Position numbers and translations under genes: made by a program. Below are positions 1-64,000 of a stretch of DNA of 64,000 bases, one piece after another. Origin of the DNA: a virus (Duplodnaviria; Caudoviricetes); IMG/VR virus record IMGVR_UViG_3300048930_000991, positions 1,414 to 65,413 of that record, one strand, 5' to 3'. The first letter of the stretch is position 1, and each line of letters opens with the position of its first letter. Under the pieces are notes generated by a model, which worked only from the letters and a program-made list of their open reading frames with translations, did no database searches and was not told the origin of the DNA.

Positions 1-2
1 TC

Positions 3-134
3 TCGGATCTCAAGCGGCAGGTACGCAAGGCCGCGCCGATCATCACTCCGCCCGCGGCGGAAGGCCCGGACGGCTTCGTAACCCGTTTCGCAGAGATCGT
101 GACAAACGCATGCCTGAGAATCCTTGGGGAATAG
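3..134 (+). CDS. 3' end of an upstream gene (partial; possibly HipA-like)
   Basis: Open frame from the window edge (SDLKRQVRK...EIVTNACLRILGE) ending at TAG 132-134 and overlapping the start of the XRE gene; identity inferred only from context. Confidence 0.35.
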   Translation, partial: SDLKRQVRKAAPIITPPAAEGPDGFVTRFAEIVTNACLRILGE

Positions 135-1123
135 CGCCGTTGAACTGGCGAGCGCTGGTCGACGAGGCCATGCGGCGACGAAAGGCCGAGAAGCTTACTC
201 AGCGGGAGCACGCCGCGCTGGCGAGCGTCAGCGTTCCGACAATGGCAGCCTTCGAGCGCGGAGAAACGACGCTCACCTTGTCCAAGGCGTTCGACATCTT
301 GCGCGTCGTCGGTCTGGTAGACGAGCAGACCGAGCAGGGAGCGCAGGAAGCATTTGTGCGCGAAGCATTCGAGCGTTGGCGCAGGCTGACGGAAGGGCTG
401 CCGAAAGACTCGCCCGGGCGGTTCCCGCATGGCTGGTATCGATTCGATTACTGCGTCGAAGGCGATTTGAAAACGCTCAGCCTCACAGCCTTCGAGGAAA
501 TCCTCGACAAGGCGGTGACGAGGCATACGGGGTGGCCAGTGTTCTGGGTTCCGCAGAGGCCCGAGATCGCGCCGCGCGAAGTGGACGGCACGATTGAGTG
601 CTGGCTTGCCCCTGAAGGGCATGAGGGCATTGAACGTGGCTTCAGTGATGCAGCCCACAGCGATTTCTGGCGCGCGGCGCCGAGCGGCCGGCTCTTCCTT
701 ATCCGTGGATACCAAGAAGACAGCCAGGAGACGTTCTCGCCAGGCACAATCATGGATACGACGCTGCCCATATGGCGCATGGGCGAGGCACTGCTGCATG
801 CCGAGAAATTCGGCGCGCTCATGCGGGGGAATGACCGCGCACCGCTGACGATCCGCTTCAGAGCGTTATACTCCGGGCTAGGCGGCCGCGTACTGCGCTC
901 TTGGGCAAACCCCTTGGCCGATCTCCTGATCGAGGGGCATGCCGCTCGGAGTGATGAGGCAATGCTTGAGACTGCCATCCCTGCCCAGGGCGTCACTGCT
1001 CGTCTGGCTGAGCACCTCTTTCCACTGGTCTCCTCGCTCTACGAACGCTTCGGCGTTGTTGGTCTTTCTGAGAGCCGAGTAAAGGCCGAAGTCGATCGGC
1101 TGCTCAACAGTCGTTCTCGCTGA
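110..1123 (+). CDS. XRE-family HTH protein fused to a ~260 aa C-terminal domain of unknown function
   Basis: N-terminal RRKAEKLTQREHAALASVSVPTMAAFERGE is a HipB/XRE-type HTH; long globular C-terminal region. Confidence 0.8.
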   Translation: MPENPWGIAPLNWRALVDEAMRRRKAEKLTQREHAALASVSVPTMAAFERGETTLTLSKAFDILRVVGLVDEQTEQGAQEAFVREAFERWRRLTEGLPKDSPGRFPHGWYRFDYCVEGDLKTLSLTAFEEILDKAVTRHTGWPVFWVPQRPEIAPREVDGTIECWLAPEGHEGIERGFSDAAHSDFWRAAPSGRLFLIRGYQEDSQETFSPGTIMDTTLPIWRMGEALLHAEKFGALMRGNDRAPLTIRFRALYSGLGGRVLRSWANPLADLLIEGHAARSDEAMLETAIPAQGVTARLAEHLFPLVSSLYERFGVVGLSESRVKAEVDRLLNSRSR

Positions 1124-1147
1124 GGCCTACTGCCGAAGGGCCGGCCA

Positions 1148-1549
1148 TCACTCGGTACTCTCTGGGCCGACATTGGAGCCCGGCTCATCCAGCGCCGACA
1201 AGGCCTGCCGGAGATAGACCCTGACTGCGTCCAGATCCGGCGAAGGCTCAAAGCGATCACGCTGCGCGAGGCGCAGCACAGCGAGGAAGACGGCATCGGA
1301 CCCGGCCATCAGGGCGATGAGGTGTTCACCGCGCGGGCCACGCTTTCCGCCGATCCATCCCTTCACAGCGCGTTCGCTGGCGCCCGTCCAGCGCATGATG
1401 GTCTTCGCTGAGGCGCCGTCCGAGGTCATTTCGCATCGCAGCGCGTCGGCGATCGCGCGCGCATAGCCGACCGGCGGCTGCGAAGCCATGTCGGAGAAGG
1501 GCAACTTCTTGCCCTTCGAGTGCAACAAGTTGCCCTTCTTCGTCCGCAC
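1148..1549 (-). CDS. Small HTH-like protein divergent from the serine recombinase
   Basis: KTIMRWTGASERAVKGWIGG is an HTH-like motif; start re-called at GTG 1549 (uncertain). Confidence 0.6.
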   Translation of the reverse strand: MRTKKGNLLHSKGKKLPFSDMASQPPVGYARAIADALRCEMTSDGASAKTIMRWTGASERAVKGWIGGKRGPRGEHLIALMAGSDAVFLAVLRLAQRDRFEPSPDLDAVRVYLRQALSALDEPGSNVGPESTE

Positions 1550-1656
1550 AGCACATTCCACTCCCGATATCATGAGAGTGAAGGTGCAATGCGCTCGACC
1601 GCCCCGCCCGGCATGTCGCGACGTGACGATGCTGCTGCGTTCCTTCCCGAAGGACT

Positions 1657-3249
1657 GTGCGAAGGGGACGTACCGTGGTCGATGCAGCAGCAACCGGCGC
1701 AGGGGGAGGACTCGATCAGACACCCCCACGCACCAGGGCTGCCGAGTACGTGCGGATGTCCACCGACCATCAGCGCTACTCGACCGAGAACCAGGCGGAT
1801 GAGATCCGCGAGTACGCGGCGCGGAACGGCATCGAGATCGTTCGCACATATGCCGATCACGGCAAGAGCGGGCTGAGCATCGCGGGGCGTGACGCGATGA
1901 AGCAAATGCTCGCCGATGTTGAGGCCGGGCAGGCCGACTTCACCCTGATCCTCGTGTACGACGTCAGCCGCTGGGGGCGTTTCCAGGACACGGACGAAAG
2001 TGCCTACTACGAGTACAAGTGCAAGAAGGCCGGGGTCCGCGTGATCTACTGCGCGGAGCCATTCGAGAATGATGGCAGCATCGCTTCCGAGCTCCTGAAG
2101 AGCATCAAGCGTACCATGTCAGGGGAGTACAGTCGGCAACTCGGGAACAAGGTGTTCAAGGGTCAGTGCCGCCTCATCGAGTTGGGCTTTCGGCAGGGCG
2201 GCTCGGCGGGCTTCGGGCTGCGCCGATTCCTGATCGATGGCGCCGGAGCGCCGAAGGGCGAACTCACTCGCGGCCAACACAAGAGCATCCAGACCGACCG
2301 CGTCGTACTGACGCTCGGGCCTATCGATGAGGTCGAGACCGTCCGCTGGATCTACTGCAGCTTCGTGGAGGACGGCCAGAACGAGGAGGCGATCGCGCGC
2401 CTGCTGAACGAGCGCGGGATCCTGAACGATGTCGGCAACCCCTGGTCTCGAGGGAATGTCCACCAAGTCCTGATCAACGAGAAATACGTCGGCGACAATG
2501 TGTGGAATCGCGTCTCAGCGAAACTCACTGAGCGACGGCGCAAGAACACGCCCGATGAGTGGATCCGGCGCGATGGCGCCTTTCCTGCCGCGGTGGACCG
2601 GCTGCTCTTCGATGCGGCGCAGGTCATCATCCAGGAACGCTCGCGCAAGCTCACGGACGACGACATGCTGGAAGCCCTTCGTCGGGTGCTCGCGACGCAT
2701 GGGCGTCTAACCGGAATCCTGATCGACGAGGCCGATGACACGCCGTCGAGCAGCGCTTACGCGCAGCGCTTCAAGAGCCTGCTGAGGGCGTACCAGCTGA
2801 TTGGCTACACGCCAGAGCGCGATTTCGCCTTTCTGGATGCCAATCGCGCGGTGCGTGAGATGCATCCATCCGTGATGGCGGGGGTCATGGCCGGCCTGGA
2901 GCGTGCGGGGGGCACGGTTGTGCGCGATCCCGAAACCGACCTACTCACGATCAATGACGAGTTCACGGCGGCCGTTGTGATCTCGCGATGTCGGGTGGCT
3001 GCAAGCGGAATGCGGCGCTGGCTCATCCGGTTGGATGAGGGCCTCACCCCAGACATCACGGTGGCCGTTCGGCTGGAGCCGGGCGAGACGACGACGCTCG
3101 ATTACTACCTGCTGCCCTGGATCGACCTGCAGCTTGCGTCGCTGCGCCTGCGGCAGGCCAACGGCTTCGGCCTGGACGCCTTCCGGTTCGACACGCTGGA
3201 GCCGTTCTTCGACCTGGCAGCACGGGCTCCGATCAGGGGAGTGGGATGA
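1657..3249 (+). CDS. Large serine recombinase (resolvase + recombinase domains)
   Basis: AAEYVRMST catalytic Ser motif, YDVSRWGR motif, recombinase-domain LINEKYVG. Confidence 0.92.
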   Translation: MRRGRTVVDAAATGAGGGLDQTPPRTRAAEYVRMSTDHQRYSTENQADEIREYAARNGIEIVRTYADHGKSGLSIAGRDAMKQMLADVEAGQADFTLILVYDVSRWGRFQDTDESAYYEYKCKKAGVRVIYCAEPFENDGSIASELLKSIKRTMSGEYSRQLGNKVFKGQCRLIELGFRQGGSAGFGLRRFLIDGAGAPKGELTRGQHKSIQTDRVVLTLGPIDEVETVRWIYCSFVEDGQNEEAIARLLNERGILNDVGNPWSRGNVHQVLINEKYVGDNVWNRVSAKLTERRRKNTPDEWIRRDGAFPAAVDRLLFDAAQVIIQERSRKLTDDDMLEALRRVLATHGRLTGILIDEADDTPSSSAYAQRFKSLLRAYQLIGYTPERDFAFLDANRAVREMHPSVMAGVMAGLERAGGTVVRDPETDLLTINDEFTAAVVISRCRVAASGMRRWLIRLDEGLTPDITVAVRLEPGETTTLDYYLLPWIDLQLASLRLRQANGFGLDAFRFDTLEPFFDLAARAPIRGVG

Positions 3250-4142
3250 TGACCGAGCGAGACACCAGGAGCGAGGCGCAGGCCATCCCTGTCGACCTCA
3301 TTCACATCTCCAACCCGCGGGCACGTAGCCCTCGCGCCTTCGACGAACTCGTCGCCAGCATCGCCTCAGTCGGTCTGAAGCGGCCGATCACAGTCGCGGC
3401 GCGGTCCTCCACCGAGGGGAGTCGGTATGACCTCGTCTGCGGCCAAGGGCGTCTCGAAGCCTTCAGAGAGTTGGGCCAGACGACAATTCCGGCGGTGATT
3501 GTCGAGGCCGACCCGGAGCAGCTGCAAATCATGAGCCTGGTGGAGAACCTGGCACGGCGCCAACACCATGCCCTTGACCTTCTCCATGACATCCAGGGCA
3601 TGCGCGAGCGCGGGCATTCCGAAGCCGACATCGCCCGGAAGACAGGATTAACCGGGGAGTATGTTCGCGGCGTCCTCCGCCTGATCACGAAAAGCGAGAC
3701 GCGCCTGCTCACCGCGGTGGAGAAGGGAACCATCCCTGTCAGCATCGCCGTCGATATTGCCCTGGCCGCCGATACCGATACCCAACGCGTGCTGCAGGAA
3801 GCCTACGAGAAGAACTTGCTGCGCGGCCACAAGCTCATGGCCGCCAAGCGCCTCGTTGAGCAGCGTCGCAGGAAGCGAGGTTACGAAGGAGAGCGCGATC
3901 GCGGGGCACGCGCACGCCCACTGTCGCTCAACGCGCTGGTACGAACCTACCAGCAGGACACCGAAAAGAAGCGCCTTCTCGTTCGCCGAGCCCAGGCGAC
4001 GCGCGATCGGCTTGTCTTCGTCCTTGAGGCGCTCCGCGCCCTCATGGCTGACGCAAGCTTCGCCGGGCTGCTTGCGGCTGAGCGCATCGACACCTTGCCA
4101 CGCAGCCTGAGCGAGCGCCTCCGTGCGCGGGAGGGCGCATGA
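3246..4142 (+). CDS. ParB/RepB/Spo0J-family protein
   Basis: SIASVGLKRPITV, LVCGQGRL and SLVENLAR ParB-N motifs followed by an HTH; overlaps the recombinase stop. Confidence 0.88.
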   Translation: MMTERDTRSEAQAIPVDLIHISNPRARSPRAFDELVASIASVGLKRPITVAARSSTEGSRYDLVCGQGRLEAFRELGQTTIPAVIVEADPEQLQIMSLVENLARRQHHALDLLHDIQGMRERGHSEADIARKTGLTGEYVRGVLRLITKSETRLLTAVEKGTIPVSIAVDIALAADTDTQRVLQEAYEKNLLRGHKLMAAKRLVEQRRRKRGYEGERDRGARARPLSLNALVRTYQQDTEKKRLLVRRAQATRDRLVFVLEALRALMADASFAGLLAAERIDTLPRSLSERLRAREGA

Positions 4143-5041
4143 TGGCGAAGTCCCCGCAAGGCCAAGCGGTTCATGCGTGCTTCGAGCAGAAGCTCGTCTC
4201 GCTCCCGATCAGCCAGATCGACTTCCTGCGACCCGTTGCGCCAAAGGTGCGCCGATCCGCGAAGTATGCGCGCATCGCGGCGTCGATTGCCGAAGTCGGA
4301 ATCATCGAGCCGCCGGTCGTTGCACGATGCTCGCCGGACAACGATCGGTACCTTCTGTTGGATGGGCACCTCCGCGTTGATGTCCTCGCATCTCGCGGAG
4401 CGGAGAACGTCGCTTGCCTGTTGGCCACTGACGATGAAGCCTTCACCTACAACAAGCGGATCAGCCGCCTCGCGGCCGTGCAGGAACACCGCATGATCCT
4501 GAAGGCGATCGAGGACGGCGCATCGGAGCAGCGCATCGCACGCGCACTGAACATCGACGTGCAGACGCTTCGGGCAAAGAAGCGCATGCTGGCCGGTGTG
4601 TGTCCAGAAGCAGTAGACCTGTTGAAGGACCGCTCTATCGCGGAGGGCCTGTTTCGCGTCCTGAAACGAATGCAGCCGTTGCGCCAGATCGAGGCAGTGG
4701 AGCTCATGATCGCGATGGACCGCTTCACGATCACCTATGCCGAAGCATTGCTGGCGGCCACACCGCAGAACCAACTCGTGGCCGACGACCAACCAAAGCA
4801 GGTTCGCGGCCTGACGCCCGAGCAGATGGCGCTGATGGAGCGCGAAAGCAGCCAGCTCGAGCGGGAACTGCGGGTTGCTGAGCGGAGCTATGGCCCGGAC
4901 CATATGCATCTCGTCGTCGCACGCGGCTATCTCGGCAGGCTGCTCGGGAACGCCCGCGTGGTTCGATACCTTGCCCAGCAGCACCCAGAGTTCCTCGCAG
5001 AGTTTCAGCGGATCATCGAGGGCGACACAGCAGCAGCATGA
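4139..5041 (+). CDS. Second ParB-N / RepB-like partition protein
   Basis: SIAEVGIIEPPVV and LLLDGHLR ParB-like motifs; ATGA coupling to the previous gene. Confidence 0.85.
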   Translation: MMAKSPQGQAVHACFEQKLVSLPISQIDFLRPVAPKVRRSAKYARIAASIAEVGIIEPPVVARCSPDNDRYLLLDGHLRVDVLASRGAENVACLLATDDEAFTYNKRISRLAAVQEHRMILKAIEDGASEQRIARALNIDVQTLRAKKRMLAGVCPEAVDLLKDRSIAEGLFRVLKRMQPLRQIEAVELMIAMDRFTITYAEALLAATPQNQLVADDQPKQVRGLTPEQMALMERESSQLERELRVAERSYGPDHMHLVVARGYLGRLLGNARVVRYLAQQHPEFLAEFQRIIEGDTAAA

Positions 5042-5335
5042 CACCCGGTGGGCCGGGCGGGGCTGGCCATTGAGATGGGGACCCGGACCCGAAAGCGCGG
5101 GGACCGCCGGAGACGCCGCACGGTGAGGCGGATCGAGGGCGGTGGTGGAGATGGCGGCGAACCCGCTGGTGCCCACCAGGCCGGCCGCCATGGGACCGGC
5201 CGAACAGTGGAAGCGTGCCCGGCACAGCGACAGCGCCGGGCACGCCTTCCGCCGAGCGCGCATTGGGCCATCACCGCGCTGATGCCCCGTTCCATTGGAT
5301 CATCTCCATTGGCGTTGACGCAGGAGACGACAGCG

Positions 5336-5569
5336 ATGCCTGGCATAGAAGACGATCCTCGGTTTCCTCGCGGCCCGATTGGCCCTGAAGAGCGGGAGGA
5401 ATTCATTCGCCTGATGGAGGCACTTGGTGACGATGGGCGCGCAACGGTGATGGCTCTCGCCAGGCACTATGCTCGACAGAGGGGCATGGCTTGGGTGGAC
5501 GCCGTGCCCGCCATGAAGCCGCAACGCAAGCGGCTCGGTCGTGGGGGCTGCTCGCGACGCCGCACATGA
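5336..5569 (+). CDS. Small hypothetical protein (77 aa)
   Basis: AGGAG RBS upstream of ATG 5336; helical sequence EEREEFIRLMEALGDDGRATVMALARHY. Confidence 0.5.
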   Translation: MPGIEDDPRFPRGPIGPEEREEFIRLMEALGDDGRATVMALARHYARQRGMAWVDAVPAMKPQRKRLGRGGCSRRRT

Positions 5570-5593
5570 TCGTCGACGATGTGCGCTGATCGG

Positions 5594-7420
5594 TCACGGT
5601 ACTCTGCGCTTGCGCGCGGCCACGGAGAGTGTCACCGCCCCGAGATCGAAGGTGGCGGCGGAGATGTTCCTGGCCATGACGCGCACCGTGTTGTTGGACC
5701 ACGCCGCGGCATCGAGTTCGATGAATCGCGTCGACGACGCCAGCGCCGCATGGGCAAGGTCCCCCTGCCGCGCACCGGGAACGGTGACATCCAGCAAGCT
5801 GGTCGCCCCCGGCGCCAGTGACGGCAGGTCCCACGCAACATCTGCAGCGAACTCCCGCTGCCCGATGGGCAGGGCGGGCGTGCCGCAGAGCAGCGCCGGT
5901 GCGGCCTCTGGCAGGCCATACAGGCGCAGCGCCTCGACCTCGATCTGCCCGTCGAAGCCGACGATGCCGATCTGCGCGAAGGCAACGCCGGGTCCGAGCC
6001 GTACCGTCATGCGCTTGTTTAGTGAGGCGTCGGCCATGGCCGCACCGCCGGTCCAGGCTTGGGACGGGATGTTCCACAGCAGTGTGGTGATCGAGGCCAG
6101 CGCATCGCCGGCGACATTCTCCCGCACATTCATCGCCGCATCGAAGCAGCGCACGAAGATCCGCCCGCCGTCCGCCCCGTCGACCAGGGAGTGCACCAGG
6201 GCGAACTCCTTCGCCTGGCTGCACTCCACCACGAAAGCCAACCCCCGCTGCGCCTCAAGCAGCAGCCCGCGGGCGGTCGGCGTGATGTCGTCCAGCCCGT
6301 TGAAGGACAACCCAGCGAGCGTGGTGGCGCTGGTGGTCGAGGTGGCGACCACCGCCAGCCCCTCCACGCCGATCTCGGTCGCGCTGTGGCGGAAGGCCTG
6401 GGCCCGGACATTCGGCACGGCCCCCAGCAGCCGCAGATGTCGCGACGCCGGGGCGCGATGGCGGTTGAGCACGGTGTTGCCGCAGCGGGTGGCGGTCGCG
6501 GTGTAGTCGATGCCAACCTGATAGGTGTTGGACCAGGCCACCTCGTACTCGCAGTCCTGCGCCGCGGCGGCGTGCCGGGCGACGATCGGCGAGCAGGCTT
6601 CCATGCGCAGCGCCCGGCCGATGACCGCCGAGCCACTGGTCTCGTTGAGGAAAGGGATCGCCACATTCGGATCGAGCTGGCGCAGCTCGAAGTTCGGCGC
6701 GTCGAAGACGTGCCGGTTGTGGTTGTTGTAGGCACCCTCCGCCTTGGACAGCCGGATCCCGAAGCGATCAAGGCTGGGATTAATCCCCGTCGCGATGGCG
6801 AAGTGCCCGCCATAATAGCGGATGGAGGTGTTCCAGGCGGTGGCGGTGGCGCAGCGGATATCGAGGCCGATGCGGTTGTTGAGGATGCGGCCGAGATGGA
6901 AGGTGCTGTCCTCGACGCCGCGGCCGTCACCCAGGGTGCGCATGCCGATGGTGAAGCCGGAGACGAGGCGGATCTCGACCACCGAGGCGTCGATGTTGCG
7001 CACCAGGATGCCGATGTCGGCCTCATCGAGCCAGTCGGACTGGGTCTGCCGGATCACCTGCAGCCCGGCATAGTGCTTCTCGCCATTGCGGACGGTGCCG
7101 CCATCGCCAAGGGTCAGCACGGTGGCCGGGCCAGTGCCGGTGTAGCGGATGATGCCGTGCATGAGCAGCCCACGGGCGCCACCGCCGAGGACCACACCGG
7201 CAGAGACGTTCCAGGTGCCGGGCGGGATGACCGCGAACTTCTGGTCCGCCGCGGCGCGATCGAAGGCCGCCTGGATGGCAGCGCGATCGTCGGCGACGCC
7301 GTCGCCCAGGCCGCCGAAGTCGGCGGGCAGCACGGTCTCGCGGTCGCGCAGGTACTTGGCGAGATCGGTCTTGCTGACCGCGGTGTCGAGCACCAGCAGG
7401 TCGTCGATGCGGGCGGGCAT
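5594..7420 (-). CDS. Tail spike / beta-helix polysaccharide depolymerase (pectate-lyase-3-like N-terminus)
   Basis: DFGGLGDGVADDRAAIQAAFD...IPPGTW motif; last gene of the tail operon; start re-called at ATG 7420. Confidence 0.75.
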   Translation of the reverse strand: MPARIDDLLVLDTAVSKTDLAKYLRDRETVLPADFGGLGDGVADDRAAIQAAFDRAAADQKFAVIPPGTWNVSAGVVLGGGARGLLMHGIIRYTGTGPATVLTLGDGGTVRNGEKHYAGLQVIRQTQSDWLDEADIGILVRNIDASVVEIRLVSGFTIGMRTLGDGRGVEDSTFHLGRILNNRIGLDIRCATATAWNTSIRYYGGHFAIATGINPSLDRFGIRLSKAEGAYNNHNRHVFDAPNFELRQLDPNVAIPFLNETSGSAVIGRALRMEACSPIVARHAAAAQDCEYEVAWSNTYQVGIDYTATATRCGNTVLNRHRAPASRHLRLLGAVPNVRAQAFRHSATEIGVEGLAVVATSTTSATTLAGLSFNGLDDITPTARGLLLEAQRGLAFVVECSQAKEFALVHSLVDGADGGRIFVRCFDAAMNVRENVAGDALASITTLLWNIPSQAWTGGAAMADASLNKRMTVRLGPGVAFAQIGIVGFDGQIEVEALRLYGLPEAAPALLCGTPALPIGQREFAADVAWDLPSLAPGATSLLDVTVPGARQGDLAHAALASSTRFIELDAAAWSNNTVRVMARNISAATFDLGAVTLSVAARKRRVP

Positions 7421-7431
7421 GATGGATTTCC

Positions 7432-9438
7432 CTACAGCGCGGTCGCTGTCACCGGCCCGACGAAGGCAGAGACGTTGCCCTCGGCCGAGACGGCGCGCAG
7501 CCAATACCAACGGGTGTCGCCGACGGTCAGGCCGGTGCGGTCCCAGAAGAGACTGGTCGGCTCCTCGGGCAGCTTGACCGCCGCGGCGAGGCTGCTGGAA
7601 CTGGCCTCGAACACCTGCAGCCGGACGGCGTCGGGCGGGAAGCCGCCGGAGAGGCGGATGCCGCCGGCGATGCCGGTGGCGGTGGGCGCCGCCACCGCGG
7701 CCGGGACCAGCGCCTGCCGCCAGCCCGACACCGCCCCACTGCGCGCCACCGCGCGCACCCGGAAGCCGGTCGGCTCGGCGGTGGGGATGGCGGCCGCGGT
7801 GGCGCCCAGGGACCCGCCGTAGCCCTGCCAGGCCGCCACCGAGGCGGGCAGGAACTCGACCTGGTAGCCAGCGAGGTGCGAGGAGCCGACCGCGGCCCAG
7901 GACAGGGAGAGCACGGCAAAGGCCGTCGTCTGCGGCGTCTCCACCGCGATGCCGGCGGGCGTGGCGATGACGCCGGGGTTGGGCAGCACCACGGCGGGAT
8001 TCGATCCGGTGGCGCGCTCATCGACCGCCGGGTTCCAGTCCCACACCGCGGCATCCTCCTCCTCCAGGGTAAGGTCGACACCGCCCTCGGCCGCCAGCGA
8101 CCAGGCGGTGACCCGCGCCGGGAAGGGCGTGAGCCGGTCGAGGGCGACCGTTGCAGCCTCCCAGGGCCGCAGCCGCAGCGCCGAGAGGTTGGCGGGGAAG
8201 GCGACGGTGCGTTGGCGGCGGTTGCGCTCCAACTCGACCTTCATCAGCCGCTGCACGGTGGCGACCGAGGTGGTGAGCGGGAATTCGAGGTCGCGATAGA
8301 TCATCTCGCCGCCATCCTGGGCGACGTAGTTGCTCGCCAGCAGCGGCGGGGCGTCGGTCGGCTGCCAGTTGGCGGCCGGCTCGACATAGACGGCGCGCAC
8401 CCCGTTGAAGAGGTCCCGCCGCGGCCGGGCGCCCTGGATGGTGACGTCGCCACGAAGGTCGTCCGAGGTCAGGGTGGCGGCCGGCAGCGCCGGCGCCCCG
8501 GCATGGATGAAGAACCGCCCGCCCGAGACCACCAGCGCGCCGGCCATGGCAGCGGCGAGCTTGCGGGTGATGGCGATCTTGCCCTCGGCGAGCGACAGCA
8601 CCCCGTTGGCGGTGTAGCGGCGCTCGTAGACCCCGGCCCTGGTACCGACCAGCTCGTCGCAGACATTCGCAGCCGCCATCAGCGCCGGGATGTCGATGTC
8701 GGCCCAGGACGCGCGCCAGCCGAAGGGCGCGGTCAGGTACCAGGCGAGCAGCAGGGCGGGGTTGTCGGTCCATCCCACCATGCCGGTGCGCGGGTCGAGG
8801 ATGGTATCGGCGCCCTCGACGAGGGCGGCGATGTTGGGCGGGCCGGCGGGGAAGGCCTCGGCGGTGAGTTTCAGCCGCACGGCGATATAGGCGCGGCCGC
8901 GGCCGCGATGCTCAGCGGTCCATTGGCCACCGGTCTCGGCGATCAGGTTGGCGTCGGCCGCCTGGTCTGGCTCGCCCAGGTGCCGGTCGATGCGCACCAG
9001 CCCGGCGAGCGAGCCGTCGCTCTCGCCCTTGTCGCCGAGGAACACCTCGCCGATGGCGCGGACGCGATGCGCGGCCAGCACGACCACGGAATAGAAGTAG
9101 CCGTCCGCGCGCCCCTCATCATCGGTCGCCGAGTGCAGGAAGACGATGGGGCCGGACACCTTGCAGCGGCCGAGGACGATCTGGTGCTCGGTGACTGGCT
9201 GGCGGAAGGCCTGGGTGCGGCCGGCACCGGGCTGGCCGGCATCGAAGCCGGCGATCGCCGCGGCCTGCGGGCTGAGGCTGGCCTGCTTTTTCTGCTTCTG
9301 GGGAAAGACCGACTGGCCGATGGCGGAGACGATGAAGGCGGCGCCGGCGCCGACCACGGCACCGATGATGCCACCACCGACCGCCGCCGAGGCGATGCCG
9401 GCGGCGGCGACGGCGATGAGGGGGACAGCGGCAGGCAT
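7432..9438 (-). CDS. Tail tip / central fibre hub protein (gpJ-like)
   Basis: G/A-rich N-terminus, NPALLLAWYL, FNGVRAVY, FN3-like C-terminus RWYWLRAVS; position in the tail operon. Confidence 0.85.
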   Translation of the reverse strand: MPAAVPLIAVAAAGIASAAVGGGIIGAVVGAGAAFIVSAIGQSVFPQKQKKQASLSPQAAAIAGFDAGQPGAGRTQAFRQPVTEHQIVLGRCKVSGPIVFLHSATDDEGRADGYFYSVVVLAAHRVRAIGEVFLGDKGESDGSLAGLVRIDRHLGEPDQAADANLIAETGGQWTAEHRGRGRAYIAVRLKLTAEAFPAGPPNIAALVEGADTILDPRTGMVGWTDNPALLLAWYLTAPFGWRASWADIDIPALMAAANVCDELVGTRAGVYERRYTANGVLSLAEGKIAITRKLAAAMAGALVVSGGRFFIHAGAPALPAATLTSDDLRGDVTIQGARPRRDLFNGVRAVYVEPAANWQPTDAPPLLASNYVAQDGGEMIYRDLEFPLTTSVATVQRLMKVELERNRRQRTVAFPANLSALRLRPWEAATVALDRLTPFPARVTAWSLAAEGGVDLTLEEEDAAVWDWNPAVDERATGSNPAVVLPNPGVIATPAGIAVETPQTTAFAVLSLSWAAVGSSHLAGYQVEFLPASVAAWQGYGGSLGATAAAIPTAEPTGFRVRAVARSGAVSGWRQALVPAAVAAPTATGIAGGIRLSGGFPPDAVRLQVFEASSSSLAAAVKLPEEPTSLFWDRTGLTVGDTRWYWLRAVSAEGNVSAFVGPVTATAL

Positions 9439-9459
9439 CGGGCGCGGTCCTCCGAGGCG

Positions 9460-9813
9460 TCAGTCGATGCGCCAGGCAGCGGTGCAATCGGTCAGGGAGA
9501 TGCGGACGAGGCCGCGCGGTCCGACGAAGGCAGCACGTCCGCCACCCACGACCATCCCGAGGCGGGGCGGATCGCCGGCGAGGACAACATCGCCGGCCCG
9601 CGCGAAGACCGGCGGGATCCGCGGGAAGCCCGCGCTGTCGGCGGTCGCCTCCAGCGTCGGCAGGCTGCGCCAAGCCGGCCGGCGCCCGATGGCGGCGTGG
9701 ATTGCCGCGATGGCAAACCGCCCGCAGTTCCAGCGGTGGGCATGAAACGGGCGCGTCTCCGCCGCGGCCAGCAGCGCTGCCAACCGCGCGTGCCAATCCG
9801 GACACCGGGCCAT
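9460..9813 (-). CDS. Tail-tip protein, NlpC/P60-like (DUF6950-like)
   Basis: DWHARL...PF...WNCG and ARAGDVVL motifs; ATG 9813 coupled to the upstream stop. Confidence 0.65.
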   Translation of the reverse strand: MARCPDWHARLAALLAAAETRPFHAHRWNCGRFAIAAIHAAIGRRPAWRSLPTLEATADSAGFPRIPPVFARAGDVVLAGDPPRLGMVVGGGRAAFVGPRGLVRISLTDCTAAWRID

Positions 9814-10391
9814 CAGCTGGCGGGCAGCCGGATCTCCGCCTCCTGCAGGGCGGGAACGTATTCGAAGAAGCGATCCCCCGGATACTCGGCCTGCTGGTCG
9901 GCATCGGTGTAGCGCCGCACCTCGGCACGCTCGAGGTCGACCAGCCGGCTCTCGCAGGTGAGCGAGATGCGGGGCTCCGCCCCGTCCACCACCTGCATGG
10001 TGTCCATCAGCCCGGCCCAGAGCGGGAATGGGTCGGCGACGAAGGCGCCCTCGGCATCGAGCAGCGCCCCCCACAGCCGCGCCGGGCGCAGGCGGAAGGA
10101 CTGCTCGGCGAGCGCGATGTCGACCACCTCCTGCGGCACCGGCGAGAGGGTCAGGGTGATGCGCACGGCGCGCAGCTCGGCGGTCTCCTCGATGTCGGAG
10201 ACGGCGCCGATGGTGCCCATGCCCTCGTAGGTCACCCCTGCCCAATGCAGCGGCCCCAGCCCGGTCCAGGCACGGATCGGGCCGGCGGCGAAGTCGAGCT
10301 CGACCAGGACGACGGGTGTCGCCACCGGCGCGGTCGCCGCCGCGGCAGCCTGGGGCGAGAGCCGCGGCGTGGCGGCGATGCCATCGCTCAT
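9813..10391 (-). CDS. Minor tail protein (gpL-like)
   Basis: LVELDF...AWTGLG and C-terminal YPGDRFFEYV; position after the Dit-like gene. Confidence 0.7.
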   Translation of the reverse strand: MSDGIAATPRLSPQAAAAATAPVATPVVLVELDFAAGPIRAWTGLGPLHWAGVTYEGMGTIGAVSDIEETAELRAVRITLTLSPVPQEVVDIALAEQSFRLRPARLWGALLDAEGAFVADPFPLWAGLMDTMQVVDGAEPRISLTCESRLVDLERAEVRRYTDADQQAEYPGDRFFEYVPALQEAEIRLPAS

Positions 10392-11077
10392 GACAAAGCC
10401 TCCTCGAGGCGGATGGTGATGGCGGTGAAGCGCCCTGGCCGGGTGGGGTTGGCGCCCTCGTCGTCAGAGGCGAGGCGCATAGCGACAGTCGGTGTGGTCA
10501 GCACCAGCGGCTCGGCGAGCGGGGCCGCGGCGCGCAGCGGCGGGGCGATCGGGATGGTCGCGGTGCCGGTGCCGGAGGCAGTGACCGTCTCGGTCGCCAT
10601 ATAGAGCCTCCCGGCGAGGCCGATATGATCCCCGGCGCCGACCGCCACCGCGTTGGGCCACCAGCCCTGGGTCGATAGCGACAGCGCGCCCCGCGCGGCA
10701 CCGGCCGACAGCGATGGCGTGCCGCTCCCCACCACCATCCCCGTCCCATCGGTGAAGATCGTGGTGTCCGAGAAGGAGTAGGGTCCCGCGGGCACCTCGC
10801 CCTGGCTGCGCGGATCGCCGGTGCGGTACTCGCGCCGCCAGTCCCAGATGCGGACGGTGTTGGCCGAGCCGGCGAGCGCCGCCAGCAGCCCCTCCAGCAC
10901 GCCGGCCTGGAGGCGGTTGAGCGGATCGAAGCTGGCCTCGGCGATCCAGCGGGCGCCGTCGCGGCGCAACACCTGGGTGGCGCGGCTGACCGGCGAGACG
11001 AAGCGCAGCGTGTTGTGCTGCAGGTAGAAGCTCAGCCGCGACGGCCGCAGCGCGACGGGCCAGGCGTATTCGGTCAT
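10388..11077 (-). CDS. Distal tail protein (Dit/gpM-like)
   Basis: Immediately follows the tape measure gene; FVSPVSRATQV...RW motif. Confidence 0.65.
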   Translation of the reverse strand: MTEYAWPVALRPSRLSFYLQHNTLRFVSPVSRATQVLRRDGARWIAEASFDPLNRLQAGVLEGLLAALAGSANTVRIWDWRREYRTGDPRSQGEVPAGPYSFSDTTIFTDGTGMVVGSGTPSLSAGAARGALSLSTQGWWPNAVAVGAGDHIGLAGRLYMATETVTASGTGTATIPIAPPLRAAAPLAEPLVLTTPTVAMRLASDDEGANPTRPGRFTAITIRLEEALS

Positions 11078-11092
11078 GCCGACCTCTCCCCG

Positions 11093-13267
11093 CTACCCCC
11101 GCACCGTGTCGTAGGCCGCCCCGCCGCGGCGGATGGCATCCAGCGTCATCGCCGAGGCCTGCCGCGCAATCTGCCCGGCGAGCAGCCGCAGCCGCGCCTC
11201 GACGCCGGCATCGGCGCCGCGGGCGTCAATGCTGATGCTGGTGTGGATGGTCGGGCCGCCGCCGCCCGGGGCGACACCATTCGGCAGCACCGTCCCCGCC
11301 TGGCGCGGCACAAACCATTCGGGGCCCCGTTCGCCCACGACATAGGGCTGGCCGGCGGCGACCGGCCCGCCCTCGGCACGGAACAGCCCGCCGAGCCAGG
11401 AGCCGACATCGGTGAACAGGCTGTCGAAGGAGATCCCGGAGAGCCCGGCCGAGACGGCATTGCCCAGCGGCTCGGTGATGACCTTGCGGGCAAGGATGCG
11501 GGTGATGTCCTGGAGCAGGCCCTCCAGCACGGAGGAGAACTTCTCGCCCTTGACGATCGCGTCCTCGAAGGCGCTGGAGAAGGTCAGGCCAAGCTCCCGC
11601 ACGACGTCGGAGGTGCGTTCCGCGCCGCGCTGCACACGCTCCTCCGCCCGCTCCAGCTCCTCCATCGCCGCGACCGCCTCGCGCTGGATGGTCTCGTCAG
11701 GCACCGCCCGGCCGGCCCGTTCAGCCCGCTCCACCAGGGTGGAGAGATTGGCGAGGCGGCGCTGGTAGCGCTCATGGGCGGTCTCGTTCTGCTGGATCAG
11801 CCGCTCGCGCTCGCGCAGCAACTCGTTCAGCTCCCGCTCGGCCTCGCGCGCCTCCCGCGCGCCCTCGTTGCTGGCACGGCGGACGGCGGCGACACGCGGC
11901 TCCAGGCGGCGCAGCGCCTCGTCGCGCTCCTGCAGGGCGAGCGTCTCGAGGCGGGTGCGCTCGACCGCGGTGACGCCACCCGCAGCCTCCGCCTCGCGCA
12001 GGCGGCGGACCCGCTCCTCGTATTCCCGGTTGATCCGGAAGCGGTCGTCGAGGTCGCGGCTGAGCTCCTGGACGTCCTGCGTCGCCCGGCGCCGACGGGC
12101 GTCGGCGGCCTGGGCGGCGGCACTCTCCTGCTCCGTCCGCTGACGCTCCCCGGCGGCCTGCTCGCCGCGAGTGATCTCGGCCTGGAGGTCCGTGTATTGC
12201 CGGCGCAACTCCTCCAGCCGGGCGGCGCGATCCACCCCGGCCTGCTGCTCGGCGGTACCGACCAGGCCAGGACGGATGCTGCCGCGCCGCACTGGGGCGG
12301 TGAGGCTGGCGCGGCCGTCCTGCTGGCTTTCCAGCCGGGCGATCTGCGCCGCCAGCGCCTCGGCCTGGCGGCGCATGCCGGCGAAGCGTTCCTCCTCGCT
12401 GAGCAGGCCCGCACCCTGGCGGACGCCGTCCACCGCGCGGGCGGCAGCCGAGAGCGCTCGGGCCAGCGCATTGGAGAGGCCGATGGCGCGATCGAGCTGG
12501 CCCAGAAAATTCTCGGTCGCCGCGGTCAGCTGCCCGAAGGCGCGGCCGAGGGAGAGCGGCGCACGGTCGAGCTCGGCGCCGAGCCGCTCGGCCGCGCGCA
12601 GCAGGGCCGGAAAGACCCGCTCGGCGGTGAGCTTGCCCTCGCTGCCAAGCTTGCGGAGCTCGCCGATGGAGACGCCGAGTTCCTTGGCCAGCCCCTCGGC
12701 CAGCAGCGGCATGGCCTCGAGGATGGAGCGCAGCTCGTCGCCCTGCAGCACGCCCGACGCGAGTGCCTGGGCGAGCTGCAGCGTAGCCGAGGAGATCTCC
12801 TGCGTGGATGCGCCGGAGACGATGGCGACGCGCTGCAGGCCGCCGACGAGGCGGACCACCTGGTCGGAGGTGGCGCCGATCTCGCGGGCGGCGATCGAGA
12901 AGCGCTGGAAGGCGTCGACACTCTCGGAGACCGCGACGCCGGTGGACAGTGCATTGTGGTACAGCGCCTCGTAGACTTGGCCGGCGCGCTCGACCGAGCC
13001 GGTGGCGTTCTGCAGGCGCGAGAGGCTCTGGGTGAGCGCGTCGCCGGCCTGGACCAGGGCACGGGCCGCCACCGCCACGCCGGCGAGCTGGATCCCCCGC
13101 ACGGCGACGTCGAGCAGGTCGAGCGAGCGCGAAGCGCGTTCGGCGCCGCCCGTGATCTGGTCGAGCGAGCGCTGGCCGGTCTCGCCGACCTCGCGCAGGC
13201 CAGCCTTGACCCGGGCGGCATCGTCCAGCGACAGGCGGACCGAGACGCGGCGGGTGGCGTCGGCCAT
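11093..13267 (-). CDS. Tape measure protein
   Basis: LQLAQALASGVLQGDELRSILE tape-measure motif, long coiled coil, C-terminal GGPV..G.PYVVGERGPE. Confidence 0.93.
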   Translation of the reverse strand: MADATRRVSVRLSLDDAARVKAGLREVGETGQRSLDQITGGAERASRSLDLLDVAVRGIQLAGVAVAARALVQAGDALTQSLSRLQNATGSVERAGQVYEALYHNALSTGVAVSESVDAFQRFSIAAREIGATSDQVVRLVGGLQRVAIVSGASTQEISSATLQLAQALASGVLQGDELRSILEAMPLLAEGLAKELGVSIGELRKLGSEGKLTAERVFPALLRAAERLGAELDRAPLSLGRAFGQLTAATENFLGQLDRAIGLSNALARALSAAARAVDGVRQGAGLLSEEERFAGMRRQAEALAAQIARLESQQDGRASLTAPVRRGSIRPGLVGTAEQQAGVDRAARLEELRRQYTDLQAEITRGEQAAGERQRTEQESAAAQAADARRRRATQDVQELSRDLDDRFRINREYEERVRRLREAEAAGGVTAVERTRLETLALQERDEALRRLEPRVAAVRRASNEGAREAREAERELNELLRERERLIQQNETAHERYQRRLANLSTLVERAERAGRAVPDETIQREAVAAMEELERAEERVQRGAERTSDVVRELGLTFSSAFEDAIVKGEKFSSVLEGLLQDITRILARKVITEPLGNAVSAGLSGISFDSLFTDVGSWLGGLFRAEGGPVAAGQPYVVGERGPEWFVPRQAGTVLPNGVAPGGGGPTIHTSISIDARGADAGVEARLRLLAGQIARQASAMTLDAIRRGGAAYDTVRG

Positions 13268-13268
13268 G

Positions 13269-13595
13269 TCAGGTCGTCTCCCCCTCGCGGCGGGCGGCAG
13301 CGCCCTCGGCCATGCCGCTGCGGATGGCGAGCAGCAGTTCGGCGGCGGCCCAGCCGGTGGCGCCCAGTTCCCGTGCCGCGGCGAGCGCGCCGGCGGTATC
13401 GAGCGTCAGGCCGGCCATGGTCGCCTCAGCGCAGGCCGTGCAGGCGGACCAGCAGGCATGGCCCTCGACGCTGCTGGGGGCATGGGCGGTGTAGGGGCAA
13501 GCGTCCGTGCAGTCGCGCTCGAAGGCGGCGCAGCCGCGGCAGTATTCGGGCCCGCGGCCAAAATGCCAGGCGGCGCGGACCCTTAGCCGTTTCCC
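13269..13595 (-). CDS. -1 frameshift extension of the tail assembly chaperone (gpGT-like)
   Basis: GGGAAAC slippery heptamer at 13595-13589; the -1 frame is open to TGA at 13271-13269, just before the TMP ATG. Confidence 0.75.
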   Translation of the reverse strand, partial: GKRLRVRAAWHFGRGPEYCRGCAAFERDCTDACPYTAHAPSSVEGHACWSACTACAEATMAGLTLDTAGALAAARELGATGWAAAELLLAIRSGMAEGAAARREGETT

Positions 13596-13960
13596 TCGGC
13601 GGCCACCGCGGCGACCGGGGCGGTGGCGCGGTCCCAGAAGGCGGCCGCGATGTCGTCGAGGTCCATCAGGCGTTCGACCGCCTCGGGCGAGAGCGGCAGC
13701 GGCTTGCCCGCGGCATCACCGACGCCCTCCCAGCCAGTGACGGCGTGCCGCGCCAGCGCCTTGACGAGGAAGGCGAAGGAGAGGCCGCGCGACATGTCAG
13801 GGTCGAGGTCCGGATCGGCGAGGCGGATCGCGGCGAGACGGCGCGCGGCGGCGGCCTGCGCCGCGGCCATGACGGCGGTCGTCACCGGCCGGATCTCGAC
13901 GCGCACGCCGCGCGGCAGGTCGAGCCAGTACGGCTCGGCCGGGAGGTCGAGTGTGAGCAT
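13583..13960 (-). CDS. Tail assembly chaperone (gpG-like)
   Basis: GGAG RBS before ATG 13960; VTGWEGV motif; sits upstream of the TMP. Confidence 0.8.
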   Translation of the reverse strand: MLTLDLPAEPYWLDLPRGVRVEIRPVTTAVMAAAQAAAARRLAAIRLADPDLDPDMSRGLSFAFLVKALARHAVTGWEGVGDAAGKPLPLSPEAVERLMDLDDIAAAFWDRATAPVAAVAAEGNG

Positions 13961-14256
13961 TTGCAACTCCGTCGTTGAGGCAGGATCCGCAGGCGCCTTG
14001 CGGCACTGCGGCATGACGCTTGGGCGATGATCGGCCTCGGCCAGGGGAGCCGACGCGTGGAGCGAACCGCCAGGTCTGCCCCTCAGCGGTCCGTTACCTA
14101 CGGCCCATCAAGGTCTCGTTTCAGGCGCTGGTGGACATGCCTGCTGGGACTAGAGGATCAACGGCCATACGCCCATCTCAGCCACTCCAGATCCAGGTGG
14201 CTCTGACCAAAAGCGGCCGTGCTGCTGCTAAGGCGACAGGAGGTCGCAGCGCTTCG

Positions 14257-16683
14257 CTATGCAGCGACAAGCGACCTTTCCTCATGGTAGCTGTAGCGCC
14301 GCGAGAGACACCGTGTATCCTGCTGCGGCCCGCGCGTGAGCTCGAGCGTTAGTAGGCTGTCCGTCGGGAAAGCGGGGCTGAGTTCGAGGCGGAGATACTC
14401 GAACAGTTGACGATCGTGCACCGCGATAACCACCTGACGCTTGTGTTCCTTCGAAAGGGTGCGCAACAGCGCGGCGAGATGCGCGATGTGGACGTCGTCC
14501 ATCGACTGCACCGGATCATCGAGGATTAGCCAAGGCAGCGTCCGGGGCACCGAGAGGTGTAGTGCGAGGAAGAGCGTCAGGGCGGCAGTGTTGAGATTGC
14601 CGGCGCTGAGCATGGCGCCGGGCGTGCCTCCGACAGCGCCGCCGTCGCGGTGATCGGTGACGAGCCGAGGCTGGATCCGCTGGGTGCCCGCAGCAGGTAT
14701 ACGGAACGCGGGGATAAACGGCTCTCCGGGCGCCAGCCGGACGAAGAGGTCGCGCCATAGACGATTGAGGCGCTCGTTGAACTCCCTTCGGATTATGCCG
14801 GAGCGGATGGTGTCCACGGCGTCCCGGATCTTCGTGCCCTGCGCCCTGACCTTCTGAGCACGCTTCTGCGCGTCGTTCACCTTCTTGAGCGCCTGTTCGT
14901 TCTCGCCGAGGCCCTCGGAAATGCTGTCGCTCCGAGCCTGCAGGGTTCTGATCGTCGCCACGGCTTCCCGTCCCCTGCGACGTGCGGCGAGCCTGTCCTC
15001 CAGCCGCCTTAATTCAGTGTCGAGGAGAAGCTGAATTCTTGCACCGGCTCCCACCGGATCCTCTCCGTCCGCCACCGGGTCTCCCGCGACGGTCCGAGCG
15101 AAATCCGACAACGTCTGCCTTGCTGCGGTCAGGGCGACACTACGGGACTGCGCCTCGGTCACCGCTCGCCTAGCCACCACTTCGGCGGTGCGCAAGCGAG
15201 CCCCTTCCCTCAGCGTGTCAATCATGTTTGCGAGTTCCGTCCGGGCCGCATGCAGGTCGGCTACGGCGCGATCGAGACCAGCAAGCGTTCGGTCATCTAG
15301 CACCGCCTGTTCCAGCGCCGCGATCTCTCGATCAAGCCGGTCTACCTGCGTCTGGGCTTCTGTCCTGGTACGTCCGAGCGCGAGAAGCCGCTGAGCCGAT
15401 GACGATAGGCTCCGGACCTTGGCATGGACGTGCTCGACGAGGTTGCCGTCATGAACCTCCGCATAGTCGCGGTCGCACACCGGGCAGGTGTCTCCATCTA
15501 TGAACGACGTAAGTTCCGAGAGGATGGAACCCAGACCGCCCGATGAGGCCGGAATATCAGCCATTTCGGCATCGATCGTCTTCACTCGGGACCGCGCGAC
15601 TTCGACCTCTCCCTGCGCAGTCCCAAGTCGCTCGGCGTCAGTCTTGGCCTTGGTGCTCCGGGCCGACGCGTGCTCGCTTCGCACGGCCAGCTGTCGCAAC
15701 GCCGCGTCCGAGAACGCCGCCATGTCGCCCGGCAGGGATATATCCGAGAGCAGCGCCTCGATGCGTGCCCTGAGCGCCAAGTAGCGTTCCCCGTTCGCCG
15801 CCTCCCAGTGGCCGTAGGCGCCGGGCGCCGCAGCGGTGGGATCGGCTATTGATCCAGCGGCCGGCTGGGCCTTCGCCGCCTCCGCGATCTCGCGGCGGAT
15901 CGATGCCAGCTGGCGTCGGTGATCGGTGATCGACGCGAGCGCTTGTTCGTCCTCGTCCGGCCTGAGTTCCGCCTCGATCGCGCCGAGCGTGCGGTCGTCG
16001 AGTTCCAACGACAGATCGAGCGCAGCGGCTGCACTTCGGATCGTCACCATCTGGTGGCCGATATCCTTGGTGACCTGGAGCAGGCTGGTCCTCTGATCCT
16101 CGATCAGGGCATCGATCCGCGTCTTCTCTAACTCGTTGTCGGACCACCCATCGACGATCTTGCGAACGTTGCGGACGTCTCCAAGCGGCTTGAGGCCGGA
16201 CTCGATGGCATCGAGGCGGTCGAGACGAAGGAGCTCGCCCACGAACCGCGCGAGCGGCGAGTCCGCGCCGCTGCCGGAATCCTGGTAGATCTGCAGCAGC
16301 TGACCGAGCAGCGCCTGCGGAAGGTAGCTCCGCTCGCTGAAGAAGGTGGTGAGAGGCCCGTCCAGCGGGATGGCCGACGTTACCCCCTCTGCCGACAGCG
16401 TCGCGCGGTACAGCGCCGAGGTGTTGCCTATCGTCGTCTTCACCGCCACGCTGCCCTGTGCGGCCGAGCGGTGCATGAGCTGCGTGGCAAAGTCGGGATC
16501 CGCACGCCGCAGCGACTGCACGCTTCCGGTCAGCGCCAGTTCGATAGCAAAGAGAAGGCTCGTCTTGCCGGCACCGTTCTCGCCGTGGATGAGTACGACC
16601 TGGGCATCGAGCGGGGCGTGCACGTGTCCACGGATGCTGCGGAAGTCGACGACGTCGAGTTCTTTGAGAAGAAGGTCGGTCAC
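14257..16683 (-). CDS. Rad50/SbcC/SMC-like ABC ATPase (LmuB-like)
   Basis: Walker A GENGAGKT, Q-loop YLPQ, coiled coils with CPVC zinc hook, LSAG signature, Walker B ILDDP, H-loop AVHD. Confidence 0.9.
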   Translation of the reverse strand: MTDLLLKELDVVDFRSIRGHVHAPLDAQVVLIHGENGAGKTSLLFAIELALTGSVQSLRRADPDFATQLMHRSAAQGSVAVKTTIGNTSALYRATLSAEGVTSAIPLDGPLTTFFSERSYLPQALLGQLLQIYQDSGSGADSPLARFVGELLRLDRLDAIESGLKPLGDVRNVRKIVDGWSDNELEKTRIDALIEDQRTSLLQVTKDIGHQMVTIRSAAAALDLSLELDDRTLGAIEAELRPDEDEQALASITDHRRQLASIRREIAEAAKAQPAAGSIADPTAAAPGAYGHWEAANGERYLALRARIEALLSDISLPGDMAAFSDAALRQLAVRSEHASARSTKAKTDAERLGTAQGEVEVARSRVKTIDAEMADIPASSGGLGSILSELTSFIDGDTCPVCDRDYAEVHDGNLVEHVHAKVRSLSSSAQRLLALGRTRTEAQTQVDRLDREIAALEQAVLDDRTLAGLDRAVADLHAARTELANMIDTLREGARLRTAEVVARRAVTEAQSRSVALTAARQTLSDFARTVAGDPVADGEDPVGAGARIQLLLDTELRRLEDRLAARRRGREAVATIRTLQARSDSISEGLGENEQALKKVNDAQKRAQKVRAQGTKIRDAVDTIRSGIIRREFNERLNRLWRDLFVRLAPGEPFIPAFRIPAAGTQRIQPRLVTDHRDGGAVGGTPGAMLSAGNLNTAALTLFLALHLSVPRTLPWLILDDPVQSMDDVHIAHLAALLRTLSKEHKRQVVIAVHDRQLFEYLRLELSPAFPTDSLLTLELTRGPQQDTRCLSRRYSYHEERSLVAA

Positions 16684-17291
16684 GCTTTCTCCTCCTTATC
16701 CCGTAAAGCGGCATCGATCAGTCGGGCGATCGCGGTGGTCACGGCCTCCTCGCCGTGCTCCGCCGCCGCCATGATCGCCTCGATGGTACCGCTGTCCACA
16801 GTATTCGCCAGCGCAGCCCGCAGCTGTTCCTGCGCCGATCCGGCTTGGTCCTCCGGACCCGACTGCGGGATCGAGAGTGGCAACAGCACCCGGATGCTAT
16901 CTTCCAGCCGGCGGAGGTCCGGCGTGCCGTCGTCACAGAGGGGAAGCGTGTCGACGTGCAGGACGCGGGCCGTTTCTGCGAGCGATTCCATGTCGCTCGA
17001 GAGCGCAGCGCCGGCCAGCACCACGGTCAGGACATATCTGGATGCGGTTACATCGAGAGCACGGCTCATCGCTTGAACGCGGTGACGGACGCGAGCGCCG
17101 TCGCTGTCTCCGAAGTCTCCTGCCGTTGTGTCGATCAAAAGTACAAGATCCAGCGCGCGCCCGCGCCTGCCACGCAGCGCTCCCGTGAACTGGAACTCGA
17201 CGCCGGCGATCCTGAATGGAGTCGGAAGATCGTCATACTCAGCCTCGTGGAGGCGCTGCCTTATTGCGGCTATCAGCGGGGAGTCGATCAT
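16680..17291 (-). CDS. ABC three-component middle protein (LmuC/MC-like)
   Basis: 203 aa alpha/beta protein overlapping both neighbours by 4 nt, between the SIR2 effector and the SMC ATPase. Confidence 0.65.
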   Translation of the reverse strand: MIDSPLIAAIRQRLHEAEYDDLPTPFRIAGVEFQFTGALRGRRGRALDLVLLIDTTAGDFGDSDGARVRHRVQAMSRALDVTASRYVLTVVLAGAALSSDMESLAETARVLHVDTLPLCDDGTPDLRRLEDSIRVLLPLSIPQSGPEDQAGSAQEQLRAALANTVDSGTIEAIMAAAEHGEEAVTTAIARLIDAALRDKEEKA

Positions 17292-19042
17292 AGCAGCACC
17301 TCCGCCACGAACGTCGCGCGCAGCCCATCGATGTCGCCGGATACGCGCAGCATCTCGCCGACGCTGACATGGGATGGCTCCAGCGTTCCCGTCCTACCAG
17401 GTGCGCTGCCGGGCGACCTGCCTGATCGAACCGCCATCGTTCGATGCCACGTGTCGTCCGAATGAATCACGAGGGCGTTGTCGTTTGCGTACGCTCCATC
17501 CGACTGGAGACGGATTGCCTCCGACACCGACTTCACGAGGAAGACGGGACGGATCGGCGCGCCGGGACGATCGGCCTGAAGCGATGCCACGCCAGCGGTC
17601 AGCTCATCACCGGTCGGCGGCTTGACGGACCATTTGCCTGAAGATCGACCATGCTCCAGTAGGGCCAACGTGACGGCGAGATGGCCGAGGTTCGAGCTTC
17701 GGGCGTTCTGATCGGCGGCTAGAATCGCGGCAGTCGACTGGCTGACTTGCTCGTATGCGGTGGGATCACGCTGAAGGGTACCGCCGCGGAAGACCGACAG
17801 AAGTCGCGACCAGTATGCGATTCCCTGGTTCACCGCGGGCGTACGGTCTTCGGCGACGGCGTCGACGGTCGCGCCAGCAGCGAAGAGGTCACGCAGATCG
17901 TTCAGCGATTCAGTCAGCTCGGCGCAGAGCGCGGCCTTGCCGATGGCCGCTAGCGCGAGTTCCATGAGGCAGGCTAGCTTGTCGGTTATTGTCTTGAGCA
18001 CCAACGCGATCAAGACCTGTTCGCCCCAGGCCCGCATGTGACAGGCACGGTGTATGTCGACAATGTTGCCGTTGTAGGCGCCACCGTAGACCAGGCGCAG
18101 GACATCGACCTGCCCCTGCTTGATCTCGTCCTCGCAGAAGACGTGTCCCGGGGCGTCCGGTTCGCAAGGCCATGGCCAGGGATTTATGGCCGTTGCCTCG
18201 GTGAAGACGGCCTGAAGGTTCATGTCCTGGATCGACAGGCCTAGCACCAGCGACTTCTTGTTCGTTGCCACGTCGCGGACCGCGTTCCGCATCGCCGCGA
18301 AGTCCTGATTGTAGGGCCACCTGCCTATTTGCGTGTGACTACCGGTAAGGAATCGTCGATATTTTGCCTCGTCCTGCTGCGCATGCTCGACGCACCCGTG
18401 GAATTTGAGCAGCGTGGCCTTGCCAGGCGGATCGCGAAGCTGACCAGGATCGACGACGATCTGCAGCAGTCCGGGCACGCTGCCGCCGAGACGCCGGACG
18501 GCGGCCTCGATGAAGCCGTCCCAGTTCGCGGAGGCGATCGTCTGAACCGCGCCCTCAAGCACCAGGATCGCGATGCACAGGTGCGCGGCTGCCGGCGGGG
18601 CCGGGTGCGCGAACTGCCGTCGGATGTCAATCGCGTTCCAAAGGATGAAGTCTGAAGGCTCGTCCGGAATGCGGATATCAAGGATACGGGAGTAGCTGTT
18701 CCAGAGCGTGTCGACGATCTGCTTGCGGAGCGCCCATTCGTCGAACGGCCGGTGCAGGTCGGATCCGATCGTGGCGCGATCCAGACCAGCAAACCTGAGT
18801 GCCTCGTCCAGCGCCGGCAGGTAATCCGCGGCAATCGCCGGATTTGAGGTGCATGCCCGAATATACTCCATCGCTGCAGCGATCAGCCCGCCAAGGCTTG
18901 GCGCCCGTCTCGAGATGCCGGAGCCGATCCACAGCGCGAACTCGCCGTTCTCGACCGCCTTCGCGGTCGATGCGAATTCCCCGTCGAGCTTCGCCAGTAC
19001 CTGGCGCACAGTTATGTCAGTCGCGCTGGGCACAAGACCCAC
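17288..19042 (-). CDS. SIR2-family (SIR2_2) NADase-like effector with C-terminal domain (LmuA-like)
   Basis: ALWIGSGIS, ASANWD, LLKFHG and LVLGLSIQD are SIR2_2 motifs. Confidence 0.85.
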   Translation of the reverse strand: MGLVPSATDITVRQVLAKLDGEFASTAKAVENGEFALWIGSGISRRAPSLGGLIAAAMEYIRACTSNPAIAADYLPALDEALRFAGLDRATIGSDLHRPFDEWALRKQIVDTLWNSYSRILDIRIPDEPSDFILWNAIDIRRQFAHPAPPAAAHLCIAILVLEGAVQTIASANWDGFIEAAVRRLGGSVPGLLQIVVDPGQLRDPPGKATLLKFHGCVEHAQQDEAKYRRFLTGSHTQIGRWPYNQDFAAMRNAVRDVATNKKSLVLGLSIQDMNLQAVFTEATAINPWPWPCEPDAPGHVFCEDEIKQGQVDVLRLVYGGAYNGNIVDIHRACHMRAWGEQVLIALVLKTITDKLACLMELALAAIGKAALCAELTESLNDLRDLFAAGATVDAVAEDRTPAVNQGIAYWSRLLSVFRGGTLQRDPTAYEQVSQSTAAILAADQNARSSNLGHLAVTLALLEHGRSSGKWSVKPPTGDELTAGVASLQADRPGAPIRPVFLVKSVSEAIRLQSDGAYANDNALVIHSDDTWHRTMAVRSGRSPGSAPGRTGTLEPSHVSVGEMLRVSGDIDGLRATFVAEVLL

Positions 19043-19275
19043 GGTATGCCTCCCCGATCGGCATGACGTGCGTCACCCGTAACCGCTGAAAGGCTATGTA
19101 CATTCCAGTAGCAAGGCAACGGGATGTCGCAAACCGCGAACTGCTGACGGCCTCGCTGGCCGGAGCCCGGCGGTTTTGCTCAGCCGCTGCGGATAGAGGT
19201 TGGAGTGGAAATCTACATGCCCGGCCCTATACAGCCACTTTCGCCCAAGGCAGCCCTCAGACATCGCGATAGCCG

Positions 19276-20232
19276 TCACGCATACTCGGTCCCGGCTTGC
19301 TGGTTCTTGAGCACCGCCGTCATCATTCGGGTGGCGGTCGCGTTGTAGGCGGCCCGGAACTCGAACGCCGCCTCGACGCCGCCCGGCCCTTCGACCGGCG
19401 TCTTCGCCAGCGCCAAATAGACCTCGTGCAGCGTGAAGGTCAGGCTGCGGTTGGCGTCGATCGTGTAGCTGAAGGCGAACTCTGCAGCGGCGTTGTTCTG
19501 CGCCTGCGTCAGCAGCGTGGTGTCCGCGAAACGCGCGGTGATCTGCCCGGTGGCGCGCGCGATGCCGGGATCCACGCCCTCGACCTTCCGGTCGGCGCGG
19601 ATGGTGCGCACCATCTCCATGCCGTTGGCGTAGGTGAGCCGTGCCCCGGTCACCTGCGCGAGCGCCGAGCCGTTCCGACTGATCGTCCCCTGCGCCTTGT
19701 GGAAGGCCGTGTAGGCGGCGCTGGTCGGCGTGCCGCCTGAACTCGAGGCGCCGCGCGTCGAGCCCTGCCCCATCAGCCCGAAGGTCGCGGTGGCGGGCCC
19801 GGTCGGCGAGAAGTCGATCTCCAGCGTGTCGGCGCGCACCCCGGTGCAGAGATCGTAGTTCGGCACGTCCGGATAGCCGATCTCGACGCTGTTCGAGGGC
19901 AGCGCCGCGGCGCCCGAGCCGAAGCTGTGGATGAAGTTTGGGCTGGTGCCGGTGGTGGCAGGCGGGCCGAGCAACAGGCGCAGCCAGTGCCCTATGTTGA
20001 TCAGGTCCACCGGCACCACCGCCTGGCCCTGCACGGTGACGGTATCGAGGAAGGGTGCCGCCGGATCGCGGCTGCTGCCGACGCCGATGACGTCGGCATC
20101 GAGCAACGGCTGCTCGGCACCGAGGTCGCAGGAGAGGAAGGGCATACGCAGCCAGTCGCCCGCGGGCGCGGTGCCGTAGGTCGCCTCGGGGATCATGAGC
20201 AGACGGCAATTGGCGCCGATGGCACGGGGCAT
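19276..20232 (-). CDS. Tail tube protein
   Basis: E.TYGTAP N-terminus, beta-rich; position after the tail terminator. Confidence 0.85.
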   Translation of the reverse strand: MPRAIGANCRLLMIPEATYGTAPAGDWLRMPFLSCDLGAEQPLLDADVIGVGSSRDPAAPFLDTVTVQGQAVVPVDLINIGHWLRLLLGPPATTGTSPNFIHSFGSGAAALPSNSVEIGYPDVPNYDLCTGVRADTLEIDFSPTGPATATFGLMGQGSTRGASSSGGTPTSAAYTAFHKAQGTISRNGSALAQVTGARLTYANGMEMVRTIRADRKVEGVDPGIARATGQITARFADTTLLTQAQNNAAAEFAFSYTIDANRSLTFTLHEVYLALAKTPVEGPGGVEAAFEFRAAYNATATRMMTAVLKNQQAGTEYA

Positions 20233-20266
20233 CGGAGGTCTCCGGGATCAGCGGGAGGAAGAGGCG

Positions 20267-20713
20267 TCAGGCCAGCGGCGAGCCGGCGACGGTGAAGAAC
20301 AGCGTGACGGGGACCGACGCAGCGCGCGCGGCGGCAGCGCCCTCGAACTCGACATCCTCGAAGTCAGGCGCACCGGGCTGTGCCCACTCCACCGCGCCGC
20401 CGAGCGTGCGGTCAGCGGTGATGGCGGCAGCGAGGTCCACCAGCAGCGCGTCGAGCAGCACGGCACGGGCCGCCGGCGTCGCCCCGGCCACGGTGACTTC
20501 GACCTCGGCGCGATGCTCGATGGCCCAGGCGAGCGGCGACAGGATCGCCGTCTCCTCCACGGTCTCGCCGTCGCGGATGACGACCAGCCCGCCCGGCGGC
20601 AGACGCTGCGGCACGGTCTCGCCGCGCAGCACCAGCGGGGCGGGATTGCGGGTGGCAAGCGCGGTCTGCAGCCGGCCATGCAGCGCCGCGATGGCGGCCT
20701 CGCGCATGCTCAC
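20267..20713 (-). CDS. Tail terminator / tail completion protein
   Basis: REAAIAAL...ADRTLGGAV motif; GTG 20713 overlaps the upstream stop. Confidence 0.7.
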   Translation of the reverse strand: MSMREAAIAALHGRLQTALATRNPAPLVLRGETVPQRLPPGGLVVIRDGETVEETAILSPLAWAIEHRAEVEVTVAGATPAARAVLLDALLVDLAAAITADRTLGGAVEWAQPGAPDFEDVEFEGAAAARAASVPVTLFFTVAGSPLA

Positions 20714-21438
20714 GGCGCCGCCCTCCCGCTCTCGCGCTCCCAGGCCGCCACGAAGCGCCCCGGCAGCCGACGCAGGCCGCGCTCGGCGGCGCCCTTCACG
20801 TCCAGCCGTTTGGCCAGTTTCACCTGCGGCAGCAGCAGGAACATCGGCACCATGCCGCGGGCGAGCATGCCGCGCGCCCAGGCCTCGCGACCCTTGCGGT
20901 TGCCGGTGCCGATCTCGGCGAGGCCGCCGGCGACGAGGCGGGTGCGACGACGCCGGCCGGCCTGCTCGCCCTGGCGCAGCGGCAGGCACCACACGAAGCC
21001 CCGGTTGGACTTGAAGGGGCGCAGGAATGCCTGCCCGGAGGCGACCATCTGCGCCGGGGTAACGCGCATCCCCTTCTCGCCGCGTCCCCGGCGCCCGCGC
21101 GCCGCGTTGAAGCCGGTCGGGATGGCGAGGAACTTCCGCCCGCCTTTCGCCCGGATCAGTGCACCGCGCTCGAAGGCGTCGATCACGTTCGGCACCTTGG
21201 TCCAGACAAGGCCGGCGGGGCGGAGCGACTGCCCCGCGCGGGGAAACACCTGAGACCGCCAGGCATTGGCGATCCCCCGCGCATTGCCGCCGAAGCTGCT
21301 GGTCACCTGCCGCCGCAGCTCCGCCTTGACCTGCTCCGTCTCGGCGCGGATCGCCGTCATCGCCGCACGCTCGCCGGCCCGCACCTCGGCCGCGAGCACC
21401 TGCCGCAGGTCGCCGACGATGCGGGTGCCGACCCTCAC
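20710..21438 (-). CDS. Neck/tail completion protein (DUF6441-like)
   Basis: Basic protein with LAIPT and PMFLLLPQVKL; position between head-closure and terminator genes. Confidence 0.7.
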   Translation of the reverse strand: MRVGTRIVGDLRQVLAAEVRAGERAAMTAIRAETEQVKAELRRQVTSSFGGNARGIANAWRSQVFPRAGQSLRPAGLVWTKVPNVIDAFERGALIRAKGGRKFLAIPTGFNAARGRRGRGEKGMRVTPAQMVASGQAFLRPFKSNRGFVWCLPLRQGEQAGRRRRTRLVAGGLAEIGTGNRKGREAWARGMLARGMVPMFLLLPQVKLAKRLDVKGAAERGLRRLPGRFVAAWERESGRAAP

Positions 21439-21755
21439 GATCCGCCGCCGCCGGGCGGCAGGCCGGTGCGATGGCGGATGATGGCGACGGCGAGGTCATG
21501 CAGCGCCGCCTGGCCGAGGTAGCCGAACACGAAGGCGAACAGGAACCGGCCATACTCGTTGAACTCGAGGAAGCCGCCGAGCGCGTAGCCGGCGCTGCCG
21601 ACCAGGGCGGCGGAGGGAACCTCCCAGGCCAGGCACCAGCCGAAGCGCCGGCGCTCCGGGTTGTTCCAGCGCACGAACCCGCCGGCGAGGCCGGCCACGG
21701 CGCCGAGCAGCAGGTCGCGCAGGATCTCCAACAGGGTGAGAGCATTCTGCGGCAT
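21435..21755 (-). CDS. Holin-like membrane protein
   Basis: 106 aa with about three hydrophobic segments and a GYLG motif; AGGAG RBS upstream. Confidence 0.6.
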   Translation of the reverse strand: MPQNALTLLEILRDLLLGAVAGLAGGFVRWNNPERRRFGWCLAWEVPSAALVGSAGYALGGFLEFNEYGRFLFAFVFGYLGQAALHDLAVAIIRHRTGLPPGGGGS

Positions 21756-21768
21756 GGGGTGGGGGCTC

Positions 21769-22077
21769 CTATCGCTGGCAGAGCACGCGCCAGGCGGTGC
21801 CCGAGGCGTCGCGCTCGGCATGGGTGACGGTGAGCAGGTCGGCGCCGAGGGCGAAGGTGTCGCCGGCGGCGAGGCCGGGGAGGACGGCGATGGCGACCGA
21901 GAGGATGTCGGTGGCCGAGAGGATCTCGGTGCCGAAGGCATCGGCCACGCGGTCTGGCGAGGAGCGCAGCACCCTGACCGCAATGGGCGCGCCGGTGCCG
22001 CCCTGTCGGTAGACAGCGTCGGCCCCGAGGTTCGGATCGGCGACCAGGGCCGCCATAGCATCGACGAAGGCGTTCAT
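21769..22077 (-). CDS. Head-tail joining / head closure protein
   Basis: 102 aa, AVY...V and GDTF...W motifs typical of head-closure proteins. Confidence 0.7.
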   Translation of the reverse strand: MNAFVDAMAALVADPNLGADAVYRQGGTGAPIAVRVLRSSPDRVADAFGTEILSATDILSVAIAVLPGLAAGDTFALGADLLTVTHAERDASGTAWRVLCQR

Positions 22078-22337
22078 CGCTCGCCCCCGTCGGCCGGGTT
22101 CAGCCGCCGCACGGCGGTGAGCCGCCCGGCGCAGTCGGCATGGGCGGCGTCGTAGGCCAGCAGCAGCTCCGCCACCTGCCCTTGGGTCAGACTGTCCGAG
22201 GCCGGCAGCGCCGGCGCCGCTGCGCAGATAAGCAGCGCATCAGGGAGGCGGAGCGGCAGCAGCCGGATCTCCGGCGGAGCGGCTGGCGCGCAGGCGCTCG
22301 ACAGCATCGCGCAGCACAGGGGCAGCGCCGGCAGCAT
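22074..22337 (-). CDS. Rz1-like outer-membrane spanin lipoprotein
   Basis: Lipobox LSSAC, Pro-rich, further Cys residues; overlaps the 3' end of the Rz-like gene in another frame. Confidence 0.7.
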   Translation of the reverse strand: MLPALPLCCAMLSSACAPAAPPEIRLLPLRLPDALLICAAAPALPASDSLTQGQVAELLLAYDAAHADCAGRLTAVRRLNPADGGER

Positions 22338-22629
22338 GGCTCGGGTCACGGCGGAGGGCCTCCAGGTTGGCGCCAAGGCGCGTGGCCTGGGCGCGGGCGC
22401 GCTCGGCCTCGCCAGTCAGCGCGGCGATGTGGCGGGCGTGCTCGGCGGTGGCGCGGGCGAGCGCCGCGGCATTCGCCTCGGCGGTGCGGCTGGCCATTGC
22501 GGCATCCAGGCGGGCGGCGTCGCGCTGCGACCGGAAGTGCCAGGCGACGGTCACCGAGAGCAGCAGCGCGCCGCCCAGCGCGATCGGCACGGCGTGCCGG
22601 CCGAGCAGCGTGAGGATCGCGGCGCCCAT
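22240..22629 (-). CDS. Rz-like inner-membrane spanin
   Basis: N-terminal TM segment followed by an Ala-rich coiled coil; follows the endolysin. Confidence 0.72.
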   Translation of the reverse strand: MGAAILTLLGRHAVPIALGGALLLSVTVAWHFRSQRDAARLDAAMASRTAEANAAALARATAEHARHIAALTGEAERARAQATRLGANLEALRRDPSHAAGAAPVLRDAVERLRASRSAGDPAAAAPPP

Positions 22630-23027
22630 CAGGGATAAGCCGTGCGGTCGAGCTCGAAATGCGGCCCATCACGGAAGGAGGCCCAGTCTCCGCCCCAGAC
22701 GATCGGCACGCCGAGATCCTTCGCCGCGGCCTTCATCGCCGCGCCGATCTGCTCGTACAGCGGCCAGTCCCAGCGGATCTCGCCCTGCTCCACCGAGCCG
22801 TCGCCATCATCCAGCCAGTAGGCGAGATCGACAGCATGGCCGGTGAGGTGACGGCTGTTCATGGTGCGCGAGGCGCCGATCGCGACCAGCCGGGCCTGGC
22901 GCTCGCGTGAGCGCAGCCCCTCCGTGACGATGAAAGGCACCGCCAGGCGGGCCCGTTCGACGACGCGCACCAGGTCGCGGTGCACGCCCTCGAGGCGTGC
23001 ACGGTCACGCGGCAACAGCGCGCTCAT
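22629..23027 (-). CDS. Endolysin, M15-family L-Ala-D-Glu peptidase
   Basis: EGLRS.ERQ, SRHLTGHAVD and WGGDW...DGPHFEL motifs; start re-called at ATG 23027. Confidence 0.9.
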   Translation of the reverse strand: MSALLPRDRARLEGVHRDLVRVVERARLAVPFIVTEGLRSRERQARLVAIGASRTMNSRHLTGHAVDLAYWLDDGDGSVEQGEIRWDWPLYEQIGAAMKAAAKDLGVPIVWGGDWASFRDGPHFELDRTAYP

Positions 23028-23377
23028 CACGCCCCCGAGGCCGGCACGCGGGCCAGCATCACGCGGACCGTGGTATCGGCGGCCAGCGCGGCGACAGTGC
23101 AGAGCCCGACCTGGAAATTGCCTGTCGCAGTGGTGGTGATGCGCCGGTTGGTGTTGTCCCAGAACACCCGCGCGCCCTGGCTGATGGCCAGAGCGGGCTC
23201 CTTGGTGAGCTCGAACTCGCCGCGGGTCTCGCAGTCGACGCTGGCATTCTGCGCGGCGTCGGACGCCGCCACGCCGAAGAAGGCGCCGACCAGCATGCCC
23301 TGGCCGGAGAGGATGCCGCCCGCGTAGGGCACCACCATCGGAATGGAGCGCGCATCGGGACGGATGCAGTTGCGCAT
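23027..23377 (-). CDS. DUF2190-family capsid cement/decoration protein
   Basis: Follows the MCP; G..FGVA...GEFELTK...G.RVFWD motif. Confidence 0.8.
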   Translation of the reverse strand: MRNCIRPDARSIPMVVPYAGGILSGQGMLVGAFFGVAASDAAQNASVDCETRGEFELTKEPALAISQGARVFWDNTNRRITTTATGNFQVGLCTVAALAADTTVRVMLARVPASGA

Positions 23378-23467
23378 GGAAGGGTCTCCTGAAAGCGCGC
23401 AGGGCGCCGACCGGCGTTCCGGCGGCGTCCTGGCGTGATGCGGATGGGAAGGTGGAAAGCGGCGGGA

Positions 23468-25600
23468 TCAGGTCCCCGGGTTGAACCAGGCGCCGCGCCA
23501 GTCGATGGCACCGACGCCGAAGTCGAAGATCACGCTGACCTCGACGCCGTCCGCCCCCTGCACCGGCCCGGTGGTGACCTGCGGCCCCTCCGCCCCGTTC
23601 AGGTAGCCGTAGACATAGACGGGTGCAGCGACCGGGTCGGAGAACAGGTACCAGCGGTTCGCCTGGATCAGCGGCTCGATCACCGGCTGCACGAAGCCGG
23701 CAAACACATTCGCCTTGCCGATCTCGCTCGCCTGCACGACCACCGTCGCCTGGCGGGCGGCGAGCTCGAGGTTCGGCCCGACCAGGAGGCGCATGGTCTG
23801 GCCCATGGAGATCGGCAGGCCGTCCAGCGTGCGCTGCTTCATGATGGCGGTGCGGCCGGCGCCGATGGTCGAGGTGTCGAGCACCGTGCCGGTGCTGGCC
23901 TTGTTGGCCCGCGCGGCGCCGGTGGCGAACACCGCCGCGCTGCCGGTGGTCAGCGTCGGGCCGTCGCCATTGGCGCTGTTCAGCAGGTTGTAGGCGGTGG
24001 CGTTCTCGAACTCGGCGACGCGGCGGCCGATCGCGGCGGCGAAGTCGGTGAAGGCGCCGAGGTCGTCGTTGACCAGCATCGGCCGCGTGACGCGGATGCG
24101 CCGCGCGAAGGTCTGCAGCAGGACGATCTCCTGGCTCTCGGACATGGTGCCGACCTGGATCTCGCCGTTCTCGGCGAGCGGCAGCAGGGTCGGGAAGTCG
24201 CCGATGCGCAGATGCCGGTGCGGCTTGAAGTCGCGAAAGTCGCGGCGGAGGAAGATCTGCCGGTAGGTCGGCTGCGCCGGCTGGTAGGCGGCGAGCAGCA
24301 TCTTGTTGGCGGCGGCGGCCAGCAGCAGCGGGAAGTCGGAGCTGGTGTGGAAGGCGCGCTCGGCGAGCAGGGACGGGTTGCGGGGCACGCTCCGCTCGCC
24401 GCGGGCGCGCAGCAGTTCGCCGATCATGTCGGAGGGACGCCAGCCCATGAACTCGGCATGGCGGCCGGAGCCTTGGGCCTGGTAGCCGGGCATGGCACGA
24501 GCGGCGAGCGCCTCGGCCATGGCGTCGAGGATCTGCGCCGGGTCGTCGTGGCTGGGGGCGGTCTCGGGGCGGGCGGGGATGGACGGCCGCGGGCCCTGCG
24601 CGACGAGAGCGTCGAACAGGGCGCGGCGGGCCTGGTCGCCGGTCCAACCCTGGGCGATGGCGTCGGCACGGACCGGGGTGATGCGGTCCGCCGGCAGCAG
24701 GGCGCGGGCCGCCTCGACGGCGGCATCGATGCCAGCGATGCGCTCGCGCTCGGCGCGCTGGGCCTCGGCACGGACCGCATCGAGGTCGGGCGCCGGCACG
24801 GCCGGTGCGGGCGCGGCGCGGGTGGGTTCCGGCGCCGGGGCGTTGGGCGCGGGGCTGGGCGTGGTGGTCACCGTGGTCTCCTGGGGCGGGGTGGTGGACG
24901 GCGCGGCAAGCGGCGGCGCCGACGGGGCAGCAACCGGCTCGGCCGGCGTCGTCTCGGGCATGGGCGGGTCCTCGTCAGGCAGGGCAGGTTCGATGGCGAT
25001 GGCGGGCGCGCTCTGCGGCGCCTCACCGCGCACCGCCGCATCGCGGTCCACCGGGACCGGCACGACCGAGATCTCGAAGGGCTCCCAATCCACCGCGCGG
25101 TGGACGGTCTCGCCGGAGGCAGCGTCGGGTCGCGGCTCGTAGCGGTGCACGCGATAGCCGACGCTCACTGCCCGCAGCGTGCCGTCGGCGATGCGCTGCC
25201 AGACGGGCTCCACGTCGGCGGCACTGCTGAACTGCAGCGTCGCGTAGCCGCGGCCTCGATCGAGCCGGGCGGCGGTGACGCGGCCGAGCACGTCGCGCGC
25301 CCCGCCGCGGCGATGGGTGTCGAGCACCGGGGCGCGGCCGGAGCGCAGCGCGTCCATGCGCACCGCGTTGGGCAGCATCTCCAGCTCCTCGGTGATCAGG
25401 CCGAGGGCTGGGACGAAGTTGCGGGCGCGGGCGCCGGTGCTCCACACCACCTCGACGGTGCGGGCGGCCCGGTCGACGGTAGCCGGCGCGGTGATGGCGC
25501 GCTGCGCCACGATCGACTGCCCGGCGGCGGGAAGTCGATCCGGCGCAGCAGCAGGCTCCGGCGCGGGGTCGCCCCCGCCCGGCTCGATGATGTCCGTCAT
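23468..25600 (-). CDS. Prohead protease - major capsid protein fusion
   Basis: N-terminal PVLDTH...VSVGY...EISVVPVP protease, Pro-rich linker, C-terminal capsid domain with NDDLGAF and DFGVGAIDWRG. Confidence 0.92.
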   Translation of the reverse strand: MTDIIEPGGGDPAPEPAAAPDRLPAAGQSIVAQRAITAPATVDRAARTVEVVWSTGARARNFVPALGLITEELEMLPNAVRMDALRSGRAPVLDTHRRGGARDVLGRVTAARLDRGRGYATLQFSSAADVEPVWQRIADGTLRAVSVGYRVHRYEPRPDAASGETVHRAVDWEPFEISVVPVPVDRDAAVRGEAPQSAPAIAIEPALPDEDPPMPETTPAEPVAAPSAPPLAAPSTTPPQETTVTTTPSPAPNAPAPEPTRAAPAPAVPAPDLDAVRAEAQRAERERIAGIDAAVEAARALLPADRITPVRADAIAQGWTGDQARRALFDALVAQGPRPSIPARPETAPSHDDPAQILDAMAEALAARAMPGYQAQGSGRHAEFMGWRPSDMIGELLRARGERSVPRNPSLLAERAFHTSSDFPLLLAAAANKMLLAAYQPAQPTYRQIFLRRDFRDFKPHRHLRIGDFPTLLPLAENGEIQVGTMSESQEIVLLQTFARRIRVTRPMLVNDDLGAFTDFAAAIGRRVAEFENATAYNLLNSANGDGPTLTTGSAAVFATGAARANKASTGTVLDTSTIGAGRTAIMKQRTLDGLPISMGQTMRLLVGPNLELAARQATVVVQASEIGKANVFAGFVQPVIEPLIQANRWYLFSDPVAAPVYVYGYLNGAEGPQVTTGPVQGADGVEVSVIFDFGVGAIDWRGAWFNPGT

Positions 25601-25602
25601 GG

Positions 25603-27078
25603 TTAGCCCTCTGCTGGGGTCTCGCGCGGTGGTGCCGCAGCGCCGGTGGCGGCGATCTCGACAGCGGCCATTTGCGCCGCGTCCTGCGCCGCGCCGGACT
25701 TCGCGACGCGGCGCGGATCGGTGTCGAGCGCGAGCCCGGCCTCGTCGAGCAGGGCGTTGGCCTCGCGGATCATCTCCACGGCGGCGCGGAAGTCGTAGCC
25801 GAACGCCCCCGCCGCCTCGGGCTGCGGCACGAAGCCAGCGCGTACCTGCGCGATGAGGGCCGTGGTGTCCTTGAGCGGGTCGATCATCTCATGTGCAGGC
25901 GGGACGTGGCTGACGCCGTCCGGCATCTCCGCCCGCCATTGTCCCAACAGCGCGCCCTGCGCATGGAAGCGCTCGGCGATCGGCCGCACCAGCATCGGGA
26001 TGAGCATGCCGTACTGGACCTGCTCGCAGAGCCGGCGGAACTCGATCTTGCCGGCGCGAAGCGAGGAGTAGTTCGCCTGGGTCAAGTCGCCCGAGACCTG
26101 GTCGTAGGTCAGGCCGGCGCCGACCGCGGCGGCCTCGAGCGCACGGCGAGCGAAGGCAGCGTGGCTGCCGCCGCCGGAAGGGTTCACCACTTCGACCGAG
26201 CCCATGCCGCGGCGATACAGGATCATCCCCGGCTCGAAGCTCTCGACGGTGCGGCCTTGCGCATCGCGGAGCAGGCCGGCGGCGGCTCCGGTCAGCGCCT
26301 CGTCGCCCTCCTCCGTGACCACCGCGGCGAGACAGGCCTCGATCTTGGCCTTCATCAGCAGGGCGGCCTCGTAGTCGCCGAGGTCGCGCAGGCGAAGGAG
26401 GATGGGCGCGAGCCACGAGACGTCGCGCAACTGGCCAGGCCGGCGCTTGCGGTAGACATGCAGCACTTCGCTGGCGGGGATGCGCTGGCTGCTCTGCCAG
26501 GTGGCGCCCGGCAGGAGCCAGGCGGCACCCGGATGCACCCGGTGCAGCCAGTAGCCGATCGGCGCGCCCGCCTCGCCGAGGGCGATGCCCTGGATGGTCG
26601 GCGCGCCGTCGACCATCCCGTTCCGCGCGGTGTCGAGGTGGTCGCTCTCCAGCACTTGCAGCCGCAGTCCGATCGGATTGGCGGGCGATGGCGGCACCAT
26701 CAGGAACCGGACGAAGCACTCGCCGCTCTCGACCACCGCCCGCATCACCAGCGCTTGCAGGCCGTAGAGGTCGAGCCGCCCCTCGGCGTCGCAGGCGGTG
26801 CTCTCCGCCCAGCGCTGCCAGGCGCGACCATGCGCGTCCTCGGGCCAGCGGGTGGTGATGCCGGCGCCTATCGCATTCCCGGTCCAGAGGTCGACGATGC
26901 GGCTGGCATAGGGATCATTGCGGACGGCGTCGCGGGCGCGCCGCGCCACCGTGGCCGCAGCCAGGCCGACCTCGGCATTGGCGCTGCCGCCGGACGGCGC
27001 CCAGGCTGAGGCTCGCTGCTCCTGCGCAGCGGCATAGCCGCGCAGCACCTGCCAGGCTGCGCGCAGGCGCTCGATCAT
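25603..27078 (-). CDS. Portal protein, lambda family
   Basis: ARDAVRND, RRPGQLR, GDLTQANYSSLR and IDPLKD motifs; start re-called at ATG 27078. Confidence 0.93.
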   Translation of the reverse strand: MIERLRAAWQVLRGYAAAQEQRASAWAPSGGSANAEVGLAAATVARRARDAVRNDPYASRIVDLWTGNAIGAGITTRWPEDAHGRAWQRWAESTACDAEGRLDLYGLQALVMRAVVESGECFVRFLMVPPSPANPIGLRLQVLESDHLDTARNGMVDGAPTIQGIALGEAGAPIGYWLHRVHPGAAWLLPGATWQSSQRIPASEVLHVYRKRRPGQLRDVSWLAPILLRLRDLGDYEAALLMKAKIEACLAAVVTEEGDEALTGAAAGLLRDAQGRTVESFEPGMILYRRGMGSVEVVNPSGGGSHAAFARRALEAAAVGAGLTYDQVSGDLTQANYSSLRAGKIEFRRLCEQVQYGMLIPMLVRPIAERFHAQGALLGQWRAEMPDGVSHVPPAHEMIDPLKDTTALIAQVRAGFVPQPEAAGAFGYDFRAAVEMIREANALLDEAGLALDTDPRRVAKSGAAQDAAQMAAVEIAATGAAAPPRETPAEG

Positions 27079-27158
27079 CCCATACTCTCCGCTGGAAGCC
27101 GGGCGTGCCATGTCCCCGGTAACGACTGTCGATCGATCCGGTATTGGAGGAGTGCCTC

Positions 27159-27404
27159 ATGGCCACGAGGGTCACGGCCAAGGCTCAGGTCACCATCCCC
27201 AAGGAGGTCCGCGACCTGCTCGGCATCACGCCGGGCAGCGTGGTCACCTTCGAAGTGACTGCGGACGGGCGGGTGGTTCTCAGCAGGGTGGGCAGCCTGG
27301 GGCCTGCGACGCGCCCGCCAAGCCGCTTTGCAAAGCTGCGCGGCCGCGCAAGCGCCGGAATGACCACCGAGGAGATCATGGCGCTGATGCGAGGCGATGG
27401 GTGA
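27159..27404 (+). CDS. AbrB/MazE/SpoVT-family antitoxin (VapB-like)
   Basis: TAKAQVTIPKEVRDLLGITPG AbrB fold; GGAGG RBS; C-terminal MTTEEIMALMRG. Confidence 0.85.
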   Translation: MATRVTAKAQVTIPKEVRDLLGITPGSVVTFEVTADGRVVLSRVGSLGPATRPPSRFAKLRGRASAGMTTEEIMALMRGDG

Positions 27405-27480
27405 GGCCGTCGTCGTCGACCCCAATGTCCTGCTAAACCCGCTCACCGCAGAACGTCGCGCCCAAAGCGTGCGAGCGTGA
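27397..27480 (+). pseudogene. Truncated PIN/VapC toxin remnant (27 aa)
   Basis: MGEAVVVDPNVLLNPLT resembles the PIN N-terminal D-x-N-V-L-L motif; overlaps the antitoxin stop; TGA at 27478-27480. Confidence 0.55.
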
Positions 27481-27679
27481 CAGAGGGTCGGCGCGCCGCA
27501 CTGTTCTCCGCACCATGCAACGCCGCGAGCGCCCGGCCGAGTTCGTCAAGGCCGCGGTACTCCACGGTGCGCCCATCGAAGGACACGCGCGTGGTGCCGC
27601 CGGTGTAGGCCGCCGCGAGAGTGGCGGCGCGACTGCCCGCTGGCTGCGCCAACGCCCAGGCGAGGACAGTCGGATCCAT
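27443..27679 (-). CDS. Head-tail adaptor gpW-like protein
   Basis: GTTRVSFDGRTVEYRGLDEL motif; upstream of the portal. Confidence 0.8.
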   Translation of the reverse strand: MDPTVLAWALAQPAGSRAATLAAAYTGGTTRVSFDGRTVEYRGLDELGRALAALHGAENSAARRPSVTLARFGRDVLR

Positions 27680-28287
27680 CAGGCCGCCCGCAGCGTCGGC
27701 AGCGGCGCCGCCGCGTTGACCAGATAGGACAGCCCGCTTGGCGGGTTCGGCATGATCGGCACGCCGGCCTGATAGGTCAGCGCCGCGAAGAAGCCATTCT
27801 CGCTGCCGGTGGTGCCGCCACCGGCGCCGCCATCCGCCGCGGCCGAGCCGAGCAGCAGCGTGTTCCCGCCGCTGAAGGCCTGGGTGCTGGTGCCACGCAC
27901 CGATGGCGCGCCGGAAAAGCAGAACAGCAGCCACCAGGTGCCGGCCGGGATCCAGCGCGGCTGCACGAAGGGGCAGAGCGCGTTGCCGGCGGAAGTGGTG
28001 TCGGCGTCTGCGACCGGCTCTTCGATGAGGCGCCCCGGATGCCCAGTGCCATCGTCGGCAGTCAAGGCCATGCGCAGCAGGCCGGCGGCGCCAGTCGTCA
28101 CGCTCACAGCCATGGCCGAGAACAGCCCGGGACGCGCCAGCACGTAGGGCACGCAATACAGTCGGTTCGCCGGCATCGCGACGGCGCCACCCACCGCACG
28201 CGCATGCTGCGAGGCGTAGAACCGCCCCGAGACGTAGGGCAGCATCGCCGGCGCTGGCGGCAGGTAGTGCTGGAACAGCGCGGTCAT
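27679..28287 (-). CDS. Hypothetical phage protein (beta-rich)
   Basis: 202 aa ORF coupled to both neighbours in the late operon. Confidence 0.6.
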   Translation of the reverse strand: MTALFQHYLPPAPAMLPYVSGRFYASQHARAVGGAVAMPANRLYCVPYVLARPGLFSAMAVSVTTGAAGLLRMALTADDGTGHPGRLIEEPVADADTTSAGNALCPFVQPRWIPAGTWWLLFCFSGAPSVRGTSTQAFSGGNTLLLGSAAADGGAGGGTTGSENGFFAALTYQAGVPIMPNPPSGLSYLVNAAAPLPTLRAA

Positions 28288-28637
28288 GCGAGCGGCCGGA
28301 TACCGAGGACGAGCAGCCGCTCCGCGGTCTGGTTCACCGGCGCGGCGGCGAGGCCGGAGCGCAGCCTGAGCCAGCGCCAGCCGAGCAGAAGCGTGGGCGG
28401 CAGGGTGAGTGCCCGGCCGGCGGCGACGGTCAGCACCACCTCGTTGCCGAGATGGTCGTAGAGGTCAGCCCAGGCAGCAGGCTCGCCCTCGTCGAGCGAG
28501 CCCTGCAGGGTGAGTGGCGCGTCGGTCCAGGCGGCCGGCAGCAGCAGCAGGCAGACGCCGTAGCCGACGCTGGCGACGGGTCCGCTCAGCGCCTGGCCGG
28601 CGGCGATGCTGGTGCGCACGGGCACGATTGCGGTCAT
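28284..28637 (-). CDS. Hypothetical phage protein
   Basis: GGAG RBS before ATG 28637; PAAWTDAPLTLQGS...WLRLRSG. Confidence 0.65.
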   Translation of the reverse strand: MTAIVPVRTSIAAGQALSGPVASVGYGVCLLLLPAAWTDAPLTLQGSLDEGEPAAWADLYDHLGNEVVLTVAAGRALTLPPTLLLGWRWLRLRSGLAAAPVNQTAERLLVLGIRPLA

Positions 28638-28651
28638 GGAGATCTCCAGGT

Positions 28652-30562
28652 TCAGCGCAGCCAGCCGTGGCGCGGCGCGAGCCAGCCACGCGGACGATGG
28701 GCGTCGGACGCGGCCGGCGGCGGAGCGACATGCCCGCCGATGGGAAGCTCGCTCGGTTGGAGCGGGGCGTTGGCGACCTGCTCGCGCAGCTGCGCCCAAA
28801 ACCGCTCGCCATAGCGGTCGGCGCCGAGCAGCCAGAGCGCCGCGCGGGCCAGCACGGCGCAGTCCAGCGCTTCGTTCCGTTCCCTGAGCTTCGCCCATTC
28901 CTGCCGGGCGAAGCCGCGACGATCGTTGGTGGTGCGCAGCTGCTCGGCGACCAGCTGCTTGACCCACTCCGCCTCGATGCCCCGCGGCAGATGCACCCAG
29001 CCGGGCGGGAATTCCTCGGCGTCGCCGCGGCCGAGCCAGAGCCGGCGGTACAGGTCGGCCTTCCAGGTCGAGACCGAGACCGTCCAGAGCTTCAGGCCCC
29101 GCCGGAGCTTGCGACCATCGACCAGCGCATCCACCGGCGTCGGCCCCTGGACAGGTTGCGCTCGGTTCCAGCCATCCACGCCCTTGGTCGGGGCGATGCG
29201 TGGATCCCGCAGGCGACGGAGATGGCCATAGACGGCGGCGGTGTCGCGCCCGCCGGTATCCACGCAGAGCCGGGCGATGCGCATCGCGCCGCCGCCATGG
29301 CGTGGCCAGTCGCGCGCCAGCAGTTTGGCGAGTTCGTCCCAGGGCTCGCGGTCCCGCGGGCTGCCCGGGATCACCACGTGATCGACGAGCCACGACGAGA
29401 AGCCCTCCGCCCAGCCCCAGACGTCGCATTCCAGGCGATCGTCCTGAACGTCCACGCCGGCGGTCAGCACCAGCGCGCCCGCAGGCACGACGCCCATGGC
29501 GAAATCCTCGCGGCGCTCGACGAGCCGCTCCCAATCCGGCGCCTCGCCCTGCTCCTGCCAGGTCTCGCCCAGCACGGTGTTCTTGAAGGTCTTGATGTCC
29601 TCGGGCTTGCCCTGCGCTGCCTCCCAATCCCGAGCGATCTGCGCCCAGGACAGCCAGCCCACCGGCGAGTAGAGCGCCGAGATGTGGAAGCCGATCGTGT
29701 GCGGATCCTGGCCCTCGGCCGTCGCGCGCCATTCCCCACCGCCGAGCATGGCGGTCTTATCGTGCTCCTGCATCGGGTGGTCGCAGGCCGAGCAGTGATA
29801 CCGTGCCGTCTCCGGCGCGCCCTTCTCCCAGAGCAAACGCTCGAAGCGCAGCCACTGCATCTCGCCGCATTCCGGGCACGGCACGAAGAAGCGCCGCTGG
29901 TCGCTGGCCAGATACTCCCGCTCGATGCGGCTGCGGCCGGCGATGGTCGGCGTGCTGACCAAGAAAGCCTTGCGGCGCCAGCCGAAGGTGCGGGCGCGCG
30001 CCTCGGCCAGGGCAATCGGATCGCCCTCGCCGGCGACATCGCCGGGATAGGCGTCCACCTCGTCGAGGAACAGGAACCGCGCCGTCATCGAGCGCAGCCC
30101 GACCGCGCTGTTCGCACCCGTCAGCACCAGGATGCCGCCGGGGAATTCCTTCGACAGCATCGTGTTGCCGCTGTCGCGCGCCCGTGCCGGCGTAACCCTC
30201 TCCCGCAGCGCGGGCGTTTCCTCCAGCAGGGGATCGATGCGCTGCCGCGAGAAGCGCTTGGCCAGCTCCACGGTCGGCTGCACCGCCAGCGCGGGCGCCG
30301 GCACGTGGTGCATGATGTAGCCGAGCCAGTTGTTGCCGCTTTCGGTGGCGCCGACCTGCGCGCCCTTCATGAACACGACGCGCCGGGCCGGATGCACCGC
30401 CGACAGCGCGTCCATCACGTCCTTCAAATAGGGCGTGCGGCTGGTGCGCCACGGCCCTGGCTCGGCCGAGGCGCGGCTGCCGAGCATGCGGTGCAGCTCG
30501 GCCCATTCCGACACCGTGAGCTGCGGCGGGGGCCGGAGCATGGCGCCGACACGCCGGCGCAC
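28652..30562 (-). CDS. terL: Terminase large subunit (lambda gpA family)
   Basis: MKGAQVGATE Walker A, LFLDEVD Walker B, STPT, CPEC zinc motif, GVDVQ and NEALDC nuclease motifs. Confidence 0.95.
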   Translation of the reverse strand: MRRRVGAMLRPPPQLTVSEWAELHRMLGSRASAEPGPWRTSRTPYLKDVMDALSAVHPARRVVFMKGAQVGATESGNNWLGYIMHHVPAPALAVQPTVELAKRFSRQRIDPLLEETPALRERVTPARARDSGNTMLSKEFPGGILVLTGANSAVGLRSMTARFLFLDEVDAYPGDVAGEGDPIALAEARARTFGWRRKAFLVSTPTIAGRSRIEREYLASDQRRFFVPCPECGEMQWLRFERLLWEKGAPETARYHCSACDHPMQEHDKTAMLGGGEWRATAEGQDPHTIGFHISALYSPVGWLSWAQIARDWEAAQGKPEDIKTFKNTVLGETWQEQGEAPDWERLVERREDFAMGVVPAGALVLTAGVDVQDDRLECDVWGWAEGFSSWLVDHVVIPGSPRDREPWDELAKLLARDWPRHGGGAMRIARLCVDTGGRDTAAVYGHLRRLRDPRIAPTKGVDGWNRAQPVQGPTPVDALVDGRKLRRGLKLWTVSVSTWKADLYRRLWLGRGDAEEFPPGWVHLPRGIEAEWVKQLVAEQLRTTNDRRGFARQEWAKLRERNEALDCAVLARAALWLLGADRYGERFWAQLREQVANAPLQPSELPIGGHVAPPPAASDAHRPRGWLAPRHGWLR

Positions 30563-30566
30563 ATGC

Positions 30567-31082
30567 TCACGGCTGCGGAGCCCGATCCCCTCCGAGGCCT
30601 GCTGGATCGAAGCGATCGGCCGCCTCCGTCAGCAGGTCGGTGATGTGGCTCTGCAGGATGGTCTGCAGCAGATGCGGATCGACGCTGATCTCGGCAGCGA
30701 TCAGGCCCGACACGCGGGCCGGCCAGTTCAGCAGCGCGTCACGCATCGTGCTGCCGATCTCGTCGAGCGCGGCATTCGCCTCGGTGACATCGACCAGGCG
30801 GCGCTTGGTCTCATCCAGCGAGAGGCGCTGCGCCTCCACCTTCAGCGCGAGCTGCGCGACCTTCAGCCGGGCGAAGGGCGTGCCATCCGCACCGGCACCG
30901 CTGGCCAGGGGCGAGCGGGCGGGGTCGGCGGTCTCGGTCAGGCGGCGTCGGGTCTTGTCGATATCCCACTGGCCGTCCGGCTCGCGGGCGATGCGGTTGG
31001 TCTGCTCGGCCTTGCGCAGCGCGGTCTCGGTGATGCCGATGCGGCGGGCGGCCTCGCGGGTCGAAGGCGTGAGTTCTGGCAC
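30567..31082 (-). CDS. terS: Terminase small subunit (Nu1-like)
   Basis: N-terminal wHTH STREAARRIGITETALRKA, coiled coil, RDALLNWPAR; directly upstream of terL. Confidence 0.8.
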   Translation of the reverse strand: MPELTPSTREAARRIGITETALRKAEQTNRIAREPDGQWDIDKTRRRLTETADPARSPLASGAGADGTPFARLKVAQLALKVEAQRLSLDETKRRLVDVTEANAALDEIGSTMRDALLNWPARVSGLIAAEISVDPHLLQTILQSHITDLLTEAADRFDPAGLGGDRAPQP

Positions 31083-31105
31083 GGCGGCATGTCTCCCGCC
31101 GCGGC

Positions 31106-31207
31106 GATGGTGACGAGCGTGGGAAAGGGCCCGGACTGCTCATGCCCGGCCTGGGGGTCGAACCGCAGCCAGATGATGCGGCCCGAGTCCGGGACGTAAG
31201 GCGCGTA
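31106..31207 (-). pseudogene. MazF toxin remnant
   Basis: Frame after the mazE stop reads YAPYVPDSGRIIWLRFDPQAGHEQSGPFP (MazF N-terminus) with no in-frame start; the conserved RP is replaced by FP and the rest is missing. Confidence 0.7.
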
Positions 31208-31450
31208 TCACCACACCTCACGGCCCTTCGGCGGGCCAAAGTGGACCGCATCGTGGCAGTTCTCATCGGTGATGCCGTCGAGCAGCGCGGCCAGGTCGTA
31301 GGCCGCTTCGTGGACGGGCTCGATGATGATCCGCCCCGCCTCCTCGCGGATCTCGACCGCCTGGTCCACCGAGAGGCGCGCGGCCGCCATGACCGGCGCG
31401 GGGATGCGCACGGAGGCACTGTTGCCCCACTTCTTCACGATCACGCGCAT
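31208..31450 (-). CDS. mazE: MazE-family antitoxin
   Basis: VKKWGNSASVRIP...YDLAALLDGITDEN...GREVW. Confidence 0.88.
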   Translation of the reverse strand: MRVIVKKWGNSASVRIPAPVMAAARLSVDQAVEIREEAGRIIIEPVHEAAYDLAALLDGITDENCHDAVHFGPPKGREVW

Positions 31451-31524
31451 GACACCCTCTGCCTGCTCCTCGCGCAGAGGAGGAAGGGAGGACGGCGGCA
31501 TGTGTCAACGATACTGATACAAAC

Positions 31525-31553
31525 CCGCCGGGGATCCCGATGATCCCCGGCGG
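31525..31553 (-). terminator. Hairpin, probable terminator after the DUF3489 gene
   Basis: Perfect 12-bp inverted repeat CCGCCGGGGATC/GATCCCCGGCGG followed on the minus strand by GTTTGT. Confidence 0.5.
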
Positions 31554-31587
31554 CGGCGATAAGCGCTGGAGTTGCGGTTGGCCGTCG

Positions 31588-32379
31588 TCACTCGGCGATG
31601 CGGTAGATGCTGTAGGACCCGCGGGCGCCCTCCTTGTTCGGGCCGACCTGCCGGACGCGCTCCAGCACCTGCACCTCGATCCCCTGGCGCTTCTTCAGGC
31701 CCGCAAAGAAGCCGCGGACCGTGTGCTGCTGCCAGCCGGTGGACTCGCAGATCTGCGCGATGGTCGCGCCCTCCTCGCGGCGGAGCAGGGCCAGCACCGC
31801 CTCCTGCTTCGTGCCCTCGCGCGGCTTCCGCGAGGCGCCGGGCTCGCGCTGCGCGCGGGGCGGCTTGCCTGCCAGGGCGGCGCGGAGGGCGGCCATCGGG
31901 CCGTCGAGGGCGGCGATGATATCCGTCTCGCGGTTGGCCTCGTCGTACCAGGCGGCCAGCACCGCGACGGCGGCGTCGCGCAGGCTCGCACGCCGGGTGG
32001 GCGTGGGCGCGCCCTGGGCGGGTTCGGCTTCCTCCGCGCGGGCGTCTCCCTCAGCGGCGTCCTCCCCGCCCGTGGGCGCCGTGTCGGCGAACGGGGCGGC
32101 GCCCTTCGCGTCGTCCTCGTTCGGGTCAATGCCGATGGCGCGCAGCCCCTCGTCGGTGATGCGCGCCACGATCCAGGTCCCGTCCTCATCCTGCCGCCAG
32201 CCGAGGCCGACATGCTCGCGCGGGGCGTTGATCTCGGTGAGCAGGTTGGTCTTGATCAGGCTGCGGAACACCGCGTTGCGGGCAGCGGCCGGCAGGGTCT
32301 TCGGCGCGCGGGCGAGGCCCATCTCGTGCTGCGCGGCGGCGCTCAGGATCACGCGCTGGGAGTCGGAAAGCTTCGTCAT
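31588..32379 (-). CDS. DUF3489-domain protein
   Basis: C-terminal TKQEAVLALLRREEGATIAQICESTGWQQHTVRG. Confidence 0.82.
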   Translation of the reverse strand: MTKLSDSQRVILSAAAQHEMGLARAPKTLPAAARNAVFRSLIKTNLLTEINAPREHVGLGWRQDEDGTWIVARITDEGLRAIGIDPNEDDAKGAAPFADTAPTGGEDAAEGDARAEEAEPAQGAPTPTRRASLRDAAVAVLAAWYDEANRETDIIAALDGPMAALRAALAGKPPRAQREPGASRKPREGTKQEAVLALLRREEGATIAQICESTGWQQHTVRGFFAGLKKRQGIEVQVLERVRQVGPNKEGARGSYSIYRIAE

Positions 32380-32476
32380 CGTGGTGGTCTCCGGTGTCGG
32401 GTGCCGACCATCGGCCCCTACTGCCGGGAGCCCCGCCGGCGCTGCCGGTCGGGGCCGCGGCGGGGTGTGCCGCGCG

Positions 32477-32704
32477 CTACTCGGCGAATTCGCCGCGCTT
32501 GAAGTAGCAATCCGTCACGCTCGCGAGCCGGCTGTTCCAGTGTTCGAGAGTCGCGGCCTTGCCCCAGAGGACCTCGTCGGGATCCGCCCCGAAGTGATCC
32601 GCGCTCATCTGCTGCAGTTCCGAGACCATCGCGTCGAAGCGGGCCTTCTGCTGGAGGAAGGCCTCGAGGCTCTTCTGCTGATTGCGGGCGGCGCGGTCGG
32701 TCAT
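32477..32704 (-). CDS. Small conserved phage protein
   Basis: GGAG RBS; SADHFGADPDEVLWG motif, commonly seen beside DUF3489 genes. Confidence 0.65.
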   Translation of the reverse strand: MTDRAARNQQKSLEAFLQQKARFDAMVSELQQMSADHFGADPDEVLWGKAATLEHWNSRLASVTDCYFKRGEFAE

Positions 32705-32889
32705 GCTGGTCTCCGTCGTGGTGCAGGGCATCCCCTGCGCGTGACGGAGCATTCGCGCTGTGCCGCGCGTGAGCCAAGCATCTACCACGCTGCAATCATT
32801 GCTTTCTTTCGGCGTTCCGGATCACATCCGCCTCCGTTTGTCCCGAGGCTGATCTTGCCAATTTTTGTCAAACGGACCATGCTCCGGGC

Positions 32890-33129
32890 ATGGGCACGAT
32901 GAACGTCTCCCTTCCCGACGCGCTGAAGGCCTTCGTCGACCAGCAGGTCGAAAGCGGCGGCTACAGCACGAGCAGCGAATACGTCCGCGAGCTGATCCGG
33001 AAGGATCAGGACCGCCAGCGCCTGCGCGGCCTGCTGCTGGCCGGAGCGGCGTCCCGCCCGGGCACCGTGGCTGACGACGCTTATTTCGACGGGCTGCGCC
33101 AACGTCTGCGCGGCGCCGATCGGGCGTGA
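32890..33129 (+). CDS. parD: ParD-family antitoxin (RHH)
   Basis: MNVSLPDALKAFVDQQVESGGYSTSSEYVRELIR. Confidence 0.9.
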   Translation: MGTMNVSLPDALKAFVDQQVESGGYSTSSEYVRELIRKDQDRQRLRGLLLAGAASRPGTVADDAYFDGLRQRLRGADRA

Positions 33130-33467
33130 CCGCGCGGCAGGTCATCCCGCGGGAGCTTGCGCTACAGGACGTCGACGAGGCGATCGCCCATTACCAGGCG
33201 GAGGGCGGCGATCCCCTCGCTCTGCGCTTCATCGACGCCCTACAGCAGGCGTTCCGCCGCCTGGGCGCGCATCCGGGCGTCGGCTCCCTCCGCTACGCCT
33301 ACGAGTTGGGCCTAGACGGGCTGCGCGCCTGGCCACTGCGGCGCTTTCCGTTCGTCGTATTCTACCGCGAGCAGCCCGACCACATCGACGTCTGGCGCGT
33401 GCTGCACGCCCAGCGCGACATCCCGGCCTGGATGGAGGACCCCGAGGCGCCGCCGGACGCGCCGTGA
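33126..33467 (+). CDS. parE: ParE/RelE-family toxin
   Basis: ALQDVDEAIAHY...FPFVVFY...VWRVLHAQRD; GTGA coupling to parD. Confidence 0.9.
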   Translation: MTARQVIPRELALQDVDEAIAHYQAEGGDPLALRFIDALQQAFRRLGAHPGVGSLRYAYELGLDGLRAWPLRRFPFVVFYREQPDHIDVWRVLHAQRDIPAWMEDPEAPPDAP

Positions 33468-34712
33468 TCACCCGGGTTGCCGGCCACGCGCCTCGGCGAT
33501 GTCGTCGAAGGTGCGATCTTCGGCATCGAGCACAGCCGTCCCGCCCGTCGACTCCTGCCAGCGACGCACGATCACATCGGCGTAGGCGGGGTCGATCTCC
33601 AGCAGCACGGCGCGCCGCCCAGTCCGCTCCGCCGCGATCATCGTCGTGCCGGAGCCGCCGAACGGATCCAGCACCGTGTCGCGCTGCTTGCTGCTGTTGC
33701 GGATCGCCCGCTCCACCAGCGCGACGGGCTTCATCGTCGGGTGAAGGTCGTTCCTGGCCGGCTTGTCGAAATGCCAGACGTTCCCCTGGTCGCGGGCGCC
33801 ACACCAGTAATGCTGCGCGCCGGCCTTCCAGCCATAGAGCATCGCCTCGAATTGCTGGTGGTAGTCGGCGCGGCCGAGCGCGAAGGTGTTCTTCGCCCAG
33901 ATGATCGTGCTCGACCACTTCCCGCCGGCCTCCTGCCAGGCGCGGTGCAGCGTCGGCCATTCCGACGACGACATGCAGACGTAGCAGGCGCCCTTCGTCA
34001 CCGAGAGCAGGTTGGCCAGCGCCGGGCGGAGGAAGTCCAGGAAGCCCTGGCCCAGCGCGTCGTTGGCGATGGTCATCCTGGCCGCGGTGCCGCCCTGGTA
34101 GGCGACGTTGTAGGGCGGATCCGTGAGGGCCATGTCGGCCAGCCGATCAGCGCCGAGGGCGCGCTGCACGTCGTCGAGCTTCGTGGCGTCGCCGCAAAGC
34201 AGGCGGTGGTCGCCGCAGCGCCAGAGGTCGCCGGTGCGCGTGACGGGAGTGACCGGCAGTGGCGGCGCCTCGTCGGCATCATCCGCAAGGCCGGCATCGG
34301 CAGCTGCCAGCAGCCGGTCCAACTCCATGCCGGAGAAGCCCAGCAAGTCCAGGTCGACCACCGCCTCGCCGCGGATCCGCGCAATCTCGGTGGCCAGCAG
34401 CGCCTCGTCCCACCCGGAGTTCAGCGCGATCTGGTTGTCGGCCAGCCGCAGCGCCCGCGCCTGCGCCTTGGTCAGGTGCGCGAGTCGGATCGCCGGCACC
34501 GCCGCCATACCAAGGCGCTTCGCGGCCATCACACGGCCATGGCCCGCGACCAGCACGCCAGCGGCATCCACGAGGACCGGGTTCACGAAGCCGAACTCGG
34601 CGATGGAGGCGGCGATCTGCGCCAGCTGGTCCTCGGAATGCGTTCGCGCGTTCTCCGCGTATGGAACCAGCGCGGCGACGGGGATGGTGGCGACCGCGAG
34701 ATCAGGCAGCAT
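33468..34712 (-). CDS. ParB-N domain + beta-class DNA methyltransferase (DPPY)
   Basis: NARTHS...AGHGR ParB-N; TDPPY; HPTMKP; LDPFGGSGTT. Confidence 0.92.
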   Translation of the reverse strand: MLPDLAVATIPVAALVPYAENARTHSEDQLAQIAASIAEFGFVNPVLVDAAGVLVAGHGRVMAAKRLGMAAVPAIRLAHLTKAQARALRLADNQIALNSGWDEALLATEIARIRGEAVVDLDLLGFSGMELDRLLAAADAGLADDADEAPPLPVTPVTRTGDLWRCGDHRLLCGDATKLDDVQRALGADRLADMALTDPPYNVAYQGGTAARMTIANDALGQGFLDFLRPALANLLSVTKGACYVCMSSSEWPTLHRAWQEAGGKWSSTIIWAKNTFALGRADYHQQFEAMLYGWKAGAQHYWCGARDQGNVWHFDKPARNDLHPTMKPVALVERAIRNSSKQRDTVLDPFGGSGTTMIAAERTGRRAVLLEIDPAYADVIVRRWQESTGGTAVLDAEDRTFDDIAEARGRQPG

Positions 34713-36171
34713 CGACCAACGCCTCCGCCCGCTCTGCAGCCACGGCATCGTAACCTCGGCCGTCGCCATCCAGCGTGACGTTCAGCTCGGGGAACAGCAT
34801 GCGGTAGCGAGCGATGGCGAGATCGACATAGGTCGGCGCGAGCTCGATCGCCCAGACCTTCCGCCCCGTGCGCTGTCCGGCGAGAATGGTGGTGCCGGAG
34901 CCCGCGAAGGGCTCGAAAACGGCATCGCCGAGATTGGCGTAGGCCTGCACGAGCAGCTCTGGCAGCGCGACGGGGAACACCGCCGGGTGCTCGGTCTCGA
35001 TGCCGCGGCCCTTGTGGCGGGTGATGCGCAGCACGCTGTCCGGGATGCGCATCTCCTGCACGGGCAGGCCGATATGGGTGTAGGCCTTCACCTCGCCGTC
35101 CGCCGCCCGTAGCCCGCTGCCCTTGTTCGGCGTGCCGGCCCATTTGCAGGGCACGATCTTGTTCGGGGCGCGGGCCTCGCGGTTGAAGTGAAACACCAGC
35201 TCGAAGGCGGGTGCGAGGCGGCCGTTCCAGTCGCCCGGCAGGCCGGGCCCCTGGTCCCAGGCGTAGAGCCCGAAGCGCCGCCAGCCTTGGGCGCGCATCC
35301 AGTCCAGCCAGCCCTGCCAATAGGGCTGCCACTCGCCCTCGCGGTGGATCAGGCCCAGGTTCACGAGCACCTGGCCATTCCCGGTGAGGACTGTTGGTAG
35401 ATGCTGGAACACGCCCTGCATCAGCGCGTCCCAATCCGAGACGCCGCCGGTGGTATAGGCGCGCTGGTTCCCGTACGGCGGGGAGGTGAAGAGCAGCGCC
35501 GCGCGGTCCGCGCCCATGACGCGGGCGACCGACGCGGCATCGGTGCTGTCGCCGCAGAGCAGGCGGTGCTCGCCGAGCAGCCAGAGGTCGCCGGGTCGGG
35601 TGACGGCCTGGCGCGGCGGGTTCGGCTCGGCGTCGGCGGGATCATCCTCCGCCGCTGCCTCATCCGTCCCCGCCGCGCCGTCCCCGCCCCCCTGGACCGC
35701 GGGCGCCGACAGGGCCTCGGGCGCATCGCCGTCGGACACGGCATTTCCAGCCGCCGCGAGGATGTCGTCGAGCTCCGCGGCCGAGAAGCCGAGCGCCGCC
35801 AAGTCGAGGTCAGGCGCCGTCTGCGCCGCGGCGAGCGCATCGCGCAGGAGCGCCTGGTCCCAGGTCGCGTTCTCCGCGATGCGGTTGTCAGCAAGCCGCA
35901 GCGCCTCCTTCTGCGCCGCGGACAGATGCCGCAGCACGATCGTCGGCACCTTCTCGATGTCGAGTGCGACGGCGGCCGCGAGCCGGCCATGGCCGGCGAT
36001 CAGCGCGCCGTCCTCGTCCACCAGCAGCGGGTTGGTGAAGCCGAAGGCCAGCATGCTGACCTTGATCTGCTCGATCTGCGCGGCGCCGTGCACGCGCGCA
36101 TTGCCGGGATGCGCACGCAGCTCCGCCACCGGGCGCAGCAGGATCTTCGCTGCCATCCAGGGGAGCGTCAT
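34702..36171 (-). CDS. ParB-N domain + beta-class DNA methyltransferase (SPPY)
   Basis: NARVH...AGHGR; FTSPPY; HPAVFP; FEPFAGSGTT; start re-called at ATG 36171. Confidence 0.92.
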   Translation of the reverse strand: MTLPWMAAKILLRPVAELRAHPGNARVHGAAQIEQIKVSMLAFGFTNPLLVDEDGALIAGHGRLAAAVALDIEKVPTIVLRHLSAAQKEALRLADNRIAENATWDQALLRDALAAAQTAPDLDLAALGFSAAELDDILAAAGNAVSDGDAPEALSAPAVQGGGDGAAGTDEAAAEDDPADAEPNPPRQAVTRPGDLWLLGEHRLLCGDSTDAASVARVMGADRAALLFTSPPYGNQRAYTTGGVSDWDALMQGVFQHLPTVLTGNGQVLVNLGLIHREGEWQPYWQGWLDWMRAQGWRRFGLYAWDQGPGLPGDWNGRLAPAFELVFHFNREARAPNKIVPCKWAGTPNKGSGLRAADGEVKAYTHIGLPVQEMRIPDSVLRITRHKGRGIETEHPAVFPVALPELLVQAYANLGDAVFEPFAGSGTTILAGQRTGRKVWAIELAPTYVDLAIARYRMLFPELNVTLDGDGRGYDAVAAERAEALVDAA

Positions 36172-36195
36172 CGGGCCATCCGGAATGAGGGTGGG

Positions 36196-36288
36196 TGCGA
36201 ACCGTGCGAACCGCGGCTGCGAACCGACGCGGCCATGGTTCGCAGCTAAGCGATTGAGATCAGGGCCGAAGGGTGCGAACTGCGAACC
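36196..36288. repeat. TGCGAAC repeat cluster (candidate cosB / TerS-binding sites)
   Basis: TGCGAAC at 36196, 36205, 36218, 36274 and 36281; inverted copy at 36238-36244. Confidence 0.6.
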
Positions 36289-36312
36289 ATTTTTCGGGCC
36301 AGGCGCTAGCGA

Positions 36313-36359
36313 TGTTGCGCGCTTCCGCCCCCCGCATACGCCTGGCCCAGGAAGGACCC
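36313..36359 (-). other. Candidate cos site (cosQ + cosN-like)
   Basis: Minus strand reads GGGTCCT (identical to lambda cosQ), then about 16 nt later TATGCGGGGGGCGGAAGCGCGCA (cosN-like partial dyad). Confidence 0.55.
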
Positions 36360-36525
36360 TGCGGCTCGTGAGCCACTGTCTCGATTGAGCGACGCTGTGG
36401 TTGGCGAGCCGCGGTGCAGACGGCTGCACCCGCAATTCATCATCGTGGGGAGAGTCTACGAGATGCGGATTCCGCTTCGCCAGCGGGTGAATTGTAACAG
36501 CGCGGAGCGGCCGTCGCGCGCTGTC

Positions 36526-36837
36526 TCAGCCCTTCGCAGCCTTGCGCTTGGCCTTCTTGAGGCCGCCCAGCGCCGCCATCTTCAGGGCCGGGCTCGCCTT
36601 GAACTTCACCGTCGCACCCGCCTTCACGGGCACCTTCTCACCCGTGCGCGGATTCAGCGCCGTGCGCTTCGGCGTCTCGCGCACGACGAAGGCGCCGAAG
36701 TCGGGGATCGTGAAACGGCCGCTCGCGACGATCTCACCCTTGATCGCCTCGATGATGTCGCCAGCCAGCTTGGTCGCCGCGACGCCGGACAAGTCGGTGG
36801 AATTTGCGATGACGTCGGTCAGGAACTTCTTCGACAC
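36526..36837 (-). CDS. HU/IHF-family DNA-binding protein
   Basis: IPDFGAF...RTALNPRTGEKVPVKA...VKFKAS; start re-called at GTG 36837. Confidence 0.92.
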   Translation of the reverse strand: MSKKFLTDVIANSTDLSGVAATKLAGDIIEAIKGEIVASGRFTIPDFGAFVVRETPKRTALNPRTGEKVPVKAGATVKFKASPALKMAALGGLKKAKRKAAKG

Positions 36838-36928
36838 AGACTGGATCTCCGTTGCAGAGCGCGTGCCATAGCGAAGCCAAGGCAGACTGTCAGCAACCAT
36901 CGCGGCATGGCTGTGCAGGCCACGCTGA

Positions 36929-37264
36929 CTACAGCGCGTTGCGTGCGCGCTCCACGGCGTCCCGTGTCGCGACCAACGCCGCCAAGGTGACGCCCGCCTG
37001 CTTCACCGCAGCCGCCTCGTCGGGATCGACATAGGAGACCTGCTCCTCGGCATCGACGACGCCGGAGGCCAGTTGCTCGTGCAGTTCGTCCAGCCTGGTC
37101 TTCACGTCAGCCGGATCGGCATCGGCCTCGCCTAGCCATTCACCGACGATTAGCTCGACCTCGCGCGCCATGCGCGTCGGCTGAACCCCACGCGTCGCCA
37201 TCGTCTGCAGACGCACCAGCGCTGCATCAAGCGGGCGTGTCGCCGCCCGACGACGTGCTGCCAT
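36929..37264 (-). CDS. Hypothetical helical protein downstream of a LexA-like box
   Basis: GGAGG RBS before ATG 37264. Confidence 0.65.
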   Translation of the reverse strand: MAARRRAATRPLDAALVRLQTMATRGVQPTRMAREVELIVGEWLGEADADPADVKTRLDELHEQLASGVVDAEEQVSYVDPDEAAAVKQAGVTLAALVATRDAVERARNAL

Positions 37265-37300
37265 GACCGTCCTCCGTTGTGAGCACGGCCTTTCTATCAT

Positions 37301-37315
37301 GTTCTTGTATTGTTC
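37301..37315. promoter_or_regulatory. Alphaproteobacterial LexA (SOS) box
   Basis: GTTC-TTGTATT-GTTC, an exact GTTC-N7-GTTC in an AT-rich intergenic stretch. Confidence 0.65.
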
Positions 37316-37338
37316 TCATAGGGGCGATATGGGTCCGC

Positions 37339-37545
37339 ATGCCCGATGGCGAGCTGCCCCGCCTCCCTCCGCCGTGGCTGAGCGTCTCAACGCTGGCCGC
37401 CGCGCGGGCTGCGCGGCGACCTCCCGATCCCTTCACCAGGGTCGACACCAGCAGGGCGGTGCACAATGCCATCCTGGCCCATCATCCAGCCCTGCCGTTC
37501 ACGCTGATCAACGAGGCCGCCGCCTTCGTGCTCGGCATGGAGTGA
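37339..37545 (+). CDS. Small hypothetical protein
   Basis: 68 aa ORF divergent from the LexA-like box; start uncertain. Confidence 0.4.
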   Translation: MPDGELPRLPPPWLSVSTLAAARAARRPPDPFTRVDTSRAVHNAILAHHPALPFTLINEAAAFVLGME

Positions 37546-37549
37546 CCGT

Positions 37550-38104
37550 TCAGGCTGCCCGCTGCCGCGGCACGAGGCCGTAGACCACCGCCAGCACGCC
37601 GAGTCCGGCGACCAGCATGCCCTGCGCCTGAGCGTGGCCGACGCTGCGTCCACCCCAGCCCTGCCGCAGCGCCCATTCGCGCACGGAGCACTCCAACCCG
37701 ACAACGTGCCAGACGCAGGAGCCAGCTGCGCTCTCGAAGCCGCCCAGCGCCACCATGGCATGCGCGACCTGCTCGCGTGCTGCGACCTGGCGATCGGTGA
37801 GGGAATCGCCAGAACCGCCGGGAATGCGGATCAGTGGCATGGCACGCAGCTGATCCAGAGCGGCGACGCGGAACTGCCGGCGGAACACGGCGCCGGCGTC
37901 GTGCATCTCCTGCGTGATGGTGCCATTGGCGAGCATCTGGCCGAGGGTGTCGACCGTGCGACGGTGCACGACCGGCAGGCCAGTCTCGGGATCGGCCTCG
38001 CGCATCGGCTCCCCCACCGGCCCATGCTGCAGCCGCCACTTCGACGGCATTGCCAGATCCTCGCCCTTGGGCTTCGCGGCCCTGGTCCTGCGCTTACCGG
38101 CCAT
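37550..38104 (-). CDS. DUF6456-like protein (late regulator position)
   Basis: GTITQEMHDAG and C-terminal HTH-like VVGLECSVREWA...GW; last gene of the early operon. Confidence 0.7.
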   Translation of the reverse strand: MAGKRRTRAAKPKGEDLAMPSKWRLQHGPVGEPMREADPETGLPVVHRRTVDTLGQMLANGTITQEMHDAGAVFRRQFRVAALDQLRAMPLIRIPGGSGDSLTDRQVAAREQVAHAMVALGGFESAAGSCVWHVVGLECSVREWALRQGWGGRSVGHAQAQGMLVAGLGVLAVVYGLVPRQRAA

Positions 38105-38324
38105 CGTGGCTCTCCCCGTTGCGTCGGCCCCAGCGCCGGTTGGCCTCGTTGGTGATCGCCTGGCGCAGCCAGGGATCCAGGACATCGTCCACCGGAATGG
38201 CGGCGACGCCCTGCCGATGCCACGCGGCGGCGCGCATGGCATTGACCTCGGCGTCGGTGGCCGGGCTGCGCGTCCCGCGATCGAGGCATGAGCGAGGCAG
38301 CAGCGGTGCACCTGGCATCGTCAT
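38094..38324 (-). CDS. Small hypothetical phage protein
   Basis: 76 aa, coupled to both neighbours. Confidence 0.6.
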   Translation of the reverse strand: MTMPGAPLLPRSCLDRGTRSPATDAEVNAMRAAAWHRQGVAAIPVDDVLDPWLRQAITNEANRRWGRRNGESHDGR

Positions 38325-38866
38325 GCCCGGCCTCCCTGCGCATCCGTCGCCCAGAGCAGCAGAGCAAGCGCGTCCGCCTCATTGTCGTCCGCCGGGGCGA
38401 AGCCGCGGGCCTGCATGGCCGCAATCATTGCGCCCTTGTCGGCATTCCCGCGGCCCGTGGCGAAGCGCTTGATCGTCCCAACGGGAACGCCCTCGTAGGG
38501 CACCTCATGCTCTTCGCACCAGGCGGTCAGCGTGCCGAGGAAGCCGCCGTAGACGTGGGCCGCGTCGGTGCCAGCGTGGCGGCGCACTTCCTCGAAGACG
38601 AGGCGGCGAATGCCGTGGGCGCGCATGGCGATCTCGACCAGCCAGTCGGTGAAGCGGAGATAGCGCATGCCGCCTCCCTCGAAGCGGCCGGGGCGGAAGG
38701 TCTGGGTGCCCGAGAGGATCGTGCTGTCGCCCATGCGCAGTGCCCAGCCCACGGTCGTGCCGAGATCGATGGCGAGGACGGTGTTCCCGGTCTGCCGCAG
38801 CGGCGGATCGATGCCGGGCGGCAGGCTTGCATTGGCGGTGGGCGCGGCGAGAGTCGTGAAAGCCAT
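38321..38866 (-). CDS. RuvC-like Holliday junction resolvase
   Basis: VLAIDLG, FEEV and DDNEADALA catalytic acidic motifs. Confidence 0.85.
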   Translation of the reverse strand: MAFTTLAAPTANASLPPGIDPPLRQTGNTVLAIDLGTTVGWALRMGDSTILSGTQTFRPGRFEGGGMRYLRFTDWLVEIAMRAHGIRRLVFEEVRRHAGTDAAHVYGGFLGTLTAWCEEHEVPYEGVPVGTIKRFATGRGNADKGAMIAAMQARGFAPADDNEADALALLLWATDAQGGRA

Positions 38867-39064
38867 GATGGTCTCCGAGAGGGGATGATCGTGGTGAGGG
38901 CGGCGGCGGCGCGGTTCTTGGCGGAGCTCGCCGTCGCTGCCCGGCTGGGATGGATGGGATCGATCCAGGGGGGTGGATCGCGGCCCCGTGTCCTCCGGAC
39001 GAGGTGTGGTGTGCGCGCGCCGTTGAGGCGCGCACGCACACCCCCGTAGGGGGTGGATGAAGCA

Positions 39065-39234
39065 CCTAACTCCTCCCACTGCGCCAACCCTCTGAATTTG
39101 CTCGCAAAAACAGGAGTTAGGAGGAGTGAGGGAGGAGTTGGGGACCTAACTCCTCCGCGGCGCCAAGACATTGATTTCATGGCGAAGTTTTCCGGGAGGA
39201 GTGAGGAGTTAGGCCTAACTCCTCAGGAGTTAGG
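39065..39234. repeat. AGGAGTTAGG/CCTAACTCCT iteron-like repeats (candidate phage origin)
   Basis: About nine exact or one-mismatch copies in both orientations, including the perfect palindrome GAGGAGTTAGGCCTAACTCCTC at 39203-39224. Confidence 0.7.
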
Positions 39235-41504
39235 TCGTCCAAGACCCCGTCCGGGTAGACCCAGACCTCGGGGTTTTCGACGTCCAGCGCGTTGCCGGTC
39301 TGGGCGCATTTGAAGTGGCTGGGCAGCACCGACTGCGCCGTGTTGGTGATCTCGCCGGTGGTCGGATCGATGCTCTCGACGCCGCCCCCGAGGGTCATGC
39401 CCTCGACGCAGAGGTAGCCGAAGCGCGAGCGCACGGCGGGGAAGCCGAATGCGCTGCCGTCGCGGCGGAACTTCACGAATCCCTTGGTGGCGAGCACGCT
39501 CAAGCGTTCGCGGATGGTGTGCTTGCTGCCGAGGCCCGCCTTATTCTCGAATGCCTCGGCGAACTGCATCATCGGGTACAGGCGCCCCTCGCTGGCCTCG
39601 TCCAGCAGGATCCCGAGGATGACGTCGTGTTTGCGCAGACGCTCCGCATCGAGCTTGCGGCCGATCTCCTTGCGCACGAGCCGCTCGTCGCGGCGGTTGA
39701 GCTCGACCCAACGCCCGGCGGCCTTGTCGATCAGCAGTGGTGAGAGCGCAGGCCCATTGCGCAGTTCGAGATGCAGCTCGCGCGGCGTCTGTTCCTCGTC
39801 CGGCCGGAACAGGATCATCCCCGAGGTGTAGAAGCCGCGCAGCGCGCTGGCGCCGGAGAGCGACAGGAAGGGATCGTCCTTCACTTGCTGCTTGCTGAGC
39901 TTCTTGGTGTGGTGGGCGAGGATGATGCCCGCCTCGGGGGCGACCTGGTCGCGCAGGGCCTCCACCCGGCTCTGCAGGAAGAACATCATCGCCGCGTTGT
40001 CGTTCTCTCCTTCGCCTGCGGGCCCGCCATCGAAGAGGTTGCGGATCGGGTCGATGCAGATCACGTCCGGCGGTGCGTCGGGGAAGGCCTGGCGGATGGC
40101 CGCGGCGACGAGGGGCACACCCTGTTCGTCGAGCAGCATGCGCAGCTTCGAGGTGACGACGAGGGTGTCGCGCGCGCGGGCGACGATCGTGGGATCGAGT
40201 CGGAGCTGCTGCAGGCGTTCGCGCAGGTAGTGGTACTGGATCTCGGCCTGCAGATAGAACACGCGCAGCGGCCGCGGCGCGGTGAAGCGCAGGAAGGGCG
40301 CGCCGGCGGCGGCGTGCACCAGCAGGCTGATCAGGAAGTCGGATTTGCCGACCTTCGGCGCGCCGCCAAGGACCAGCATGCCGCCCGGCGTGAGCACGCG
40401 CGGCCCGATCAGGTCGTCGGGCATCGGCGAGGTGTCGTCGAGCAACGCGCCGAGGGTGTGGGCCGGGACTGAAGTGGGCGATGCGCCGTCGGCGCGCAGT
40501 AGCGGCGGCCCGTTGCGATCGACGTGCAGCGCCCAGAGCGCGTCGGCCTCGACCTTCAGCCGATCGAGCGGCCAGGCCGGGCGGAGGCAGGCGGCGTTGT
40601 AGCCGCAGATGGCCTCCCAGCCCTGGTCGGGGGTCAGCCGCCCTTCATGCACCTGGCGGATGAAGTGCCCGATTGCCGCACTCGCCCCCTGGAAGCGCGT
40701 CCAGCCATCCTGCGCACCCTCGCGCACGGGGGTGGTGAGCATAGCATTGAGCCCCGGCCGATCGCCCTGGGTGGCGGCCTGGGCGCGCTCCTGCCCGGGC
40801 AGATAGGGCATGACGGCGACCGTCTCGGCGAACTCGGCGAGGTCCACCTCGCACTGCGGATGATGCTGGCGGATGGCGACGACGCGCTCCACACCGCCCT
40901 TGCGATACACGGTGCCGGGCACGCGGATCGGCTGGTGCGCGGAGCGGAAGTGCGAATCGCCGCCGACCTTGTCGGCCATCTCGCCGCGAAGGGCGCAGAG
41001 CCGGACGAGATGCTGCCCCTCCGCCGGCTCGGTCAGCCGCCACCAGGCGTGCAGCTTGGCGGCACCCTCGGCCGTGCGACCTCCGCTCTCCACCAGCAAG
41101 GTGGGTGCGCCGACATGCTGGATAAGATGTGCGAGCTTCGCCTCGACGTCGCCGGTATCGAGATCCACCACGACAGCCTGCATCTGCCGGACATGCTCGG
41201 CGCGGGCCTGGCCGTGCTCGGCCACCGTGCCGGGGATGACATAGACTGCCGTGCCCTCGCGCGCCGCCCAGGCAGCGTAGGTGCCGAGGGACTCCGCCGC
41301 GTGCCGGTCAGCGGGGATCCAGATGTTGTGCGGGCGGGTGTCGAGCCCCTGGCCCTGGTCGACGAAGCCGCGGACCGGGATCAGCCCATCGCAATAGCCG
41401 AACACGACCTCGAGGAAGGTTGCGATGGCGCCGTGATTGATCGCCGGGCCGTCTTCCTCCCAGGGCAGGATGGGCGCGTCGTTGAAATCGCCCCACGGAT
41501 TCAT
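39177..41504 (-). CDS. Primase (RepB-like) - AAA_25 helicase fusion
   Basis: VDLD, KLHAWW and IRVPGT primase motifs; GAPKVGKS Walker A, CIDP, AHHTKK, SGASAL. Confidence 0.88.
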   Translation of the reverse strand: MNPWGDFNDAPILPWEEDGPAINHGAIATFLEVVFGYCDGLIPVRGFVDQGQGLDTRPHNIWIPADRHAAESLGTYAAWAAREGTAVYVIPGTVAEHGQARAEHVRQMQAVVVDLDTGDVEAKLAHLIQHVGAPTLLVESGGRTAEGAAKLHAWWRLTEPAEGQHLVRLCALRGEMADKVGGDSHFRSAHQPIRVPGTVYRKGGVERVVAIRQHHPQCEVDLAEFAETVAVMPYLPGQERAQAATQGDRPGLNAMLTTPVREGAQDGWTRFQGASAAIGHFIRQVHEGRLTPDQGWEAICGYNAACLRPAWPLDRLKVEADALWALHVDRNGPPLLRADGASPTSVPAHTLGALLDDTSPMPDDLIGPRVLTPGGMLVLGGAPKVGKSDFLISLLVHAAAGAPFLRFTAPRPLRVFYLQAEIQYHYLRERLQQLRLDPTIVARARDTLVVTSKLRMLLDEQGVPLVAAAIRQAFPDAPPDVICIDPIRNLFDGGPAGEGENDNAAMMFFLQSRVEALRDQVAPEAGIILAHHTKKLSKQQVKDDPFLSLSGASALRGFYTSGMILFRPDEEQTPRELHLELRNGPALSPLLIDKAAGRWVELNRRDERLVRKEIGRKLDAERLRKHDVILGILLDEASEGRLYPMMQFAEAFENKAGLGSKHTIRERLSVLATKGFVKFRRDGSAFGFPAVRSRFGYLCVEGMTLGGGVESIDPTTGEITNTAQSVLPSHFKCAQTGNALDVENPEVWVYPDGVLDDLTPEELGLTPHSSRKTSP

Positions 41505-42268
41505 GCCGGCAGGCTCCAGCAGCGCTTGGCCCAGGGGCAGAAGCGGCACTCATGGAAATCCGGGCTGGTCGCAATCCGCGGGAGGAGGTCGCCGCCATCG
41601 CAGGCCCTCAGCACGCGCACCGCGCGGTCCGACATGCGCTGGGCCAGGTCGGCGTTGAACGGCACCAACTCGTGGTGCAACTCCGCCGTGTCCTTGTTGA
41701 TGGCAGTGAACAGCGCCGGATTTTCCGCCACGCCCGGGACGCTGGCATCCATGTAGGCCTGATAGATCGCGATCTGTGCCGCATAGATCGGCTTGGCCGC
41801 GGCGACGCCCTTGCTCGACGTCTCGCGCCAGGCTTTGGCGTTCATGGTTTTGCATTCCCACAGCGCGGGGAACGCGATGCCGGGGATCTCGGGCCCGCTG
41901 GCGAGGATGCCGTCGACATGGCCGCGAAGGCGCCCGCCAGCCACGGCGAAGCCGAACTGCTCGCCATCGGGGCGGTTGCCCTTGCGGGTGTAGAGATCGA
42001 AGCCGGCGGCGCGCAGCCAGTCGACGGCGACATCCTCCAGCGCGTGGCCGATCCCGAAGATGCGCAGGATCCGTCCGTCGAAACCCGCACCTTCATCCTT
42101 TGGGGCCTGCAAGAACTCGAACTGCAGGGCGCGCTCGCAGACGTGCCCGAGCCGTGACCCGCCGAGATAAGTGCGTGGCGGGGTGGCGCCATTCCTCGCT
42201 ACCAGCGCCGCGTCGATCGCGGCATTGACGTGTAGGGCGGTCTGCCCGCGGCTGTTGAAGTCGAGCAT
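41501..42268 (-). CDS. Cas4-like PD-(D/E)XK exonuclease
   Basis: GHVDGIL, WECKT, QIAIY; Cys at the N-terminus plus CRFCPWAKRC. Confidence 0.85.
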   Translation of the reverse strand: MLDFNSRGQTALHVNAAIDAALVARNGATPPRTYLGGSRLGHVCERALQFEFLQAPKDEGAGFDGRILRIFGIGHALEDVAVDWLRAAGFDLYTRKGNRPDGEQFGFAVAGGRLRGHVDGILASGPEIPGIAFPALWECKTMNAKAWRETSSKGVAAAKPIYAAQIAIYQAYMDASVPGVAENPALFTAINKDTAELHHELVPFNADLAQRMSDRAVRVLRACDGGDLLPRIATSPDFHECRFCPWAKRCWSLPA

Positions 42269-42636
42269 CAGAGGGGCAGCTCCTCGATGGTCTGGCCGCG
42301 GGCAATCGCCTGCATGGCCTCCTGGAAGGCGCCGACCGCAACCTCGATCAGCGTCAGCACCTGCGGCCCGGTGAGGTCCTGGAGCCGCGTGCCCCAGCCG
42401 ATCTCAGCCATGATTTCGCCCAGGGGGCGCAGCGCGGCCCGCATGGCGGCCTGCTCCTGCTCGGTGAGGTCAACCACGGCGAGCGACCTCCCCGCCAAGC
42501 GCGACCAGAAAGTCTGGCAGGCGATGCAGCAGAAACAGGCCGAGGGCCGCGGCTTGCTCCGCGGCGCCGGATCGAACCAGCCAAAGCCACGCGACGGCCG
42601 CGCGCAGACGGCGCAGGGGAATTCGGCGTGCATCAC
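42268..42636 (-). CDS. Zn-finger phage protein (DUF6511-like)
   Basis: CAVC...FCCIAC. Confidence 0.65.
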   Translation of the reverse strand: MMHAEFPCAVCARPSRGFGWFDPAPRSKPRPSACFCCIACQTFWSRLAGRSLAVVDLTEQEQAAMRAALRPLGEIMAEIGWGTRLQDLTGPQVLTLIEVAVGAFQEAMQAIARGQTIEELPL

Positions 42637-42639
42637 GCG

Positions 42640-44316
42640 TCATGCCGCCACCGGCAGGTTGTTGGGCTGCGCGCTCATCACCAGCCGGCGGATGGCCTGG
42701 CGGTTGAACTTGAAGCTCAGCAGCGCCGAGGCCTGGTACCGGGTCATGCCGAGATCGGCCCGTGCCGCCGGCGGCAGATGGATCAGCTGGCGCTCGGTCG
42801 GCGGCTCGCGCAGCCAGCGCCGGCTCTTGTGGGCGCTCTCGTCCGTTTCATAGGTGTTCAACCAGTCATCCGCCGCGGCCAGCGCCACCAGCCTCTCGCC
42901 GATGGACAACAGGCGCGGCAGCTCCTCCTTGGCGCCGCCGACCGCGTGCCAGGCTCCGTTCAGGAAGAAGATACCGGCCCAGCCGTTGAACCCGTTGGCC
43001 AGCAGCGCGGCGTCATCGCCGAACAGGTCGCACCACTGGAAGGCGGAGCGGCGGAGGAGATCGATCTCCGTCATGATGAAGTCGGTGAGCGGCGCCGTCT
43101 CGCGCCCGCGGGGCTCGAAGGCGTGGCCGCAGATCGGGCACTCCATCACAGCGATCGGCACCTCCGCCTCGCAGGAGGGGCAGGTTTTGGTGGGCGGCTC
43201 GCCCTCGCCGGGTTGGCTGTCGAGATCGACATCCTGCTCCAGGCAGCCGTGGATCTGCGAGGAGGTGCCGAAGTCGAGCACGATGCAGTCGCGCTTGACG
43301 ATGCCGGGATGCTCGGTGGGATCCACGGTTCGCAGCCCGCGGCCCACCATCTGGATCATCGTGCACTTGAACGAGCTGGGCCGCAGCAGCACGACGCAGG
43401 AGGTGGGCGGGTGGTCCCAGCCCTCGGTGAGGACGGCGACGTTGACCACGATGCGCGCCTCGCCCCGGGCATAGGCGGCCAGGACGGAACGGCGCTCCCC
43501 CTCCGGCATGTCGCCGGTCACCACGACAGTGGGAACGCCAGCCGCGTTGAAGGCGGCGGCGACGTGTTCGGCATGGGCGACCGTGGAGCAGAAAGCCACG
43601 GTCTGGCGGTCGCCGGCCTTCTCCTGCCAGTGATGCACCACCGCGTCGGTGACCGGCACCGTGTCCATGACGCGGGCGACTTCGCCCATGTTGAAGTCGT
43701 CGCCGCTGCGCCGCACCGCGCGGAGCTCGTCCTGGACGCCGACATCGATGATGAAGGTGCGCGGCGGCACCAGGTGGCCGGAGGCGATCAGCTCCCCGAG
43801 CCGTATCTGGTCGGCGACGTTGGAAAAGACCTGCCGCAGCCCGACCTTGTCGCCGCGGTTCGGTGTGGCGGTGACGCCGTAGATGCGGCAGCCGGGATTG
43901 CGCTGCAGCGCCCGATCGATGATGCGGCGATAGCTGTCGGCGACGGCGTGATGCGCCTCGTCGATCACCAGCAGGTCCAGCGCCGGCATCGCCTCGAGGT
44001 TCGCCTGGCGCGTCAGCGTCGGCACCATGGCGAAGGTGACCTGGCCGGCCCAGGACTTCTGGCCGGCATCCACCACCGAGGTGGAGACGCCCGGGTTCAC
44101 GCGGCGGAACTTCGCCAGGTTCTGCGCCGTCAGCTCATCCCGATGCGCGAGGACCGCGGCCTTGGCGGCGCTGCCATCGATGTGCTCGCCCACCGCCGCC
44201 GACAGCATGATCGTCTTGCCGGCGCCGGTCGGGGCGACGCCGAGCGTGTTGCCGTGGGTGTCGAGCGCACGGAGGCTGCGCTCGACGAACTGCTTCTGGC
44301 GGGGGCGGAGCATCAT
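42640..44316 (-). CDS. SF2 DEAD/DEAH helicase
   Basis: APTGAGKT, DEAHH, TATP, QMVGRGLR, CPSC/CPIC zinc ribbon. Confidence 0.93.
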   Translation of the reverse strand: MMLRPRQKQFVERSLRALDTHGNTLGVAPTGAGKTIMLSAAVGEHIDGSAAKAAVLAHRDELTAQNLAKFRRVNPGVSTSVVDAGQKSWAGQVTFAMVPTLTRQANLEAMPALDLLVIDEAHHAVADSYRRIIDRALQRNPGCRIYGVTATPNRGDKVGLRQVFSNVADQIRLGELIASGHLVPPRTFIIDVGVQDELRAVRRSGDDFNMGEVARVMDTVPVTDAVVHHWQEKAGDRQTVAFCSTVAHAEHVAAAFNAAGVPTVVVTGDMPEGERRSVLAAYARGEARIVVNVAVLTEGWDHPPTSCVVLLRPSSFKCTMIQMVGRGLRTVDPTEHPGIVKRDCIVLDFGTSSQIHGCLEQDVDLDSQPGEGEPPTKTCPSCEAEVPIAVMECPICGHAFEPRGRETAPLTDFIMTEIDLLRRSAFQWCDLFGDDAALLANGFNGWAGIFFLNGAWHAVGGAKEELPRLLSIGERLVALAAADDWLNTYETDESAHKSRRWLREPPTERQLIHLPPAARADLGMTRYQASALLSFKFNRQAIRRLVMSAQPNNLPVAA

Positions 44317-44333
44317 GCTGGTGCGGCCCTCCC

Positions 44334-44981
44334 TCAGCGCGCCCAGGCCGGGCGCGGATCGGCGGAGGCGGCCGGCTGCTGCGGGGGCGCAGGGAAGGCC
44401 CCCTGGTGCATGGCGGGGGGCGCGCTGGGCGGCTGGGGCGCCGCGAAGCCCTGCGGCGGTCCGGCGTAGGCCGCCGGCGCGGCGTGTTGCCCCATCGCCT
44501 GGGCATAGCCCCGGTGATCCGGCGTCACCGCCCCGCGGATTTCGTTCTTGGCCTCGCCGTTGGTGTCGGTGCCGAGATCAACGCGGGCGATGAATTCCAG
44601 CCCATCGAGATCCGCGAAGCCACCAATGCGCCGCGCCGCCTGCGCCTGGGGCGAGACATCCTTGTCGGCGATGCCGCGCGCGGAGTTCAGCATGCTGCGC
44701 ACGAAGCTGCGGCCCATGTTGCCCCAGTCCGGGCCCTTCGGGCTGTAGAGGCCGATCAGCGTGAAGATCTTGCGCTTGGCGTAGGGCCCCTCCAGCACGG
44801 TGAACTCGCCATTGAGATAGACGGCGCCGGTGCTGCCGCGGGTGGCGAAGCCGCCGGTCCAGCCCTGGCTCGGATCATCGAAACCGCCAGGGCGGATGTT
44901 GAGGCGGACCTTCGCCAGCGTCCCCTTGGGGATCAGGTTCGGGTTCGACTGGGCGTCGTTGTAGTCGTTCCAGGAAGCCAT
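44334..44981 (-). CDS. Phage single-stranded DNA-binding protein (DUF669-like)
   Basis: LIPKG...EFTVLEGPYAKRKIF; Pro/Ala tail ending PAWAR; follows the Sak4-like gene. Confidence 0.7.
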   Translation of the reverse strand: MASWNDYNDAQSNPNLIPKGTLAKVRLNIRPGGFDDPSQGWTGGFATRGSTGAVYLNGEFTVLEGPYAKRKIFTLIGLYSPKGPDWGNMGRSFVRSMLNSARGIADKDVSPQAQAARRIGGFADLDGLEFIARVDLGTDTNGEAKNEIRGAVTPDHRGYAQAMGQHAAPAAYAGPPQGFAAPQPPSAPPAMHQGAFPAPPQQPAASADPRPAWAR

Positions 44982-44998
44982 GCAGCGATCTCCTCGGA

Positions 44999-45871
44999 TC
45001 AGGCGGTCGGGGTGTTGGCAGGCGCGGGCAGCGCGGGCGTCGGCGCCGGCAGTGCCAGGCGCTCAGCGATCGGGCGAGCGGGGCCGCGGATCTTCGCGAA
45101 GAGCCGGCCAAGATGCGGCTCCTCGACCATGTCGAGCCGGCCGCTGCGGTCCTTTGCGGGGTATCCCCAAGGATTGAGCGTCTGGCACACGAGTGCGCGG
45201 CGGAGCTGGCCGTCCTCGCCCTTGATGGCGGCGAGCGTCAGCACCTCGTCGACGATGCCGGGCAGTTCGAGACCGGTCTTGCTGCCGTCGATCTGCGGCA
45301 CGAAGAGCTTACGATTGAAGTCGTCGACCTTCTCGTCGAGGATGCCCACGAAGATCACGTTCTTGCCGCGGGTGTGCTGGAGCTGCGTGAGCCACGCGAT
45401 CATCTCGCGGCCATGCAGCCCATAGGCGCCGCGCAGATCGGGCTTGCCGGTGCGTTCGGCGAAGGCCTCGGGCTGGCCGCGGCACCATTGCAGGCAGAGA
45501 CGGCCGGCCACGGTGATGCTGTCGATGAACAGCGTCTCGTAGCGATCGAGCGATGCGGGATCGCCGAACTTCGCGCAGACGCTGGTGTAGTGCGCCTGCG
45601 AGTATGGCTGCTCGTCGCGCAGCGCCGGGTTCGGCCCGCCGAAGAAGGCCGCGAGGTCGCGGCATTCCTCCCAGGTGCGCGGGCGCACCGTGTCGCCCGG
45701 CCATCCCTCGACGGCGAGGTCACCGGCCTCGAGGTCCCAGAAGAGCGTCGTCGTCGCCAGCAGCGTCCACAGCAGGCTGGTCTTGCCTTCGCCGCTGCGG
45801 CCGAAGATCGCCACCTTGATCATTCGCTCGATGGCGAGCCGCTCATCGGCGGTGATGATGCGCAGCGCCAT
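44999..45871 (-). CDS. Sak4-like AAA_24 ATPase (single-strand annealing)
   Basis: GRSGEGKT, FIDSIT, AKDRSG. Confidence 0.85.
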   Translation of the reverse strand: MALRIITADERLAIERMIKVAIFGRSGEGKTSLLWTLLATTTLFWDLEAGDLAVEGWPGDTVRPRTWEECRDLAAFFGGPNPALRDEQPYSQAHYTSVCAKFGDPASLDRYETLFIDSITVAGRLCLQWCRGQPEAFAERTGKPDLRGAYGLHGREMIAWLTQLQHTRGKNVIFVGILDEKVDDFNRKLFVPQIDGSKTGLELPGIVDEVLTLAAIKGEDGQLRRALVCQTLNPWGYPAKDRSGRLDMVEEPHLGRLFAKIRGPARPIAERLALPAPTPALPAPANTPTA

Positions 45872-46410
45872 CAGGAGATCCCTCCGGTGAAGGGGATGGC
45901 GACGCCACCGTCGCGCAGCTCACGCTCGGTGCAGATCGTCAGCCGGTAGCTCGGCTTGCCCGTGCGCACCGTGCGCGCCGGCTCGAAGGCGCTGCGGATG
46001 CGCTCGGGCCAGGCGGCATAGGCGCGCTCGGCCACCTTGAAGCTGACCTCGACATACTCGCCGGGATCCTCGCCGCCCGCGCGGATCTGCTCTGCGAGCG
46101 CGGCAAGCCGGCGCTGATCCCATTCGACCTTCTTCGGCAGATCAGCGGTGACCTCGACGGTCCCGTCCTGGAAGCGGACGGTGCCGGTGTCCTTGCCGGC
46201 CGCCGCACGGGCGCCGATGGCGCGCTGCTCGTAGCGCATGGCGATGGCGCCCTCGATCCAGTCAAGCGCGCGCTTGGCGATATCGAGGCGGGAGCGCGCC
46301 TCCTCCTGCAGCAGGGCGAGATGCTCGGCCGGCAGATCGATCACCTGCCCGATCGGCAGCAGGCGCATGTCGTCGATCGTCGGGTGGTTGCGGCGGGCGG
46401 CCTCCATCAC
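45871..46410 (-). CDS. Conserved hypothetical phage protein (Gam/Gp157-like position)
   Basis: PKKVEWDQ motif; coupled to the Sak4-like gene. Confidence 0.65.
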   Translation of the reverse strand: MMEAARRNHPTIDDMRLLPIGQVIDLPAEHLALLQEEARSRLDIAKRALDWIEGAIAMRYEQRAIGARAAAGKDTGTVRFQDGTVEVTADLPKKVEWDQRRLAALAEQIRAGGEDPGEYVEVSFKVAERAYAAWPERIRSAFEPARTVRTGKPSYRLTICTERELRDGGVAIPFTGGIS

Positions 46411-46859
46411 GCCGCCTCCCGGCCGAACAGCTCGGCCAGCACGTAGCCGGCGGCGCTGCGGGCGCTCAGGGGCCGTGGCCGGACGACCAGCAGGTAGGCG
46501 CAGCGCCCTTCGGCGACGCGGCGCTGCACGAGATGACCGAGGCCGGCTTCCGCCATCGCCCAGACGCGCCGCGCGACGGCTTCGAGATCATCGCGGCGCT
46601 CGGCCGACAATTCGGACGCGGCCTTGTCACGATCACGAGCGAGCAGGCCGATGTGGTAGACGATGGCATCGCCGGGCGACGCATCGGCAAAGCGATCGCA
46701 CAGGCCGTTCTCCGTCATCACGACATCGAGCAGATCCTCGATGCTCGACATGAGTGCGGTCGACAGCAGTTCAGGGGATGTGAAGCGCATCGTGTGGGGC
46801 TCCCTTCGACGCGTGGTGCTCACTTTGTTATTTACGGATCTGCGTGAAATCCTTCTCAC
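46407..46859 (-). CDS. Hypothetical phage protein
   Basis: PGDAIVYHIGLLARDR...HLVQRR; start uncertain. Confidence 0.6.
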   Translation of the reverse strand: MRRISRRSVNNKVSTTRRREPHTMRFTSPELLSTALMSSIEDLLDVVMTENGLCDRFADASPGDAIVYHIGLLARDRDKAASELSAERRDDLEAVARRVWAMAEAGLGHLVQRRVAEGRCAYLLVVRPRPLSARSAAGYVLAELFGREAA

Positions 46860-47440
46860 GGCCGCGACGGCATCGGCGTCGCCGCGCGTGCGGATGCCGC
46901 AGGCTCGGGGCGCACACCGAGCGTGCGCAGCCAGCAGCGCAGGTCGTGCAGCTCGCGATAGAAGGTGGCGGGGGAGACAGCGCCGGCGTCGCGCGCGGCC
47001 ACGACATCACGGTGCAGGATGATCCGCCCCAGCAGCGCTCGCGGTGCCGGCGGCAGATCCTCGCCGACGCGCCCGAATGCGATGCCGATGTCGGGATCTG
47101 CCTGCGGCACCACGAGGGAACTGCGGATGTCAGCAGCGAACTCGCCATCGAGGGACACGCACGCCGGCGGCGATGGCTGCCGCGCGCGATCGATGACGGC
47201 ACGCCGCGCGAGCACGGCGACGAAGGTGGTCCAGGACGCCCGCGTAACGTCGAAGCGCTGGCCCGCTTCAAGGATGACCAGCAGGATGTCCTGGGTCAGG
47301 TCCTCTCGGTCCTCCCGGGCCAGGCGACGCTGCCGGGCGAAACGCGCGGCGTGGCAGCGGGCCGCCGCCAGAGCCACACGGACCTGACGTTCATCCCATT
47401 TTTCAGGAAGATGCGCCTGCGATTTCTGTTTCTCTCTCAT
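46856..47440 (-). CDS. Sigma-70/ECF-like protein
   Basis: EDREDLTQDILL...RFD...SWTTF region-2-like motif and C-terminal HTH VSPATFYRELHDLR. Confidence 0.65.
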   Translation of the reverse strand: MREKQKSQAHLPEKWDERQVRVALAAARCHAARFARQRRLAREDREDLTQDILLVILEAGQRFDVTRASWTTFVAVLARRAVIDRARQPSPPACVSLDGEFAADIRSSLVVPQADPDIGIAFGRVGEDLPPAPRALLGRIILHRDVVAARDAGAVSPATFYRELHDLRCWLRTLGVRPEPAASARAATPMPSRP

Positions 47441-47496
47441 CCCACGGCCCTTCCGGCTCGGTTGATTGCGATGAGCCGAGATCAGCGGCGCGGTCG

Positions 47497-47642
47497 GGGG
47501 TGCGGCTAGGGCACGGGGGTGCGCAGGGGTGCGCTGAACGCCCCCGCTCATCATCGCACCCCATAACAACTCAATGCGTTAGCGCTCCCCATCAATCACT
47601 TACGCACCAGGGGGTGCGTGATAGCCGCGATCACCGCACCCC
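47497..47642. promoter_or_regulatory. GGGGTGCG/CGCACCCC repeats (candidate operators) in the divergent switch region
   Basis: Copies at 47497, 47516, 47526 and 47611; inverted at 47555 and 47635; dyad ACGCACC-AGGG-GGTGCGT at 47602-47619. Confidence 0.5.
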
Positions 47643-47677
47643 CTCCCGTCGCGACCGCTGGACTCCTCCACGGATGG

Positions 47678-47692
47678 GAACATAAAGTGAAC
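47678..47692 (+). promoter_or_regulatory. Alphaproteobacterial LexA (SOS) box
   Basis: GAAC-ATAAAGT-GAAC about 40 nt upstream of the ImmA-like ATG. Confidence 0.7.
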
Positions 47693-47734
47693 TTACCGTT
47701 GCCCAATCATCTCTAAGCCGGGGACTTGGTTCCT

Positions 47735-48463
47735 ATGTCCATCGCGATCGCCTATCCCGCAGCCGCAGCGCTCAGCCCGCGCCAGGACGCAGCTGTCCCA
47801 GCCATTCGTACCGTCGCCGCCCAGGTCCGGCGCCAGATCCCGCGCGAGCCCGACAGCCTCTCGCTGACCCTCCCGGCACTGATCGACGCCTGTCGCGCGG
47901 TCGAGGTGAACGAACAGCGCCTGTCCGTGTCCTGGGAGCTGGGCCGCGCGCTGCGCGATGAGTTCGGCCAGTCCGTGCTCGGCCTCTGCGACATCGATGC
48001 GCACGAACCGGGCTGGGCCTACATCGCGGTCAATGGACCAATGACAGCCAATCGCCCTGATCTGGCGCTGAGCACAGCGGCGCATGAGCTCGGCCATCTG
48101 CTGTTCGACGTGCCGGCCGCGCTGGCCAGGGGAGACCACCGCTATCACGCGGTGGCCAGTTCCCCGCGGGCGCTCGAACGCCAGGGTCGTGGCGCTGAAG
48201 CCCGAGCCAACGAGTTCATGGGCGCCCTGCTGGCGCCGCCGGTGCAGCTGCACACGCGGCTGCTGGCCTATGCGCGCAGCGAGGGGCTGCGGCTCTGCCG
48301 CGGGCCGCACCAGGGCCGGCCGGCCAGCCCGATCGTCGCGGCCGGCAATCCGCCGGATGTCCTGGCGGGCGTGCTGGCGGCGCTGGCCGGCGATTTCGGT
48401 GTGTCCGAGCGGTTCATCGCCGTGCGCCTATCTCGCTACGGCCTGGTGGAAGGAGGCGTGTGA
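47735..48463 (+). CDS. ImmA/IrrE-family Zn metallopeptidase
   Basis: STAAHELGH (HEXXH) and EARANEFMGALL. Confidence 0.9.
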   Translation: MSIAIAYPAAAALSPRQDAAVPAIRTVAAQVRRQIPREPDSLSLTLPALIDACRAVEVNEQRLSVSWELGRALRDEFGQSVLGLCDIDAHEPGWAYIAVNGPMTANRPDLALSTAAHELGHLLFDVPAALARGDHRYHAVASSPRALERQGRGAEARANEFMGALLAPPVQLHTRLLAYARSEGLRLCRGPHQGRPASPIVAAGNPPDVLAGVLAALAGDFGVSERFIAVRLSRYGLVEGGV

Positions 48464-48744
48464 TGGCGTTCGGCGATGTGGTGCGCGCCCGGCGCACGGA
48501 GCTCGCGATCGGGCTCAACGATTTGGCCGAGCGGATGGGGATCTCCCCCGGCTATTGGTCACGGATCGAGCGCAATCTCGACAAGCCACCGAGCGATGAG
48601 GTGGTCCAGCGCGCCGCGGCGATCCTCGGCATTCCGCTCGACGCGCTGTTTGTCGAGGCGGAGCGCCTGCCGCCCGATATGCGCAAGGACATGGGTCGCG
48701 TCGTGCTGGCCTATCGGCGCCTGCGCAGCATGCGTGCTGGCTGA
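48463..48744 (+). CDS. XRE-family transcriptional regulator
   Basis: FGDVVRARR...LAERMGISPGYWSRIERN. Confidence 0.9.
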   Translation: MAFGDVVRARRTELAIGLNDLAERMGISPGYWSRIERNLDKPPSDEVVQRAAAILGIPLDALFVEAERLPPDMRKDMGRVVLAYRRLRSMRAG

Positions 48745-48755
48745 GGGAGGAGGCG

Positions 48756-49427
48756 ATGGCAAACCCTCCAAAGAAGAAGGTCTTCTACCAGATCGACGAA
48801 GTGTGCGAGCGGCTCGGGCTGTCGCTACTCGATATGTCGGTGCTGGTATCCGAGCGGAAGATCCAGCTCTGCACCGCAGTGGCTGGCTTACTGGTGGAGG
48901 ACGGCCACTACGAGGTCGCGCTCGATGGCGATGATGCGCCGGTCCCTGATGACCGCTCGCGTGTGCAGGGCCTCGTCGACCTGAAGCCAGACGATGCGTG
49001 GTTCGTTCTGCGGCATGGATCGCAGACGATCTTCTGGCTGGCTGCCGAGCCGGGTTGCTACCGGCGCCTGGTCAGCACGAGCGAGGAAGACCGCGGCTAC
49101 ACCGTCATCCGTGACGAGGTCGGCGTGCGCCACGAGGAGTTCGCGCGCTACGCGGTCACCGAGGAAGCGCTGGATAACATCGCGCTTGGACCGAAGGCCA
49201 GAGGACGCGGCTCGCAGCCGATTTATGACTGGGATGCGGCTCGGCTCGAGGCGTGTCGGCTGATCTACTTCGAGGGTGTGCCGGGGTCCTTCGGCGCCCT
49301 GATCCGGCATGTGCAGGGCTGGTTTGCCGAGAAGGGCGGCAGGGTGCCCGACGAGAGCACGATGAAGCGTCGGCTACGCGATGTCTGGGCCATGTTTGGA
49401 TCGGAGGCAAAGCCGAAGGCGGCGTGA
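48756..49427 (+). CDS. Hypothetical protein with HTH-like N- and C-termini
   Basis: GGAGG RBS; FYQIDEVCERLGLS and C-terminal PDESTMKRRL. Confidence 0.7.
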   Translation: MANPPKKKVFYQIDEVCERLGLSLLDMSVLVSERKIQLCTAVAGLLVEDGHYEVALDGDDAPVPDDRSRVQGLVDLKPDDAWFVLRHGSQTIFWLAAEPGCYRRLVSTSEEDRGYTVIRDEVGVRHEEFARYAVTEEALDNIALGPKARGRGSQPIYDWDAARLEACRLIYFEGVPGSFGALIRHVQGWFAEKGGRVPDESTMKRRLRDVWAMFGSEAKPKAA

Positions 49428-49510
49428 TCGGGGTTCTTCGCGTGGTGCCGTGAGAACGGCACCACCGCAAATCCGTACATAACAGGCAGGACCATGCGTG
49501 TTGGATCGCG

Positions 49511-49714
49511 ATGCCCCTGCCGACCCCGACCAATCACCACCACCCGCCCCACCTCCGCGAGGTGTGCGACCTTCTCGCGCGCGGCCTGCTGCGGCTCCGC
49601 AGCCGCGCTGCCGAGGAAGCGGCGCGGGGTGCGGCGGACCGGGGAGAGCGGTTGCTACACTTCCCGGCCGCCCAGCGCCTGCATGCGAACCGGACCACCC
49701 GGAGAGACGCATGA
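49511..49714 (+). CDS. Small hypothetical protein upstream of DUF2924
   Basis: EVCDLLARGLLRLR; ATGA coupling to the DUF2924 gene. Confidence 0.55.
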   Translation: MPLPTPTNHHHPPHLREVCDLLARGLLRLRSRAAEEAARGAADRGERLLHFPAAQRLHANRTTRRDA

Positions 49715-50217
49715 CGCGCACCACGAAGCCCAAGCCCGCCACCCCGCCGGCGTTCGCCGCCCCCGCCATCCCCCCTGCCGACGTGCTGGGCCGGCTCGCC
49801 GCCCTGAAGACCGCCGCCACACCCGCGCTGAAGCAGCAGTGGCGCGACCTCTTCGGCACCGAGCCGCCGCCCTACAACCGGCGCTTCCTGGAGAGCCGGC
49901 TCGCCTACCGAATCCAAGAGCTTGCCTATGGCGGCCTGAAGCCGGAGACGCTGGCGCGGCTCGAGGCGCTCGGCGAGCAGCTCGACGGCGGCAAGGTCAC
50001 CGTCCGCCGCATGCGCGGCGATGATAAGCCGCTCGCCGGCACGCAGCTGATCCGCGAGTACCGGGGCGTCGAGCACGTCGTGACCGTGACGCGCGCCGGC
50101 TACGAGTACGGGGGCCGCCCCTACCAATCGCTCTCTGCCATCGCCCGCGCCATCACTGGCACGCGGTGGAACGGCCGCGTGTTCTTCGGCCTGCGCCCGA
50201 GTCGGGGCGCGGCATGA
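49711..50217 (+). CDS. DUF2924-domain protein
   Basis: LAYRIQELAYGGL, GTQLIREY, SLSAIARAITGTRWNG. Confidence 0.88.
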   Translation: MTRTTKPKPATPPAFAAPAIPPADVLGRLAALKTAATPALKQQWRDLFGTEPPPYNRRFLESRLAYRIQELAYGGLKPETLARLEALGEQLDGGKVTVRRMRGDDKPLAGTQLIREYRGVEHVVTVTRAGYEYGGRPYQSLSAIARAITGTRWNGRVFFGLRPSRGAA

Positions 50218-51566
50218 AGCGCGACGCGAAGGCGACCGGCATCATGCCGGGCACCGTGAAGAAGCTCCGCTGCGCGGTCTACACCCGGAAGTCGAGCGAG
50301 GAAGGCCTCGACATGGAGTTCAACTCCCTCGATGCGCAGCGCGAAGCGTGTGAGGCGTTTATCGCCAGCCAGCGCGCCGAGGGCTGGGTGCTGGTGCGCG
50401 AGCGCTACGACGATGGCGGCATCTCCGGCGGGACGCTGGAACGCCCCGCCCTGAAGCGCCTCGTCGCCGACATCCAGGAGGGGCTGGTCGACGTGGTGGT
50501 GGTGTACAAGATCGACCGCCTGAGCCGCTCGCTGGTCGACTTCACCAAGCTGGTCGAGGTGTTCGACGCGAACCAGGTCACCTTCGTCTCGGTGACGCAG
50601 TCATTCAACACCACCACCAGCATGGGGCGGCTGACGCTGAACATCCTCCTGTCTTTCGCGCAGTTCGAGCGGGAGGTCATCGGCGAGCGGATCCGCGACA
50701 AGGTCGCGGCGTCGCGCAAGCGGGGCATGTGGATGGGCGGCTTCGTGCCGCTGGGCTACGACGTGCGCGAGCGAAAGCTGTTGGTGAACGACGCAGAGGC
50801 CGCATTGGTGCGGCGGATCTTCCAGGGCTTCGTCGAGATGGAATCGTGCACGAGGCTGGTGCAGGTGCTGCGCGCCGAGGGCGCCACGACGAAGCGGGGC
50901 CGCCCACTGACCAAGAGCGACGTCTACCGCATCCTCAGCAACCGCGTGTACCTCGGCGAGGCGGTGCACAAGGGCACGGCCTATCCCGGCGAGCACGACG
51001 CCATCGTCACCCAGGCGCAGTGGGACGCGGTGCATGCCATCCTGCAGGTCAGCCCGCGGGTGCGGGTCAACCGGACACGGAACACCACCGCGCCGCTGCT
51101 GCGCGGGCTGATCTTCGATAGCGACGGCCGCGCCATGTCGCCGAGCCATAGCCGCGGCCGAGGCGGGCAGATGTACCGCTACTATGTCAGCCAGGCGGTG
51201 CTGAAGGGCGGCGCGACGGAACGGCCGGCGATCGCGCGTCTGCCGGCCGGCGAGATCGAAGCGGCGGTGGTCGCGCAGGTCCGCGGGCTTCTGCGGCAGC
51301 CAGAGATGGTGGTCGGCACCTGGCGGGCCGCGCGCAGCACAGCGCCGGACGTCACCGAGCAGGAGGTACTGCTGGCGCTGGAGCGGATCGAACCGCTGTG
51401 GGACGAGCTGTTCCCGGCCGAGCGGGCGCGCATCGTGCGGCTGCTGGTGGACCGCGTCGACGTCCGGGCCGAGGGCGCCGCGGTGCGGCTGCGGCTGGAC
51501 GGGCTCGGCAGCCTGGTGCGCGACCTCGCTGCGCAGGCGCCCGAGGCCGGGAGGGTCGCAGCATGA
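50214..51566 (+). CDS. Large serine recombinase (probable prophage integrase)
   Basis: CAVYTRKS, SLDAQRE, YKIDRLSRS, FAQFERE. Confidence 0.93.
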   Translation: MKRDAKATGIMPGTVKKLRCAVYTRKSSEEGLDMEFNSLDAQREACEAFIASQRAEGWVLVRERYDDGGISGGTLERPALKRLVADIQEGLVDVVVVYKIDRLSRSLVDFTKLVEVFDANQVTFVSVTQSFNTTTSMGRLTLNILLSFAQFEREVIGERIRDKVAASRKRGMWMGGFVPLGYDVRERKLLVNDAEAALVRRIFQGFVEMESCTRLVQVLRAEGATTKRGRPLTKSDVYRILSNRVYLGEAVHKGTAYPGEHDAIVTQAQWDAVHAILQVSPRVRVNRTRNTTAPLLRGLIFDSDGRAMSPSHSRGRGGQMYRYYVSQAVLKGGATERPAIARLPAGEIEAAVVAQVRGLLRQPEMVVGTWRAARSTAPDVTEQEVLLALERIEPLWDELFPAERARIVRLLVDRVDVRAEGAAVRLRLDGLGSLVRDLAAQAPEAGRVAA

Positions 51567-51994
51567 GCGAGGCGGCACAGACCCTCACCGTGGTCATCCC
51601 GCTCTCGGTGAAGTCGCGCGGCGGGCGGAAGGCGATGGTGACGCCCGGCGTGCTGGCGCTGGAGGGCCGGCAGGACATCACGCTCATCAAGGCGGTCGCA
51701 CGCGCCTTCCGGTGGCGGCGGATGCTGGAAGCCGGCCGCTTCGCGACCATCAACGAACTGGCCGCGGCCGAGAAGATCAACTCTTCCTATGTCTCGCGGG
51801 TGCTGCGGCTGACGCTGCTGGCGCCGGACATCGTCGAGGCGATCCTGGATGGGCGGCAGCCCGAGGGGATGGCGCTGCCAGCGCTGATGGAGGGGTTTCA
51901 GGTAGAGTGGGACCGGCAGCCGCCGCGATGGGCGCTGGTAGTCGGTGCACCGCCAAATGCTTCTCCAAACCTGACCGGATCGGCTATCAGCTAG
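51563..51994 (+). CDS. Recombinase-associated HTH protein
   Basis: ELAAAEKINSSYVSRVLRLTLLAPDIVEAILDG; ATGA-coupled. Confidence 0.75.
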   Translation: MSEAAQTLTVVIPLSVKSRGGRKAMVTPGVLALEGRQDITLIKAVARAFRWRRMLEAGRFATINELAAAEKINSSYVSRVLRLTLLAPDIVEAILDGRQPEGMALPALMEGFQVEWDRQPPRWALVVGAPPNASPNLTGSAIS

Positions 51995-52058
51995 GTGCCG
52001 GGGGACGGGAATCGGTTTAGCCTGGCACAGTCTGAAAAATCTGGGTGAATACAGGCTC

Positions 52059-55000
52059 ATGGCTATCGCAACGATCAAGCAGCTTTGCACGCCCAATGCT
52101 GTCGTCACCGGCGACAGCCTCGTTGAGCAAGTTGCGCAGATTGATGATCTCGCCAAAGGCAAGGTCGATGGCCGTGAATTCTTCCGACGAAATCACTTCA
52201 CCTCCGGCCTAGACTTGCTCGTGAAGCGCGGGTTCGATCGGCTCGCGGGCAAGTCAGAAGATGGCGCCTTCTACCTCACCCAGGCCATGGGAGGAGGAAA
52301 AACCCACAGCCTCATCGCATTCGGGCTTTTGGCTTCAGACCCCGCCCTCAGGCGGGAAATCGTGCCGCGCATCGTCACGGGCTCGGAATTCGGCGCGGCC
52401 AAGGTGGTCATCTTCAACGGCCACCAGAACCCGGAGACCCTCCTCTGGGGCTACATCGCCGAACAGCTCGGCCGGCCTGATGTGATGGCGCCGTTCTGGC
52501 GTAGTGGTGCGAAGACACCCGGCGTCGATGAATGGGTGCAGGCCCTCGGCACCGAACCCGTTCTCATCCTTTTGGACGAGCTGCCCAGCTACCTCCAGAT
52601 GGCCCAGGGCGAGCCGGTGGGCGCCACAACCCTCGGCGACCTGACGATCGGCGCCTTGGAGCGGCTGTTCAACGCGCTGCCGCGATGCCCGCGTGCCTGC
52701 GTCGTCGTCACCAATCTGAAGGACGACGTGTACCTGGAGGGCTCAGGCCAGCTCCGCACGCTGATTGAGAGCCTGACCAAGCACTACGATCGCAACGCCC
52801 AGGCCATCACGCCCGTCCAGCAAAACTCGGGCGAGGTCTTCGCCATTGTCCGAAAGCGCCTCTTCGACGGCTTGCCCAGCGCGGACCGGATCGACGAGAT
52901 CGCGCAGGCCTACGTTGCCGCTCTCCAGAAGGCCAAACGGGTCGACACGATCCCCACCACGCCGGAGACCTTTGTCGAGCGCATCCGGGAAACCTACCCG
53001 TTCCATCCGTCGATCCGCGACATCGTCGCCCGTTTCGCCGAGAATCGCGGCTACCAGAAGACGCGCGCCCTAATCCGTTTGCTTCGCCTCGCCGTCCGGG
53101 GCGCGATGGCGAGCAATGGCAACGCATTCCTGGTCGGCCTCCAGCACCTCGATTTCAACGACCAGGCCACGATCGAGGAAATCCGGAAGATCAACCCGGC
53201 CTATAGCAACGCAATCTCGCGCGACGTCTCCGACCGCGGCAACGCCCTCGCCGAGAAGATCGACGCGATCGACGGCAACACGACCGCATCGGGTGTTGCG
53301 AAGCAGCTGCTGATGTCCTCGCTCTCCAACGCTGAGTCCCCCCTGCGCGGCCTCACAGACGGCGAGCTGATCGAGACCCTGGTTGATCCCCTGCTCGAAG
53401 TCTCCGAGATCAAGACCGCGCTCAGCCGCATTCAGGGCCAGGCTTGGTATCTCTTTCAGGGCATCGATCAGCGCGTATTCTTTGGCCAGACGGCCAACGT
53501 CACCGCTGAGATCACCGAGATCGCGGCCAACATCGCCGAGGAACAGGTCGACCAGACCCTGCGTGAGAAGCTGCGCGAGGTCTTCAAGCCGCGGGCCGGG
53601 GCGCTGTACTCGGACAAGATGGCCATCCTGCCGGCGCTGGATGAGATCCAGCTCGACGACGAACGCCCCACGCTGGTGATCCTGGAACGGCCCGCCGACA
53701 AGCTGCCGCAGGACTTCGTCGACTGGTGGAACAAGCAGGACCTGCAGAACCGCGTCCTCGTCCTCACCGCCGACCCCAATGCCGTCACCACGCTGCGGCT
53801 CAGCGCGCGACGCATGAGAGCCATCGGCAAAGTGGAGGAGCGCATCAAGGCGCAGCACGGCCAGGGCTCGCCGCAGATGGCCGAACTCGATGGCGTGCGC
53901 GACCGTGAAGCGGCCAACTTCACCAGCGCCCTGCGCGAGACCTTTAAGACCATCGTGTTCCCGATGACGAAGGCGCTGCGTCGCGTGGACGACTTCCGCA
54001 TGGAGTTCGACCGCAACGACTACTCCGGCGAGCAGCAGATCATCGACACGCTGACGAAGCGTGGCAAATTCATCCCGAGCGATCAGTTCGACGGCAAGTT
54101 CGAGAACATCCGGCTCGATGCTGAGGACATGCTGTTCGACGCCGACGCAGTGCAGGCATCGTCGTTGCGCCGCAATGCTGCTGTCCGCTCCGGCTGGTTC
54201 TGGCTGCCGAAGGGCGGGCTGGAGCAGTTGGTCCGCACCGCCGTGCAGCGAGGCTTCTGGCGCGAGAAGGAGGGCCTGGTCGCCAAGAAGTGGGAACGCC
54301 TGACGAAGGTCACCGCCCGGCAGGATGACTTCGCCCAGGACCCGATGGTCACCGGCCGCTTCCAGATCAACGTCACCCCCGAGGATGCCGACATCGTCTA
54401 TGTGTCGGAGAGCGGCCCTCCCGACCCCGCAAAGGCCACCAGGCTGGATGGGCGCGTCTATGAGACGGCGGCACCGGCGGTCTGGTTCCTCGGCGTCGAT
54501 TCCAAGGGCGTGGCGAAGACCGGCGCTGCCTGCGAGTGGCGCGCGACCCTGCGCGTGAAGCCCGACGTGCGGCGCCTGGCCACCGGCTATCGCGTGGCGC
54601 TCCTGGCCATCCCGCGGGCTGCAACGATTCGCGCGACCTTTGACGACACCGACCCCCGGACCGGGCCGGAGGTGCCGCACGCTGAGATCGATGCGCCGCC
54701 CAACGCCCGCAAGCTGCGCGTGGTCGCGGAACTGCATGGACAGTTCAGCCAGGAGGAAACCGCTCCGCTGGCGACCGGCATGGATGAAGGCCCCTTCAAC
54801 CCAAGCAAGCCGAAGCTGAAGCCCGACGCCCCTGTCACCATGATCTCCAAGTTCGAGCCGAAGGACACCGCGGCGGCTTTCTCCGCGCTCGACCGCTTGG
54901 CGAAGCTGCCGGAAGCAAAGGTGCTTGGCGGCACGATCGACTTGAACGGCATGCGGTCGGAGGCGGATTTCCTCACGCTCCGTCTGGGGCGTGACGTGCC

Positions 55001-55178
55001 CATTCCCGCTTCGGCACTCGATCAGAAAGTGAAGGATTTGCTGGCCTTGCTCTCCGCCGAGGCGCCCACGGTGAAGCTCCGGCTCGACGGTATTGCCTTT
55101 CCGTCCGGACGGGACCTCATGGCCTTCTGCGACGCGGCAGGTGAGGATTTCGACCGCGTCGCCTGGAAGCAGGACTGA
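52059..55178 (+). CDS. DUF499 AAA+ ATPase (restriction-like defence system)
   Basis: QAMGGGKTH Walker A, LILLDE Walker B, YPFHP. Confidence 0.88.
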   Translation: MAIATIKQLCTPNAVVTGDSLVEQVAQIDDLAKGKVDGREFFRRNHFTSGLDLLVKRGFDRLAGKSEDGAFYLTQAMGGGKTHSLIAFGLLASDPALRREIVPRIVTGSEFGAAKVVIFNGHQNPETLLWGYIAEQLGRPDVMAPFWRSGAKTPGVDEWVQALGTEPVLILLDELPSYLQMAQGEPVGATTLGDLTIGALERLFNALPRCPRACVVVTNLKDDVYLEGSGQLRTLIESLTKHYDRNAQAITPVQQNSGEVFAIVRKRLFDGLPSADRIDEIAQAYVAALQKAKRVDTIPTTPETFVERIRETYPFHPSIRDIVARFAENRGYQKTRALIRLLRLAVRGAMASNGNAFLVGLQHLDFNDQATIEEIRKINPAYSNAISRDVSDRGNALAEKIDAIDGNTTASGVAKQLLMSSLSNAESPLRGLTDGELIETLVDPLLEVSEIKTALSRIQGQAWYLFQGIDQRVFFGQTANVTAEITEIAANIAEEQVDQTLREKLREVFKPRAGALYSDKMAILPALDEIQLDDERPTLVILERPADKLPQDFVDWWNKQDLQNRVLVLTADPNAVTTLRLSARRMRAIGKVEERIKAQHGQGSPQMAELDGVRDREAANFTSALRETFKTIVFPMTKALRRVDDFRMEFDRNDYSGEQQIIDTLTKRGKFIPSDQFDGKFENIRLDAEDMLFDADAVQASSLRRNAAVRSGWFWLPKGGLEQLVRTAVQRGFWREKEGLVAKKWERLTKVTARQDDFAQDPMVTGRFQINVTPEDADIVYVSESGPPDPAKATRLDGRVYETAAPAVWFLGVDSKGVAKTGAACEWRATLRVKPDVRRLATGYRVALLAIPRAATIRATFDDTDPRTGPEVPHAEIDAPPNARKLRVVAELHGQFSQEETAPLATGMDEGPFNPSKPKLKPDAPVTMISKFEPKDTAAAFSALDRLAKLPEAKVLGGTIDLNGMRSEADFLTLRLGRDVPIPASALDQKVKDLLALLSAEAPTVKLRLDGIAFPSGRDLMAFCDAAGEDFDRVAWKQD

Positions 55179-55183
55179 CGATC

Positions 55184-55855
55184 ATGGCCCACGCCCCCGC
55201 CGCACCCGCACCCGCCAGCTTCGACTGCGCCGACATCTATCAGGAGCACGGCTTTCTCGTGCGCCTCACCAAGGGCCGCGACGCGAAGGTGCAGGTGTTC
55301 GAGGTCTTCGGCCGCCCGCCGACGGAACGCGAACCGCAATGGGCGCCCGAGACCATTCTGCGCTGCGAGGCCGCGCGCGAGGTCTGGGACGTCGTCTCGC
55401 CCGAGGCGCGCGCCGAGTTCAACCGGCGCCTGAAGACAGAGAACCGTCCGGCGGGGCGCTGGGGTGCGGATGAGACGGCCGTGCAGCGCCTGTTCGGCAA
55501 GGAATTGCTGGTGCTGCTCTGGGCCATCGAGCTGCCTGACGTGAAGCCGGAGGAGGTCGGCGTCGCGATCCGCAACTGGCTGGGGCTGAAGCCCGAGGAG
55601 CGCTGGTGGCTCTACACCATGACCGCTGCCGGCACCGGGCTGGCGCACCAGGCTGGCATGGGGTGGCGCGGCGCCCTGCGGCAGGCGCTGTGCTTCGGCA
55701 CCCGCCACGACGCCTTCCACCTGGGGGCGGTGACCGGCCGCGGCACGCTGGAGCCGCGGTTGAATGCCCAGTACGTGCAGCCGAAGCGCAAGCCAAGCCG
55801 CAAGAAGAGTGATGACCCTGGCTTCTTTTTCGCTCCGGCGCTGCCGGCCGAATGA
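55184..55855 (+). CDS. DUF3780-family protein
   Basis: FNRRLK, GKELLVLLWAIE, NWLGLKPEERWWLYTMT. Confidence 0.85.
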   Translation: MAHAPAAPAPASFDCADIYQEHGFLVRLTKGRDAKVQVFEVFGRPPTEREPQWAPETILRCEAAREVWDVVSPEARAEFNRRLKTENRPAGRWGADETAVQRLFGKELLVLLWAIELPDVKPEEVGVAIRNWLGLKPEERWWLYTMTAAGTGLAHQAGMGWRGALRQALCFGTRHDAFHLGAVTGRGTLEPRLNAQYVQPKRKPSRKKSDDPGFFFAPALPAE

Positions 55856-58803
55856 CGGAGAGTGCTGTGAGTGCTGCTGCGCGTGCTGAGACGGCCCCGG
55901 GCCTTGCGCCCTTTTCGCTCAAGGATGCGCCGGCTTTCATCGAGCGGCAGTTTCCTGTCGGACGGCTTTCGGCGGAGGCCTACAAGGAGCGTAAGGCGAA
56001 CCTTGGACAAACGTTGACGGGGCTCGGCTCGTATTGGAAGGGGCGCAAGCCCCTCATTATGGTGCGGGCTGTCGTGCTGGGCTGCCTCTTGCCCTCAACG
56101 AATGATGCCGCAGAAGACCTCGATGTCTTCCTCAAGCTCATGGCGATGGACGATATGGCCTTCGGTCGCCGGTTCAACGGAAGCGCCGCCGAATTCGCAA
56201 AGCTCTTTCCGGCCTACGCGAGCCTAGCAACGGAGGCCAAAGGCAAACGCAGCGTCTGGAGAGAAGATCTATCCACAGCGCAGCGACAAATCCGCGTCGC
56301 TGAGGCCTTTACCAGCCTCCCCTACGCAGAGCGGCTGAAGCACGTGCGCCGGCCTGAAGAATGCGACGAGGCTGAACTCTTGGGCACAGTATGGCCGTCC
56401 GTGAATCAGCATCTTGGTACAAGCGCCGGAAGTCTGCCTCAGTTGGTTGAGCAGCTCGGCCTGCTCCGCTTTGGACGTCGTCCGCAGGTAGCTGACACAT
56501 TCTGCGGTGGAGGATCTATCCCGTTCGAAGCGGCACGGATCGGATGCGACGTCTATGCTTCAGACCTCAACCCGATCGCGTGCATGCTGACCTGGGGCGC
56601 CTTCAACATCATCGGGGCAAAACCCGATAGGCGCGTGGAGATTGAGAAGGCGCAGAAGAGCGTTGCGCAAGCGGTAGATGCAGAGATCACGCGCCTCGGC
56701 ATCGAGCATGACGCAGCCGGCAATCGTGCGAAAGCGTACCTCTATTGCCTTGAGACGCGATGCCCCAAGACTGGTTGGATGGTGCCCATGGCGCCATCCT
56801 GGGTTGTTTCGAGGCTCCGCAATGTGGTTGCAAAGCTGGTGCCCGATCACGCTGCGAAGCGCTACAAAATCGAGATTGTCGCGAATGCGTCCCCTGAAGA
56901 AATGAAGACTGCGGAGCAGGGCACCGTTCGAGATGGCCGGTTGGTTCACCCCATGAATCCTGAACGGTCTGGCGTCGAGATCAAGACCATCCGTGGAGAC
57001 TACAGGGACGCCGACGGAGCCACGCGTAACCGTCTCCGCCAATGGGAGATCGCCGATTTCGTACCAAGATCGGACGATATCTTCCAAGAACGCCTTTACT
57101 GCGTTCAATGGATCGCAAAAGACTCGTTTGGGAAATCCAGACAGGAGACGTTCCTCGCCGCGGTGACTGATGAAGACATGGAGCGCGAGCGTCGTGTTGA
57201 GGAAATTGTTCGTGACAACCTAGCACGCTGGCAAGAATGCGGCGTGGTGCCGGACATGGCTATCGCGCCTGGTGAGAAGACTGATGAGCCAATCCGCACG
57301 CGCGGTTGGACTTACTGGCACCATCTATTCGGAGCCCGGCAGATACTGCTTTTTTCGCTGTATTTTTCTAATAGATCGGCAGAAGAAAGTATATTTAGCG
57401 CAAAAATGCTCGACTGGAACTCTAGAATTTCTGGATGGATGAATCACTGGGAGAAGACAAATCAGGTTTTTTATAATCAGGCATTGAATCCTCATTTAGA
57501 CTACGCCGCACGCGCCTTCGTAAGTCACGATGCTGGTCGTGTTTTTGGATTTAGTGATGTTGCGATCCCACCTGGTTTAGTGAAAATAAAAACTAAAAAT
57601 GCAAAGGATTACAATGAAGATTGCGAAATAATTGTCACCGATCCGCCGTATGCTGATGCTGTTAATTATCATGAGATAACAGAATTTTTTATAGCTTGGC
57701 TGCGGAAAAATCCCCCGGCTCCATTTGATAATTGGGCATGGGACTCACGGCGAGATTTAGCCATTAAAGGAAAAGATGAGCAATTTCGGCGCGATATGGT
57801 GTCCGCGTATAGCGCAATCTCACAACATATGCCTGAGATTGGCCAGCAAGTTGTTATGTTCACACATCAGGACGCTGGTGTGTGGGCTGATCTCGCCAGC
57901 ATCTTATGGGCTGCCGGACTGCGCGTTACCGCGGCTTGGAACATCGTCACCGAGACTGAAAGCGCACTGAAGGCGGGCAATTACGTCCAAGGAACGGTTT
58001 GCCTCGTGCTTCGTAAGCGCCTGGGCGCAGTCAATGCTCGGCGCATGGAGATTGAGGCGGAGATTGAGGAGGCGGTGGCGGCCCAACTCGCCCACCTCAA
58101 CGCCCTCGATGACGCCTGGCACGAGCGCACCAATGCGGAGACGCTCTACACCGATGGCGACCTGACGCTCGCCGCCTATGCTGCGGCCCTGCAGGTCGTC
58201 ACCGCCTATTCCAGCATTGATCGCCAGCCGCTCGACCGCGACCTCTACCGCAAGCTCGGCAAGGGCGAGACCACCATGCTGCGTGACTTGGTGGACTACG
58301 CCGCGCAGGTGGCGAACAGCCTGCTGGTGCCGGAGGGCTTCCCCCGCGACATGTGGCGGGACCTGCTGGCCGCCGAGCGCTTCTATGTCCGCATGCTCGA
58401 CATGGAGGCGAAGGGCTCCGCCAAGGTCGCCGACTTCCAGAATTTCGCGAAGAGCTTCGCCTTCGGCGGCTATGCCGACCTGATGGCCTCCACCACCGCG
58501 AACGCGGCGTCGCTCGCCGGCGCCGCCGATCTCAAGGGCCGCATGCTGGAAGGCGAGGGCTTCGGTGGCACCCAGCTCCGACAGGTGCTCTTCGCCATCT
58601 GGAAGACGATGGAAGGCAAGGAGCTCGACCCCAAGCGCGGCGTCATTCTGCTGAAATCAGAATACAACACAGACTACTGGCAGCGCCGGCAGAAGCTGAT
58701 CGCCCTGGCCCGCTATGTCGCCGGCAAAACGGCGCGTACTCGCCCCGACGAAAGCGCGGCCGCGCATGAGCTGGCCGAGGCGCTGACGCTCGACAGGGTC
58801 TAG
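55852..58803 (+). CDS. DUF1156-domain adenine-specific DNA methyltransferase
   Basis: GLGSYWKGRKPL, DTFCGGGSIP motif I, TDPPY motif IV. Confidence 0.9.
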   Translation: MTESAVSAAARAETAPGLAPFSLKDAPAFIERQFPVGRLSAEAYKERKANLGQTLTGLGSYWKGRKPLIMVRAVVLGCLLPSTNDAAEDLDVFLKLMAMDDMAFGRRFNGSAAEFAKLFPAYASLATEAKGKRSVWREDLSTAQRQIRVAEAFTSLPYAERLKHVRRPEECDEAELLGTVWPSVNQHLGTSAGSLPQLVEQLGLLRFGRRPQVADTFCGGGSIPFEAARIGCDVYASDLNPIACMLTWGAFNIIGAKPDRRVEIEKAQKSVAQAVDAEITRLGIEHDAAGNRAKAYLYCLETRCPKTGWMVPMAPSWVVSRLRNVVAKLVPDHAAKRYKIEIVANASPEEMKTAEQGTVRDGRLVHPMNPERSGVEIKTIRGDYRDADGATRNRLRQWEIADFVPRSDDIFQERLYCVQWIAKDSFGKSRQETFLAAVTDEDMERERRVEEIVRDNLARWQECGVVPDMAIAPGEKTDEPIRTRGWTYWHHLFGARQILLFSLYFSNRSAEESIFSAKMLDWNSRISGWMNHWEKTNQVFYNQALNPHLDYAARAFVSHDAGRVFGFSDVAIPPGLVKIKTKNAKDYNEDCEIIVTDPPYADAVNYHEITEFFIAWLRKNPPAPFDNWAWDSRRDLAIKGKDEQFRRDMVSAYSAISQHMPEIGQQVVMFTHQDAGVWADLASILWAAGLRVTAAWNIVTETESALKAGNYVQGTVCLVLRKRLGAVNARRMEIEAEIEEAVAAQLAHLNALDDAWHERTNAETLYTDGDLTLAAYAAALQVVTAYSSIDRQPLDRDLYRKLGKGETTMLRDLVDYAAQVANSLLVPEGFPRDMWRDLLAAERFYVRMLDMEAKGSAKVADFQNFAKSFAFGGYADLMASTTANAASLAGAADLKGRMLEGEGFGGTQLRQVLFAIWKTMEGKELDPKRGVILLKSEYNTDYWQRRQKLIALARYVAGKTARTRPDESAAAHELAEALTLDRV

Positions 58804-58806
58804 CCC

Positions 58807-61554
58807 ATGGCGATCGAGCGCTTCTCCTCCCGCCGCGAAGCGCTGGGCCCTGTCCTGACCGCACGGCTCGCGGGCGCCAAACGGTACCTTCGCATCGCCG
58901 GCTATTTCCGCTCTTCCCTGCTCGAGGTGGTGGGCGAGGCGCTGGAGACGGTCGGTGAGATCAGAGTGATCTGCAACGGCGACCTCGACCCGCATGATGT
59001 GAAGGTGGCGAAGGCCGCCCGCGACGGCCAGGCAGCGCTGGCACGCACCCTGGTCTCTTCCTGGCAGGCGACGGAAGACGGGCTGGACGTGCTGCTCGCC
59101 CGAGAACGCTATCGGCGGCTGCACGACCTTCTGGCCTCGGGCCGCATGAAGGTGCGCGTGGTGCCACGGGATGCCGACAATGTCTTCGTGCACGGCAAGG
59201 CTGGCGTGATCGAGCATGGCGACGGCCGCGTCTATTCCTTCGTCGGCAGCGTGAATGATTCCGCCTCCGGCTTCCGGCATGCCTACGAAATTCTGTGGGG
59301 CGACGAAGATCCGATTGCCGCGACCTGGGTGCGCGAGGAGTTCGAGCATTTCTGGCAGCAGGGCGTCGACCTGCCCGATGCGGTGGTGAAGCACGTCGCC
59401 GCCATGGCAGGCCGGATCGAATATCGCTCGATCGAGGCGGCGCGTGACACGGGCGGCGATGTCGCGACCGATGCCATCCTGGCCGAGCGCCCGATCTACA
59501 AGGGCGGGCAGATCCTGCGGTCCTGGCAGAAGCGCTTCGTGCAGAGCTGCGTCGAGGATCGCCGGCTGCATGGTCGCGCGCGCTATCTGATCGCAGACGA
59601 TGTCGGCCTCGGCAAGACGCTCTCCATGGCGGCCGCGGCCCTGGTGCTGTCGATGCTCGACGACAAGCCGGTTCTGATCCTGGCCCCTGCAACGCTGATC
59701 TGGCAGTGGCAGGAGGAGTTGGAAGACAAGCTCGGCGTGCCCGCGGCGGTGTGGTCAACCCAGAAGAAGTGCTGGCTCGATGGCGAGCGGCGCCCGCTGA
59801 CGCAAAAGGGTGATCCGACGCTGGTGGCGAAGTGCCCCTGGCGGATCGGGATCATGTCCACAGGGCTGATCGTGAACGGCGATGACGCCGGTGAACGAGG
59901 GGCACTGGCGAAGAAGTCCTTTGGCGTGGTCATCCTGGATGAGGCGCACAAAGCACGCGCCTCCCGCGGCCAGAACGGCCGCGGCGCGGCGGAACCAAAT
60001 CAGTTACTGCGATTCCTGCGTGGCGCCGCTGGCAAGGCCACCAACGTGATCATTGGCACAGCGACGCCGATCCAGCTCGACGCGGTCGAACTCTGGGATC
60101 TGCTGAGTGCGCTTGGCCAGGGTGCGCCGCAGGTCCTTGGGCAGCCCTTCGACGGCGGCGAGTGGGTGCGTGAGGAGTCGATCCGCTACCTGACCGGGGC
60201 CAAGGCCTGGCCGATGAACGACACGAACCGCTGGGGCCTGTTCCGCAACCCGCTGCCACCTGCCGCTGAACACTCGGTGTTCCGCGACATCCGCAATGAT
60301 GCGGGCCTCCTCCCGCGCGACGTGCTGGGGCCGCGGTTCGACGATCTTGGCTCAGATATCCGTACCGATTTCCTGAACGACTTCCAGGCGCTCGCCGAGC
60401 GGCACAACCCGATCGTGCGTCGGGTTGTTCGGCGCACCAGGCCGATGCTCGAAGCGCGTGGGCTGCTCAAGCGCATTGGCGTGCTGACGCACCCGAAGCC
60501 TGACGACGGCCTGCCAGCCTCGCTGTTCAGCGGTGAGGGCCTGGAGATGAGCATCGCCTTCAGGGCCGCCTATGAGGCCGCGGAGGCCTTCAGCCGCCTG
60601 TACGCGCAACGCTTTCCCGGCGCTGGCTTTCTAAAGACCATCCTGCTGCGCCGCATCGGTTCTTCGGCGCGCGCTGGGCTTGAGACGGCACGGCATCTGC
60701 TCGGTCGGCTGGACGGTCCGCTCGTCCCCGAAGACGAGACGAGCGATGAAGGCGTCCCCGACAATGCCCTGCCGCCCGATCCCCAGGAGCTCCAGTACCT
60801 ACGCGATGTGGAGCGGAACCTGGCCGCCGTCGTCTCGGGCAGTGACACGGATCCGAAGGTTCAGGTGGTGCTGCACTATCTGCGTGAGCGGCGCTGGCTT
60901 GAGACGAACGGCGCCATCATCTTCAGCCAGTACCGGACGACGGCGGAGTGGGTCCTGGAGGCCCTTTGTGCCGCGTTTCCGGACGAGCCGGTGGCTCTCT
61001 ACGCCGGCGGCGCCGCGTCCTTCGTGCAACGCGGCCAGGATCGCCGCACGGCTGCCCGCGAGCAGATCAAGCGACGCATCCAAGATGGGGAGATCAGGCT
61101 GGTCTGCGCCACGGACGCTGCTTGCGAGGGGCTGAATCTGCAGCGCCTTGGTGCGCAGGTGAACATCGACTTGCCGTGGAACCCATCGCGGCTGGAGCAG
61201 CGGAAGGGGCGCGTGCAGCGCATCGGCCAGGCGCGAGACGACATTCACGTGCTGAGCCTGCGCTATGCCGGCACCGTGGAGGATCAGGTCTACGCGGCGC
61301 TGTCCCAGCGCTTTGGCGACATCTTCTCGGTCCTTGGCCAGCTTCCGGACGCCTTCGAGGACGATTGGATCTCAGCCGTGCTCAAGGATCGCACGGCGCT
61401 GCAGAACTTCTCACAGCGCGTCGAGACGGCGAAGCCACCAATGGAGCTGCGCTACTCTCTGGACATTGCCGACGATCAGGGCCTGGACTGGGAGTACGCA
61501 GAAAAGGTCCTCTCCTCGCGCGATATCGATGAGTGGATGCGACAGGGATGGTGA
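58807..61554 (+). CDS. PLD-like nuclease - SNF2 helicase fusion
   Basis: VHGKAG...GSVN PLD motif; ADDVGLGKT, DEAH, TATP, EGLNLQ, WNPSRLEQRKGRVQR. Confidence 0.9.
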   Translation: MAIERFSSRREALGPVLTARLAGAKRYLRIAGYFRSSLLEVVGEALETVGEIRVICNGDLDPHDVKVAKAARDGQAALARTLVSSWQATEDGLDVLLARERYRRLHDLLASGRMKVRVVPRDADNVFVHGKAGVIEHGDGRVYSFVGSVNDSASGFRHAYEILWGDEDPIAATWVREEFEHFWQQGVDLPDAVVKHVAAMAGRIEYRSIEAARDTGGDVATDAILAERPIYKGGQILRSWQKRFVQSCVEDRRLHGRARYLIADDVGLGKTLSMAAAALVLSMLDDKPVLILAPATLIWQWQEELEDKLGVPAAVWSTQKKCWLDGERRPLTQKGDPTLVAKCPWRIGIMSTGLIVNGDDAGERGALAKKSFGVVILDEAHKARASRGQNGRGAAEPNQLLRFLRGAAGKATNVIIGTATPIQLDAVELWDLLSALGQGAPQVLGQPFDGGEWVREESIRYLTGAKAWPMNDTNRWGLFRNPLPPAAEHSVFRDIRNDAGLLPRDVLGPRFDDLGSDIRTDFLNDFQALAERHNPIVRRVVRRTRPMLEARGLLKRIGVLTHPKPDDGLPASLFSGEGLEMSIAFRAAYEAAEAFSRLYAQRFPGAGFLKTILLRRIGSSARAGLETARHLLGRLDGPLVPEDETSDEGVPDNALPPDPQELQYLRDVERNLAAVVSGSDTDPKVQVVLHYLRERRWLETNGAIIFSQYRTTAEWVLEALCAAFPDEPVALYAGGAASFVQRGQDRRTAAREQIKRRIQDGEIRLVCATDAACEGLNLQRLGAQVNIDLPWNPSRLEQRKGRVQRIGQARDDIHVLSLRYAGTVEDQVYAALSQRFGDIFSVLGQLPDAFEDDWISAVLKDRTALQNFSQRVETAKPPMELRYSLDIADDQGLDWEYAEKVLSSRDIDEWMRQGW

Positions 61555-61665
61555 CGGTTAACGCTTCCCCACCCTGGTGATGAGCATCGCGTCGATTTAC
61601 TGTTTCATCTCGGGAACGTAGGCCAGAATATTGAGGGCCACCCGAATGGCGGCGGGAGAGCGAGT

Positions 61666-62583
61666 ATGGCGATGCCTGATTACCAATCCCTCATGCTCCC
61701 CGTTCTCGAGATCGGCGCGAGGGGCGAGTCCTCGGTTCCGCTGGCTGCTGACGACATTGCCTTGCGCTTTGGGCTCACCAACGATGAGCGCGAGCAGATG
61801 CTGCCGAGCGGGAAGCAGCGTGTGCTCCACAATCGGCTGCACTGGGCCAAGTTTTATCTAACCAAGGCAGGATTGCTCGAAAGCCCAAAGCGTGGCCGCT
61901 TCGTGATCAGCGACGCTGGCAGGAAGGTGCTTGCCAGCCCGCCGACAGAGCTCAACACGAAATACCTCCTGGCAATCCCGGCCTTCCGCGACTTCTACCG
62001 CGGCGAGGAGGAAGCCGGTGCCGCCGGTCCGGTCATCGAGGTGGAGCCACCGGTCGCGACGCCCGAAGAGGTCGTTGACGCTGCCTATAAGGCTCTTCAG
62101 GCGGCACTACGCGATGAACTCCTGGGGCGGATCCTGCAGAATAGCCCGGCCTTCTTTGAGCAGTTGATAGTCGAACTCCTGGTGGCGATGGGCTACGGGG
62201 GATCACGTCTGAATGCCGCGGAGCAGCTCGGCAAGTCCGGTGACGGCGGCGTCGATGGCGTGATCAATGAGGACGTCCTCGGCCTCGATCGGGTCTATGT
62301 GCAGGCCAAGCGGCACGCGCCTGGCAGCACCATCGGGCGGCCGGAGATCCAGGCGTTTACCGGCAGCCTCGTCGGACTCGGCGCCTCGAAAGGCGTCTTC
62401 GTGACGACCTCCGCGTTCTCGGCCCAGGCCATCGACTTCGCATCGCGGATCCCGCAGCGCGTGGTGCTGATCAACGGGAAGCGCTTGACCGAACTGATGG
62501 TCGAGCACGGTGTCGGGGTGCGAATCAGCCGAACCGTTGAGTTCAAACGTCTCGACGAGGATTTTTTCTCGGAGGAGGAGTGA
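61666..62583 (+). CDS. mrr: Mrr type IV restriction endonuclease
   Basis: Mrr_N PDYQSLMLPVL...NRLHWAKFYL; catalytic GDGGVDG...VQAKR, GVFVTTS. Confidence 0.93.
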   Translation: MAMPDYQSLMLPVLEIGARGESSVPLAADDIALRFGLTNDEREQMLPSGKQRVLHNRLHWAKFYLTKAGLLESPKRGRFVISDAGRKVLASPPTELNTKYLLAIPAFRDFYRGEEEAGAAGPVIEVEPPVATPEEVVDAAYKALQAALRDELLGRILQNSPAFFEQLIVELLVAMGYGGSRLNAAEQLGKSGDGGVDGVINEDVLGLDRVYVQAKRHAPGSTIGRPEIQAFTGSLVGLGASKGVFVTTSAFSAQAIDFASRIPQRVVLINGKRLTELMVEHGVGVRISRTVEFKRLDEDFFSEEE

Positions 62584-62719
62584 TCTGCATGCCCCTCGCC
62601 GGACGGATACGAGGAAATGGGCGCTGCCGGGCACGCGACCCGTTACCATGTGGTGCTGGTCAAGAACGCGCTCCACGGGAAGACGGCAGCATCTCTAGCC
62701 GCAAGGCCTTGTACCCTCG

Positions 62720-63478
62720 ATGACCGACGAAGAACGGCTCAGCGAGATCAGACGGCTTCTCTACGAATACAGTAACCGGCCGCCACTGAAGTTCCCGGCG
62801 GAGAGCGAGATTCCGAAGATCGCGCGGCGCCTCCTCGACGCTGCGAGAGGCCCTTCGAGCCTTTGGACGAAATGGGACAAGGATCGCGAGGCCGTAGCCC
62901 AGCGGGCGGCAATCCTATGGGTACCCCTTGATGATCTGCGCGATGCCCTGAACAGTCTCCCAGGCGAACCACTGACCGCAATTGACGTCGAACAGAGGCT
63001 GTACGCCATCAGGCAAGAGCAGGGCGGGTACGGCTACGGTGCCGACGACGAGCTGAAAGAAGCGTCGTTCGAGGCATATCACCAGGTGAAGGCGACGGGG
63101 ACCGAGTTTATCGCCATCCTCGGCTGGCTTGAGGAATGGACCTGGGGTGCCGAAGAACGCCTTCGGCGAAAGCGCGAGATAGACCGGCGCGAGCAGATCG
63201 CTGCGGACAAGCGCAACGCGGAACTACGACTCCGATCGGGAGCGGACTGTCCCTGGACACAGATCGCCGGAGATGCCGATCTGCATAGTCGGAAGAATAA
63301 TCGGCTGTTTCGCCTTCGGGAGTTAAAAAAATCAACGTCTCCTCTGGCACCGAAATTTGAGGTGCTGGAAGTGGCGACGCTGGATGCAAAGCGGGGGACC
63401 CAGATTGGTCAGTATCGCACGCGATCAGACGCTTCGAAGACCGTGATGGAGGTCGCGTATAAGCCGGATTGGCGCTGA
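62720..63478 (+). CDS. Hypothetical protein (252 aa) in the defence island
   Basis: Long ORF with natural amino-acid composition; no motif recognised. Confidence 0.7.
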   Translation: MTDEERLSEIRRLLYEYSNRPPLKFPAESEIPKIARRLLDAARGPSSLWTKWDKDREAVAQRAAILWVPLDDLRDALNSLPGEPLTAIDVEQRLYAIRQEQGGYGYGADDELKEASFEAYHQVKATGTEFIAILGWLEEWTWGAEERLRRKREIDRREQIAADKRNAELRLRSGADCPWTQIAGDADLHSRKNNRLFRLRELKKSTSPLAPKFEVLEVATLDAKRGTQIGQYRTRSDASKTVMEVAYKPDWR

Positions 63479-63886
63479 ACGCGTTTTCGGCCCGCCGAAC
63501 ATTTGAAGGGCCGGCGATGCTGTTCTCTGGAATATGCTTTGAGCGAATCCGTCTTTTGTCGCTGCCAGACGATCCGCCGAAGGCGGCGGGTACCGAAACC
63601 AACGCCCTGCCGCCGTACTTCTGGTTCGCTCTCGAAGTACGGATTTCGGGCAAGCGGGGTTCGAACCAGGGCAAGCGTCGACCGCGCGGAACTCGGCCTT
63701 TTACCTCGGTTTTTGCGTCCGTACTAAATCGGCCAAGTCAGGAGGTCCGGAGAGAATTGGCCTCGGGAGAGCGATTTTCGGGCGTCTCCGCGACGAGCCA
63801 GTCAACAGGTCTGCCCCGAAAACCCCAGGAAACCTGCCACTCAGCGCGGCGCTCGGTCGGGCGGAGAGCGCGGCTCGTATGGAAAC

Positions 63887-63977
63887 TGGCGGACAGGGTG
63901 GGATTCGAACCCACGATACGCTTTTGACGTATACGCACTTTCCAGGCGCGCGCCTTCGACCGCTCGGCCACCTGTCC
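63887..63977 (-). tRNA. tRNA-Ser(GGA)
   Basis: Reverse complement GGACAGGTGGCCGAGCGG...CTGGAAA...long variable arm...GGTTCGAATCCCACCCTGTCCGCCA with encoded CCA. Confidence 0.97.
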
Positions 63978-64000
63978 GAAGGGCGCGGACCATAGTCAGG

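Follow-up and report, generated by a model that had tools for sequence, protein, structure and literature searches.

Lamassu systems are the described defence systems closest to the locus reported here. In the available parts of the literature, the short type II Lamassu (V. cholerae DdmABC and Salmonella LmuACB), which has a Cap4 nuclease effector and cryo-EM structures, follows a three-gene logic: the effector carries a docking domain at its C-terminus, the middle protein is small, and the SMC-like ATPase, LmuB, has ~600 aa and a Walker B motif ending in D[Q/S/T/E]. Long Lamassu, according to the accessible text of PMC12663957 (PNAS 2025), is recognized by a LmuB of ~800 aa, a Walker B of the form hhhhDD and exactly one CxxC zinc hook. 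The same text gives long LmuC an extra short domain beyond an unstructured linker, describes the C-terminal domain (CTD) of long LmuA as built of helices and a beta-sheet, with an acidic loop that is conserved, and already lists long Lamassu with Sir2 effectors. A "Rad50/Mre11-like sub-family" with CTD1-5, MC1 and a LmuB of 800-1000 aa appears in the accessible part of bioRxiv 10.1101/2025.03.14.643221, and there and in PMC12663957 long LmuC is likened structurally to the C-terminal (capping and Rad50-binding) region of SbcD/Mre11. Our literature search, of limited coverage and with sources available in part, found no experiments on long Lamassu-Sir2.

We analysed a 64,000-nucleotide stretch of viral DNA, referred to as the window. 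It belongs to a temperate lambda-like siphovirus and carries a three-gene cassette between the tail tube and tail assembly chaperone genes. The features of this region, listed in the direction of the genes, are as follows:

19276..20232, minus strand: tail tube gene, upstream border of the hotspot (PF18906 Phage_tube_2, 9e-53; phrog_290, 6.5e-53)
19043..19275, minus strand: cassette leader, 233 bp, non-coding (read from the sequence)
17288..19042, minus strand: LmuA-like effector, 584 aa, with an N-terminal SIR2 NADase-type domain (~1-335) and a C-terminal domain (~340-584; helices, beta-sheet)
16680..17291, minus strand: middle protein in the LmuC position, 203 aa, with an N-domain (1-139), a disordered linker (~140-152) and C-terminal helices (153-202)
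14257..16683, minus strand: LmuB, 808 aa, long-type Rad50/SbcC-like ABC ATPase with a zinc hook (PADLOC LmuB models; SMC_N; invariant motifs)
13961..14256, minus strand: non-coding stretch of 296 bp from the LmuB stop to the chaperone start
13583..13960, minus strand: tail assembly chaperone (G), start corrected, downstream border of the hotspot (phrog_313, 1.1e-16)
11093..13267, minus strand: tape measure protein, given for context (PF20155 TMP_3, 5.9e-51; phrog_339, 1.3e-64)

The initial annotation had reported three co-oriented genes with 4-nt overlaps, and the open reading frame list and its translations confirmed this arrangement. Neighbouring genes share 4 nt at each of the two junctions, as they do in 13/13 relatives examined. 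The SIR2 gene begins with GTG, and GGGGAGG, a strong ribosome-binding site, lies 7 nt upstream. All three frames are full length compared with relatives (1-584, 1-203 and 1-808). We conclude that the three genes form a conserved module, which is intact and translationally coupled. At the downstream border, the chaperone starts at the ATG at 13960, which has GGAG upstream and is where homology with 69 relatives begins. This start replaces 14014, the one in the open reading frame list, and leaves non-coding flanks of 233 bp (19043-19275) and 296 bp (13961-14256), in line with the 230-300 bp given previously. Within the chaperone gene, a slippery GGGAAAC at 13595-13589 opens the -1 frame to ~13269, the usual G/GT arrangement. 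When the leader was compared by blastn with bacterial loci that carry the trio (L002-L007), the match started 40-80 bp before the SIR2 start (~19043-19122). At the other end similarity stopped at the LmuB stop codon, and the stretch from 13961 to 14256 had no match in the bacterial copies.

The third gene encodes the 808-aa ATPase, which is 804-813 aa long in its relatives. It matched the PADLOC LmuB model PDLC03859 (1.9e-33), three more LmuB models (2.7e-27, 1.5e-21 and 6.9e-21) and SMC_N across residues 6-762 (9e-16). The Walker A motif GxxGxGKTS, Q123, CPVC at 400-403, LSAGN, LILDD at 719-723 (D722 and D723) and H756 were invariant in 14/14 aligned relatives, and CPVC is the sole CxxC in the protein. 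The length of 808 aa, LILDD and the single CPVC are the marks of long LmuB in the accessible text of PMC12663957, and together with the SIR2 effector they separate the cassette from the short type II systems with their smaller LmuB, D[Q/S/T/E] ending and nuclease effector.

The first gene encodes the putative effector. NAD sites of SIR2 proteins are marked by a glycine-rich loop, an Asn/Asp and a His. GSGIS (40-44), NWD (173-175) and KFHG (213-216) were present and invariant in 14/14 aligned relatives, so that these motifs and the CPVC of the ATPase were all as first noted. The fold of the domain resembles those of ThsA, KomC and DSR2, which are defence-type SIR2 folds. The motifs of the predicted NAD site are complete in a SIR2 domain whose fold is of the defence type. 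Its partners differ from those of ThsA (Thoeris), KomC, DSR2, Avs5/SIR2-STAND, SIR2-HerA and SPARSA: here they are a Rad50-like ATPase and a middle protein, and unlike the known defence SIR2 NADases the cassette has no SLOG, STAND, HerA or Argonaute partner. The two-part build of the effector, an N-terminal SIR2 domain followed by a CTD, was visible in the predicted model, with helices at 340-467 and strands at 471-560. A long loop at 538-554 had low confidence in the model, and a conserved acidic loop was not identified in this CTD. The LmuA family typically swaps effectors on its C-terminal docking domain, whereas this CTD was paired with SIR2 heads alone, in 60/60 matches from a search that reached only fairly close relatives sharing exact 5-residue words.

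The middle protein was predicted to have an N-domain (1-139), a low-confidence linker (142-149) and helices at 153-202. With long Lamassu-Sir2, as far as the available text of PMC12663957 describes it, the cassette shares gene order, an 808-aa zinc-hook LmuB, a Walker B DD and one CxxC. Also shared are the two domains and the linker of the middle protein and an N-terminal Sir2 domain joined to a CTD of helices and beta-sheet, features that fit the verbal description of long LmuC and of the long LmuA CTD. The general marks of Lamassu/ABC-3C, an SMC/Rad50-like ATPase with a coiled coil inserted between its head halves and the order effector-middle-lmuB kept together, were found as well, and the three-gene logic is common to the window trio and the short type II systems. 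From these results, we conclude that the cassette is most likely a long-type Lamassu (ABC-3C) with a Sir2 effector, carried as exchangeable hotspot cargo of a temperate lambda-like siphovirus. This agrees with the initial annotation, which had read the effector-middle-ABC ATPase order as Lamassu, possibly of the long type; the LmuB model matches, the 808 aa, LILDD and one CxxC, the intact SIR2 site and the defence-type SIR2 folds all support it. The cassette is an additional example within the already known long Lamassu-Sir2 kind and an intact, phage-borne addition to that group.

We considered whether the trio could instead be a separate, undescribed SMC-like ATPase and SIR2 defence system that has only the Rad50-like sensor in common with Lamassu and its own nuclease-fold adaptor and CTD. 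No PADLOC v2.0.0 (2023) LmuA model matched the SIR2 protein at E <= 0.1, and its only PADLOC matches were weak SIR2 ones (PDC-S65, 1.2e-5; ThsA, 5.6e-3). The middle protein family fared similarly, with 0/104 members matching any PADLOC (2023) model at E <= 1e-3. Its N-domain looks like a degenerate restriction endonuclease of the PD-(D/E)XK fold, and the middle protein aligned to E. coli SbcD with an hhalign probability of 0.4%. The best LmuB model spans only residues 230-764 of the ATPase, at 114 bits, whereas a bona fide short LmuB from the hotspot scored 361 bits. Each of these results favours a separate system, and the missed models and the PD-(D/E)XK-like N-domain set the cassette apart from described long Lamassu-Sir2. 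However, the gene order, sizes, Walker B DD, single hook and two-domain middle protein agree with published long Lamassu, and the accessible text of PMC12663957 lists long Lamassu with Sir2, a work that PADLOC-DB predates. Failure of the LmuA and LmuC models had been foreseen in the initial annotation as a sign of a new subtype; it occurred, but does not alone make one, because the database is of 2023 and descriptions of Sir2-bearing long Lamassu have appeared since. We therefore regard a separate system as unlikely and favour the long Lamassu assignment.

The cassette could also be an inert passenger, recently acquired and silent or decaying in this phage. The GC content is 0.64 for the cassette compared with 0.69-0.74 for the tube and tape-measure genes, and neither a promoter-like nor a terminator signal at the cassette rose above shuffled controls. 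Further, this was the only phage copy found, with no other IMG/VR contig encoding a relative. These observations would suit a passenger, but the frames are full length, every catalytic motif is retained and the first gene has its strong ribosome-binding site. In addition, a single study provided contigs from two RNA libraries that match parts of all three genes at 90-99% similarity, although DNA may be present in these libraries and a relative may be the source of the contigs. An inert cassette is thus quite improbable.

The trio occurs in Alphaproteobacteria and some other Pseudomonadota. The order SIR2, 203-aa protein, ATPase was complete in 42/44 bacterial genome loci (33-80% protein identity); one exception was cut by a contig end and the other was a spurious 60-aa match. 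Because the three genes are syntenic in 42/44 loci, their association is not due to chance. Nearly all copies were in bacterial genomes beside defence genes, and these neighbours, which include HamB (E = 0), CBASS E1-E2, DrmMII and type II methyltransferases, vary from locus to locus. Such neighbours, the defence genes among the hotspot cargoes of related phages and the low GC of the cassette relative to the phage also speak for a defence system. That the trio is instead a Rad50/SbcC-like DNA repair or recombination module serving the phage's own replication or DNA-end processing is barely credible. The ATPase does match Rad50/SbcC in the hook region and, over 55 columns with an hhalign probability of 90%, in its N-terminal head, and the co-oriented position in the late operon would suit such a module. 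However, a SIR2 NADase-type protein stands where an Mre11/SbcD nuclease partner would be. None of the 80 related phage loci carries the trio and no other IMG/VR contig encoding a relative was found, which makes it dispensable for this type of phage, and nearly all of the copies found accompany defence genes in bacterial genomes.

A long Lamassu cassette suggests a mode of action, for which the short type II systems, as described in the available text, are the presumed template of sequester-then-release activation. The trio proteins had no sequence match to solved Lamassu chains beyond generic Rad50/SMC heads. By analogy with the solved short Lamassu in the accessible parts of bioRxiv 10.1101/2025.03.14.643221 and PMC12663957, the middle protein and the CTD of the SIR2 protein would join two LmuB protomers in a resting complex that holds the effector in an inactive state. 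When the complex binds DNA ends or abnormal replication structures from an invading phage or plasmid and turns over ATP, the effector might be set free, and the released SIR2 protein would oligomerise and hydrolyse NAD+. The infected lysogen would halt growth or die before the invader's cycle is complete; we propose that sister lysogens would be protected by this arrest or death, and so would the prophage. Walker A K40, hook residues C400/C403 and SIR2 N173 and H215 are clear mutational targets in the cassette.

The insertion site itself outweighs the cassette in importance. In the 69 assessable loci, dozens of cargoes are exchanged at one single junction, which separates two tail genes that are essential and co-translated. 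The lineage comprises at least 190 IMG/VR relatives, and 69 loci had both borders. In nearly all of these, homology ends at ~19276, the tube stop codon, and resumes at 13960-13976; the end at ~19276 was also seen in most of 80 related loci. Cargo of 0.6-7 kb was present in 67/69 related phages (0-6991 bp over all 69), and the 68 occupied sites, window included, hold 53 distinct cargo types. The tube and chaperone genes were adjacent in 2/69 close relatives and abut in 11/12 distant prophages, which bears out the initial claim that they are normally adjacent; the proposed hotspot was borne out as well, and more strongly than the initial annotation could show.

Known defence genes were frequent among the cargoes. 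Matches included TIR-NLR (5e-27), IetS (4.6e-33) and LmuB (2.5e-108), SIR2/STAND types (iSirtuin with nSTAND7; SIR2_2 with nSTAND5) and, in PADLOC, BilD (6.9e-172), IetA (7.3e-83), HEC-06 (2.5e-78) and LmuA, LmuC and LmuB with two members each. The two other LmuB proteins at the hotspot (676 and 634 aa) have FDE and LDT, in agreement with the rule for the short type, and these two short Lamassu sets had no BLASTP match to the window proteins (E <= 1e-3). Cargo proteins of 1453 and 820 aa had no Pfam or PADLOC match. We conclude that the site of insertion is hypervariable and holds many known defence genes. Because known systems adjoin unknowns there, the hotspot provides a ready list of candidate defence genes.

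Defence hotspots of P2/P4 phages and satellites were reportedly described by Rousset et al. in 2022. As in those hotspots and late-operon morons (JBD26 Tab; HK97 gp15), fixed flanking phage genes enclose many alternative cargoes, with many known defence systems among them; the site here differs in that it lies within the tail morphogenesis operon, at the tube/chaperone junction. A limited full-text literature search found no paper on a defence hotspot at this junction. Tentatively, and with considerable doubt, the junction may be a previously undescribed, sharply bounded exchange site for defence genes, with more than 50 cargoes, many without a known family, and the window cargo a Lamassu sub-lineage with a middle component made of a catalytically degenerate PD-(D/E)XK domain and a helical tail; this domain would serve as an adaptor or bind DNA, and would differ from every LmuC type with a solved structure.

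The simplest account of cargo turnover would be that co-infecting relatives undergo homologous recombination in their conserved tube and chaperone genes. As the initial annotation proposed, late transcription may run across the cassette, and the phage would then need a way of not triggering it itself. The hotspot offers a natural system in which to ask how a prophage that is being induced coexists with its own putative DNA-end sensor for abortive infection, and how late-operon transcription tolerates inserts in either orientation. In the relatives, cargo open reading frames lie on both strands, 41 on the same and 59 on the opposite one.

The IMG/VR record that contains the window (65.4 kb, rated 90% complete) has a lambda-like morphogenesis module on the minus strand at 5.6-31 kb of the window. 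The module and the cassette consist of the following genes:

within 5.6-31 kb, minus: terminase gpA and lambda-type portal
within 5.6-31 kb, minus: fused protease-capsid gene, tail tube, tail assembly chaperone, tape measure, distal tail protein, J-like fibre
17288-19042, minus: SIR2 protein, 584 aa
16680-17291, minus: middle protein, 203 aa
14257-16683, minus: ABC ATPase, 808 aa

The three cassette genes lie inside the module, between the tube and chaperone genes, share the minus strand, meet in 4-nt overlaps, and have a GC of 0.64 compared with 0.69-0.74 in the adjoining tail genes. The SIR2 gene begins with GTG and has a GGGGAGG box 7 nt upstream. A scan of 13400-20400 found one promoter-like site (0.7 in shuffles) and five terminator-like sites (2.7 in shuffles), with no site insulating the cassette. 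Parts of all three genes are covered by contigs (90-99% alike) that come from two RNA libraries of a single study. We treat these contigs as weak evidence: DNA may be present in such libraries, and a relative may be the source of the contigs. Neither run yielded a contig over the tube gene or most of the chaperone gene, although missing cover proves nothing.

Judged by its sequence, the 808-aa protein belongs to the Rad50/SbcC-like ABC ATPases. Its residues 6-762 match Pfam SMC_N, NCBIfam Rad50/SbcC models match the hook region, and four PADLOC LmuB models match the protein (best 1.9e-33). Walker A, the Q-loop glutamine, CPVC at 400-403 (the sole CxxC of the protein), the LSAGN signature, Walker B LILDD and the H-loop histidine are invariant in 14 relatives with 35-73% identity. 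Searching the sequences of solved structures returned generic Rad50/SMC/ABC heads only, and an hhalign comparison of LmuB with E. coli SbcC gave an alignment confined to the Walker A region. In the 584-aa protein, a SIR2_2 domain was recognised (1.4e-6), and the GSGIS, NWD and KFHG motifs are invariant in relatives; residues 340-584 are predicted to fold separately, into a domain with helices and a beta-sheet. The protein had no match among the sequences of solved structures. The listing from a wide fold search with the whole 584-aa model was taken up by SIR2-domain matches, leaving the C-terminal domain barely probed; in the ESM Atlas, this domain scored at most 0.81.

The 203-aa middle protein matched nothing in Pfam, PADLOC or NCBIfam. 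In its structural model (pLDDT 80), a disordered linker joins an alpha/beta N-domain (residues 1-139) to three helices at the C-terminal end. D80 and R109 are the only residues invariant in 104 members of its family, and a (D/E)xK motif is not kept. We interpret the protein as having a degenerate nuclease fold that is probably non-catalytic. A profile of the family found no match among sequences of solved structures, hhalign against E. coli SbcD gave a probability of 0.4%, and structure searches returned no LmuC, SbcD or Mre11 chain among the matches listed, a result that is compatible with such a relation. The family has no name in the ESM Atlas; PD-(D/E)XK families, at 0.76-0.77, are its closest named clusters, which is a lead only. 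We found 311 relatives among 90%-identity clusters and 413 clusters at 50% identity, all annotated as unnamed or "hypothetical". Scanning IMG/VR with middle-protein patterns matched 52 stretches, none of which was confirmed as a relative. A complex predicted from the middle protein, two LmuB head halves and the effector C-terminal domain scored 0.77, and still scored 0.65 with chain 3 replaced.

Krishnan et al. (2020) reportedly set out an ABC-3C classification with MC1-8 and CTD1-12. Lamassu was extended to many effectors, SIR2 included, by Millman et al. PMC12663957 distinguishes a short and a long type within the family and places Sir2 in both. There, the long LmuB has ~800 aa, a Walker B of the form hhhhDD and one CxxC; in the long LmuC, a linker is followed by an additional short domain; and the C-terminal domains of long LmuA consist of helices and a beta-sheet. 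It reports one validated long system only, a hydrolase-protease. According to a second preprint (bioRxiv 10.1101/2025.03.14.643221), the larger LmuB goes with an "MC1" LmuC similar to the capping and Rad50-binding region of Mre11. The window's trio agrees with the PMC12663957 description in every long-type feature that was tested on sequence. As an internal control, the two further LmuB proteins encoded between the tube and chaperone genes of related phages (676 and 634 aa) have FDE and LDT, in line with the short-type rule. The PADLOC 2023 LmuA and LmuC models had no match in the window's trio. On balance, we read the trio as a long-type Lamassu, an already known kind.

A pattern search across genomes, one for each species, identified 44 loci, chiefly in Alphaproteobacteria, with a few in Pseudomonas, Paraburkholderia and other Pseudomonadota. 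By tblastn, all three genes were in the same order in 42 of the 44, with LmuB cut by a contig end in two of these; of the other two loci, one is truncated where its contig ends and one is a spurious 60-aa match. The 4-nt overlaps recur in these relatives, and the adjoining genes vary from locus to locus. Among 105 genes near the trio were Hachiman HamB (E = 0), CBASS E1-E2, DISARM DrmMII, Hma and type II methyltransferases. When the window was compared with the closest bacterial copies, homology ran from 40-80 bp 5' of the SIR2 start to the LmuB stop, and we therefore take these limits as the extent of the mobile unit. A tube gene like that of the window was absent from three trio-carrying genomes checked. 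Tube matches numbered 23 in 401 genomes of one class (best 51% identity).

On the phage side, a megablast of 11 kb against named phages gave no match, and the best tblastn relatives of the tube protein, at up to 45% identity, belong to Synechococcus, Nostoc and Rhodobacter phages. The conserved start of the chaperone is the ATG at 13960, not 14014, and therefore the inserted segment is exactly 13961-19275. A slippery GGGAAAC at 13595 leads to the usual -1 extension of the chaperone, which ends just before the tape-measure start. Scanning IMG/VR with the tube protein gave 190 relatives, of which we examined 80 (82-97% identity); the trio has no relative in any of the 80 loci. The tube gene occurs together with the chaperone gene in 69 of these loci, and the other 11 run off the contig before the chaperone. 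Nucleotide homology to the window stops at ~19276, the tube stop codon, in most of the 80 loci and resumes at 13960-13976 in nearly all of the 69. The two genes are 0 or 8 bp apart in two of the 69 loci, and the other 67 have 606-6991 bp between them. We also compared 12 prophages that are more distant, with 42-52% identity in the tube protein; in 11 of them, no more than a few tens of bases separate the tube end from the chaperone start. Adjacency is therefore the ground state, and this lineage made the junction an exchange site.

The 68 occupied sites, the window included, hold 53 distinct cargo types, and that of the window is unique. Cargo GC has a median of 0.64 (range 0.47-0.72). The 100 cargo ORFs with a length of 140 aa or more fall into 86 clusters; by crude ORF calls, 41 run with the tail operon and 59 opposite to it. 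Known defence proteins recognised in the cargo include a TIR-NLR with TPR, IetS, a short LmuB at 2.5e-108, LmuA, LmuC and LmuB models (two members each), BilD, IetA, HEC-06, PDC-S64 and "Orf5", together with iSirtuin+nSTAND7, SIR2_2+nSTAND5, NERD and HATPase_c domains. Another phage has a short-type Lamassu set (LmuA, LmuC, LmuB) at this site (locus L111:10163-13594), and the 362-, 168- and 634-aa genes at L101:2997-6432 are probably a second. Neither short set has BLASTP similarity (E <= 1e-3) to the other or to the window's trio, and therefore three different Lamassu lineages occupy one site. Two large cargo proteins, of 1453 aa (L047:5761-10122, equal to L048:1049-5410) and 820 aa (L046:10163-12625), had no Pfam or PADLOC match at E <= 1e-5 and are candidates for unknown defence genes. 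The literature searched gave no description of a defence hotspot at the tube/chaperone junction; morons elsewhere in late operons are already known.

In two DNA data sets, X3 and X5 (window 13400-20300), summed contig depth was ~40-290 in most bins of the tube and chaperone flanks versus 2-12 over the cassette, and the flanks had 10-50 times the depth of the cassette. Five metagenome contigs depart from the window sequence exactly at 13960. Many related phages with other cargo appear to coexist in the same samples. One X3 DNA contig links 13951 to 19370; it has a short side, the placement threshold was 90%, and it was not relied on.

We observed the parts of the trio, their conservation, their intact catalytic motifs and their defence context directly. 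For the mechanism, the solved short Lamassu complexes suggest a resting LmuA1-LmuB2-LmuC1 complex that would sense DNA ends or abnormal replication DNA. Sensing would then release the effector and allow it to oligomerise, and the freed SIR2 effector would deplete NAD+ and abort the infection.

A second variable spot lies between the chaperone -1 extension and the tape-measure start (window 13268-13309), where five loci (L049, L050, L056, L076 and L100) have ~1.3-2.8 kb inserted. Homology breaks at 13309 (13288 in L100) and resumes at 13268 (13298 in L100). The position of this spot recalls that of the HK97 gp15 moron.

Elsewhere in the window, a 208-aa protein encoded between the head and tail genes at 21435-22061 (minus) has a weak LydA-type holin match (PF16083, 1e-6), an odd placement for a holin. 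Two neighbouring N6_N4_Mtase DNA methyltransferase genes lie in the early region (33468-36435, minus); one has a ParB domain at its N-terminus, and the pair may serve self-protection or anti-restriction. The left end, past the tail fibre genes, contains a ParB/RepB-like gene and another serine recombinase (1657-4142, plus); the record may include a further mobile element or host flank. A large serine recombinase lies at 50166-51566; the genes beyond it, at 52059-62583 (plus), encode a DUF499 protein of 1039 aa, a PLD-SNF2 helicase of 915 aa and an Mrr endonuclease, and probably make up a defence island at the edge of the prophage. In Sphingomonas loci L003-L005 the trio adjoins relatives of the PLD-SNF2 gene, and in loci L016 and L018 it adjoins Mrr relatives.
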